Below are positions 1-64,000 of a stretch of 64,000 bases of DNA, one piece after another. The position numbers and the translations under genes are program-made. Source of the stretch: Eledone cirrhosa (taxonomy: Eukaryota); assembly GCA_964016885.1 (NCBI GenBank), contig OZ024743.1, forward strand, positions 238,328,001 through 238,392,000. The letters run 5' to 3'. Each line of letters begins with the position of its first letter. Position 1 is the stretch's first letter. Under the pieces are notes generated by a model. That model saw nothing but the letters and a program-made list of their open reading frames with translations. It made no database searches and had not been told where the DNA came from.

Positions 1-830
1 GCATTTTTGCAAATTGTAGAGGAGATTATCAGCATCACCCCATAGTTTGAGACAATATAGTTTTTATGTAGAAGTGGAGGGCATCGATATCTCTCCATAC
101 AGTGATAGAACATAGACGAGCTGTGCGAGGGAAAAAACTACCAGAACAGAATTTATAATTTCATTTTAGAACTTCAACTGTAAATGGATAGGATCTCGCC
201 ACCAATCCAGAACTTAGTTTAAACTAGTGAAGACAAGACAATAAAGTTGGATTGACTGTACAAGTAAATAAAAAACTGACACAGTGTCACTCAGAATCTT
301 CCTGAGAATTACGTTAAGATTAAACGTGTCTGTTGAATACATAACCACTTACACGTTAAAGTAATGAGTAGGTTGTCTCGTCGACTCATCGTCCAAAAAG
401 GAAGGTCCCATCATCTTTTTTCACATCATGGTACTCGAACTAGGTTGATGTGCTTTGTTTCAAGTTATGTTTTACAGCATTCAATCGAATTTCTTGCGTA
501 TATCAGTTAATGGAGTAATTTGACTGATTGTTATCTCTTGTTAATTAATATGATGTATAATTAATTGTCATTTGAAATACGATATTTGGCACTTTTATTG
601 AAAAAATAAGCAATCAACAATCGAAAACATTTATGAACGATAAATCAAGAATATAATTTATTAATAGCATTGTGTGGCGAATGTTCTGGAAAAATAGAGG
701 TATAAAATAAAGTGAAAGTCGAGCCAGCGGCGTAGTTTCAGTTCCTCTTTGAGGAGAATCCTTTTTCTTTACCTCTCTTACCTAATGTTAATTGGCAAAT
801 GCTTGCGAAGATTGTAGAATTTTGGAGAAT

Positions 831-1030
831 GCACGTGGCTAGGTGGTTAGCGTGTTCAGCTGATGATCGCCAATTGTGAGTTAGATTCTAGGTGGTGCGT
901 TGTTTGCTTGAACAAAACAATTTATTTCATGTTGATTCCCTTCATTCAACTGACAAAAATGAATTGTACTTGTAATTCAAAGGGCCAACCATGTCAGACA
1001 TTGGATTAAGCTGATCCTCCATTAGAACTA
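831..1030 (+). mobile_element. Degenerate tRNA-derived SINE
   Basis: tRNA-like head GCACGTGGCTAGGTGGTTAGCGTGTT resembles the head of the SINE at 48890-49159. The body resembles fragments at about 215-400, 44390-44590 and 46325-46560. Confidence 0.55.
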
Positions 1031-1249
1031 ATTTCCTAATATATTTAAAAATACAATCAAAGTAAATACAGTTGCATTTGACTAAAAGGATTGGTCACAC
1101 CCACACTCAAGACATATAGTAGTAACAAATTTGAGAAAATGTTTAAAAAAATGAGAAATGGCATTTTAGTGGACCTTAGAAATGTTTGGCGGAACCCATC
1201 TCATCTGTAAGTATCTAGTACCTCACTGAGTTTAACCTGCCAACAGTTG

Positions 1250-1344
<95 letters not shown>
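1250..1344. repeat. (TCTA)n microsatellite, 5' flank of the Tx1 array
   Basis: Perfect tetranucleotide run directly abutting Tx1 copy 1. Confidence 0.98.
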
Positions 1345-2308
1345 CTGACCGAGCTGCAGTCCTGGGTCAAGCAAAGACCGAGGAAAATGGGCGACTGGCA
1401 CATCGAATGTGCTCAGACGCTCACAGTCCTCTGGCAAACGGACCCGGCGATCAGTGGAGTCTGTACTTCGACATTCTATAGAGGGTTGGTCCGCAGCAAG
1501 TGCGACGACGCGGTCGGAGAAACTTTAGGCGTAGAGGAGGACGAACTGGCCAGTCTGTTCGGTATGACCTTCCGCCTGGGACCAATGGACAACTTCCCAA
1601 AGTCCCTGGCCTGGCAGTGCTACCGAGGAGCTCTACCAGTTCGAGACAAGCTCTACAGGCACGGGCTCCCGGGCAGGGACCCTTCGAAAAAGATCTGTCC
1701 GAGATGCGTGCGCGACGAGGAAACCGACCTGTGGGGCTATGTAGAACGACTATTGTCGCGGGTGGGACCAATCCAGTTGACCACCGAGTCCATTGTCATG
1801 ATCAAACCGCAACCCTCCTTCAAAAACGAGGGAGAGGCGGTTTTCCTATGTTTTATGACTATGGTGAAAGAGGTTATATGGTGGACGAGGTTAAAAGGGA
1901 TGAGGTCAGACACCTTTCTCTCCGGCGAGCAACTGATTCGTTTTTTCAAATATCATTTTGGAAGAAGAATCAGGATGGAGAGAGAGGTGCTGTACCCCAG
2001 CAAATTTTATAAAAGGTGGGTGAATGTGGCAAAGATGGCCCGAGTGGTTGGGCCTTCTCTCTATATAAGCCTGTAGGTTGAGGAAAAAGAGGAAGAGAGG
2101 AAGGGAGTACTCACTCTTGGTGCTCCTGGAGATGAGGGTTGTACATATTTTCGGGGTGTGTACAACCCTTGTGTAACGCCTCCCCCCTATTGGGGATTTC
2201 AATTGTTATTTGTTATTTTATTAATAGTTTTATTTTCATATACCTGTATGTAAACTTCCCATTTGTATTTGTCCCCTTCTTTTGTGCCCTTGTGGCTAAT
2301 AAAGAAAT

Positions 2309-2310
<2 letters not shown>
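1345..2310 (+). mobile_element. Tx1-clade non-LTR retrotransposon copy 1, 5'-truncated (ORF2 C-terminus plus 3'UTR)
   Basis: ORF 1387-2076 is homologous to the ORF2 ends of copies 2 and 3 (SLAWQCYRGALPVR, KKICPRC). It ends AATAAAGAAATTT, followed by (ATCT)n. Confidence 0.92.
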
Positions 2311-2340
<30 letters not shown>

Positions 2341-2360
2341 TTATCTATATATCTATCTAT
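2311..2360. repeat. (ATCT)n between Tx1 copies 1 and 2
   Basis: Direct reading. Confidence 0.95.
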
Positions 2361-2434
2361 AGTGCCCCTCAGGGCAAAAACATCCAAAACATCTTAAAAA
2401 AAAATTTTTTTTGCAAAACCACATTTAAAAAAAA

Positions 2435-4051
2435 ATGGCCGAAGCATCTACTTCTTTGCCAAAACAAGAAGATGGGAAGGGAAAGCCATGCCCACTTGAC
2501 CAGCAGGTAGTAGCAGACATGAACAAAGAAAGGCCAACTTCATCGCCTCAACATCTAGCTGCTGGCAAACAACTGAACACGCCTGACGTCCACAAACGTC
2601 ACAAGTATCCACACACCAAACGAGAAAGACAACAACAACAAAAATGAAAACAACTCAAACGACGAGAAACAAAACAATACAAACACCAACAACGAAAACA
2701 AAATATCTTTTGCACAAACGGCTAAATTATCAGTCACATATGTGCTTGAAGATATTTCAAAAGCCAACGAAATGCTGGAAAAAGCCAAAAAATATGTATC
2801 TTTTGGCGAAAATGGTTCTTTTTCTATAAATTCGCCTCCAGAACTAAAAAAACAGACGGAATTACGAACTGTCGTATTCCGTACAATTTCAAATAAGACA
2901 AAAAAACCAGCACAACCATCTCAAGCTGAAATTCAGTTAGTACTGAAAGAAGCGATGAAAGATATCATTTTCATACAAAAGGATAAACTCTATAGGAGTT
3001 TATCCATATTGATGAAAGACGAATTGGCGGCGAAAAAATACTCTGTGTCGCCAATTCGTTCCACACACTACACCTTCTTCCCCACCTACATGGGTAAAAA
3101 ACCCCAGAGAATATGGATAACCACCATCACCCCAAACATAAACTACTGGTGGTTACTAACCGGTTTCCTCAACTTAGACGAGGACAACCTCATTTCAATA
3201 GGGAAGGCATCCGGCGACGCGTTCAGTGGAACGAGCATCGAAGGTCTGACCCAAATAAGGCCAGAACGTATCGCCCAAATCCCTGAGAGCGTCATGCTGG
3301 ATGACCGTACCCACCTCAACATTATTGTGGAAGGTAGGCGTCCCTCCTGTTACCTCTGTGGCAATAGAGGTCACCTGAGGGCTGCCTGTCCTCAGCTCAC
3401 ACAGAAAAATACACTGCTACCAACACCAACACCACCCGAACAACAACAACAAAAACAACCACAACAACAACAACAACAAAAACCAACAACACCACCACCA
3501 CCACCACCACCACCACAACAACAACAACAACAACAAACACGTGAAAAAACAACGCAGAATACTGTCCCACACAACCCCTCCCCACCCAAAACAAATACAA
3601 AAACACACACACCGCAAACACTACCAGAAAACACACCTTTCCCACCCAACAAAGAAGACGAACCCCTTTCGTCGCAAGACGAAAAAGATCCTTCCAAACA
3701 GTAAAAAGAAAGAAGAGGAGGCACACCACAGACACACTTGTTAACATTAACCCTCCCCAAGAGAACACAAACTATATACAACCCACCCCTCCCCGTCACA
3801 CAACACTAACTGCTACACAAAAAAAGACTTTACAATATACATACATGAACACAGACAACAAAGAACTACTGAAAACAATTTCATCAAACCCTTCGGTCCA
3901 AACTGAAGGGCCTAACTTTATAACTGCTATGGGACTACCTCATTTAAAAATGATTAAAGTCCCAATGAACTTTTATAAAACATTGAAAATAAATTTCACG
4001 GAGGACGTGGGCCCCCCCCCTGCGCCAAGCCAATCAACCGCGTCCTCCTAA
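2435..4051 (+). pseudogene. Tx1 ORF1 (gag-like zinc knuckle), frameshifted
   Basis: Pieces 2435-2647, 2742-3704 and 3845-4051; CYLCGNRGHLRAAC knuckle; homologous to copy 3 ORF1 (GENG.FSINSPPE, IIVEGRRP.CYLC). Confidence 0.85.
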
Positions 4052-4236
4052 AAAATCCCCCCCCCCACACAGACACCCACTCAACCACAAACGCCCCAAC
4101 CCCACAACACACTGATGCCCCTTCACTTCCACAAAGCACCACCCCACCCAACAACCCATCTCCAACCAGCATGGAAATTGAGCGGCCCGCTTCCCAGGAC
4201 GCAGAGAGGTAAGTGCCTTTTCTCCTTACCACCAAC

Positions 4237-7200
4237 ATGGCTGTGCTAAGAGTAGGTGTCTAAATGCGCGTGGCCTGGGCTCATCTTGGAAGCAAGCAAT
4301 GCTTCTAAATGACCTCAGGTCACGATCTATAAATGTGATGGTTATCTGCGAGGCCCGGATCAGCAGCATGCGACAGCTAGCCCCCACCTTTGACGACTTT
4401 GAGATACACGCATCTCTCTGTCAGCCCGGAGGTGGGGGAGGGGTTGTCGTTCTGCTGCAAAAACATCTGGGTCTTGCCACACAGATAGTTCACTTGGACC
4501 CAGAGGGTCGACTGGTGGTGCTGGACCTTGGCAGTGGTGAAGGTGGAGCCTTTAGGCTGGTAGCCGCATATGCCCCTTTTGGGACAGAGCAGCCCGACTT
4601 TTTCCAGCGTCTGGAGTCTTTTCTAGGGACGTCACGTTCCCTGCTTTTAGTGGGGGACTGGAATGGTATCCTGGATGCACGTTGGGACTATTCAGGGGCA
4701 TGTCCCGATAGAGAGGGGTGCAACAGCCTCAAGGGGTTACTCGGCCGATTTGACCTGGCCGATAGATTTCGACTAGATTTTCTGACGGTGCCAACCTGGT
4801 CTTGGTCAAATCGCAGCGACCTTGATAGAACGCATAGACAGGGCCCCCGTTACTGGAAGCTCAACTTGCCCTTGCCGGCAAGTAGAGCTTACAGGGATCG
4901 GATTAGTACGTTAGTTAAGGAACGGTTGACTGGAGCGATCGTCAACAGCAGGTGGTGGGTATCTCTAAAGAGAGAGATTAGAGTAGTCTCGATAGAATTT
5001 AGTAAGGTTCTAGCTGCGGATAGGAATAGGAAGGAAAGGGAGCTAATAGATAGAGTAGAAAAGGCAATTAGAAGCGGCGACGTGGCCAGAGTAGTAGCGT
5101 CGAGAACGGCTTTGAGCCAGTTTTTCGACGCGAAGCACGAAGGCTGCGTTGTCCGAAGTAAAATACGTGCTCTAGGGAACGAGGGGACCAAAGCTGTTAG
5201 CTGGGCCCGCGTGACAGAGGCCAAGAGTGGAACTAAATCCACCATCCGGTCTTTGCGAGACCAGGATGGACGGGCGATCCTTGAGCCTAAGCAGATGTGT
5301 GAGGCCTTTCAAAGGCACTTTGCCCGCCTGTTCGGAAGGGGCGGGGAGCCGGTTGGGGATGTGGACTTCGGTCCATACCTCGACGGCCTGCCGCGTCTCT
5401 CGGACAGGGAGGCGAAGTCATGCGAGGAGCCGATTTCAGCCGCTGAGATGGAGGACGTGCTGAGCCAATGCGGCAAACGCAAAACCCCGGGTCTCGATGG
5501 TCTTCCATACGAATTATATCTAGCTATGCCGGACTTGTTCCCCGATCTCCTCGAGGCGGTCTACTGCAACTGGCAACAGAACGGGAGAATTCCCTGTACT
5601 GTGACCAAGGGCGTAGTCACGCTAGTGAGGAAGGACGAGAACAAGGGGGACGAAATAAGTAACTTCAGGCCCATAACACTGCTAAATACAGAGTTACAGA
5701 TTTTGGCCAAGGTGCAAGCAAAGAGGTTGGCGCTTGTCGTGGGCAACCTGGTGGGAGATGCGCAGATATGTGCTATCCCGTCCAGGTCCATCCATGACAA
5801 CATCCACCTCATGCGATACATTATAGAGAGGGTTGGGAACGAACCCGGCTTTGGTGGGGCTCTGATCAACTTGGATCAATCTAAGGCGTTCGATAGGGTC
5901 GACCATGGTTACCTGGATGCGGTGCTAGCGGCGGCAGGCTTCGGACCCGCTTTCAGGGGCTGGATCACTGCTATGCACAGCAGCCGCATCTGCTCTAGGG
6001 TCAAGGTGAACGGCTACCTCTCGGAGCCGTTTAAAATCGCGCGGTCCATCCGACAAGGGTGCCCTCTCTCCTCCCTTCTGTATGTGTTGACTCTCGAGCC
6101 ACTACTGCGGAAGTTGAAGTTGTTGCAGGGCATCCCTTTGGAACCGGGATATAGGAAAGCGGTATCGGCCTACGCCGATGACGTGACAGTATTGGTGTCG
6201 ACGGCCTCCGAAATCGGGGCGATCGGCACCTTACTGGAGGAGTACGAAAGGTTCACAGGGGCTAAGCTGAACCGGGACAAGTCGATTGGTTTGCAACTCG
6301 GCACGTGGAGGGGCAAACCGATTCCCTCCCATGGCGTCGTCGGACGCTGGATGGAGGGCCCGGTGAAGTTGCTCGGGCTCTGGTTCGGACCAGACCTCCA
6401 GGTGGATAGAACTGGGCGGAGGTTACGAACAGGGTGTTTGCACTGACCCAGAAGTGGGCCAGTTGCAAACTATCACTGAAAGGTCGGGCGGAGGTGGCGA
6501 ACACCTATATAGCGTCCGTCATCTACTACCGCCTGACCGTCGTGCCTTGCCCAAGGGAAACCCTCGCCAAGATGGAGCGCACGCTCTTCCAATTCCTTTG
6601 GAAGAGGTGGGCTCCCTTGGTGAGGAGAACCATCTGCTGTCAACACCCTTCGAAAGGAGAGCTGAGGATGCCGTGGCTAATGATGCGTAAACACGCATTA
6701 AGGCTACGGAACCTCCACGTATTCCTCACCGGTCAACCGGTGTGGGCCTCGTTTGTGAGACGAACCTTTCCCTCACTCACCGAGCTGCACTCCTGGGTCA
6801 AGCAAAGACCGAGAAAACTGGGCGCTTGGCAGACTGTGTGTGCCCAGGCGCTCACCGCCCTCTGGCAGGTGGATCCGGTTATCAGTGGAGACTCCACCGC
6901 AACATTCTATAGAGGGCTGGTACGCAGCAGGTGCGACGACGCCCTCGGAGAAGCCCTAGACATGGAGGAAGACGAACTGGCCAGCCTGTCCGGTAGGACA
7001 TTCAGCCCGGGACCTATGGACAACTTCCAGAAGTCCCTGGCCTGGCAGTGCTACCGAGGGGTTCTACCCGTTCGAGAAAAGCTCTACAGACACGGGCGCC
7101 CGGGTAGGAACACCGCCAAAAAGATCTGTCCCAGATGCGTGTGCGACGAGGAAACCGTTGCACACGCATTGGTACAGTACTCGGGCGTAGCCGATCTGTG

Positions 7201-7543
7201 GGGCTATGTCGAACAACTGCTGTCAAGGGTGGGACCGATCCGGTTGACCACTGAGTCTATTGTAATGATCAAGCCGCCTCCCCCCTTCAAAAATGAAGGA
7301 GAGGCGGTGTTTCTGTGCGTAATAGCCATGGTGAAAGAGGTTGTATGGTGGACGCGTCTGAAAGGACTGAGGTCAGGCACCTTTCTCTCTGGCCAACAAC
7401 TGGTCTGTTTCTTCCGATATCATCTCGGCAGAAGGATCAGGATAGAGAGAGAGGTGCTGCACCCCAGCCTTTTTTATGAAAGATGGGTGAAAGTGGCGAG
7501 AATGGCCCGTGTGAATGGGCCTTCTCTTTACATAAGCCTGTAG
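4237..7543 (+). pseudogene. Tx1 ORF2 (APE endonuclease, reverse transcriptase), disrupted
   Basis: LVGDWN, PGLDGLPYE, NFRPITLLN, DQSKAFDRV, RQGCPLS and YADD motifs. Frameshifts near 4260 and 6410. An in-frame deletion at about 4817 removes the SDH segment that copy 3 retains. Confidence 0.92.
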
Positions 7544-8024
7544 GTGGAAAAGAGGAAGGAACGAGGGAGCACCCCCTCCCTATGCTCCTGAGGAGAAGGG
7601 TTGCACACTTTTTTCGGGGGTGTGTGCGACCCCCCAAGGCGCCTCCTCTCTATTGAGGATTTTGTTATAAATTTTATTTTGTTATATTTTATATTTTATT
7701 TTATTTTTGTATTTTGTTATTGCCTCCTCCTTATTGAGGACGCCTTTGCATGTAAACTCCCCCCATTGTACTTGTCCCACTTTTTGATGCCCTGGTGGCA
7801 AATAAAAAGAAACATACCTATCTTGATAGAGTAAGACACGCTTCACATCGGCTCCGCTATTCCATCGGGATTTACCCTTACTATTGTAAGTACCGGATAA
7901 ATTTTTCAGTGCAACACATTTGGAACACTAACCCTGTTATTTAGGGAAACATTTTTGCATTTACCCCCTTTTTAGGGGGTAAAATAAATATCTATTTTTG
8001 CCGAAAAATTTCTTTCTTGGCAGC

Positions 8025-9850
8025 ATGGCGGAAAAGATGGCAGACATGTCTGCCATTAGCTCTGCCACGCCCCCCAAGTCTGAAGAACAAAAAATAATTA
8101 CAACAAAATTAGACAACGAAACAAACAAAGAAAATGAAAAAACAAATGTTAAGGAAAATGAGCAAACGGAAAACAAACAAACAGAAAATAATACAAATAA
8201 CAACAGGGCAACTTTCGCCCAGAAAACAAAACAATCCATTACATACACACCAATTGACCTAACTGCCGCCAGAGAAAAACTGGCCGAAGCAAAGAAACAC
8301 ATTGTTTTGGGGGAGAACGGAATGTTTTCCATTAACTCACCCCCAGAATTCAAGAAAGCGAGAACAGAGAACACAGTTCTCTTCAGAACAATCCTAAACC
8401 AAACAAGAAAGCCAGCACAGCCCAGCCAAATGGAGATAGAGCTGGTCCTAAAAGACTATATGAAGAATATTCTCTTCATACGAAAGGACCGACTCTATGG
8501 CAGCATTTCGGTCCTAACAAAAGACAAGGAAACGGCGGAGAAGCTTTCCCTAAGCCCACTCTCATCGACAACATACAGCTTCTATCCCTCCTACATGGGT
8601 AGAAGAACACAGAGAGTAAAAGTAAAAACAATGCTGCCCACAATGGACTTCTGGTGGGCTATTGCTGGCTTCATAGATATGGGCGAAGACACAATGCTGT
8701 CAATGGGGAAGGCAACTGGAGATGCGTTCCTGGGAATGGGCCTCGACATACTAGTCCAAATGCGGCCCGAAAGAATAGCACAAATCCCGGATCGCATCTG
8801 GCTGGATGACCTTACCCCAATAGACATAATTGTAGAGGGGAGAAGACCAGCATGCTATTTATGCATGGAAAGGGGACACGTTAAGGCTAACTGCCCGAAA
8901 CGTATCCCCCAAAAAGGACTATTGCCCACACCCACCACAAACAGTACACCAACACCACCCACCTCCAAAAATACACCAATACCACACACAGCAAACAAAA
9001 TACAGACACCACCAACCACAAACACAACACAAACATCACCACCACCAGCACCAAACACAAGCACGACACAAAAATCACCACCACCAACCACAACACAAAC
9101 ATCACCATCACCAACCACAAGCACGACACAAACATTACCACCACCACCACAAAACCCATTCCAAACAAATAATAAAAAAAACAGTAACAAATCTACCCCT
9201 CCCGTAAAAAAACAACAACCACACAACACGTCCCTCCCACCTAGCGCTGAAGAGTTTCCCCCAACTTCTGAAAAAGAAGGAGGAGAAGCCTTCAGACAAG
9301 TTAAAAGAAAAAAAGAAAACACACACCCAGCACACCACAAATAACCCACACACAAACGCCAACTCCAATCAAAAACACCCCACCCTCAACAAACAAAAAT
9401 AAATCTGCGCCTCCCCTCTCCGAAACATTGACAGCATCACAAAAAAAGACGTTGCAATACACATATATAAATAAAGAAAACAAAAAACTGGTTAAATTAA
9501 TAAACAATAACCCTATGGTGCAGACCGAAGGGCCAAACTTTATCTCAACAGAGAACTTCACCCATTTAAAAATGATAAAGGTCCCTCTGGACCTTTATCG
9601 TTCCTTAAAAGAACAATTTAGATGGGACGTGAGCCCCCCCTGTTTAAAACCGTTAAATCGCGTCCTCTTGAAAGATTTCCCCATAACCGCCCCTCTCCCT
9701 GACACAACTCCAAATACCCCAACCCCACCACACACAGGTACCCCCACACCACCACAAAACATCCCTCCACCCAACACACCTGATGCCATGGAAATTACAC
9801 AACCCGGAGAGGTAGGTGCTTTTCTTTCTTCACTTTCAACACCAAAATAG
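8025..9850 (+). pseudogene. Tx1 ORF1, frameshifted near 9340
   Basis: ORFs 7998-9344 and 9428-9850; CYLCMERGHVKANC knuckle; Pro/Thr-rich linker. Confidence 0.85.
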
Positions 9851-9855
9851 ATCAA

Positions 9856-12800
9856 TTGAGAGTTGGCTGTTTGAACGCGCGTGGCCTGGGCTCAGCTTGG
9901 AAGCAAGCAAAGCTTCTAAATGACCTCAGGTCACAAAGTATAGATGTGATGGTTGTTTGCGAGAGTCGGATCAGCAGCGTGAGACAGCTGGCGCCCGCCT
10001 TCGATGACTTTGAGATGCACGCATCTCTCTGTCAACCCGGAGGGGGGGGGGGGGAGAGAGTTGCTGTACTGCTGATAAACGTCTGGCTCTCGACGTACAG
10101 ATTGTTCACTCGGACCCGGGGGGTCGATTACTGGTGCTGGACGTCGGGGGCGGTGAAGGCGGGGCTTTCAGACTGGTCGGTCTTTATGCCCCCTTCGGGG
10201 CGGAAAGAGCCGACTTCTTCCAGCGTCTGGAGACTTTTCTAGGAACGTCGCGTTCCCTGCTTTTAGTGGGGGACTGGAATGGAATCCTAGATGCGCGTTG
10301 GGACTATGCAGGGGCATGTCCCGATAGAGGGGGGTGTAGCAGCCTCAAGGGGTTACTCGATCGATTCGACCTGGTCGATAGATTTCGACTAGATTGTCCA
10401 ACTGCGCCAACCTGGACCTGGGCAAACCGCAGTGGACAATCTAGATCGTACCTACATAGGTTTTTGGTTAAGAGTAAGGATAGGGACGTATTTAGTTGTC
10501 CAGAATTGATCATGGTTGGCTATTCAGATCACAAATTAGTAACCTGCGTGGTCAACCTTGATAGAACGCATAGACAGGGTCCCGGTTACTGGAAGATGAA
10601 CTTGTCCTTGCCGGCAAAGAAAGATTACAGGAACCGGATTAGTAGCTTAGTTAAGATGCGGTTGACGGGAGCGATCGTCAACAGTAGGTGGTGGGTATCT
10701 CTAAAGAGAGAGATTAGAGTAAGTTCGATAGGTTACAGTAAGGAACTAGCGGCGAATAGAAATAGGAAGGAAAGGGAGTTAACAGATAAACTAGAAGAGG
10801 TGATTAGGAGCGGAGACGTAGCCAGAGGTTAGCGGCGAGAACGGCGTTGAGCCAGTTCTTTGACGCGAAGCACGAAGGCTGCGTTGTCCGAAGTAAAATA
10901 CGTGCTTTAGGAAACGAGGGGACCAAAGCTGTTAGCTGGGCCCGCCTGACAGAAGCCAAGAGTGGGATTAAATCCACCATTCGGTCTTTGCGAGACCAGG
11001 ATGGACGGGTGATCCTTGAACCTGAGCGGATGTGCGAGACCTTTCAAAGGCACTTTGCTCGACTGTTCGGAGGGGGCGGGGGGCCGGACGGGGATGTGGA
11101 CTTCGGTCCATACCTCGACGGTCTACCGCGTCTTTCGAGCGGCGAAGCGGAGTGCTGCGAAAGGCCAATCACAGCCACTGAAATCGGGGAAGCGCTCAGC
11201 CAATGCAGCAGACGCAAATCTCCGGGTCTCGATGGTCTACCATACGAACTTTATTTAGCTATGCCGGTCTTGTTCTCCGAACTCCTCGAGGCTGTTTATT
11301 GCAACTGGCAACAGAACGGGAGAATTCCCTGTTCTGTGACCAAGGGCGTGGTCACGCTAGTGAGGAAGGACGAGAGCAAGGGGGACGACTTAAGTAACTT
11401 CAGGCCCATAACTCTGCTGAATGCAGAGTTACAGATTTTGGCCAAGGTGTTGGCGAAGAGGTTGGCGCTTGTGGTGGGTGGTTTGGTGGGAGACGCGCAG
11501 ACATGCGCTATCCCGTCCAGGTCCATTCACAACAACCTCCACCTCATGCGATACATCATAGAGAGGGTTGGCAACGAACCCGGCTTTGGTGGGGTCCTGA
11601 TCAACTTGGATCAATCTAAGGCGTTCGATAGGGTCGACCATGGTTACCTGGATGCGGTGCTAGCGGCGGCGAGCTTCGGACCCGTTTTCAGGGGCTGGAT
11701 TTCTGCCATGCACAGTGGCAACATCTACTCTAGGATTAAAGTAAACGGCTACCTCTCGGAGCCGTTTCAAATCACCCGGTCCATCAGACAGGGGTGCCCT
11801 CTCTCCTCCCTTCTGTACGTATTGACTCTCGAGCCACTGCTGCGGAAGTTGGAGTTGCTGCGGGGCATACCCCTGGAACCGGGATTGCACAAAGCGGTCT
11901 CGGCCTATGCCGACGACGTAACAGTAATGGTGGCGGACGCCTCGGAAATCGGGGCGATCGCCACCCTACTGGAGGAATACGAAAGGCTGACGGGGGCTAG
12001 GCTGAACCAGGACAAGTCAGTCGGTTTGCAACTCGGAACGTGGAGGGGCAAACCGATGCCGTTAGACGGTGTCGTCGGGCGGTGGACGGAGGGCCCGGTG
12101 AAGCTGCTCGGGGTCTGTTTCGGACCGGACCTCCAGGTGGAGAAGAATTGGGGCGAGGTGACGAGCAGGGTGTTTGCGCTGACCCAGAAGTGGGCCAAGT
12201 GCAAACTATCACTGAAAGGTCGGGCGGAGGTGACGAACGCTTACATAGCGTCCGTCATCTACTACCGCCTGACCGTCGTGCCTTGCCCCAAGAAAAAGCT
12301 CACCATCATGGAACGCATGCTTTTCCAGTTCCTCTGGAAGAAGCGGCCTCCCATGGTGAGGAGATCCATCTGCTGCCAGCACCCTTCGAAAGGAGGGCTG
12401 GGTATGCCGTGGCTGTTGATGCGTAGGCACGCATTGAGGCTACGGCATCTACAGGTATTCCTCAACGGTCAGCCGGTGTGGGCCCCGTTTGTGAGGCGAG
12501 CCTTCCCACAGCTCGTCTCGCTCACCGAACTGCAATCCTGGGTGAAGCAAAGACCGAGAAAACTGGGCAACTGGCATACCGAGTGTGCCCAGGCGCTCAC
12601 GGCTATCTGGCAAGCGGACCCGACTATCAGTGGAGAATCCACCTCGACATTCTATAGAGGGTTGGTGGCTAGCAAGGGCGACGACACCCTTGGAGAGTCG
12701 CTAGGCATGGAGGAGGACGAACTGGCCAGCCTGTTCGGTAGAACTTTCGGCCCGGGACCCATGGACAACTTCCAGAGGTCCCTAGCCTGGCAGTGTTACC

Positions 12801-13288
12801 GGGGGGCTCTGCCCGTTCGAGAAAAGCTCTACAGACACGGGCGCCCGGGCAGGGATCCCGCGAAAAAGATCTGTCCCAGATGCGTGCGCGACGAGGAAAC
12901 CGTTGCGCATGCACTGGTACACTGCCCGGGCGTTGCCGATCTGTAGGGCTACGTCGAACGACTGCTGTCGCGTGTGGCGCCGATTCGATTAACCGCCGAG
13001 TCTGTGGTGAACATCAAGCCGCCTCCTCCCTTCAGAAATGAAGCAGAGGCGGTCTTTCTGTGCGTAATAGCCATGATAAAAGAGGTTGTGTGGTGGACGC
13101 GCCTGAAAGGTCTGAGGTCGGGTGACTTTCTCTCCGGCCATCACCTGGTTTACTTATTCCGATACCACGTCGGAAGAAGGATCAGGATGGAGAGAGAAGT
13201 GCTTGGCCCCAGACAGTTTTATGAAAGGTGGGTGAAAGAAGCGAGAATGGCCCGTGTAAATGGGCCTTCTCTCTACATTGTTCTGTAG
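9856..13288 (+). pseudogene. Tx1 ORF2 (APE, RT, CCHC), disrupted
   Basis: CLNARGL, GDWN, YSDH, YADD and CPRC..ETVAHALVHC motifs. Frameshifts near 10050-10080 and 10830. TGG>TAG stop at 12944. Confidence 0.93.
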
Positions 13289-13520
13289 GTGAAGAAGTGA
13301 AGAGGAAAGAGGGAGCGCCTCCTCTCTGGGCTTCCTCCGCGAAAAGAGTTGCACACTTTTCGGGGGTATGTGCAATCCCCAACACGCCCCCTCCCTTTTG
13401 AGGACTTTTTATTGTTATATTATTATTGTTATTCCTTTTTCTTTACTCGATTTATGTAAACTCCCCCACTGTGTAAATGTCCCCTTCTTTTGTGCCCTCG
13501 TGGCAAATAAATAGAAATTT

Positions 13521-13527
13521 ATCTATC

Positions 13528-13558
<31 letters not shown>

Positions 13559-13560
13559 CT
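13521..13560. repeat. (ATCT)n, 3' flank of the Tx1 array
   Basis: Direct reading. Confidence 0.95.
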
Positions 13561-15063
13561 ATATATGTGTGTTTGCCCATCTCTTTTGGAAACAAAAAAT
13601 ATTCTCAGAGAATTAAATAACCAACTGATTATATATATATATGATAACTGGCACTTCTTCACAGGAGACGCGCATCTCTTCAACAAATTCACTTCTATCG
13701 TGAACCACTGCCAGCTGCAGGTTGTTGGCCAGTTTGATGACTGAACAGGCTTTGTGTAGGTCACCTTTTCTAGACGCTTCCCATGTGAGCAGTGCGTCCC
13801 TAAAAAGTACTGCTAAGATGCTCAAGACTCTGCCAAAGCATGTTGCTGTTCAGGTTAACAGCGCAGCGACGTTAGGATATAACTCGAGCCGCCCATGTGT
13901 ATATTTGTGACTACGTGCTGCTAACTGGTCGCGTCTGCACACTTTGCTACTCCTCCACCGCTGTGGGACTTGTGAAGAAATATCTGCACGTAAAGATGGC
14001 AATGCTACGTGCTTGTGCTTACACATATAGCACCCACTCTATACTCGTAGTTATGTGTCCAGTGACACGCTTAGGCAAGATAACAAGTCGGGTGGTCGGA
14101 GACTAAACCGGGTCCCCCACCAGACCCTGGTCTATCGAGGAGGGTAATTGGAAACCTAGCAACACAAAATCAAGAGCTGTCAAAGGGCGGATGCGCGCCA
14201 CAGAGTCAACGGTCATCCATTCCAACTATGGGTTAAATGGCCTCAACATTACTGTTAATTTTAGGTTTAAACAATACATATAAAATATATATCGATAATG
14301 TTTCTCAGTAAAAAGCTCAATAAACCTCTGTTCAAAGCATCAATAATATAATATATTTGTAAACGATATACGAGGATATATTAATTGGGAAACAAAGTAG
14401 TATATATATATATATATATAAAAGTTTTAATATAGATGAGATTTTACAGGACTAGAACTGATTCATTCTTTAGAAATCATCAGGAATCTGGCTTTCCAAA
14501 ATAAATGTTGTGGTATTTATATCTTTTCAGGTGGTAGGAGAGGGTGGGGAGTGGGATGGGTGGAGGTCATTGGTTGAAAGAAAAGGGAATTCATTAAAAG
14601 TTAATTCTTTAAGGCTATAATTTATATTTAGAGTGACAAAGGCAGAGAGAAGTACAGATAAACAAGTACAGATTGGGTGCCACTCCTTATTTTTAAGTTT
14701 CTCTTAAGCTAACAATGCCTATATTTCAGGTATCTATAAGATGGTTGGGGTCGGTCATGGTTAATGGATTTAAAGAAAAGGGAAATTCTTTAAAAGCTAA
14801 TTCTTTAAATCTCTACTTAGAGTGACAAAGACCAAGAGAATTCTATAAACCAGTTCAAAATATTGGGTGCCTATCATATCATTATTGTTATGTTTCTCTT
14901 AAGCTATATTCCAGGTGTCAAAAGAGACATTCACACACACACATATATATATATATATATAAATATACACATATACAAACATATCCAAACACATCTACAG
15001 AAATACCCATATATACACATATACAAAATACATAAATACACATACACAAATATATATATAATG

Positions 15064-15119
<56 letters not shown>

Positions 15120-15235
15120 AATATATAAATATATATATATATAAATATATATATAATATAATATAAATATATATATACATACACACACATGTATATATAT
15201 ACATATACACACATATACACACACACGTCCTTCTA

Positions 15236-15420
15236 TGTTGTTTACTTGTCCCCCTCGCCTTACGCGAATTCTGGTCCCAATAACTTTTTTTAGTTATTGC
15301 TCGCACCAACCTGAAGTATCTGATTTTTAATGCGATGAAATACCAATGATGGTTGGAAAATCACTGACGAAGGACTATTTTTATCATATGTAACCCATGT
15401 GCAAACCACGCAGTATTCTT
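15236..15420 (+). mobile_element. Single-arm copy of fold-back family B
   Basis: Matches the arm and tail of 58981-59334 and the fragment at 28072-28117. Confidence 0.7.
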
Positions 15421-15430
15421 CTTTCTTTTC

Positions 15431-15490
<60 letters not shown>

Positions 15491-15636
15491 AGGTGGTCCA
15501 AGAACTGTTTCAGTTCGACGACAAATCTATCGGTCTTTTGTTTCGTGTGTATCCTCAATAGTTTTACCTAATGATTCTGTGACGCGCAGCTGAAATCTGA
15601 GAGTAACAAAGCTCACCCCTTACCCATAATAAATGA

Positions 15637-15667
<31 letters not shown>

Positions 15668-15668
15668 A

Positions 15669-16165
15669 TAATTGTTTCTACTTTAGGCACAAAGCCAGCA
15701 ATTTTTGGGGAGGGAAAAGTCGATTAAATCAACTCCAGTGCAGTACTGGTGCTTTATTTTATCGACCCCATAAGGATGGAAGGCAAAGCTAACCTTGGCG
15801 GGATTTGAATTCAGATCGTAAAGGGGCTTAATCTTATGCCATACAGCATGTTGTTCGACGCTCTACCGATACTGCCAATCTATCGTTCTCTATATATAAT
15901 AATAATTGTTTCTACTTTGGGCACAAGGCCAGCAATTATCCCACTGCATTATTGGTACTTTATTTGGCAGTATCGGTAGAGAGTCGGACGCCATGCTTTC
16001 CAACATAGTTACGTCCCTTTACGATCTGAGTTCAAATCCCGCCGAGGTTGACTTTGCCTTTCTTCCTTACGGGGTCGATAAAATAAAGTACCAGTAATGC
16101 ACTGGCTAATTGCTGGCCTTGTGCCTAACGTAGAAACAATTATTGGTACTTTATTTTATCGACCC

Positions 16166-16168
<3 letters not shown>
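15669..16168. mobile_element. Cluster of tRNA-derived SINEs in both orientations (15669-15880 minus; 15964-16143 plus)
   Basis: B-box-like GAGTTCAAATCCC, core GCCTTTC.TCCTTACGGGGTCGATAAAATAAAGTACCAG, and 3' end GGCCTTGTGCCTAA..TAGAAACAATT. Same family at 43727-44256 and 55915-56005. Confidence 0.8.
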
Positions 16169-16206
<38 letters not shown>

Positions 16207-16207
<1 letters not shown>

Positions 16208-16394
16208 CGAGGGAAAAGTGGTAAGGAACCAGGTGGACCATAACGCACCAAAGTACTCAATACTTAGGGTAGTAGAGTGGGTAATAGGAGTAAGTAAGAT
16301 CCCGACGGCTGAGCTCAAGCCGTTTCGACGGCTAATTCTGTACAGAGTTAGCCGTCGAAACGGCTTGAGCTCAGCCGTCGGGGTCTTACATACT

Positions 16395-16398
<4 letters not shown>
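16207..16398. mobile_element. Fold-back family A (PLE terminal repeat hairpin) in (TA)n
   Basis: Arms 16285-16341 and 16342-16398 plus an unpaired tail. The sequence matches the 3' terminus of the PLE at 56330-58955. Confidence 0.85.
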
Positions 16399-16453
<55 letters not shown>

Positions 16454-16456
<3 letters not shown>

Positions 16457-16770
16457 GGAGGTGAGTTTTATTGCAGTACAATAAAGCAATGCAGATATCG
16501 GATAAGAAGCACTCTACAGTTTGTAGGACTGGAGTATACATAATATATAAGATCAAAAGATGGTTAAATGAGTTCCATGTATTTTATTATGCGCATTTCA
16601 TATGTTGATTTAAAACTGCACTATCCACAAGTGTTTTTAACCTTCATATCATGTCCTCCTATTTTATCTGATGAAAACACAAATGTTATTGCATGATGAT
16701 ATTTGTTTTTGAAATGCGCATAATAAAATACATGGAACTCATTTAACCATCTTTTGATCTTATATATTAT
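16454..16770. mobile_element. Fold-back family C with hammerhead
   Basis: Inverted arms plus tail; same family at 34846-35270 and 63737-64000. Confidence 0.85.
16662..16728 (+). ncRNA. Minimal type I hammerhead ribozyme (family C)
   Basis: UUUUAU-CUGAUGA-helix II (AAACACAAAUGUUAU..AUGAUAUUUGUUUUU)-GAAA-UGCGCA-UA-AUAAAA; palindromic helix III. Confidence 0.85.
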
Positions 16771-16860
16771 ATATATATATATATAGGTATATATATATAT
16801 ATAGGTATATATATATATATAGTTAAAAGAATAGAGGTGTAACACACAAGTTATTATATA

Positions 16861-18060
<1,200 letters not shown>

Positions 18061-18063
18061 TAT

Positions 18064-18315
18064 ATCTATCTATCTAAGGCGGGTAAAATTCCCGAGATCC
18101 ATGGACGAGTTCTCTCCAGCGGTCTCTGTCCCTCATTATCGCTGCCATATCCTGCATCTCCAACAGACCAGTGTCTGTCCTTAGGGCATCAACATATGTT
18201 AACCTTGGTCTTCCTCTTCTAGTGTGTCCATGTCGGGGCTCCCAAAGGAGCACTGAGTGCAATGTCAACTCTGGATGTCGGTGAGCATGTCCAGCCAACC
18301 TCAGTCTCCTCTGTG
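18064..18315 (-). mobile_element. 3' end of RTE-like LINE with short (TAGA)n tail
   Basis: AGHAHRHPE..LLWEPRHGHTRRGRPRLTYVDAL..MRDRDRWRELV is a typical RTE ORF C-terminus. Confidence 0.8.
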
Positions 18316-18543
18316 TTCTGGGTATGACATTAAACTACATCCAGTGGCAAGGCTCCAGTTCGGGAGTTCAGGAGATGTGGGGAATGTGGAGTTACTCCTT
18401 AGTTCTCATGACTCCCAGGTCTGCCCTGGCCCGAGGTGGTAGTACCTGTTAGGGCTCCATTTATGGGTTAAATAACTACCTTATTCGAGTGGCGCCGGTA
18501 AGGTATTGTCAGCCATGGAAAAGAAATATGGAGAGTCGATCTA

Positions 18544-18583
<40 letters not shown>

Positions 18584-18584
18584 T

Positions 18585-19171
18585 ATAAAAAGAGCGGAGC
18601 AAGCGGTTATCAAACAAATTTCTAAATAAATTAAAAAACGATTTAAATAATCACCTGTTCTATTGCTGTTACAAGTACTTTGTGCCTGTTGAAGTATTCA
18701 TCCACTTTTATAATTTTTCTACTTATGTAGAGAACAAAACGTTGAATAATGCTACTAATTTTAGTGGCAGTATCAACACGTTTATAATAAACAGCTATTA
18801 TCTGCGACCTGATTTTGCGTGTGTGTCATTTTAACGGCTTGACCGCATGCGTTGGGCAGGAAGCGAAATATTTACTTTCTGTAAGGCTGGCAACCTTATA
18901 GTATAGAAATAAGCTGTTTGAAGATCCATTTCTTTCCATTGGAAATTCTCTGGATTTCCAATATTTGGAATGGTGAAACCGTCGGTAACAGCAATAGGAC
19001 AGGTGATTATTTAAATCGTTTTTTAATTTATTTAGAAAATTGTTTGATAACCGCTTGCTCCGCTCTTTTTATATTGTTCTGGTATCTAAAATTAGTACCA
19101 TCGAACCACAAATATTATAAACACCTTGCATATTTCTACAAGTACTTAGTGCCTGTTGAAGTATTCATCCA

Positions 19172-19178
<7 letters not shown>
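18585..19178. mobile_element. Fold-back family G with hammerhead
   Basis: 18585-18671 is inverted to 18985-19072; tail 19137-19178 is duplicated at 18670-18711; flanked by (TA)n. Confidence 0.75.
18913..18992 (+). ncRNA. Type I hammerhead ribozyme (family G)
   Basis: GCUGU-UUGAAGA-long helix II (CCAUUUC..GGAAUGG)-GAAA-CCGUCGG-UA-ACAGC; perfect 5-bp helix I. Confidence 0.75.
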
Positions 19179-20380
<1,202 letters not shown>

Positions 20381-20395
20381 CATATATATATATAC

Positions 20396-20426
<31 letters not shown>

Positions 20427-20441
20427 CATATATATATATAC

Positions 20442-20520
<79 letters not shown>

Positions 20521-20533
20521 CATATATATATAC

Positions 20534-20566
<33 letters not shown>

Positions 20567-20579
20567 CATATATATATAC

Positions 20580-20640
<61 letters not shown>

Positions 20641-20643
<3 letters not shown>

Positions 20644-23490
20644 CTTTGAATAACTTTGAAATGTTTTGGCCAGTATTGGCCCAGGCCATGTCTAACTTAA
20701 TAGCACCACCTGGCGAAGTCTTTCAATTCAGGATTTGGTCACCATGGCCCATTCGAGAAGAGAATTACTGTTTGCGGAGACATATCCGGGTGTGGGTGGT
20801 TTGTCCGGGATTACTTGGAGGAATTTGTCCAAAGACTTCTTGAATTTTGTGTGGTCAGTTTCTGTTTTGACGTGTCCTGGTGTGATGTTGAAGAGAGCAG
20901 GGCCGATTGAGGTGAAATAATTGTGCCGTATTGTTGTTATGAGTTGCGATTTAGATTTTTGAATGGGACGGATAGCACGGGGCCCAAGCCTTGGGTGTAT
21001 CTTGAAGGCGATGCCAACATCATTTGGGCAGTGATGATGGAACATTTTCCACATCATGCAGATAATATAACGCTCACGGCGACGTTGGAGTGAGTAAAGT
21101 TTCAGGTTTTCTAATCGACCCCAGTAGTCAAGGTCTGACATGCCATCTATCTTTTTCGTGATTGCCCTTTGAGGAGCTTCAAGTGTCATGATACTTTGTT
21201 TCGTGTGGGGAGACCACAGTGGACAACAGTATTCAAGGTGTGGTCGGGCGAAAGTAGAGAAGAGAAGGATAATGGTGCGGGAATCTCTCGACTGGAAGGT
21301 TCTGAGGATCCAGGAACACATTCTGCGGGCCATGTCAACTTTGCTGCTTATATGCGTGGTCCAGCTTATATTGCTGTCCACGGTTACTCCCAAGTCTCTG
21401 ATGTTGTTAGATGCCACGAGAGTTTCCCCGGAGGGAAGGGAGTACGGGAGTTTCAGAGCATCCTCTTTTCCAAAGTGGATCAGTTCAAATTTGTCTTCGT
21501 TCAGTAACATGTTCTTTTCTGCCCATTGGGTAACAGCCAGTAGGTCTGACTGAAGGCTTATCCGGTCATCCACGCTATTGATGACCTTTTGGAGCTTGGA
21601 ATCATCAGCGAAAATTTTAATGTTGCTGTGTTTGATGATGTCAGTGATGTCATTAATATAGATGATGAAGAGAAGTGGGCCCGACACAGTGCCTTGTGGG
21701 ACCCCACTACTGACTTTGGCTGGGCTTGATTTGACTCCCTCAACTACAACATGTTGGGTTCTGTTTGACAGGAAGCTCTTGATCCACTGCAGCAGCTTTC
21801 CAGTGACACCAATATTGGACAGCTTTCTCAGTAGAATGTTATGATCAACCCTGTCAAAGGCCTTGCTGAAATCAAGGTAGATAACATCAGTGTTGGAACC
21901 CTCTCCCAAGGCTCTCAAAATGTCATCAAAGTGATGCAGTAGCTGCGTCAGGCAATCCCTTCCATTACGGAATCCATGCTGGTTGGAGTTCAGCATATTG
22001 TTACTCTCAAGGAAGTGGGTCATTCGCGATCTCACCACTCGCTCAAATACCTTAATGATATGAGAGGTGAGTGAGATTGGACGGTAATTCACGGCAAGGG
22101 ATTTGTTTCCCTTTTTGAAAACTGGGACAACAGACTGGGATAGAAGGTTTTCTGGCACATATCCAGCATCCAGTGAGTTCCGCCACAGATTGGCAAGAGG
22201 AGATGCAAGTTGGTGTTGACACGCCTTCAAGACACAAGCCGGGAACCTATCGGGACCTACTGCTGAATTATGCTTGATTTCCTTTATTGCCGCCAGGACA
22301 TCAGGGGCGCCAAACGTTATGTCCGATAAGGTGTAATGGGGAGTAACATCGCCGATACAGCCCAGATCGGCCATATCAGGATTGCTGAAAACAGAGCAGT
22401 ATTGTTTCTGCAGTATCTCACCCATGGTTTTAGCATTGTCTTGAAGAGTGCCATTTTCATCAATTAGAGGGCCAACAGTAGAGCCAGTGATTTTGTGTTT
22501 TTTTGCAAATGAAAAGAACACTTTGGGATTGAGTTTGATCTTCTCAATGGCCCAGGCCTCTTCAGCTCTTCTCTGATTGTTGATGAGGGACATTATGTTG
22601 TTTTGGAGGTTATGTTTTTTAATCTCTAGTGATGAAATGGCAGTCAAGTTGATGTGTTGCTGCTGACAGTATTTCAGCTTGTTGATTTTTTTGTTCGTTC
22701 TCTTAATTTTTCTGATGAGCGTTTTTCTATTTCTAGGGATTCTGCTCTTAGATTTGTTTATAGTTCTTAATGGGGTGTGTTTAGCACATATGTTTGTAAC
22801 AGTGTCCACAAATGTCTGCCAGGACTTTTTGATGTTAGTGGGTGTATGAGTGTGCGTGAAGGACCAGTCGACATGTGCAAGATCATGACTGATCGCTTCC
22901 CAGTTTGCATTGTGGAAATCCATAGCGTCAAACGGATGGACAGGAGAGATGACATTGGGTTTGTATATTGGACGGTGGAATCTCAGATCACAGAGAACCA
23001 TGTCATGATCAGAGAGTAGAGTTTTCTCCACTGCAATATTGTGGATATTGTCAGTGTGATTGCTGAAAATTAAGTCTAGGACGTTTTTGTGGCACCTCGT
23101 TGGTTCGAGCACCAGTTGGGATAGGAAGAAATCATCCATGAAGTCAAGAAGCGATTCCACAGCTTCCCTGTCAGAGGTTGAGGCAGAAGAACCTGGTGGC
23201 AGGCTGTTTGTGGACCAGTCAACTCCGGGGAGGTTGAAGTCCCCCATCATTAAGATGTTGTCAGGGTGACACTCTTGGATGAAACACTTTATGCTGTTGA
23301 GGCATTCCTTGAAGCATGGTACAGGCGTTTGGGGTGGCCTATAGAGCCCAACTACTAATAGGTTGTTGGTTTGACTGAATACAGTGACTGCTTCACAGTA
23401 TCCATTAGTGAATATGTTCATAGCCTCTGTTGAGAAAGAATTATGGACATAAATGGCAGTTCCGCCCTTTCTTCTGCCAGCGCGATCAGC
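20641..23490 (-). mobile_element. CR1-group LINE, 5'-truncated within the APE domain, embedded in (TA)n
   Basis: Uninterrupted APE-RT frame; short 3'UTR ending in (TTCAAAGTTA)2. Confidence 0.9.
20728..23490 (-). CDS. LINE ORF2 (APE endonuclease plus RT), N-truncated, frame open
   Basis: [54 protein letters not shown] and [10 protein letters not shown] motifs. The N-terminal MYIYI of the track ORF is microsatellite. Confidence 0.88.
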
Positions 23491-23546
23491 ACATATATAT
23501 ATATACATAAATATATATATATACATATATATTTATATATATATAC

Positions 23547-23599
<53 letters not shown>

Positions 23600-23600
23600 C

Positions 23601-23680
<80 letters not shown>

Positions 23681-23682
<2 letters not shown>

Positions 23683-23876
23683 CGAAGGAAATGTGGTAAG
23701 GAACCCGGTGGACCATAACGCACCAAAGTACTCAATACTTAGGGTAGTAGAGTGGGTAATAGGAACGAGTAGGACCCCGACGGCTGAGCTCAAGCCGTTT
23801 CGACGGCTAATTCTGGAATTAGTCCAGAATTAGCCGTCGAAACGGCTTGAGCCCAGCCGTCGGGGTCCTACTCGTT

Positions 23877-23880
<4 letters not shown>
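23681..23880. mobile_element. Fold-back family A hairpin
   Basis: Tail 23681-23759, arms 23760-23817 and 23823-23880. Confidence 0.85.
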
Positions 23881-23915
<35 letters not shown>

Positions 23916-23984
23916 TTTTACTCTTTTAATCTTTTACCCGTTTCAGCCACCCGGCTGAGGCCATGCTGGGGAACCGCCCTTATT

Positions 23985-25500
23985 GCTACACATTTTATCT
24001 CCAACCTGTATAGGTTGGCCGCTGGTGTAAGAGGGTGTTTGTTGCTGCTGCCCTTAGGCTTCCCTCGTGCCTTGCTGTGGGCTCATCCGGGATCCTTGAT
24101 AACAAGGTGTCGAGATGTTTCTTGAAGGCATCCACCTCCACGCCATGCAGCTTGTTGAAGAGTTGAGGGCCCTTGAATCCCAGGTTATTGTAATACCTGC
24201 TCCTTATTCTAGATGTGGAAGACGGGACCTTTGGCACCACACAGTGACGTCCTGTTCGACGGTTGGTCCATCTCCCACTGCCAAAGTTTGGTGCTAGTCC
24301 TTCCAGGTTTTCCACATGTAGATCACTGCGTATCTCTCCCGTCTTCGTTCCAAGGAATAGAGGTTCAGTTTTTTTAGCCTCTCCCAGTAGCTTGTCTCCT
24401 TCATCGAGGCAATCCTCTTGGTGTAGCTTCGCTGGATTGTGTCAAGCTCCGTGGTTAGACTGACACTATGTGGTGACCACAACTGGGAGCAGTAGTCCAG
24501 GCGGCTTAGGACAAATTTCCTCCATAGTGTCAACATGGTGTCTCGATCTCTTGTCCGGAAAGTCCTCAAGATCCAGCCAGCGAGTCGTCTGCACATTCTC
24601 GCCACTTTCATGATGTGTGAAGAAAAAGATGCATCATCGCTCATGTCTATGCCCAGGTCTCGTATCGATTTAGACACGAGGATATCGGTCCCTCCTGGTC
24701 CTGTGTAGTTGTGTTGTACTATATTTGTGTTTGCAGGTTTGTTTGGAGGTTTGTATTGTAGGGCTTGGAATTTGCCAGCATTAAACTGCACGTTGTTTTC
24801 TTCCTCCCATTTGTATATGGCATCCAGATCCTGCTTAAAAAGGGCAGCGTCAGCCGAGTTTTTGATTGCCTGTGCTACATTAGTGTCATCAGCATAGCTA
24901 GTGAGGTATATTGCTGTATGTACTACAGAGGGCATATCTGAGAGAGCCACCAAAAATATAGTGGTCCCAGGACTGTCCCTGGGGCACCCCACTTGTTATT
25001 GGTGTTTCCTTTGAGAGTGCCCCATTTGCTGCGACTGCCTGGCTTCTGTCCTTTAGGAAGTCATGCAGCCTACTTTTCCAGTTATGCCGAGTCCGTGTAG
25101 TTTGTGACATATCATTCCGTGGTCGACCTTGTCAAAGGCCTTCGAAAAGTCAAGATATATCACGTCCACATGTGAGCTGTCTAGTAGTTGTTTCAGTGCC
25201 CAGTCGTAATGATGTAGCAGCTGTGTAAGGCAGCTTCTTCCTGGGCGGAAGCCATGTTGCGTGCTAGTCAGGCGGTCATTTTCCTCGAGGAAAGTGATCA
25301 GTTTCTTTCTGACGACTCGCTCCATGACCTTACTGATATGCGACGTCAGGGAGACTGGCCTATAGTTTTTGGCCTCCGCTCTGCTACCTCCTTTATGGAT
25401 AGGGCATATTGTGCCTTCTTTCAGCTCCCTGGGTAGTACACCGCTAGCCAAGTAGCTTCTGAAGAGCATCTACAGTGGAGTTGCTAAGGCCCGCTTACAT
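23985..25500 (-). pseudogene. Second CR1-group LINE RT fragment, frameshifted
   Basis: [45 protein letters not shown] and YSLERRRERY spread over several frames. Confidence 0.9.
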
Positions 25501-25516
25501 ATTTTTTTTTTGTTTT

Positions 25517-25575
<59 letters not shown>

Positions 25576-25597
25576 TTTTTTATATATATATATATAC

Positions 25598-25958
<361 letters not shown>

Positions 25959-26714
25959 TAAAAGGAAAAGAAAATGCTGACAAATTGTTCCCAGTGAAAA
26001 ATAGTTTAATTAGGAATAAGTAAAAATTAGTAATAGTATTGGTTGGTATTCAGTTTTAGTTTTAAGTTTTACCGGTTGCGCATATATATATATATATATG
26101 TCAGGTCACCAGTTGGTGCTACTGGTAACATGTATCCCAGTACAACCTGTCTCATGGTCGGGTCGTTGGCGACTAAACTGGCAACCCCACCAAGTTTTCT
26201 TGGTGAGGAGGGTGACTTTGGACATCCTGCAGGACTAAAAACAAAACCTGTCAAAGGGCAAAGGAGCTCTTAAGAGTCAATGGCCATCCAAAATCACCGG
26301 GAGAGATGACCCCTTAGCCTTTGTCAAGGCAGAATTCTAGGAGAAGGAAAACTCTGATATAACACCTGCAACCCTGATGGTATCCAATGATGTTGACTTG
26401 TTCTTCGTTTTGGTAAATATCATCTTGGTTAAGAGAGTGGGACTGGCTTTGTGCAGTGCCTTTGCTCACTATAAAAGCTTCACGGCACAGGCATTGCTTT
26501 ATATCTGGAGATCTCTCTGCACTTGTCGTCACATGGTACCATGGGCCCAGCACTATGTGTCAATAATTGTCAGAAGTGTAGTGTTTGTACCAGAGTTTTC
26601 AAGTCGCTGGCTGGACTAAAACGTCACACTCGTTCAGCGCATCGGTAGGGTTCTCCTACATGGATATAAAGTAGTGGCCGTACTCGAAAAACGAGTTGGC
26701 AGCCACCATATATG

Positions 26715-26745
<31 letters not shown>

Positions 26746-26751
26746 ATACAC

Positions 26752-26901
<150 letters not shown>

Positions 26902-27169
26902 TTAAGGAAGTAGCTTCGCAACCTAGGCACTCCGATTTCACTCTCACTACGTGTCACACTGGGGTTGTTAAGCAGTGCCTCACGAGTGGAATTTTGTTGA
27001 CGGAAACGGTACGAATGCCACACACATATATATAAAATTTATGAGAAAGTTAAAGCTTCATCCATTTTTTTTTCTTCATTATTTTTTACTATAGAGAAAT
27101 AGACAAAATTTTAGCGCTTATATTATTTCGCTGATTGTTTCTAAACACACGATAACGTGTTAGGTGCAG

Positions 27170-27385
27170 TCTGCGTTCGGTGTCGGTGTTGGTAGAGTCG
27201 GGTCTTGAAGATACACGCGGTTAATCCTATATAAGCTTTGTTGGAGGTGTTCGTTCTCACGTTGCACTGGTAGATCACGTTACGTTCTCGGCATTTGTTG
27301 TTGAGAGGACACGTAGATCTATCAGGGCAGTTACACCTCCTGGTCGGCTCTCCACTGATGTGTAGGTTATTTCTTCCATAGGGGT
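27170..27385 (-). pseudogene. PLE GIY-YIG endonuclease fragment (Naiad-like)
   Basis: Reads CNCPDRSTCPLNNKCRERNVIYQCNVRTNTSNKAYIGLT; homologous to 58020-58210. Confidence 0.85.
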
Positions 27386-27399
27386 CTATCTTAAGATAG

Positions 27400-28029
27400 A
27401 ATTGGCCGAATACGTTTTACTAACTACTTATAGCAGACGTGTTAAACCCCTTTCATTCTGTACTACTCAATTTCTACAAGTTTTTTCTATTCTCAAGTTA
27501 TTAACCTGTAATTGTAAGATAGCATTGTGATTTTTATTATTCATTTCTCACTATCTAATTTTATATATTTTTTTTCTTTCTTTCTATTATCTTTTATTAT
27601 CTCCTACTCTCATTCGATCTACCTATTCTATAACCTCCCTCCTCCACTTCATACACTATCCTTAGAATCTGCTGTATACATATCACTTTCCACGCTTGAC
27701 CGCTCCACTCACACCCCTATTGTTCTACAGGCAAGTTCAGCCACCCCTACCTCCCACCAAATGCCATGATAGACTTATTTGTGTTTACAACAAATTTTAA
27801 CCAATCCTCTTGACAACTACAATCTCCCATATAAGGAAGTACCCCCTTGAAAAGTTCGACTATTTATTCACCAGGCTAAAAATTCTAATTTAGTCCAGAC
27901 ATAGCCGTCGAAACGGCTTGATCTCTGCCGTCGGGGTCATACTTTTTCTTATTTCCCACTCTACTACCCTAAGTATTGAGTACTCTGGTGTGTTATGGTC
28001 GATCTGGTTCCTTACCACAATTCCTTTGT

Positions 28030-28030
<1 letters not shown>
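27400..28030 (+). mobile_element. PLE 3' non-coding end with family A terminal repeat, inverted relative to the adjacent EN fragment
   Basis: Terminal about 190 nt match the reverse complement of 56330-56550. Confidence 0.7.
27843..27936 (+). ncRNA. Type I hammerhead ribozyme, U3-A8 core (family A)
   Basis: CCCC-UUGAAAA-helix II (CGACUA..UAGCCG)-GAAA-CGGC..GCCG-UC-GGGG; GUC cleavage triplet. Confidence 0.75.
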
Positions 28031-28076
<46 letters not shown>

Positions 28077-28114
28077 CTTCATCAGTGATCTTCCAACTTT
28101 CATTGGTATTTCAT

Positions 28115-28174
<60 letters not shown>

Positions 28175-28395
28175 TCTGTGTGTCCGCGTGTATGTATATA
28201 TGTAGATACATGAATGTGTTTGAGTGTCGGTATGTGTGTTTATGCCTGTATGTGTGTTTATGCCTGTGTTTTCATGTCTATGTGTGCGTGTTTTTTGGTG
28301 TGTGCCTACATATATTTTACGTTGACTCTAGTACTTTCTTTTATACCTTCATTCAATCATGCATGCTTCCATTCATATATGTATCTTCCTACGTG

Positions 28396-28432
<37 letters not shown>

Positions 28433-28527
28433 GCATGTATATATAAGTATGTATATGTATGTATATATATATATATATACATATACATACATACATATAT
28501 ATATATGTGTGTGTGTGTATATATATG

Positions 28528-28564
<37 letters not shown>

Positions 28565-29110
28565 ACATATATATAGTATATTATGTACATATGTCTATGT
28601 ATGTATGTGTATGTGTATAGGAAGGGGCCACACTTATAAATAAATAAACACCCTCGCTAGGTAAGGTATATATGGTGTAATTAACCGCAGCCGTAAATAA
28701 TACGCAATAAAAGGGGTTCTTATAAATAAGTAATCGACGTCCTTCTCTTATAATGTTTGTATAGTGTGACTTATCGGAGTCGTTAAATATACAACACGGA
28801 CATCTTGTAAATAACCCAACTTCTGTATAATGTGCTTATGGTGTGACCTAGCCTGCCGTAAAAATATCCACAGTGCTATTATTTATTTATTTGACACACA
28901 CACACACCCCCCCCCCCTTACACACATACACACATATACATATATGTGTGTGTGTGTGTGTGTGTGTATGTGTTTATATATATGTGTGTGTGTGTTTATA
29001 TATATGTGTGTGTGTGTGCATATATACATATATATATGTATATATGCACACACACATGCATGTATATATATATATGTGTATATGTATATATATATATATG
29101 TATATGTATA

Positions 29111-29166
<56 letters not shown>

Positions 29167-29485
29167 CTTGCAAACAGACGCCTACACACTCATTCACATG
29201 CGTATACATATATTATTTAAACAGAAGCATACATACACACATTCAAACAAACGCTTACACCACCCCCCATACGTATGCAAACAAACACATACACACAGTC
29301 ATACATACACATACATTCAAACCGACACTCTCTCATACACACACATATACACATACATGCCTTTACAGACAGACACATCATACATACACACACACAAGCA
29401 ACCCGACGCTCACACAGGCACGTACACATACCTTCATATAAAGACATAGATACACACACACACATTCAAACCGACGCCCGACCCC

Positions 29486-29519
<34 letters not shown>

Positions 29520-29666
29520 AGGTAATATATGGACTCTAACATCAAATACTCTGTTTTGTGTATGTATGTGTGTATATATATATATGTGTGTGTATGTATA
29601 TATGTGCATATGTATATATCTTCATACACACACAAACATTTATATAAACCTAATAAGAATACATAT

Positions 29667-29822
<156 letters not shown>

Positions 29823-29920
29823 GTTCATACATACATACATACACACACACATATATATATAATCACACACATACGTGTTTTTATTTGCATGTCTCTCTCA
29901 ATACATACACACACGCACAC

Positions 29921-29956
<36 letters not shown>

Positions 29957-29986
29957 TATCTATATATGTGTATTTATGTGTATTTA

Positions 29987-30024
<38 letters not shown>

Positions 30025-30069
30025 TGATAGAAAGAGAGAGTGTTTGTGTATGTATGTGTGCGTGTGAAT

Positions 30070-30310
30070 ACGCACCGAATGTCGTCTTAGTATTTGTGGC
30101 TTCAGGGGAGAGAAGAAAAGAGAAATATATTGGTGTCGGCGCGACTGTGTCTAGGATTCACCGCCTGACAAGAGGTCAGCTATCCAATAGGTTAGCTGTC
30201 AAGCCTCTAGCAGTGGAGACTTCCGACGTTCTTGGTCCCCGGATTATCTCCCTACTCTCTACTATCGAGGCGGAGTTGGGCACTCATATGTGTGAGCTCC
30301 ACGTGATGGA
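30070..30310 (+). pseudogene. CRE-like retrotransposon restriction-like endonuclease remnant
   Basis: ERRKEKY...[12 protein letters not shown] resembles the RLE C-terminal motif; related to 54775-55320. Confidence 0.55.
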
Positions 30311-31954
30311 ATGACTATTCTATCACGGTTCCTTTACAATCTTCATGTGGCGACCGGTGCATGTTGTGCTGCTCGCCAATAATCCCTTCCTTAACACCGT
30401 CCGTGCCTGGATAATTGGGGTAGCAATGTTTGAGCACACTTGGGATTTCATTTGTAAGGTGTCTATTTCAATTAGACTAAATTCTACCTTTGCTAATTGT
30501 GAATGGTACTATTGACTATGTCAATTCCTTTATATCAAATGTTAGTTATACCTTATAATTATAATTTTTGCCCTATTGAATTTTTTAAATCGTAATGTGT
30601 AATTATAAACATAATACGTGTAAAGCTTAGTTGATATAAACCGAGCATAAACTGCTTCTAATTTTTTTATTCGACTTCGCTACCGAACAGATTTGGAAAT
30701 GGCGATATTTTGTTTATTGTATTTCTTTCCTCTTTGTGTTTTGTTTTACAGTTTTAAATATTTTACGTTAGGTGTAGTTGTTTGTTATTTAGTTGCAAGT
30801 TAGCTTTGAGTCAGAAGACCTATGATCAAAGGTATTCCAACTATGGCAATCTAAAATTTTTAGAGAATGGATTCTGAATCACAGATAAGATTCCTCATAA
30901 GCAGTGATGGAAATGCGTGGTGAGTACGCAGGTGGATGGTGTTTACTTTCATTTAGTTTCCCGTGGCGAATGCATAACATCCACCCTGGGACTTCCGAAC
31001 TTGAGCCTTACCCATCTTACAGTACTGGTAGTTCTTAAAAACCGTTTCAACCCCTTAAAACACAAAAAACCCCGTCTAAATTTAACTTTATTTCACCGTA
31101 GCTGTAGAACTGTATCAACGACCTGGTTGCAGATTGTCCGACGAAAATTTTGACACGAAGAAATAAATGATAAATATAAAGTAAAATTTACAGTTATTTT
31201 TTTGTTTTTAAATGACTTCCATGATCTAATTGCTTTACTTTGAATGCATAGACTCAGATCAAGTCACTTGCCAGGCATGTACAACTGTGGCTAAAATCAT
31301 TCTTCCACGATGTAATTGCTTTAATTTCAACACAATTTCAGATCAAATGATGGTGGTGGTAGTGCACAAGGTTCAAATAGTTACTGATAAGATAAATGTA
31401 AAAGCCGTCCTGTCTCAAGTATGCCTAATTAGCAAAGAAAGTAAAAGCTACTGGATGACAAGCCGAGAATCGAAAACGGATCGCCGGCTCAGCTCGCTGT
31501 AAAGGTGATAATTTATCAAAACAATTGCAAGAATTTCACATATATAACCTGGCTTTGTCCATAAAACATCGGAATATTTATACGTATCTCATCATCGTGT
31601 CCCCCTCTTCCTCCACCCTCCTCCTTTGCTGCTATTTATATCCTTCTCATCCCCACCTTCTACTATCTCTTCTTTTCACCCTTTCCACTTCCTCGTCCTC
31701 ACCATCTTCTTCTTCATCTTCTTCTTCCGCAAACTAATTACCAAACATTTACTGAACTCAGTTTCAGCCAGCGGCAGGATTTTGGCATCCTTTGCATCTG
31801 TCTGTATTAAGCATGGCTTTGGCAGTTTCTTCTTCTACATCATCATCATCGTCGTCGTCGTCATGAGGATGACGATCATCATCATCATAAACGTCGTCAA
31901 GGGCAGTACGATTGGTGTAGCGGTCGTTGTTATTTTCTTATTAAACAGGAACGT

Positions 31955-32632
31955 AACCATCATCATCACCACCATCACCACCAAAACCACCGCCACCACA
32001 ACCACCACCACCACCACAACCAACACCACCACCATCAACACCACCAACACCACTAGCACAACCACCACCATCACCACCACCACCACTACCACCACTACCA
32101 TCACTACCACTATCACCACTACCACCACCACCACTACCACCGCCACTACCACCACTACCACCACCACCACAACCACCACCACCACTACCACCACTACCAT
32201 CACCGCCACCACCACCACTACCACCCCCACCCCCACCACCACGACTACCGTAACCACCACCACCACCACCACCACTACCACCACTACGACGAAGACCACC
32301 ACCACTACCACTACCACCACAACCATCACCACCACTACCACCAACACCACCAACACCACCACCACCACTACCACCACTACCACCACCACCACTACCACTA
32401 CCACCACTACCATCACCATCCCCACCACCACTACCACCACCACCACTACCATCACCATCCCCACCACCACTACCACAACCGCCACCTCACCACCACCACC
32501 ACCACCACCACCACTACCACCAACACCACCACCACCACTTCCACCACTACCACCATCACCACAACCACCACCATCACTACCACCACCACCACTACCACAA
32601 CCACCACCCCACCACCACCACTACCACCACTA
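31955..32632. repeat. Imperfect (ACC)n/(ACT)n microsatellite
   Basis: Direct reading. Confidence 0.95.
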
Positions 32633-33199
32633 CATATACATACATACACACATAAGCACACACACACATGCATGCTATCACAGATACATATGTATACACC
32701 CATATACATGCACACATAAGCACACGCACATACACTTGCATACAAACACAGTCACATGTAATGGGATCGAACTCGGAATCTGATGATTGAGAAGCGAACC
32801 TCTTAACTAATCTAACAATTTCAGAGACAACAGACCAGAAAACATACTTACGGCCTTGTTTAGTTTACACGTTATATGTTATTATACATGTACCTGATCC
32901 TATTTATCAAGGATTTGTAATCAAACATATTAGGGTATTTGTGCTACAGAGTTTCTATAGGTCACATAAGGAATGTTTGTGCAAACACTTTAAACTTCTT
33001 CACGTCAAGTTACAGAAAATAGAAAAATTCTTTGATGAATCATTAATTTTATCGTAATAATATGTCATAAGTGGAAGTATTACAAAAGGGTTAGATAAAT
33101 TGAACAGATCTAACACATACATGACAGTCCAAAAATGTCAAACTGTTTCACTTGCACATTTTCTGTTATAAGAAAATTTCACCTGGCACTGATTGTTAA

Positions 33200-34260
33200 A
33201 TGGAATTTCTCCACCAGCTTCATTGGAACACCACTCACATGCAAACTTTCTTGAGAGGACGAGTATCTTAGTCTTCACAACACTGATTTTCATCCCGCAG
33301 TGCAGCACTCGGCAGTAAACCTATTCAGTGCATGACGGAGATCACATTCCGCTAAGTTAAGTTGTAACATATCGTCTGAAAATTTCAGCCGACTGATCCT
33401 ACACATCAGTGCTGATACCATTTCCATCTTGACTGCGAAGTCAAATCTGCGAAGTCAATTCATGAAGATTATGAACAGGAGATGTGGAGTCCGTAACCAA
33501 GATAAAATGCTTTCGACTTAGCATCATTTATCCGATCACAAATACTGAGGCATTCGTAAAGTGACTTCAAGGTAACAGGAAACTCCCCATCGAGTCCATA
33601 GTTCTGCATAGACCTCGACAACAAGTCCTGTGGAACGCGATCGTATGCCTTTTCGAGGTCTACGAAAGAAGCATATACCTCTTGACAATACTCACATGAT
33701 TTCTTGAAGACATGCCGTAGTGTGAATATTTGATCAACTGCGCAACGCCCGGGGCGAAAGCCATACTGTTCGTTAGCTCACTTCTATTCAACAGTATCCT
33801 TACATGTCAGTATGTATAGTTCAAATACCTTTGAACCATTTTTACGAGTGATGGAGAACAGAAGGCTGAATTAAATGCAAGAATTGCTGGAGCAGGTGCA
33901 GTAATGCGTCAGCTACTGTAATGTTACTCGATAGGGTGCGTAGCTTGAAGATCAAAATGTAATTCCAGGTAAAATCGCTACATCTCCGCACCGAGAAATC
34001 ACAGCTTCGGCACTACGGTCATGTTAGAATGCCCCAGGAAAGAATCGCTGGGCATATTTTTCGAGCAAAGTCAACCGACAGACCGATCTAAAAGTTGGTC
34101 ACGAGCAATATAGTTGGATAACATTTATGAGATCGGTTGGTCTCGCTTGGGGTTCCATCTGGATTATTTAGACGTATTTGCGTCCGAGAGGACCCTTCGA
34201 ACGGCATGACTGATAACTCTGCACCACGAACCTCCCAGGAATATCTGAGATAAGAACGAG
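33200..34260. mobile_element. Degenerate RTE LINE with 5' inversion (33200-33810 minus; 33819-34260 plus)
   Basis: Minus: EQYGFRPGRCAVDQIFTLR, FVDLEKAYDRVP, FSDD, GMKISVVKTK, VEKF. Plus: FKYL, TSDG, NARI, EKSQLRHYGHV. Confidence 0.82.
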
Positions 34261-34973
34261 AAATTGATATAAAAGTATCTTAGACAGCAAGTATTTTGAT
34301 TACAGCCCGTTCCTTTCATGAGTCAAAATTTTCTGAGCCCGAGCTTAGTTCATATAAAGTTATCCATATAACAATACTATGAATATCAAATCTATTCATT
34401 GACAAAACATTTCTAGATATGAGGTTGTAAACAAAACTATAGTCTTTGAAATATAAAGAATTGAAACCATTTCGAATTATAAATGTATTCTTAATAGTTC
34501 AAGCGGAAATTTGTTAACCCGAATCACGTTATTAGAAAAGAAATAAAAGTTTGTTTTCAGAAACACCGTATATACGTACATACATCTTTAAATCCAGCTC
34601 CTCTCCCACCACACGCATACACACAAATGCAAACATAGATAAATATAAATATAAATATAAATATAGAAAAAACATATAATGCACACACATACACACACAA
34701 ATAAATAGACAGTATACATTTCACATCACTGTAACCCACATAGTGGAAAAATATCAAAGCCATACACAGCTATCCTAAACTAAACTCCTTCACTTGCGGC
34801 TTCCTTTAATCATTCTGTTTTTTCGTCATATACATATATATATATGTAGGAGGTGAGTTTTATTGTAGTACAATAAAGCAATGCAGATATCGGATAAGAA
34901 GCACTCTACAGTTTGTAGGACTGGAGTATACATAATATATAAGAACAAAAGATGGTTAAAAGAGTTCCATGTA

Positions 34974-35040
34974 TTTTATTATGCGCATTTCAAACACAAA
35001 TATCATCATGCAATAACATTTGTGTTTTCATCAGATAAAA
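34974..35040 (-). ncRNA. Minimal hammerhead (family C)
   Basis: Reverse complement of the 16662-16728 motif. Confidence 0.85.
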
Positions 35041-35162
35041 TAGGAAGACATGATATGAAGGTTAAAAAACACTTGTGGATAGTACAGTTTTAAATCAACA
35101 TATGTTGATTTAAAACTGCACTATCCACAAGTGTTTTTTAACCTTCATATCATGTCTTCCTA

Positions 35163-35229
35163 TTTTATCTGATGAAAACACAAATGTTATTGCATGATGA
35201 TATTTGTGTTTGAAATGCGCATAATAAAA
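35163..35229 (+). ncRNA. Minimal hammerhead (family C)
   Basis: UUUUAU CUGAUGA..GAAA UGCGCA UA AUAAAA. Confidence 0.85.
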
Positions 35230-35410
35230 TACATGGAACTCTTTTAACCATCTTTTGATCTTATATATTATATATATATATATATACGGTAAATATAGAT
35301 GTAATTCAATTCGAGAACTCAACGTACATTTTTCCACATAGGAATGACGGAGTATTTTTAGAATAAGGAAATACAAAGAAGTTTAGATGTTTAAGTTATT
35401 TATTGATAAG

Positions 35411-35488
35411 GTCGTGATACATATTTCGATGACTAAAGTGGCCACGCGATTCTGCGTAGTACTCAGTGTCATGATCTCATCAGACAGC
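35411..35488 (-). ncRNA. Hammerhead motif (family M), slightly degenerate
   Basis: GCUGU-CUGAUGA-GAUCAUGAC..GUCAUC-GAAA-UAUGUA-UC-ACG; helix I only 3 bp. Confidence 0.6.
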
Positions 35489-35584
35489 TTCTTACATAAT
35501 AAGGTTACAATCATGAGTTAATCCAAAATTGAAGTGACAAGGGAACGGACAAACACGATGTTCATGAAGCGAATGCCCGTTCCC

Positions 35585-35633
<49 letters not shown>

Positions 35634-35881
35634 CGCGTGTGTGTGTGTGTGTGTATCGGTGTTTACGATTGTGTCTGAGTCTGAATTTATGTGGCGTAAC
35701 TTTGCGGTTTAAAAAAAAGAGATTAATAAAAATATTACTAAAACGCTATTAATGCGTTGCAATAGCATAGCTGCAGTGTAATGAGTGCAATACCAGTAGA
35801 CGAATAAAAATGGCTGACTGAATACGTTCGTCTGTTTTTTTTCTTAATTTTTCTCCGTTACTTCCTATTTTTCATTCTATA

Positions 35882-35915
35882 TTCTGATGAAGGACTAGTG
35901 TCCAAAACGTTAAGA
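35882..35915 (+). ncRNA. Degenerate minimal hammerhead (family K, GAAA>AAAA)
   Basis: CUGAUGA-A-GGAC UAGU GUCC-AAAACGUU-AAGA; motif and downstream tail are homologous to 48724-48850. Confidence 0.55.
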
Positions 35916-36126
35916 CTCTTTTCCTGTTATTTCATGCGTTAAACTAGTATATTTCTTCATAGTACTGTGTTGTTTGCTTCGTTATTTCTGTTTACTTTTT
36001 ACATACATACATACTTACATACATATAAACACACTGACACACACACACACACACATATATATGTATGTATAGGAAAAGAGTCAGGACCCCGACGGCTGAG
36101 CTCCGACCATTTCGACAGCTAGATCC

Positions 36127-36187
<61 letters not shown>

Positions 36188-36189
<2 letters not shown>

Positions 36190-38405
36190 TATAAAATAAC
36201 AGGAGGCTGGACTGGTGTAATTCCTTAAAAGGTTTATTATACTATGATCAATTCAATGACCGGGTTCAGTATGAATCCGGTGACATCATCAGGTATTCGA
36301 AATATAACAAAGGAATATAATAGACAAAATTCATGGGGCTGAAAATCAGAGACATGAGGGCGACCGAACATTTAGCAGCTTCTACCCCAGTCGGCCACCC
36401 TCTAGTGGTGATTATTAAGCCTACTTATGCCCATCTGGTGAAGGGGCGTAGGCTTATAGTGTACTACTACCAGCCCGTCAAAGACACAAGCCAGCGTTGA
36501 GATCAGGTTACAATCAAGTTGGTCATGAGTGCTAGAAAGTGCCGCGAAAAATATTTTTTCAAAGAACATATATCTTTAACAAAGCTATATATAGTAATAT
36601 ATAGTGGGCGTCTGCATGGTATAATGGATAGACAGAAATTACGATTAACAATTAGAAACGTTAAATTTATGTTTAGAGTTAGAAGATGCTATTTAAGATG
36701 AAATTAGAAAAATAAGGTTTAGGTTTAAAGTTGTGAGATTTAGTTAAAGAATTTACAGAAGGAGGCTTTTATGAAAAAGTTTAAGTGTATTATAGATAGT
36801 CACGATAAAGTTTCAGGGTAGAATATTGAGTAAAGATTAAGCCCATGCTTAGCGGTCAATAACCAGCGACTTTGCGGACCCCCGGCCATCCCTGGGCCCA
36901 ACGGCGTGCAGCCGTTTCGAGTATTATCGTCTAGCGAAAGAAATGGGAATTTATTTTTCCGAGCACTCCAGGAATGTTAACTGTCTTAAGCGTCGTGTGT
37001 GCTAGCGGGAAGTCCGCCACCGTCAGTTTGCTATCGTATATACCAAACGATTACTAGTTATTCACACTGGTGGGGGATTTAGTTAAGTGCTAGTAGAAGG
37101 AGACATGACAAAGTTAAAAGTTATGATTAAGCCTAGAATTTAAAGGTACTGTTTGGCGGTCAATAACCGGTGGGCGCGGCGGGTTCCAAGTCCGGCAGGG
37201 CCCCAAGGCGAAGCAGCCGTTCCGAGTATTTTCGTTTACCGAAAGAAGGGGAAATATATTTTTCCATGCACTCTAGGAAGGCTGATCGACCCGAGCGCCT
37301 GACGTGCAGTCGGGAAAGCCGCCACGTCCGTTGGATCATCACGTGTACCAAACGATTATTAGTTATTCACACCTGTGATGTGAAGTTGAAAGTGGTAAAA
37401 TCTGATGAAATGTGCAAATAGACTATATTTAGTCCCCAGTTAGTCCAGGTTATATGTAGTGTGATTCTTGGGTGGGTAGGGGGAGTGAATAAAGATAAAC
37501 AGATATAAGGGTACAGAGAGTAATATTCTAGGGTTGTGTGCTAATGAGTACAATTTTAAGTATATAATGAGAGTAAAGCGAGTAAATAAATATATAAATA
37601 AAAACATAAGTAAAATACATAAATAAAATGCAGTTATACCTAGGGTGGTAATGTAGGGAGTAAAAAGGAAGTATATAAGAGCATATCGAAGAAATCACAA
37701 TACAGATGAAATAAAATACAGATCAAGGTGCAGTAAATGGACAATATATGGCACGGTTGGAGAAGACAAGGCTATACATATAGATATAGAGAATGGAAGA
37801 GTTGGAATGGTATCAGGTGATACCTAGTGTATGTTCGAGTCTTAATTTTCAGTGTGAATCACAAAAGCCCTGAAATATAGGATAAAGAATTCAGTCAATA
37901 CTATACAGGGTATAGTAGAATATGTTGATTTTTTGAAGAATCTATGAGGTCTGACGGAGTCTGAATATTCCCGACAAGGAAGCAGCAATAATACACTATA
38001 AGCCTACGCCCCTTCACCAGATGAACATAAGTAGGCTTAATAATCACCACTAGAGGGCGGCTGACCGGGGTAGAAGCTGCTAAATGTTCGGTCACCCTCA
38101 TGTCTCTGATTTTCAGCCCCATGGATTTTGTCGATTATATTCCCTTGTTATATTTCAAATACCTGATGATATCACCGGATTCATACTGAACCCGGTCATT
38201 GAAATGATCATTAGTATAATAAACCTTTTAAGGAATTACACCAGTCCAGCCTCCTGTTATTTTATAATAATTAACTCCGTACTCGCACCACCAACTACAC
38301 AAACAAAGACGGGTGAGTTACATTACGTTGAGTGCTCTCCATAATATTACATTGAGGTTGACCATACGGAATGACCAATTCTATCCAGTGGTGAACCAAC
38401 AAACC
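36188..38405. mobile_element. Family J: 2.2-kb non-coding element with about 276-bp inverted repeats plus tail, in (TA)n
   Basis: Arms 36188-36463 and 37992-38268; tail 38269-38405; internal diverged duplication at about 36850-37075 and 37155-37375. Confidence 0.82.
38159..38217 (+). ncRNA. Hammerhead motif (family J); mirror copy at 36239-36296 minus
   Basis: AUAC-CUGAUGA-(ACCGG AUUCA UAC UGAAC CCGGU)-GAAA-UGAUCA-U(U)A-GUAU; each arm carries a different single lesion. Confidence 0.7.
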
Positions 38406-38515
<110 letters not shown>

Positions 38516-38626
38516 TATACATACATATATATAAATATATATAAATAATATACTCTGCTCCGCGTGAGCATCGGGTGCTGAAACGGCATACTGCCTACGA
38601 ACCTATCTATTGCAACATGACAACAA

Positions 38627-39061
<435 letters not shown>

Positions 39062-39096
39062 TATATATATATATATAGAGAGAGAGAAAGTAAAGT

Positions 39097-39620
39097 TGGA
39101 AAGAGCACGGAAAATATATTTTAGGGTCTCTTTTTCTTTTTTTCCTTTCTTTGATTCGTCAAAGTGACATTGAAAACATGACATTATTGAAAAAATGAGA
39201 GGGACAATTCTTTTAAAAAAGAGTTTTATAATGTACATAAAGTATTACCGGTTGCGATCTATTATTAAAATTCATCTTATCAAATGTTGAGTAAGTGTTT
39301 TTCCACCTTCCTTGCTCAGAAGTGGACTAAGCAAGGAAGATGGGAAAAAAACTTACTCCAACACTTAATTTTAAATCTTAAATTTTTTCAATTCCTATTA
39401 ATTCCTTTTTATTGTAATACTCAACATTTGATAAGATGAATTTTAATAATATAACGAAACCGGTAATACTTTACATACATTATAAAACTTTTTTTAAAAG
39501 AATTGTCCATCTCATTTTTTCAATAATGTCATCTATTCAATAATGTCACTTTGATGAATCAAAGAAAGGATAAAAAAAGAAAAACAGACCCTTAAATTTA
39601 TTTTCCGTGCTATTTCCAAC
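39097..39620. mobile_element. Fold-back family F with hammerhead-like motif
   Basis: Arms about 39097-39295 and 39417-39617 with a nested hairpin in the loop; UUGAUAA..GAAACCGGUA at 39428-39465. Confidence 0.75.
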
Positions 39621-39685
39621 TTCCTTCACATTTTCTCTATATACACTGTTTTGTATAGAAGCTTACTTCCCTTTTCTAACACACA

Positions 39686-39817
<132 letters not shown>

Positions 39818-40984
39818 CTAGCACCACCCATTTTATGGCAGCACTTTTTTGTCTGCCAGGCACTAGGTGAATGAATTGCACACCTGGACTGCCGAAGCAG
39901 GAGCTGCGCCAGCAGTGACAATTGTAGTTTCGCCTATGGATATTATCTCTGTGCAAAGAAATGTTGAAATTTATTGTTTCACAGTACTTGCGCAACACGC
40001 GCGTAGACGATGCCAGCCGAACAACAGAGCTGCGATGGAGTTGTTCTGCATGGTTGTCTAATGTGTGTTTTCTAAATTTAAGACAGTAGGGAGGGGTGTG
40101 ATATGGGGGAGAGTTAGGTGCTGTTTCTAGCAGGTTTAGTGACCTCATAGAGTATATTATTGTGTATAGTATATAAACTGATACTTCTTTCTTCCACGTT
40201 CGTTGAGAGGTTTAAAAAAAATATATCGCTATTTTTGTTGTTGAATAAATTTACCTGTTGCTTTTGAATAATTGTTGTTTCGTATGAAATGTAATAAGTT
40301 CTTTTTGTCATTGAAGTAAATAAATGTTTTACCGTTCCACACTCAAAAACAAACGTTCTCTCTCTCTCTATTCGGCGTTCCTAAAGGAAGTTTGTAAGCA
40401 TGTATGTAGTTTTATCGAATTTTAAGGGGAGTAGACAGAGTTAATCAGATTCTATTAGAGGGGTAAAGCGTCATGTATTTAGTTTTATCGATTATTTCCA
40501 TAATTATGGGTGAGTTTGAATGAATTAAATAGTTGTTGACCTAAGTTAGACCATTTACAACATTCTTACAGACGTTGAGTCGAATCAGTTTGAAATTGTG
40601 CAAATGTATAAACATGGAACATGCACACATACACACACAACAACAACAATCTGCCTTTTATAGATAATGATATTCAGTATATATATATATATACACTCTA
40701 TGTATAACAAACAGCGTAGAGCAGTTAAAATATCATCTGGACTTTTGACTGAATATGAGACGGTTCAACTTTGGATAGAGAATATCACTATACCACACCG
40801 CTACACTATAGCACTCCTTCAACATACTAATAACAGTAACAGCAGTACAAATATTAACCTACCGCCCCACCACCATTTCCACTACGCTACAACCATTGCG
40901 AGCATCGCAACATCTGCAGCACACCCCTCTCACTTTTACTACGAACACTTCCACCACAATCACGAACACTTTAATATCAACCAC

Positions 40985-41297
40985 TACCACCCACTCACAC
41001 CATCACCACCACCACCAGCACCAATAACCACACCAACACCCCTACCACCCACTAACACCACCACCACCACCCCCACTATCAGCACCACCATCCCCCGCCC
41101 CCCACCATCATCACCCGCACCACCACCACCACCACCACCACCACCACCACCACCACCACCACCACCACCACCATCAGCACCCGCACCACCACCACCACCA
41201 CCACCACCACCACCACCACCACCACCACCACCATCAGCACCACCACCACCACCACCACCACCACCACCACCACCACCACCATCACCATCACCACCAC
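40985..41297. repeat. (ACC)n microsatellite
   Basis: Direct reading. Confidence 0.95.
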
Positions 41298-41454
41298 TAG
41301 ACCTCTGATTGTGACACCTGGTCAAAGCTACGAAGTTGTTAATTACAACACTCGGTAAACCGCCAGTGATGGCCGCCAGCTCTCTTAAATAGAAGAAGCA
41401 AAGGAGCGCATAGCAGAGCTTGGCTACCGACTGGTGTGTGTATACATATATATA

Positions 41455-41476
41455 TATATATATACATATATTACAA

Positions 41477-41515
<39 letters not shown>

Positions 41516-41572
41516 CGTATATATATACATACAGACAAAGACGCACACACACACACACAAACACGCACAAAC

Positions 41573-41630
<58 letters not shown>

Positions 41631-41684
41631 GTATATATACATACAGACAAAGACGCACACACACACACACAAACACGCACAAAC

Positions 41685-41730
<46 letters not shown>

Positions 41731-41990
41731 GTTTGTGCGTGTTTGTGTGTGTGTGTGCGTCTTTGTCTGTATGTATATATACGTATATATATATATATAT
41801 ATATATATATACGTATATATACATACAGACAAAGACGCACACACACACACACAAACACGCACAAACGTATATATATATATATATATATATATACGTTTGT
41901 GCGTGTTTGTGTGTGTGTGTGTGTGTGTGTGCGTCTTTGTCTGTATGTATATATACGTATATATAAATATATGTGTGTGTGTGTTTGTAA

Positions 41991-42005
<15 letters not shown>
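41455..42005. repeat. About 60-bp unit repeated five times in mixed orientation between (TA)n spacers
   Basis: Unit TACGTATATATACATACAGACAAAGACG(CA)nAACACGCACAAACG at about 41515(+), 41629(+), 41729(-), 41811(+) and 41893(-); inverted flanks. Confidence 0.88.
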
Positions 42006-42072
<67 letters not shown>

Positions 42073-42444
42073 TAGGTATGGATTAGGGTTAGGGTATAGC
42101 GGTAGATGGGTGTTGAAAGGGGTTAGGATATAGAATATAGAACCTGATGATTCCCATGAGGCTCCTATAGACCTGCGTTTTATGCTACTTAGCACGTGGT
42201 TTACTAGCTGCTATCAAAGGCGGAAGGAAAGCAATAAATACAGATGGACTTTCGGAACCGACAACGGCATTAGGCATTTTCTCCCTTTTTTCTCCTTTTC
42301 TCTTTTTTCTCCCTCTATATAGGAAGGTGATTGGTTTTAGACATGGTGACTGGTGCTGTGCTGTGTTGTGTTGTGTGTGTATATATTGGGCTACAGTAAT
42401 TAAATTAACCAAATCGATACAGGCTGATATAATTAGTGAACGAT

Positions 42445-43410
42445 ACTGGTGAGTGGTGATGATGCGATGATGATGTGTTTGCTGGTGTCGCGATGCTGAT
42501 CAAGGCGGTGGTGGTGATGGTGGTGGTGGTGCGGGTAGTGGTGGTGGTGGTGGTGGTGGTGATGATGTGATGATGATGTGTGTGCTGGTGTCGCGATGCT
42601 GATCAAGGCGGTGGTGGTGGTAGTGGTGGTGGTGGTGGTGGTGATGATGATGTGTGTCTGTGTTGGTGCGGTGATGCTGATCATGGCGGTAGTGGTGATG
42701 GTGGTTTTGGTGGTAGTGGTGGGAGTAGTGGTTAACGTTGTGGTGGTGGTTATAGAAGTGATAGTGACGTGGACAAGTGATAGTAGTGGTGAAGATGGTA
42801 GGTGGTAGTTGTGGAGGTGACGTGTTGTAGTGGTGGAGTTGGTGGAGGTGGTGGTGGAGGTGGTGGTGGAGGTGGTGGTGGAGGTGGTGGAGGTGGTGGT
42901 GGAATTGGTGGTGGAGGTGGTGGAGGTAGTGGTGGTGGAGGTGGTGGAGTTGGTGGTGGTGGAATTGGTGGAGGAGTTGGTGGAGGTGGTGATGGAGTTG
43001 GTGGAGGTGGTGGTGGAGGTGGTGGAGGTAGTGGTGGTGTTGGAATTGGTGGTGGTGGAGTTGGTGGTGGTGGTGGTGGTGGAGTTGGTGGTGGTGGAGT
43101 TAGTGGTGGTGGTGGTGGTAGTGCAGGTAGTTGTGGAGATAGTGGTGGAGTTGGTGGTGGTGGAGGTGGTGTTGGAGGTGGTGGAGGAAGTGGTGGAGTT
43201 GGTGGTGGAGGTAGCGGTGGAGGTGGTGGTGGAGTTGGTGCGGTAGTGGTGGAGATGGTGGAGGTGGTGGGGGAGTTGGTGGTGGTGGTGTAGGTAGTGG
43301 TGGATTGGTGGTGGTGGTGGTGGAGGTAGTGGTGGAGTTGGTAGAGGTAGTGGTGGAGGTGGTGGTGGAGGTGTTGGAGGTGGTGGAAGTAATGGAGGTG
43401 TTGGTGGAGG
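42445..43410. repeat. Imperfect (GGT)n/(GGA)n low-complexity tract
   Basis: Direct reading. Confidence 0.93.
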
Positions 43411-43726
43411 CAGAATTATTGGTGGTAGTCGTTGTGGAAGCGTGGTTTTTGTATTGTGTGCTGATAGTGTAGGAGGTGGTGTTGCCGCTTGTGAGGTGTA
43501 GTGATACTGATGGCGATGACGGTGGGAGTGGTTTTAGTGGTGGTGGCGGTAGTGGTGGATATGGTGGTGGTGGGGTGTTGCTGCTGCTGGTGGGGGTGGA
43601 TATGGTAGTGGACGTAGTGGTGATGGCAGTGGTGGTAGTGGGGAAGGATGTAGTAATGATAGTGGTGGTAGTAAAACTGATAGTGAGTGATGATAATGGA
43701 GATTATTACCGTGATAGGGTGGTGGA

Positions 43727-44256
43727 TTGGCAGTATCGGTAGAGGGTCAGACATGCTTTCCAGCATAGTTACGTCCCTTTATGATCTGAGTTCAAATCCC
43801 GCCGAAGTTAACTTTGCCTTTCATCCTTACGGGGTCGATAAAATAAAGTACCAGTAATGCACTTGGTAATTGCTGGCCTTGTGCCAAAAGTAGAAACAAT
43901 TATTACAGTGATAGCGATAGTGGTGGTAGTTGGGGTGGCAGTGGTTGAGGTGGTGAGAATAGGTGGTAGTGGTGGAGGCGCTTTTGATAATGATGGTAAC
44001 GATAGTGATGGCAGTAGTTGTATAGTAATGGTGATAGAACTCGTGTAATATGTTGTGGTAGTGATAATAATTGTTTCTACTTTTGGCACAAGGCCAGCAA
44101 TTATCCCTGTGCATTACTGGTACTTTATTTTATCGACCCCGTAAGGATGAAAGGCAAAGTTAACCTCGGCGGGATTTGAACTCAGACTTCAAAGGGGAGT
44201 AACTCTATGCTGCACAGCATGTCGTCCGCCCCTCTGCCGATACTGCCAATCCCGCC
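43727..44256. mobile_element. Tail-to-tail pair of tRNA-derived SINEs (43727-43903 plus; 44067-44256 minus)
   Basis: Same family as 15964-16143. Confidence 0.82.
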
Positions 44257-44842
44257 TATGCGGTTGTTATAATAATAATAGTAATAGTATCAGGAGTAGT
44301 AGTAATATTAGAAATAGTAGTATTGGAGGTAGTAGTATTAGTACTACTAATGAGACGATGTAGTTAGGAAGTTTGATTCCTAGTAATGTGCAGTCTTTCA
44401 GCAATACATTCTATTTCACGTTGCCCCAATCCACTCGACTGGCAAAAATGTATTGTACCTGTAACTCAATAGGCCACCGTTGACACTCACTGTGGCATGA
44501 ATCTCCCTGAGAATTGCATTAAGACTGCACGTGTCTATGGAATGGTCAGCCACTTGCACGTTAATGAGCAGGCTATTCGGTTGTGAATTGACGCACTTAC
44601 ACACACACATACAAATGTACACCAACATATATACATATGCACACTTATACTCATACATAGAACCCCCCCCCCCCCCAACCAATAAATATATATACACACG
44701 CACACACATACACATGCATACATCAGCACACATATCTACGTATATACACCCCCGCACATGTATACTGACAAACTCAAACACTTGCATATATCTACATCTA
44801 CCCCCACACACTATCGCTCTCTCTCTCTTTCTCTCTCTTTCA

Positions 44843-44925
<83 letters not shown>

Positions 44926-45179
44926 ACTCTCTCTCACATACACATATATATACCCACTCGCGCACACCGACATATATATATACCCACAAACATATTTACA
45001 TATATATGTTTGTATGTGCAATGTATGTATAACTGTATGGGACTTTGTGTATATATGTCTGTGTGCGCGCGTGTTTATATATACGTTGTATAATAAACGC
45101 AAACACATACATATACACAAAGACACACACATACATATACACACGTATATATACACACATACACGCCACATACACGCAC

Positions 45180-45233
<54 letters not shown>

Positions 45234-45321
45234 TATACAAATATATACATATATATATAAATATATATACATATATATATAAATATATACATATTTATAT
45301 ATAAATACATACATATATATA

Positions 45322-45382
45322 TAGTCCAGAATTAGTCGTCGAAACGGCTTGAGCTCAACCGTCGGGGTCCTACTCGTTCCTA
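45322..45382 (+). mobile_element. Family A short arm only; another at 36070-36128 minus
   Basis: TAGTCCAGAATTAGTCGTCGAAACGGCTTGAGCTCAACCGTCGGGGTCCTACTCGTTCCTA in (TA)n. Confidence 0.8.
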
Positions 45383-47899
45383 TATATATATATATATAAA
45401 TAAATATATATATGTATATATGTATATACACAGACACACATATACGCACATCGGCATACATACACATGGACAGACACATACATACTCACTGACATAGATA
45501 TACACACATACAGAAGAAAGCAGGCAACTATTGAAGCACGGGTCAATTCCAAACTATAAATTGTTCAGCCGTGACTAATACAACTTTTGTATTCGACCAT
45601 GCTTCGTTGGTTTGTTACTTTCAACCCCGCCTAGTAACCGCCCAACCTCTCTTCTCAATAGGGCCCCTCACATATAAACATCAGACACCTCTCCCTACAA
45701 CTATAAACACACGCCACCCACCACTCCTACCGCCAACATCGTCGCATGATCCATCCCAATACTGCCCCCCCCCCACCCCCCACCCCACCCACTCCCCCAC
45801 CACCATCACCACCACCTCTGCCGTCAAACGATTCACCCTCACCTCTACCGCCACCCCCAACACTACCGCCACTCGATCCATACCCCCACCACTATCATAC
45901 GATCTACCCCTCCACTACCCCCCACCACTACCGTGGCCGCCGCCGCCACTGTTATAAGATCCACGCCCACCGCCGCCACTCGATCCAAACCTACACCACC
46001 GCTACCACCATATAATCCCCCCCTCCCAGACTGCCCACACACTATGACCATACTATCCACCCCCTCCACAACCTCCACCACAGGATCCACACCTCCGAAT
46101 GGTCATAACGACGGAAGGTAGCAACTTTGATTAATTAAAAGACGCTCATTTCCTCATCTCCCTGTCGTGATAATGGACATATTGGTAGTTAATGTCACAT
46201 CAACAGCAGCACAACAACAGCAGCACAACAACAGCAGCACAACAACAGCAGCAATAATAGTAACAGGAAAATCAGTCACAATAATAACAACAATAGGAAC
46301 TGAATAACAGCACTATAGTCCCAGGCAACAAGGCCGCATGTTCGATATTCGGCAGCGCGTTGTATCCTTGAACAAAGCATTTTATTTCATGTTCCAGTTC
46401 ACTCAGCTTAAAGAAATAAGTTGTACTTGTAATTTAAATGACCAGCCGTATCACTCATCGTGACAGGCTGAATCTTCCTGAGGTCTGCATTAAGAGTACA
46501 CGTGTCTGTCGAATGTTCAACGTTATTATCTCAAGTAGGTTGTTCCGTTGTTTGAACATCAGGAAAATTCATCGTGATTATGGTGTTAAAGCAGATTGAT
46601 TGGCTGTGCAAAGGCTACCCCGGTTGACATCTAGAGATAATTATTGAAGCATTTGATTAACAGCTGTACTAAACGGAAATATTGCAACACGAAATCGCAA
46701 CAGACATATAACAGGAGTTGACTCAATTGACTATAGTCCTTGTCAAGAAATCTGTGGCCACGTATATGTGTGAGAAATCATTGCTAATTACCCCTGAGAA
46801 TTGCCAAGAAACATATAATCCTACTTCACCAATTTCTTCCTTTCCTCACTCCTCTTTTCCTCAACGATTTCGTCACTCTTTAAGAAGATAAAATTGCCAG
46901 ACTCATTAAGTTTAAAGTTCATTTCATGCTGTAAAGTAATAATTAATTTACACAATAGTATTCATTATTTTTTCTAGCTTATAAACAAACGAAGAATTAG
47001 AGTTCTTTCTTGTTTTAATTAACTGTTATTTCATTTAACTTTGCGCCATTTTTATAGCTTCCTTCTAGAGCCGGAAATATATAATACATACACGTTTGTC
47101 AAACGAAGAAGTATTCATCTTCACATAAAATCGACAATTTTTCGTAATTAATTTCATCTTTGTTCACTGATGGAGTTTTCTGAACGAGGAGCGTGCAATA
47201 AATCAGACATTATGCAAAATATTAAATTTAACACCTACTTTTAAAGTAGGCACTAGCGATGGTTATGAAGATAAGCTATCGGCTTAATGACCGATGAATC
47301 TTCACAACACCATTTTATTTTAACCTTGAAAATGTATTGAAATATCCTTTGCCCATCTGCCTAATGGCGGAGCAGATTACACTCACAACTCGCGTACACA
47401 CAAGTAAAAAACAAAACAAAATCAAGAAAAATGTACCCGAGGACAAGACATTACAATAATGGTGTATTTGTTTAACGCTTATAAAAAATAGATACATGTA
47501 GATACAGAGAAAAGAAGAAATAAAACAGAAAAACAGCGGAAAAGGAGCGAAAAAACACACGTGTAGTCACCAGTCATCTTAGAAAAAGGACGTAGACGTG
47601 AGCTGAGAAAATAGACTCATAATTCGGTGCGGTAATAAAAAGGAGACATGTGAGACAAAAAGGTGGCCGATGTGAATGTATATGTTTCCACACCCGTCTC
47701 TGTGCGTGTGTGTGTGTGAAAATGTGTACGTATGTGTGTATCAGGGTGTGTACGTGTACATATGCGTGTATGCGTGCCTAGGTCAGTTGTACGAAAGTAG
47801 TAAGTGTACATTCGAAGTGGTGCTATTTGGTATGCATAGTCTTAGTATGTTTGTGTATACCTGTGAGTGATGATCAGTTAGGCTATATATAAATATATA

Positions 47900-47977
47900 C
47901 AGGTTGTCACGAAAAAATGTATACGCACTTTAATAGCATTCTAATCAAAGTATACATACATTTTTTGGGACAGCATG
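47900..47977. mobile_element. Tiny Tc1/mariner-type MITE remnant
   Basis: TA-CAGGTTGTCACGAAAAAATGTATA..CTTT and AAAG..TACATTTTTTGGGACAGCATG form imperfect TIRs of about 32 bp. Confidence 0.5.
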
Positions 47978-48183
47978 CATATATATGAATTTTGAAAGTG
48001 CTCAGAAATTATTAGGCTCATAGAAAATATAGAAAAATTGAGATGCACAAAATAACTATAAATAGCTTAGAAAAAACGAGTAAAGACTCCCCAGAGCAGT
48101 CAGCCGATATACTGGTAGTTTTTTCCGTCTAGAAGGGGTCGTCATCCACGTAAATACAGAGTATGTAACCTTTATATATATAT

Positions 48184-48505
48184 ATTAGAAAGTGAATTTT
48201 TTTTACAAAATGAAAAAAAAAAACCGAGGTGTCCTACATGAGAGAAAGTATGAGGAAAAAAGATGAAATCGAAAATGCAACTGGAGTCTTTTTAAACAAA
48301 TATATTTATTTATTTGGTTCCTTTACCGGTTTCGCATTTCTTCTTCTTTTCAAAAGTAGAACTGAGATGTGAGAAAAACCACAAACCCTCCATCTTAATT
48401 CTACTTTTGAAAAGAAGAAGAACTGCGAAACCGGTAAAGGAACCAAATAAATAAATATATTTAAAAAAAAAAACTCCAGTTGCATTTTCGATTTCATCTT
48501 TTTTC
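48184..48505. mobile_element. Fold-back family E, second copy
   Basis: Same tail and arms as 38728-39061; HHR motifs at 48403-48440 (+) and about 48319-48356 (-). Confidence 0.85.
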
Positions 48506-48723
48506 CTTATCAGCTTCTCTTACTACTAATACATGCCGATACGCACCCTTATCTCATAGCTTCGTACTTACATGCACACATACTCTTTTACTCACATATA
48601 CACACACGTTTCATCTTAGCATCGTACGGACCTATAATAAGTCACACACACACACACACACACAAGACACTTTTTCCAATTCCAACCCGCCCGTCACCTC
48701 AATCTATTTTATTTCTCATTCTT

Positions 48724-48759
48724 TCTTCTGATGAAGGACTAGCGTCCGAAACGTTAGGA
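48724..48759 (+). ncRNA. 36-nt minimal hammerhead (family K)
   Basis: UCUU-CUGAUGA-A-GGAC UAGC GUCC-GAAA-CG-UU-AGGA; palindromic ACGU helix III. Confidence 0.8.
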
Positions 48760-48848
48760 CCCTCTTCCTGCTATATCAAGCGTTAACCTAATATATACCT
48801 TCCATATACTGTACCGGTTGTGTTGTTATTTCTGTTTACCTTTTACAT

Positions 48849-48881
<33 letters not shown>

Positions 48882-48889
48882 CTGTATCT

Positions 48890-49275
<386 letters not shown>

Positions 49276-49296
49276 TATATATATATATATATATAG

Positions 49297-49360
<64 letters not shown>

Positions 49361-49404
49361 TATATATATATATATATATATAGTATATATATATATATAT
49401 ATAG

Positions 49405-49474
<70 letters not shown>

Positions 49475-49602
49475 TATATATATATATATATATAGTATAT
49501 ATATATATATATATATAGTATATATATAGTATATATATATATATATATATAGTATATATATATATATATATAGTATATATATAGTATATATATATATATA
49601 TA

Positions 49603-49638
<36 letters not shown>

Positions 49639-49697
49639 TATATATAGTATATATATATATATATATATATCAGTATATATATATATATATATATATA

Positions 49698-50112
<415 letters not shown>

Positions 50113-50143
50113 CATATATATATACATATATATATATATATAC

Positions 50144-50178
<35 letters not shown>

Positions 50179-50233
50179 CATATATATATACATATATATA
50201 TACATATACATATATATATACATATATATATAC

Positions 50234-50347
<114 letters not shown>

Positions 50348-50351
50348 ATAC

Positions 50352-50501
<150 letters not shown>

Positions 50502-50643
50502 CAACCGCTATGTAGGCCACCAAGGGACTCTGTGTAGGGTTGGGTATTTGGGTTAAGGTGTCAGTATGTGCGATTTCTTGTCATATGGGCCCTTGGGCTT
50601 TTAAGATAGGTGTTTGAGTGGTGGAGGTGTGTTATCCAACACA

Positions 50644-50748
50644 AAAATAAAAATAAAAATAAAAATAAAAATAAAAATAAAAATAAAAATAAAAATAAAA
50701 ATAAAAATAAAAATAAAAATAAAAATAAAAATAAAAATAAAAATAAAA

Positions 50749-50779
<31 letters not shown>

Positions 50780-50800
50780 TAAAAATAAAAATAAAAATAA
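50644..50800. repeat. (AAAAAT)n hexanucleotide repeat
   Basis: Direct reading. Confidence 0.95.
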
Positions 50801-51015
50801 AAAAAAACAACAACAAAGAATAGAAAAACCCAGAGGGTGTGTGTAGGCCCATTAATGGTGTGTAAGTATTATTGTCCAATCTGTAACCGTGAGCAATCCA
50901 GGGTTAGATAGATGATCAGGGATCAGAATCTAGTGTAGTGTTTAATCGATAGGAACGTGACTAGTCATAACTGTGGGAACTCAGTGTCTAAAGAAACATA
51001 TATACACATATAAAC

Positions 51016-51691
51016 ATATATACAGATATGCACATATAACTTAGTATCCCAGAAATATATATAACGAAGTAAATTATGATGCTATAGTGATATATATTCC
51101 ATTTATTACTATATTTATATATATGTATAGTAATATAAATCACTATAGCATCATAATTTACTTCGTTATATCTATTTCAGGGATACTAAGTTATATGTGT
51201 ATATGTGTATATATATATTGTTATACTTTGGGAGGGTCATGTTGCCAATAAGAAACACACCCACCAGATGCTTTCACTCCAATTTATTATAAATTAAATT
51301 GATAAATTTAAGAAATTTGTAAATTTCCGGTTGATTGGTTGGTTGGCTGGTTGGTTCCACAACCGGACGGTTGTTCATATATTGTCAAAGTTCTTTCGTC
51401 ACACATTCTGTGACCTCTTCAGTGACCGGGGATTCTTTTCTTTGTTTTGTGCCTCTCCTTTGTTCTGTCCTACGCCATCTTGTTTTTGTGTGTGTTGTGT
51501 GCTTAGTTTGCAACCGGAAATTTACAAATTTCTTGACTTTATAAATTTAATCTATAATAAATTTGAGTGAAACAACTGGTGCGTGTGTTTCTAATTGGCA
51601 ACATGACCCTCCCAAAGTATAACAATATCGGTTTCAACACACGTTTTCAGATAAAGAATTTTGCTAAACAAATTCAGAAATGTATATATAT

Positions 51692-51737
<46 letters not shown>

Positions 51738-52069
51738 GAAGGAATTGTGGTAAGGAACCAGATGGACCATAACGCACCATAACGCATTTCTAGAAATAGC
51801 CGTCGAAACGGCTTGAGCTCTGCCGTCGGGGTCATACCTTTTCCTATTACCCACTCTACTACCCTAAGTATTGAGTACCCTGATGCGTTATGGTCCATCT
51901 GGTTCCTTACCACAATTCCTTCGTATATATATATATATATACATTTCTGAATTTGTTTAGCACGATTCTTTATCTGAAAACGTGTGTTGAAACCGATAGT
52001 GTTGAAACGGCTATTTCTAGAAATAGCCGTCGAAACGGCTTGAGCTCTGCCGTCGGAGTCATAACTTTT

Positions 52070-52073
<4 letters not shown>
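51016..52073. repeat. Cluster of adjacent and nested inverted repeats
   Basis: Arm pairs 51016-51091/51139-51213, 51218-51333/51511-51625 and 51628-51688/51937-51997, the last enclosing family A 51737-51923; family A again at 52004-52073. Confidence 0.82.
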
Positions 52074-52119
<46 letters not shown>

Positions 52120-52451
52120 GATAAATAACAATATGGCTTATAAAAGAGGTTGTTTGCATAATTGCAAACGAATCGTATATATATATAAATTTTGAGTATG
52201 TGTTGGTTGTTTACCGACACGTCAGTATGTAGGTTGGAGTACTCAACGAAGTACGCAGGGTGGTTTATTTACTCCGGAGTGGTATGACGATTGACCAATG
52301 GGGTACCAATGAAATTCGTTTGCTCTAGCCCATATGATTCCAGTTCCTCGTAGGACTAATAAGACACCCACGAGCTGGACATATCGATGAATTGACAGAG
52401 TGGAACACATTTCAACACCATGTTTACCTATTCTTTCTACATTATTTCGTA

Positions 52452-52504
52452 CTGCCTGAAGAGGTCACAGCCAATAATAGCTGTCACTGAAATATATGTA
52501 GCAG
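52452..52504 (+). ncRNA. Minimal hammerhead (family L)
   Basis: CUGC-CUGAAGA-GGU.ACAGC..GCUGU.ACU-GAAA-UAUAUG-UA-GCAG. Confidence 0.85.
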
Positions 52505-52562
52505 AGAATTTATAATGAACGAAGCCAAATTTAATATGTTTGACTTACTTATTTTATAAATA

Positions 52563-53878
52563 TCTATACTATAACGCTGACAGCCGTATGTAGGTAACAA
52601 ACTTTCTGCCAAACGGCTGGACCAAACAGCACCAAATTTGCACCATCGATGTAACTTTTTCCAAGTAAAAAATGAAGGTTTTTTGTCTACTGAATTTTGT
52701 TAAAAGATTATTTAAATATTCACTTTAAAATTTCAAATGTCAACACTCCAGTTATACGCCATACCTCACTTTTTCTCATGACGTCGCACAACATTCCCTT
52801 CTTTTTCTTAGTCTGTATGTCTGGCTGTCTGCATTAGATAACGTTTTTCGAAATATTTACTTCTGCGTTCACAGACTGATTATTGTAGTTTCAGAAGATC
52901 CAGTTAAGGGTGAAAGCAGCGATTCTTTGCTTAAACTTTAATCTGTTATTTTAATATATATATATTCGTGTACAGATATTTTTGCATACACAAAAACAAA
53001 AAAAACTATTTATTTCACGAAAGCACTGTTCGAGGTTAGAGGACCACAGTCTTTCCAAGATCTGAGAACCATCAATGGCCATCAATGTTCCACTTACCGT
53101 TTGACTTGCCAGATGCGTGGTATGTTACACGATGAGAGCCATGGCACCTCACCTTGTAAGAAGCAGCAACTGGTAAAGTCCCTTCTCAGCTGCGAAAACT
53201 TTTTGCTATAATGCCGCACAACTGCGATCTCGCTGACCCTCTCGCAATGTGGAACAACCACCGCGAAAGACTAGCTGAGGACATCCTCCACCGCACACGC
53301 AGACACAACCGAACGTAACATACGATGACGTTTTCAATAAAACAGTGTCCTGGAGATTGATGGTAGGTCTCTAAGTCACTACAACTGACCTGCTCCTGAC
53401 AGGAGTGTGTAGAGGTCAACGTCTACAGAGCTTCTCCGCGAGACGAGCTACAAGATCAGTGATTCTCCCATGGTCAATTGTATGTAGGATGCTCTAGGGT
53501 TAGCTCGCCAAACAATCTCTTCATCTTTGCTCCGGAGGACCGAACAAAAAATATTGTATACGCTGAGGCTCTAACAATGTAATTTAAATATTTTCTGTTA
53601 CTTGGAATTTCCATTATGGTTGTACACATTATTGTTTGTTAAAACATTTGTTCTCTGTCAACCTTTATTGTTGTAACTATGAATTTTCTTTAACGTACTG
53701 GCTGCTGAACTGGGGAATCCTAAAAACTATTCAAACCCAACATCAGAGCACGTTAACCCCGCCCCCCTCTCACTGACTTGAGAGGCGTGTGGTATCTTTG
53801 CACAAGAGTGTAGGGGGGATTCCTGAAAAGATAAAATGCCGGTATACCTAGTCGAGCGCCAGCCGGACGGGCCAGATA

Positions 53879-53879
<1 letters not shown>
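52563..53879 (+). mobile_element. Internally deleted Helitron
   Basis: A|TCTATACTATAA 5' end; RepHel remnants VRGPQSFQDLRTING, QLRKLFA..DPLAMW..LAED and FSHGQLYVGCSRV..TKNIVYAEAL; GC-rich subterminus ending ATAG|T. Termini are less certain than the coding remnants. Confidence 0.8.
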
Positions 53880-53973
<94 letters not shown>

Positions 53974-54054
53974 CGCCCCCCACTCTCAAGAGCTTGAAAC
54001 CAATAAACCTTTGTTCGTACTGGCTCTCTGCTTTGTTCCCGTTCCATTTTTCAC

Positions 54055-54095
<41 letters not shown>

Positions 54096-54457
54096 TGTTA
54101 TTCACTTTTTATATCTTCATATTATTTTCCTTTTACTTTTTATTATGTTTTAACCATTGTTTGTATTTTTTGATTTTGCGTGCCATCAATTGTATCTGCA
54201 TCTTGTGAGATCTGCTTGTGCCCTAGCATTTAGCTGTGGTGCTTAACAACCCCAGCATGTACTCCTCCTTATTCGCCATCTTCGATCTCCCTATCTTTAC
54301 CCTCTATTGTATTCCGATTGTTCGTGTGACTAAGCTTGGTAGAACTTATACTCAGCACTGTGTTTATTAAGCTCTGATGATTCCTACCCAACGGTATGGA
54401 TGAAACATTGTAAGCAAATAAAAAAACTGTTTGAGTATGTAAGCGTTCTTTGGTTTC

Positions 54458-54528
<71 letters not shown>

Positions 54529-54774
54529 ATTGGTGTAGGATGCTTAAAGCGTCCGTATGCGGTAGGCCGTTTGAGCACTCGATGCTCTTACAGAGCATGT
54601 GATATATATATATATATATATATATCATCCGATCAACTGATCGATGTAGTCATGTATGCTCATTTGCAATCATGTCAGTTTTCGAAGTATGGATTCGTTG
54701 CTGAAAATAATGCTAGGGCTGTGAAATTTGCATGCATTAATTTCAACTATTAATAACTGAATTATTTCTTTCTA

Positions 54775-55320
54775 GGGACTGTGTTGAAAAATAATCCTTA
54801 TTTGGTCATTCCATAAGATTATCTTGGTCAGCCTATTGCCAGAAGAAGAGTGATGGTGAGTGGGCTCTGGGCCTAGGACGCCGTGGTAATAGTGCCGCGC
54901 CCTACGGAAAAGACCGCAAAAGCATTCCCGTGGATAATGGCCAGTGACATACGCTGCAACAGCCACCCGACCTCCTGGGTTTCCTTCCTCAGACCGGCCG
55001 TCGACGTTCCGATCTTGCGGAGGAGCTCGGCAGTACGGGGTCTAAGTACGCCTGAAGTCTCGACGGTGACCGGTACGAAGTGGAAGCGGCCGGACGGACA
55101 AAACCCGGTACTTGTTTATCTCCCTTTCCTCTGTATAGTGGGCCGTGGTACCGGAGTTTCTGGCCGAAGCGACTAAGCTGGAGGCGGAGAACGTGTGACA
55201 ACATATAGCGTCCCAGATGAGGCATCTTCCTCCTTCGAATGGGAAGAGGGTGATTCCATCGGGGCGCTTGCCGTCTCTGCGGTCAAGGTCTGCTGGGTCC
55301 AATTGTGATGGGAAGCCTCT
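54775..55320 (-). pseudogene. CRE-like retrotransposon 3' fragment (restriction-like endonuclease)
   Basis: DGKRPDGITLFPFEGGRCLIWDA..HTFSAS..EEREINKY. Confidence 0.78.
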
Positions 55321-56087
55321 TTCCCACGGTTAATCCGCGGTTAATCTGGCAATGTGTTGGCTATCTCAGTAACTAGATTTGAAGCTATTTCTTCTAAAGT
55401 TTCCTTACAATAGCCTGTCAATCGCTGTCATTAGAGAGTTATCATTGGAGTTAATTTTGACAGAAAGTAACTCAATTCTGTATTACAGCCGTGTCTCCAA
55501 TAGGTGAAGTTAAGAACCACTCGTAATACGCAGGAGTACATTCTATGTAACTGATATGATATATGTAATATATTATAATATATGTAAGTAACACCTGATG
55601 GAAACTTAGGGTCACATTAGTGACAAAATAAGTATTGAGCATGTTTTAAGCCTCGTGAGATCTCTCATTTCACTATCACTTCTCCAGTCGATTTCTTCCG
55701 GAAAATAAGAGAATGATAGAGAAGAATTGGGAAAGAGATATAAAGAAAGAATTGGCACTAGTACTGGACTGGGATTTTTTTTTATCGATGAAAGACCAAG
55801 TTTGCGTCAGTAGGTTTTGAAATGAAAGTTTCGAGAACTAGATCGTACACCACAAAGCATTCTATCCGACGTTGTTGGCCACCTTGATATAATATGATGT
55901 AATATAATATAATATTATTGTTTCTACTTTAGGCACAAGGCCAGCAATTGCCCAATGCATTACTGGTACTTTATTTTATAGACCCCGTAAGGATGAAAGG
56001 CAAAAATACAATATAATATAATGTAATACTATATATATATCGAGACAAACACTTTTGTGTATTTGTATCCCTGTGTTTTACCTAGAG

Positions 56088-56148
<61 letters not shown>

Positions 56149-56157
56149 AATATATAT

Positions 56158-56260
<103 letters not shown>

Positions 56261-56275
56261 TATATATATATATGT

Positions 56276-56306
<31 letters not shown>

Positions 56307-56423
56307 CATATATACATATATATATATATAACGAAGGAAATGTGGTAAGGAACCAGGTGGACAATAACGCACCAAAGTACTCAATACTTAGGGTAGTAGA
56401 GTGGGTAATAGGAACCAGTAAGA

Positions 56424-56545
56424 CCCCTTTTATCTTTTTTTAAAGAGACGGCTGAGCTCAAGCCGTTTCGACGGCTAATTCTGGACTAAATGAAAATTTA
56501 TGAATAGTATATGAATGGTATATGAATAGCCGAGCTTCTCAAGGG
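56424..56545 (-). ncRNA. Family A hammerhead, interrupted by a 19-nt insertion
   Basis: CCCC-UUGAGAA-GCUCGGCUA..UAGCCGUC-GAAA-CGGCU UGAGCUC AGCCG-UC-[insert 56428-56446]-GGGG. Confidence 0.75.
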
Positions 56546-57709
56546 GTAATTCCATATATGGTCAAAGTGATTGTCACAAGGATTGGTCACAAGTTAGTAG
56601 TAATTCTGTGATGGCAAATTAGTGGGGGAGAGGGTGGCTAAACCTGCCAGTAGGAGAAAAAGGGGAGGGGGTGGAGTAGACCCAATCATGCGTTGGTAGT
56701 GCTGGCTACAGCTGGGCATGAGGTCAAATAAGATACTAGGGAGGGGGAGGGGGAGGAAGTCGAAACAGTAAGTAGAACAATGAAGGGTAAAAAAATATAT
56801 ATATGAAAAAAAAAAAATACTGAGAGTGAAAAAAAGCGAATAAATGTAAAGAAAAACATATAAGCAATTTCTACGACCTAAGTCTCTAGCTATTGCTAGG
56901 CTAAATATATAAATAAATAAATAAAGAAATAAATAAAGAAACAAATAAAGAAATAAAGAAATAAAGATATAAAGAAATAAAATAATAAGTAAATAAACTA
57001 GGTGGGACGGAATAGGAAAGGACCCTTTTAAGAGGTATAAGTACGTATATCATACGGTGACGGGTCAACAATGGGGGCCAAAATACTAAAGAAACTACCA
57101 CGAAATCATTAATAAAGGTTTCTACCCGGGCACAAGGCCAGCAACCACCCAGTGCAGAAAAGTAAACTAGTACGAGATAATAATTCTGAGTCCCGAAAAA
57201 AATATACTAATGCTAACTCTAATGGTACCGCCACGCTACAAAAGTTCTTATACAAGCTACATGAAAGTTCCTACGGGGTAAAAGTAGAATACGGAAAAAT
57301 AAATTCAGAATCCACCCCCGCCCAAAAGAAAAGAGAAGAAAGAAATACTGAAACGAGAAATTAAGGCAGAGGTGCCACTAAGAAATATAGAAGGCACGGA
57401 AAAAAGGGGGAGCGGTCGGATAAGGGGGCAAGTATCCGAGGTCTAACCAACTGCTATAAAAAGCGGAGTTCGCCAAATCTATCATAGACTAGGGGAGGGG
57501 GTGGGGGTACTGAGGCTACAAGGGGCCAAAGGGTTGCCTCGGGTGGGCGAGAAAAATACGCCGACAAAGAAAAAGAACTGGGGTAGAAGGACTAGGGAGG
57601 GATGGGGGGAAGAAGGAAATATAGAGGAAGCGATAAAAGAATAAAAAGAAGATCTTACGTCTCCCTTGGCAAGCAGGGGTTACTCATTACAAAATAGGCA
57701 AGTGGGGTG

Positions 57710-58950
57710 TTATAGCCCTAGTCTACCCCCCGGGTCATTATGGGGTTTGAGGGCGAGGTAAGTCCTACGCAATCTATGTTTATATGCAGTAACCAGTTCA
57801 TCTTTCTTGTTTAGGAGTTGGTCCGTCAAAAACAGCATTTGTAAAGTTTCCTCCGAGTATAAATTGCACGGACGGCGTCCTCCCGTGTAAGAGTTGGCTC
57901 TGGACAGTAATCTCCAAGTGAGATCATAGGTGATGTTGTTGTCCTTGAGGTCCCATATGTGGCCCGAAAGTGTAGTGGCGTGACGCCGGGCCGGGTTTCG
58001 GAAGGTATGTCTATGTTGGTATAGCCGGGTCTTGAAGTCACATGCGGTTAGTCCTATATAAGCTTTGTTGGAGGTGTCCGTCCTCACGTTGCACTGGTAG
58101 ATCACATTACGGTCTCTGCATCTGTTGTCGAGGGGGAAAATGGATCGATCAGGACAGTTGCACCTCCTGGTCGGCTCTCCACTGCTATTTAGGTTATTTC
58201 TTCAATCGGGGTTGAGTTTTTTGTTAGAGGAGACGATGTTTTGTGTGAAGTTTGGTGTAGTGCTGTAAGACAGTTTGATGGTATTTTTGTTAATTATGTT
58301 GTGGTAGCGGTGTTGTAATGGGAAGTGTTTTTCAATGAGCCTAAAGAATATTTTCCCGATGGGAGTTGTCACCTCTGCGTTGTGGGGAGGATTGAACCAT
58401 GTTACATTGCGTGAGCGGCGGTGTCGCCTGCTGGTTCCGCTAATGGGAGCTGGACAGTAGGATATTTCCTCCCGGAAACCACTCCGCTTGAGGGCCTGGT
58501 TGTAATAAGGCGCATGTTCATCGAATATCCGCTCATTAACTGACAAATGGGATATGCGGAGGGAGATGTTTTTGACCAGGTTGTTGGTGATGTTCCTAGG
58601 ATGGTTTGATCGGCGGTGGATGTAGTGCAGGTTGTCATTAGGTTTCCTGTATGGGTAGTACAGGTCGTTTTCGAGGTCGAGGGTAACGTCCAAGAAGTTT
58701 ACTCGGGTCAGGGACGTTTGTAGGGTTATTTTAAATCCCCAGTCGCGGAAGAAGCTGATTAATTGTTTCCGGACCCGATCTGTACTACTGTGGTTGTACC
58801 CTTTAAGGGTAAGGAGCCCATCATCACGGTACAATCCACCACCGAATGCAGGACACATCTCGGTGAGTTTGGCTATAAGGAATAATCCTATAAGATCTGT
58901 GACCTCCGCCGAATCCGTAGCGCCCATGCTGACGTCGAAGGGTCTTACTG
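57710..58950 (-). pseudogene. PLE RT plus GIY-YIG endonuclease, one in-frame TGA at 58202
   Basis: FDVSMGATDSAEVTDLIGL, GLYRDDGL, VNFLDVTLDL, SNHP, WFNPP, CNC..C, VIYQC..YIGLT and LLNKKDEL motifs. ORFs 58202-58927 and 57710-58105 share a frame. Confidence 0.88.
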
Positions 58951-58980
58951 GTTCATATATATATATATATATATATATAT

Positions 58981-59327
58981 GATAATAAGGGCGCTGCGGA
59001 GTTGCAAATGGGTTACATATGAAAAAAGTTTGTCCTTCATCAGTGATCTTCCAACCATCATAGGCATTTCATCGCTTTAAAGACCATATACCTCAGGTTG
59101 GTGCGAGCAACGGCTAAAAAAGTCGTTGGGACACGTAAATAAAGGGGACGCGAGGGTAAACAATCAAAATGGTGAAGCAACAGAGTTTTGTTTGTTTACC
59201 CTCGCGTCCCCTTTATTTACGTGTCCCAACGACGTTTTTTAGCCGTTGCTCGCACCAACCGGAGGTATATGGTCTTTAAAGCGATGAAATGCCTATGATG
59301 GTTGGAAGATCACTGATGAAGGACAAA

Positions 59328-59334
<7 letters not shown>
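58981..59334. mobile_element. Fold-back family B
   Basis: Tail 58981-59021, arms 59022-59163 and 59191-59334, in (TA)n. Confidence 0.85.
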
Positions 59335-59389
<55 letters not shown>

Positions 59390-59392
<3 letters not shown>

Positions 59393-59815
59393 TAAGACAG
59401 GGGGGAAGAAAAAATGGCTTCACTTGTGCTTTCAACAAATTTATTATCTTCACAAAATCCCAAAAGAATTTTTTTCCGGATTATAAAAAAAAATGTTTTT
59501 CTTGCGCTGAGGTGCGCTTGTCAGACATTGGTTTGACAAGCGCACCTCAGCGTGAAAGGTCGTTCTAAAAACGAAACAATACCTCCTACGTTACCCAAGA
59601 ACTCCTAAGACCTAACCAACAACCAACAACTTAATTTATAAAATAATTTTTTTTAAGGAAAAAAAAAAAAAAAAAAAAATTTTCTAATCCGGAAAAAAAT
59701 TCTTTTGGGATTTTGTGAAGAAAATAAATTTGTTGAAAGCACAAGTGAAGCCATTTTTTTCTTCCCTCCTGTCTTAATATACCTAACTGTACCAAGGATT
59801 ACACACATTTTCAAA
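59390..59815. mobile_element. Fold-back family O with internal short palindrome
   Basis: Arms about 59390-59490 and 59676-59779, tail to about 59815; inner hairpin 59505-59552. Confidence 0.78.
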
Positions 59816-59837
59816 TATATATACATATATATATATG

Positions 59838-59952
<115 letters not shown>

Positions 59953-59971
59953 ATATATATATATATATAAA

Positions 59972-60031
<60 letters not shown>

Positions 60032-60035
<4 letters not shown>

Positions 60036-60528
60036 TAAACGGAATAGAAAATGCTGACAAATTGTTCACAGTTGAAAAATGGTTTAATTAGGAATAAAAG
60101 AGTATTAGTGATTGTATGGGTTAGTATTCAGTTGTGGTTTTAAGTTTTTAAGTTTTTACCGGTTGCGCATTTCTAAATGCTTTTCAAAAATAATTTTGAG
60201 ATAGAGTGTCCGTGCTGTTTGCTCTGATCTGATTAGTTTTGGGAATTCTACCTGTTTTTATGTTAAAAAAGTGGCTCCAGCGTTATTTTTGTGTTGCAAA
60301 AATGCTTGTGGTCAAAACAATTTTGATTGGTCGGTAGAGGTCATGTGAATGTAAAAAGTTGATTTTGCGCCAAGACTGTTTTTATGTTAAAATGTTAAAA
60401 AAGTGGCTCCAGCAAAAATTCTTGGTCAAAACAATTTTGATTGGTCGGTAGAGGTCATATGGATAAAAAATTGGTTTTGCGCCAAGATTGAGAAATGACT
60501 CTTTCACAACAAATATGTGTGTGTGTGT

Positions 60529-60596
<68 letters not shown>

Positions 60597-60698
60597 GTAT
60601 ATGTGTGTGTGTGTGTGTGTGTAGTAGTAGTAGTAGTAAGGTGTTCGATGCTGCGACAATGGCCAGCAGCGATGTGTGTCAAATGGCTATTAAGATAA

Positions 60699-60729
<31 letters not shown>

Positions 60730-60847
60730 GCAGAGTCATTCGAAGGTCAAAAGATATTTTTCAGCTTTTGTCTTATACGGAGAAGTGCGCGCGTGTGTGT
60801 GTGTGTATAAGTCTCTTTGTATGTTGATGTACGCGTGTGTATGTGTT

Positions 60848-60886
<39 letters not shown>

Positions 60887-61045
60887 ACCAGTATTTTTTT
60901 CCCCCTGGTAAAATGGTGTACATTATTCGATTTTTTCAGTAAAATCGGTTCTCTTAATAGAACATCAAAAATCTTAACAATAAAAGGTGTGAAATGATAT
61001 TCACCATATATATATATATATATAAACACACACACATATATTCAC
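60032..61045. mobile_element. Second copy of the family D element (lacks the right inverted arm)
   Basis: Near-identical to 16861-17941 apart from microsatellite lengths and small indels. Confidence 0.88.
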
Positions 61046-61219
61046 TACATATATATATATATATACATATATACATACATATATATGCACACATATTTTT
61101 TTGTATTGCACCATAGAGCATGTGTTTTTACGTGTGTCATTGTGTTTATATGTGGGTAGAGATGTGTGCTGATGTAGGTATGTATGTTGACGTGTGTATG
61201 TTGTGGGTTCGTCTTAGGG

Positions 61220-63400
61220 AGAAGTGTTTAGTCGGGGTCCGTATTTGTTAATGAAGTAAGATTCCTTGCTGATGCGCTGGGTGTGGGTGGCATTATCTTT
61301 AAATTTGTAGAGGGGAAAGATTCTGAAGTTGGGATGATTTGGGGCGGCACAGGTATCAATGTGTTCACTCAGTGGTATTTTCCGATGCACATGTGAAATT
61401 GTGTTTTACTATAAAACGTTGTCCATCTTTGAAATAGAATTCCGAACCCTCTATTAGGTTGATGCAAATGCCACAGTTGGGTCTATCGCATTTTTTTACT
61501 GTGGGTTTCGTTGTTGTGGTTGGCAGTACTTTGGCATGGGTTAAGATGTTTTTCATTGACTTGGATTGTCTTTTGCTCTTTATGATATCGTGTGTTCGTA
61601 GAATTTGATTCATTCTATGGTCCTTTTTCAATACAGGGATGTTCTGGAGGATGGTGTCAAAGGCCTTATTGTTGAGGGGGTTGTGTGTGGAGATGTATGG
61701 AAGAGCTTTTAGTTTTGGTTGATTTACTTTAAGGTGTCTAAGGTCCTGGGTACTAAGTTTTAGGGCACGTTGGATTCCATTGTCAATTAGTGATGCAGGG
61801 CAGTCCCTGCCTATGAGTGTGTCCTTTAGTTCTTGTAGCCGTAAGTAGCAGATGTTTTTATTGGAGACTATAGTACAGATTCTCTTGGCTAAGTTGTAGG
61901 GAATATTAATTTTAACGTGTCTAGGGTGGCAAGAGTTGAAGGGGAGGTATTGCTTGGAGTCTGTGGGCTTGTAGTATATGTCTGTTTCTATTTTTTTGTT
62001 ATGGATCTTAATGAGGATCTCGAGGAAGGGGAGTTGTTGATGGCTATATTCCATCGTGAAGTTAATATTTGTGTTGAGCCCATTTATAAGGGTGTGAAAT
62101 TCTTTAAGTTTTTCGATGTTTTCGTGCCAAAGGATGAAGCAGTCATCTAGATATCGCTTCCAGTTCCTTTCAATGTGTAAGTGGAGGGTGTTTCCAAATT
62201 TGTTTAGGACTTTAGTGTAGAGGGTGATTTCCAGGTATCCCATGACTAGGTTGGCATAAGTAGGGGCTGTTTTCGTTCCCATAGCGGTCCCAGATTTCTG
62301 CCTGTAGGGTTTGTTATTGAAAACGAAGTAATTGTTCTCCAAGATAAATTTGAGTCCCTCTATCACGAATTCTTTTTTGATGCGTTGTGGGAGTTCATTG
62401 TGGAAATTATCCAGCCAGAATTGGATAGCTTCTATTCCTAGGTTGTGGGGGATGTTGGAGTATAGGTTGACTACATCGAACGTCACTAGTAGGGTTTGTT
62501 CAGAAAGTGGCATATTAGGGAGGTGATTGAGCATATCTAGGTCGTCCCTTATATAGCTTTTGATGTGCTTGAGGAAGGGTTTGAGAAGGGTATCAATGCA
62601 GTTGCTAAGACGGTGCGTTTCGCAAGCGGAGCCTGCTATTATAGGTCTTAATTTGAGATCATTGGGTGAGCGGACATTGATGACTATGTCTGTGGCTTCC
62701 TTGCATGCCTTACTGATTGATTCGCTTTTATGTACTTTAGGGATACCGTAGAAAAGGCTGGATTTACTTGTGAAGTCTGTGATGAAGCTGAATTCCTTGT
62801 TAGTGAGTCCTTCTTTGTATTGGTTGATTAGAGTTTTTAGGTTTCTCATAATTTTCTGTTGATTGTAGTGTTCAGCCTTTTCGTAGTATGTTTCGTTTTC
62901 CAAAGTGGAGAGCGCTAAGTTGATATAGAATTCTGTCTCCATTAGGACTACTGTACTCCCTTTATCAGCCTCTTTAATTGTAATGGTTCTGTCGGTTTTT
63001 AATCTATTTAATTCTTCCCATTCTTTCTTGTTGAGGTTTGGCTTGTGTTTTTGTCTGTGCAAGTGTTGGTAAGGGAAGTTTGTGATGTGTTCACAGAATT
63101 CGTCCAGAATTTTATTTCTACCTTTTGAAGGGGTGTAATTGCTTCTATTTCTGGCTAATGATTCATCCTCATTGTACTGGTCGAATAGTTGTTCATTAAG
63201 TCGTAACTTTCTACAGAAGTCTGTGATGTCTTCCTTCATTTCATAGTAGTTAGGACGTAGTGGGGTCGGTGTGAATTTAAGACCTTTGGAGAGTAAGTTG
63301 ATAAGGTTGGGTGTTGGTTCTGCACTAGTAAGATTGATAATTTTTATTACTATCGGTTTCTCCTCCCTGTCTTGTGTTATTTTGTTTGCCTGTATCTGTG
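61220..63400 (-). pseudogene. Penelope-like element ORF (Neptune-like) with RT frame open and GIY-YIG core deleted
   Basis: INLT..LLSKGLKFTPTP upstream of the track start; ADKGS, FYGIPKVHK, LRPII, FDVVNLYSNI, GTAMGT, RYLDD and CDRPNCGIC motifs; jumps from FTCASEN to EHIDTC..ESYFINKYGPRLN at about 61375. Confidence 0.9.
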
Positions 63401-63736
63401 TGCTGTGTCTAAAAAATGGTTGGGGTAGAGGGGTTGTCTGCTGATGTTAAGTGGTCTCCTGTGTTTGTTATATTCCTTGTTGTTGTAAAATGTGGTTCGG
63501 GTTGGTGGTTGTAGATTGAATGGGGTGTTCCTGTACTGCGAGTATGGGTGTGTGTTTCTATGTGCCATGTTGTATTGTGGTGTTATAAGTGGCCTACGTT
63601 GCTGGTTGTATCATGTGGTGTGGGTTTGTTGTGTATTGTGGAAGTGAGAGTTGAGAAAATGGTAATTACCTTGCTGTCCCCTTGAAGCGGGGAAGTTGTT
63701 GCATCTATCATGGCGGTGGTATCTTTTCCCTATGTT

Positions 63737-64000
63737 TGGATAGTGTAGTTTTAAATCAACATATCTGTTGATTTAAAACTACACTATCCACAAGTGTTTT
63801 TTAACCTTCATATCATGTCTTCCTGTTTTATCTGATGAAAACACAAATATTATTGCATGATGATATTTGTTTTTGAAATGCGCATAATAAAATACATGGA
63901 ACTCTTTTAACCATCTTTTGTTCTTATATATTATGTATACTCCAGTCCTACAAACTGTAGAGTGCTTCTTATCCGATATCTGCATTGCTTTATTGTACTA
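63737..64000. mobile_element. Fold-back family C (25-bp short arm), runs off the window
   Basis: TGGATAGTGTAGTTTTAAATCAACA / TGTTGATTTAAAACTACACTATCCA followed by the full sense arm. Confidence 0.85.
63826..63892 (+). ncRNA. Minimal hammerhead (family C)
   Basis: UUUUAU CUGAUGA..GAAA UGCGCA UA AUAAAA. Confidence 0.85.

Follow-up and report, generated by a model that had tools for sequence, protein, structure and literature searches.

Site-specific insertion of LINEs into microsatellites is described for the Tx1-clade families Kibi and Koshi of teleost fish, which occupy (TC)n and (TTC)n, respectively (PMC4494074, PMC3812793). According to the text of PMC4494074, group 2 of the crocodilian Tx1 elements (Tx1-1/5/6_Crp, Tx1-1_Gav and Tx1-2/3/5/8_AMi) occupies (TTCC)n or (TTTC)n. 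The elements described here resemble Kibi and Koshi as APE-type, two-ORF LINEs with sequence-specific insertion into a microsatellite, and they resemble the crocodilian group as Tx1-type, related families that share one tetranucleotide target. However, the host here is likely an octopus, and the unit is ATCT/GATA, so that none of the targets (TC)n, (TTC)n, (TTCC)n and (TTTC)n is matched. ATCT is mixed in composition, whereas one strand of each crocodilian unit consists of pyrimidines only. Waldo, Mino and Dong, non-LTR elements of the R1 and R4 clades, target microsatellites as well. Their units, ACAY for Waldo (likewise a tetranucleotide), AC for Mino and TAA for Dong (PMC3812793), differ from ours, as do their clades. 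The Xenopus element Tx1L, whose APE is described as nicking its target specifically, has downstream target letters (5'-AGTT) similar to the AGAT that we propose below, but it targets the DNA transposon Tx1D and not a simple repeat (PMC1950540). We found no description of an ATCT/GATA-targeting LINE in the literature searched; Repbase, Dfam, the 2004 paper of Kojima and Fujiwara, and Fig. 3 and the supplements of PMC4494074 lie outside that scope and may list one.

The window, i.e., the whole 64-kb stretch of DNA that was analyzed, contains three LINE copies, all on the + strand and arranged head-to-tail in one TCTA/GATA repeat, an orientation already recognized in the sequence-only reading. 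As stated there, the array starts after (TCTA)n: the left part of the target microsatellite is a (TCTA)23 tract (1250..1341, +; the repeat itself was measured as (TCTA)23.8, 1250-1344). Copy 1 (family A, 1342..2309, +) is a 5'-truncated LINE comprising only the final ~970 nt of its element, with the ORF2 C-terminus, the 3'UTR and the end AATAAAGAAA-TT. It is followed by a (TATC)n spacer interrupted by TATT and TATA (2310..2360, +) and by copy 2 (family B, 2361..7814, +), which ends in AAAAAGAAA-CA. Between copies 2 and 3 lies a 9-nt target remnant, TACCTATCT (7815..7823, +), likely a TATCTATCT duplication carrying one change; spacers in other stacked pairs of the genome measure 9-77 nt. Copy 3 (family C, 7824..13519, +) is full length, starts with TGATAGAG, ends in AATAAATAGAAA-TT and borders the right part of the target microsatellite, a (TATC)n tract with one TATT interruption (13520..13561, +). 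The 3' ends reported earlier were recovered, namely GAAATTT+(ATCT)n for copies 1 and 3 (2304-2310 and 13514-13520) and GAAA-CA-TACCTATCT for copy 2 (7809-7823), but the "TT" ahead of TATCT lies outside the repeat and is a family-typical dinucleotide (TT, TC, CA, TA, CT or GT). TCTA/TAGA runs of at least 3 units occur five times in the 64 kb, four of them at the array. The TATT interruption common to the tracts 2310-2360 and 13520-13561 could reflect an old duplication of copy 2, which is suggestive only; interruptions of this type were seen in 7 of 76 3' flanks. The right flank of the array is repeat-rich.

All three copies are dead, and each carries private lesions, in agreement with the first description. 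Copy 1 has a 36-nt deletion at 1723. Copy 2 contains ORF1 from 2436, with a candidate zinc knuckle, and ORF2 at about 4238-7543 (APE, RT and zinc finger); a 120-nt deletion at 4819 removed the catalytic end of the endonuclease, and frameshifts are located at 4255 and 6407. It is not full length, as ~140 nt of the 5' end (5'UTR) present in relatives are absent, with TATA microhomology at the junction with the tract. Copy 3 contains ORF1 at about 8025-9850 and ORF2 at about 9847-13288, with frameshifts at 9308, 10074 and 10828, a stop at 12944 and an endonuclease whose catalytic D reads as H. Mismatch to the nearest sampled kin was 3.6% for copy 1 and 3.3% for copy 2, the samples of families A and B being the best BLAST matches to the window copies and not random draws. 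For copy 3 it was 0.9-1.3%, and this copy is the youngest, younger than copies 1 and 2. The copies differ widely from each other, as noted before, with identities of 69% in the N-part of ORF1, the lowest value, 85% in APE, 88% in RT and 79-85% in the C-part of ORF2. They represent three separate families (A, B and C), each with much closer kin elsewhere (0.9-3.6% mismatch), and fall into three different clades of a quick IQ-TREE analysis, in which copy 1 is placed through its family A. This midpoint-rooted tree combines 16 element rows with 46 of 50 homologues and has SH-aLRT as its sole branch support. The single family proposed before is refined to a lineage that consists of at least four families.

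ORF2 has the order APE-RT-zinc finger, with human L1 ORF2p as the nearest solved relative. Pfam RVT_1 matched with an E-value of 2e-24, and Exo_endo_phos and zf-RVT stayed below the curated cut-off; the whole EN-RT region matched human L1 ORF2p with 1e-48 vs. 1e-21 for R2, in a comparison containing no ORF2 of CR1, Jockey or R1. The APE, RT and C-terminal zinc finger typical for the L1 group are present, and the insertions also show the target-site duplications and the high share of 5'-truncated copies (43 of the 65 resolved) known from this group. A gag-like zinc knuckle of the CCHC type in ORF1 is a feature of Tx1-clade elements. In copy 2, zf-CCHC matched ORF1 with an E-value of 0.002, below the cut-off; copy 3 gave no zf-CCHC match in Pfam, but the pattern CYLC..GH....C can be read there. 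We call the lineage Tx1-like, a label that rests on anatomy and on known features of the clade, with no named Tx1 reference among the 53 homologues or cluster members. Family C comprises ~570 near-full-length copies with 1.7% divergence, both ORFs being open in 3 of 20 sampled copies, and the lineage accounts for ~1.6% of an arbitrary 200-kb sample.

We consider it probable that the array consists of three dead copies of a young L1-group (Tx1-like) lineage seated in (ATCT)n/(GATA)n in one orientation, with an endonuclease that likely nicks the GATA strand and a repeat that later copies likely reuse. Across the genome, TATCT precedes 557 of 568 5' ends in family C (junction TATCT-T), and 721 of 762 3' ends continue with NN-TATCT; since the latter mix families C and D, 762 is not a family-C copy number. 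The elements carry no poly(A). With 95-98%, families C and D lie above the threshold of PMC4494074, under which a Tx1 family counts as target-specific when a single sequence type makes up >20% of its flanks. In all 50 sampled full-length members of family C, the 5' flank ends in ATCT, and a perfect (ATCT)n run of 7-77 nt immediately precedes the element. Another 76 loci gave 65 resolved junctions (22 full-length, 43 truncated), while 11 could not be resolved; 4 of 40 fetched regions (L168-L170, L173) were left out of the count. Upstream (ATCT)n, defined as at least 8 nt within 25 nt and found in random DNA in 433 of 132,920 cases (0.33%), was present in 22/22 full-length and 31/43 5'-truncated copies (12/43 failed), and on the opposite strand in 0 of the 65. 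A repeat at 3' ends only, next to random 5' flanks, is thus not the situation in this genome, and the (TCTA/GATA)n-specific lineage suggested before is supported by the repeat at both junctions and the fixed orientation. As (AT)n tracts are ~27 times commoner than (AGAT)n (443 vs. 16 in 200 kb of arbitrary genome), the target is not simply any microsatellite.

We conclude that the repeat was present before insertion because target duplications carry non-repeat letters: informative duplications (at least 3 such letters) of 9-20 nt were found in 10 of 65 insertions, compared to a mean of 1.2 and a maximum of 5 in a control of 300 shuffled pairings. They start at, or at most 4 nt from, the TATCT after the GAAA-NN end of the element, and those of L155 (19 nt) and L210 (20 nt) extend far into unique DNA; some flank pairs disagree (L105, L112). 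We propose that a putative endonuclease activity nicks the GATA strand of the pre-existing repeat, probably between T and A of 5'-GAT^AGAT-3'; this nick would serve as the starting point of reverse transcription. The RNA would end in a few read-through AUCU letters pairing with the primer, and repeat would remain on both sides of the insert, where later copies likely reuse it. Target specificity would likely come from the endonuclease cutting the repeat.

It is unlikely, in our view, that the pre-existing (ATCT)n is chosen mostly by base-pairing, with a loose endonuclease nicking T^A and only those nicks being extended whose primer pairs with the AUCU tail. This would agree with 302 3' ends (duplicates included) that all lack A8 within a distance of 25 nt despite AATAAA ~10 nt upstream, with the family-typical dinucleotide ahead of TATCT, with targets of just 5-7 matching letters (L210, L118, L155) and with the small number of differences in the minor-groove loop between ATCT-lineage and ATT-lineage endonucleases. 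However, specificity is very high (95-98%), and the Tx1L endonuclease is itself reported as sequence-specific in vitro (PMC1950540). The 4 extra letters on the 3' side before the duplication in L198 and L202 (2 of the 10 informative duplications) would also suit pairing, but slippage after insertion could add units as well.

Element-made repeat tails are known for L2, CR1 and RTE LINEs. If the repeat were such a tail and insertion random, 5' repeats would either stem from the tails of older insertions or be encoded by the element as a head. Indeed, 14 of 30 5' repeats follow an older copy, and the 5' junction has a single phase in all 50 full-length family-C copies, so that the element itself may contribute a few letters of a head. 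Yet the repeat is also present in the 16 of the first 30 full-length family-C copies without a kindred element within 400 nt upstream and in 20 of the 32 truncated copies that have no neighbor upstream and are cut at many internal positions. Target duplications start at TATCT and continue into unique sequence. The truncated-copy and duplication evidence largely refutes such a tail, which we regard as very improbable. Unspecific insertion with copies merely surviving or piling up near microsatellites, as proposed for Drosophila Waldo-A/B (PMC3812793), merits still less belief: simple repeats do abound in this genome, but survival cannot account for a single repeat unit, strand and phase or for duplications that start at TATCT, nor does it suit the excess of (AT)n tracts or a family C that is so little diverged. 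An origin of the array from a single insertion through tandem duplication or unequal crossing-over has a negligible chance, although the lineage does contain such duplications (L025 and L026, 5.8 kb apart, identical over 3270 nt). This origin is ruled out at the array by three different clades and by copies that are 69-88% alike but 0.9-3.6% from dispersed kin, as the sequence-only reading had argued against a recent event.

Under the preferred reading of insertion into a pre-existing repeat, arrays likely form because every insertion leaves target on both sides. The earlier idea that the 3' junction keeps a target for the next insertion was right for that side but too narrow, as both junctions keep it. 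Family-C copies had same-direction neighbors within 400 nt in 14/30 cases upstream and 18/30 downstream, opposite-direction neighbors in 1 and 0 cases (of 30 each), and random 400-nt windows contained such neighbors in 5/200 cases. Since ~4 of 15 background tracts (read by eye) already adjoin a kindred 3' end, a preference for occupied over free tracts is not supported. A contig of a related organism aligns to the left flank (503-1264) into the tract and stops 13 nt beyond 1264; this flank is ~10% different, whereas the array copies are just 0.9-3.6% from their kin. An empty allele was not seen: contigs aligned to the left flank break off inside the tract, and the right flank yielded none.

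The same genome contains a sister lineage (L271-L276) with 53-68% protein identity over longer ORF2 stretches and the same AATAAAGAAA-NN end with the repeat directly after it, but sitting in (ATT)n and grouping in a clade of its own, outside the ATCT families. Tentatively, and as a possibility rather than an expectation, the two sister lineages may have exchanged (ATT)n for (ATCT)n or the reverse, with RNA end letters from the landing repeat partly carrying the target via the flank and a small endonuclease change (for example, Ser vs. Ile in the minor-groove loop) being enough. If true, target change in site-specific retrotransposons could be tested here on a natural example. What sets the target has been called poorly understood (PMC3812793), and the (ATCT)n and (ATT)n lineages form a matched pair in one genome in which the roles of endonuclease and RNA tail could be compared. 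The behavior resembles that of Kibi and Koshi with a different unit, and ATCT/GATA likely adds to the short list of microsatellite targets of APE LINEs; GATA markers in such genomes would be prone to multi-kb insertions.

The window (G000:C4:238328001-238392000, in a genome of 3.0 Gb) holds an array bordered by a (TCTA)23.8 tract on the left (1250-1344) and a (TATC)11.8 tract on the right (13520-13566). Between both tracts lie three Tx1-like LINE copies of the L1 group, all on the + strand (copy 1, 1342-2309; copy 2, 2361-7814; copy 3, 7824-13519), as the sequence-only reading had described, with a 51-nt (TATC)n spacer between the first two and a 9-nt TACCTATCT remnant between the last two. 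The domain order of ORF2 is APE-RT-zinc finger, and human L1 ORF2p is its closest solved relative. No copy in the array is intact, and the private lesions noted in that reading were recovered: copy 2 carries a 120-nt endonuclease deletion and frameshifts, copy 3 frameshifts, one stop and one catalytic change. Elsewhere in the window, the - strand holds an open frame of 934 aa, covering endonuclease and RT of a different LINE clade, along with RT fragments (20728-23532, 23995-25469) and two RT frames with GIY-YIG-like ends (57710-59068, 61365-63446), which we take to be Penelope-like.

Pairwise identity among the copies is 69% in ORF1, 85% in the endonuclease, 88% in the RT and 79-85% in the C-part of ORF2, whereas their nearest sampled kin over the same ~750 nt differ by 3.6% (copy 1), 3.3% (copy 2) and 0.9-1.3% (copy 3). 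Because each copy has far closer relatives outside the array, we rejected tandem duplication as its origin, in agreement with the initial claim against a recent duplication. Copy 1 (family A) comprises the final ~970 nt of an element, and copy 2 (family B) lacks ~140 nt at its 5' end; 27 of 29 relatives have these nucleotides, with a start near TGGGATGGACAC. The full-length copy 3 (family C) is the latest arrival in the array. Twenty additional family-C copies differ by 1.7% on average, with both ORFs open in three, and a fourth family, D, has its final 40 nt in common with C. Tandem duplications do occur elsewhere: since the sampled copies L025 and L026 are identical across 3270 nt, some arrays grow in this way. 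Family-C starts were also seen 5.7-6.5 kb apart at G000:C2:33306414-33317979 and 38738438-38750661. In four sampled copies (L156, L179, L185 and L186), a D-type 5' end is joined to a C-type body, representing either a chimeric subfamily or a 5'UTR swap.

Family C starts with GATAGA, an inverted copy of the target (5' junction TCTATC-T-T-GATAGA, 7818-7830); families B and D start with GGATGG-like words. Its ORF2 has no ATG where family B has one (9846-9850), all 20 copies (L251-L270) instead carrying an ATA that shares letters with the ORF1 stop (ATAG); non-AUG or coupled ORF2 initiation is suggested for this young family. Between ORF1 and ORF2, families B and C both retain a splice-donor-like GAGAG|GTRRGT with a pyrimidine run behind it (4204-4214, 9807-9817). 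With 568 family-C 5' ends and at most 762 3' ends, the latter including family D, the share of full-length family-C copies is unusually high for an L1-group element.

Exact counts over the whole genome placed the repeat at both junctions: TATCT-T directly precedes 557 of 568 family-C 5' ends, and two letters then TATCT follow 721 of 762 C/D 3' ends. All 50 full-length C copies sampled have a 5' flank that ends in ATCT, the perfect repeat there measuring 7-77 nt, and in 16 of the first 30 the 400 nt upstream are free of kindred elements. Truncated copies separate a target from an element-encoded head, because they cannot carry such a head. From 76 loci (4 of 40 regions left out), 65 junctions were resolved (22 full-length, 43 truncated) and 11 were unresolved. 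At least 8 nt of (ATCT)n within 25 nt upstream was present in 22/22 full-length and 31/43 truncated copies, including 20/32 truncated copies without an upstream neighbour, compared to 0.33% of arbitrary genome positions; by the same criterion, 12/43 truncated copies lacked it. The opposite-strand repeat was found upstream at none of the 65 resolved junctions. The pattern expected of an element-encoded tail, with the repeat at the 3' end only and random 5' flanks, was therefore absent.

Duplications of 9-20 nt with at least three letters outside the repeat phase were detected at 10 of 65 insertions (300 shuffled pairings: mean 1.2, maximum 5). Those of copies L155 and L210 continue into unique sequence for 12 and 15 letters, respectively, which identifies the TATCT downstream of the element as part of the target. 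Tract counts in 200 kb of arbitrary genome were 443 for (AT)n vs 16 for (AGAT)n. The proposed (TCTA/GATA)n-specific lineage is thus upheld by a single unit, a single strand and duplications that begin at, or at most 4 nt from, the TATCT after GAAA-NN (the element 3' end plus two letters). By analogy with L1/Tx1 biochemistry, the endonuclease would nick the GATA strand, the freed end would serve as primer for the reverse transcriptase, and another nick, 9-20 nt away, would complete insertion. A candidate nick, 5'-GAT^AGAT-3', would fit both L1, with its T^A step, and Tx1L, whose nick is followed by AGTT (excerpt of PMC1950540), with the exact base not fixed. Three observations bear on a possible contribution of the RNA end to targeting: poly(A) is absent, with no A8 run after any of 302 3' ends (duplicates counted); each family has a typical dinucleotide before TATCT; and four extra letters lie on the 3' side in 2 of the 10 informative duplications.

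As repeat is left on both sides of each insertion, tracts are likely reused. The idea that the 3' junction keeps a target and so builds arrays holds in that repeat remains 3', but it remains on the 5' side as well. Kindred elements in the same direction lay within 400 nt in 14/30 upstream and 18/30 downstream flanks (opposite direction, 1/30 and 0/30; arbitrary windows, 5/200). The data do not show occupied tracts to be favoured, because ~4/15 background tracts, judged by eye, already adjoin a kindred end. Pieces of ~9-25 nt consisting of the 3' end only, ending AAAGAAA-NN, were observed inside tracts in the flanks of L013, L050 and L237 and in the (ATT)n region L275-L276; that of L013 is flanked on both sides by a ~28-nt stretch. 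Such pieces are likely abortive insertions.

Another organism's contig matches window 503-1264, into the left tract (78 differences in ~730 aligned letters), and stops 13 letters past 1264. Because it aligns into the tract, the left tract is likely, judging from this alignment, older than all three copies.

The ATCT lineage works like Kibi and Koshi, but the target unit differs. The same holds for the crocodilian (TTCC)n/(TTTC)n families, as far as described in the passages of PMC4494074. Targets listed in the relevant passages of PMC3812793 are ACAY, AC, TC, TTC and TAA, without ATCT/GATA, and PMC4640811 gives (TG)n as a further target, that of an RLE family. Cephalopod repeat surveys count L1-Tx1 families, in passages that name no target (PMC13282606, PMC8967140). 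A literature search, with Repbase and Dfam outside its scope, returned no description of an ATCT/GATA-targeting LINE. ATCT/GATA as a real and probably new target among microsatellite-targeting LINEs is well supported.

Relatives residing in (ATT)n were examined, and their flanks scored, in two genome regions. Their ORF2 is 53-68% identical across longer stretches, and they share the AATAAAGAAA-NN end, then (ATT)n. In a quick RT tree, 11 ATCT-resident and 5 ATT-resident rows formed separate groups (SH-aLRT 100 and 99) within one shared clade. In the loop that in L1 probes the minor groove, Ser was found in 9/11 ATCT rows vs Ile in 4/4 ATT rows with data; of the remaining ATCT rows, one has Cys, and in copy 2 the deletion interrupts the alignment immediately behind the Ser. 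Since just one target switch is represented, we regard this residue as a lead only. The chief interest of these elements lies in the ATCT/ATT pair, as a test case for how targets change.
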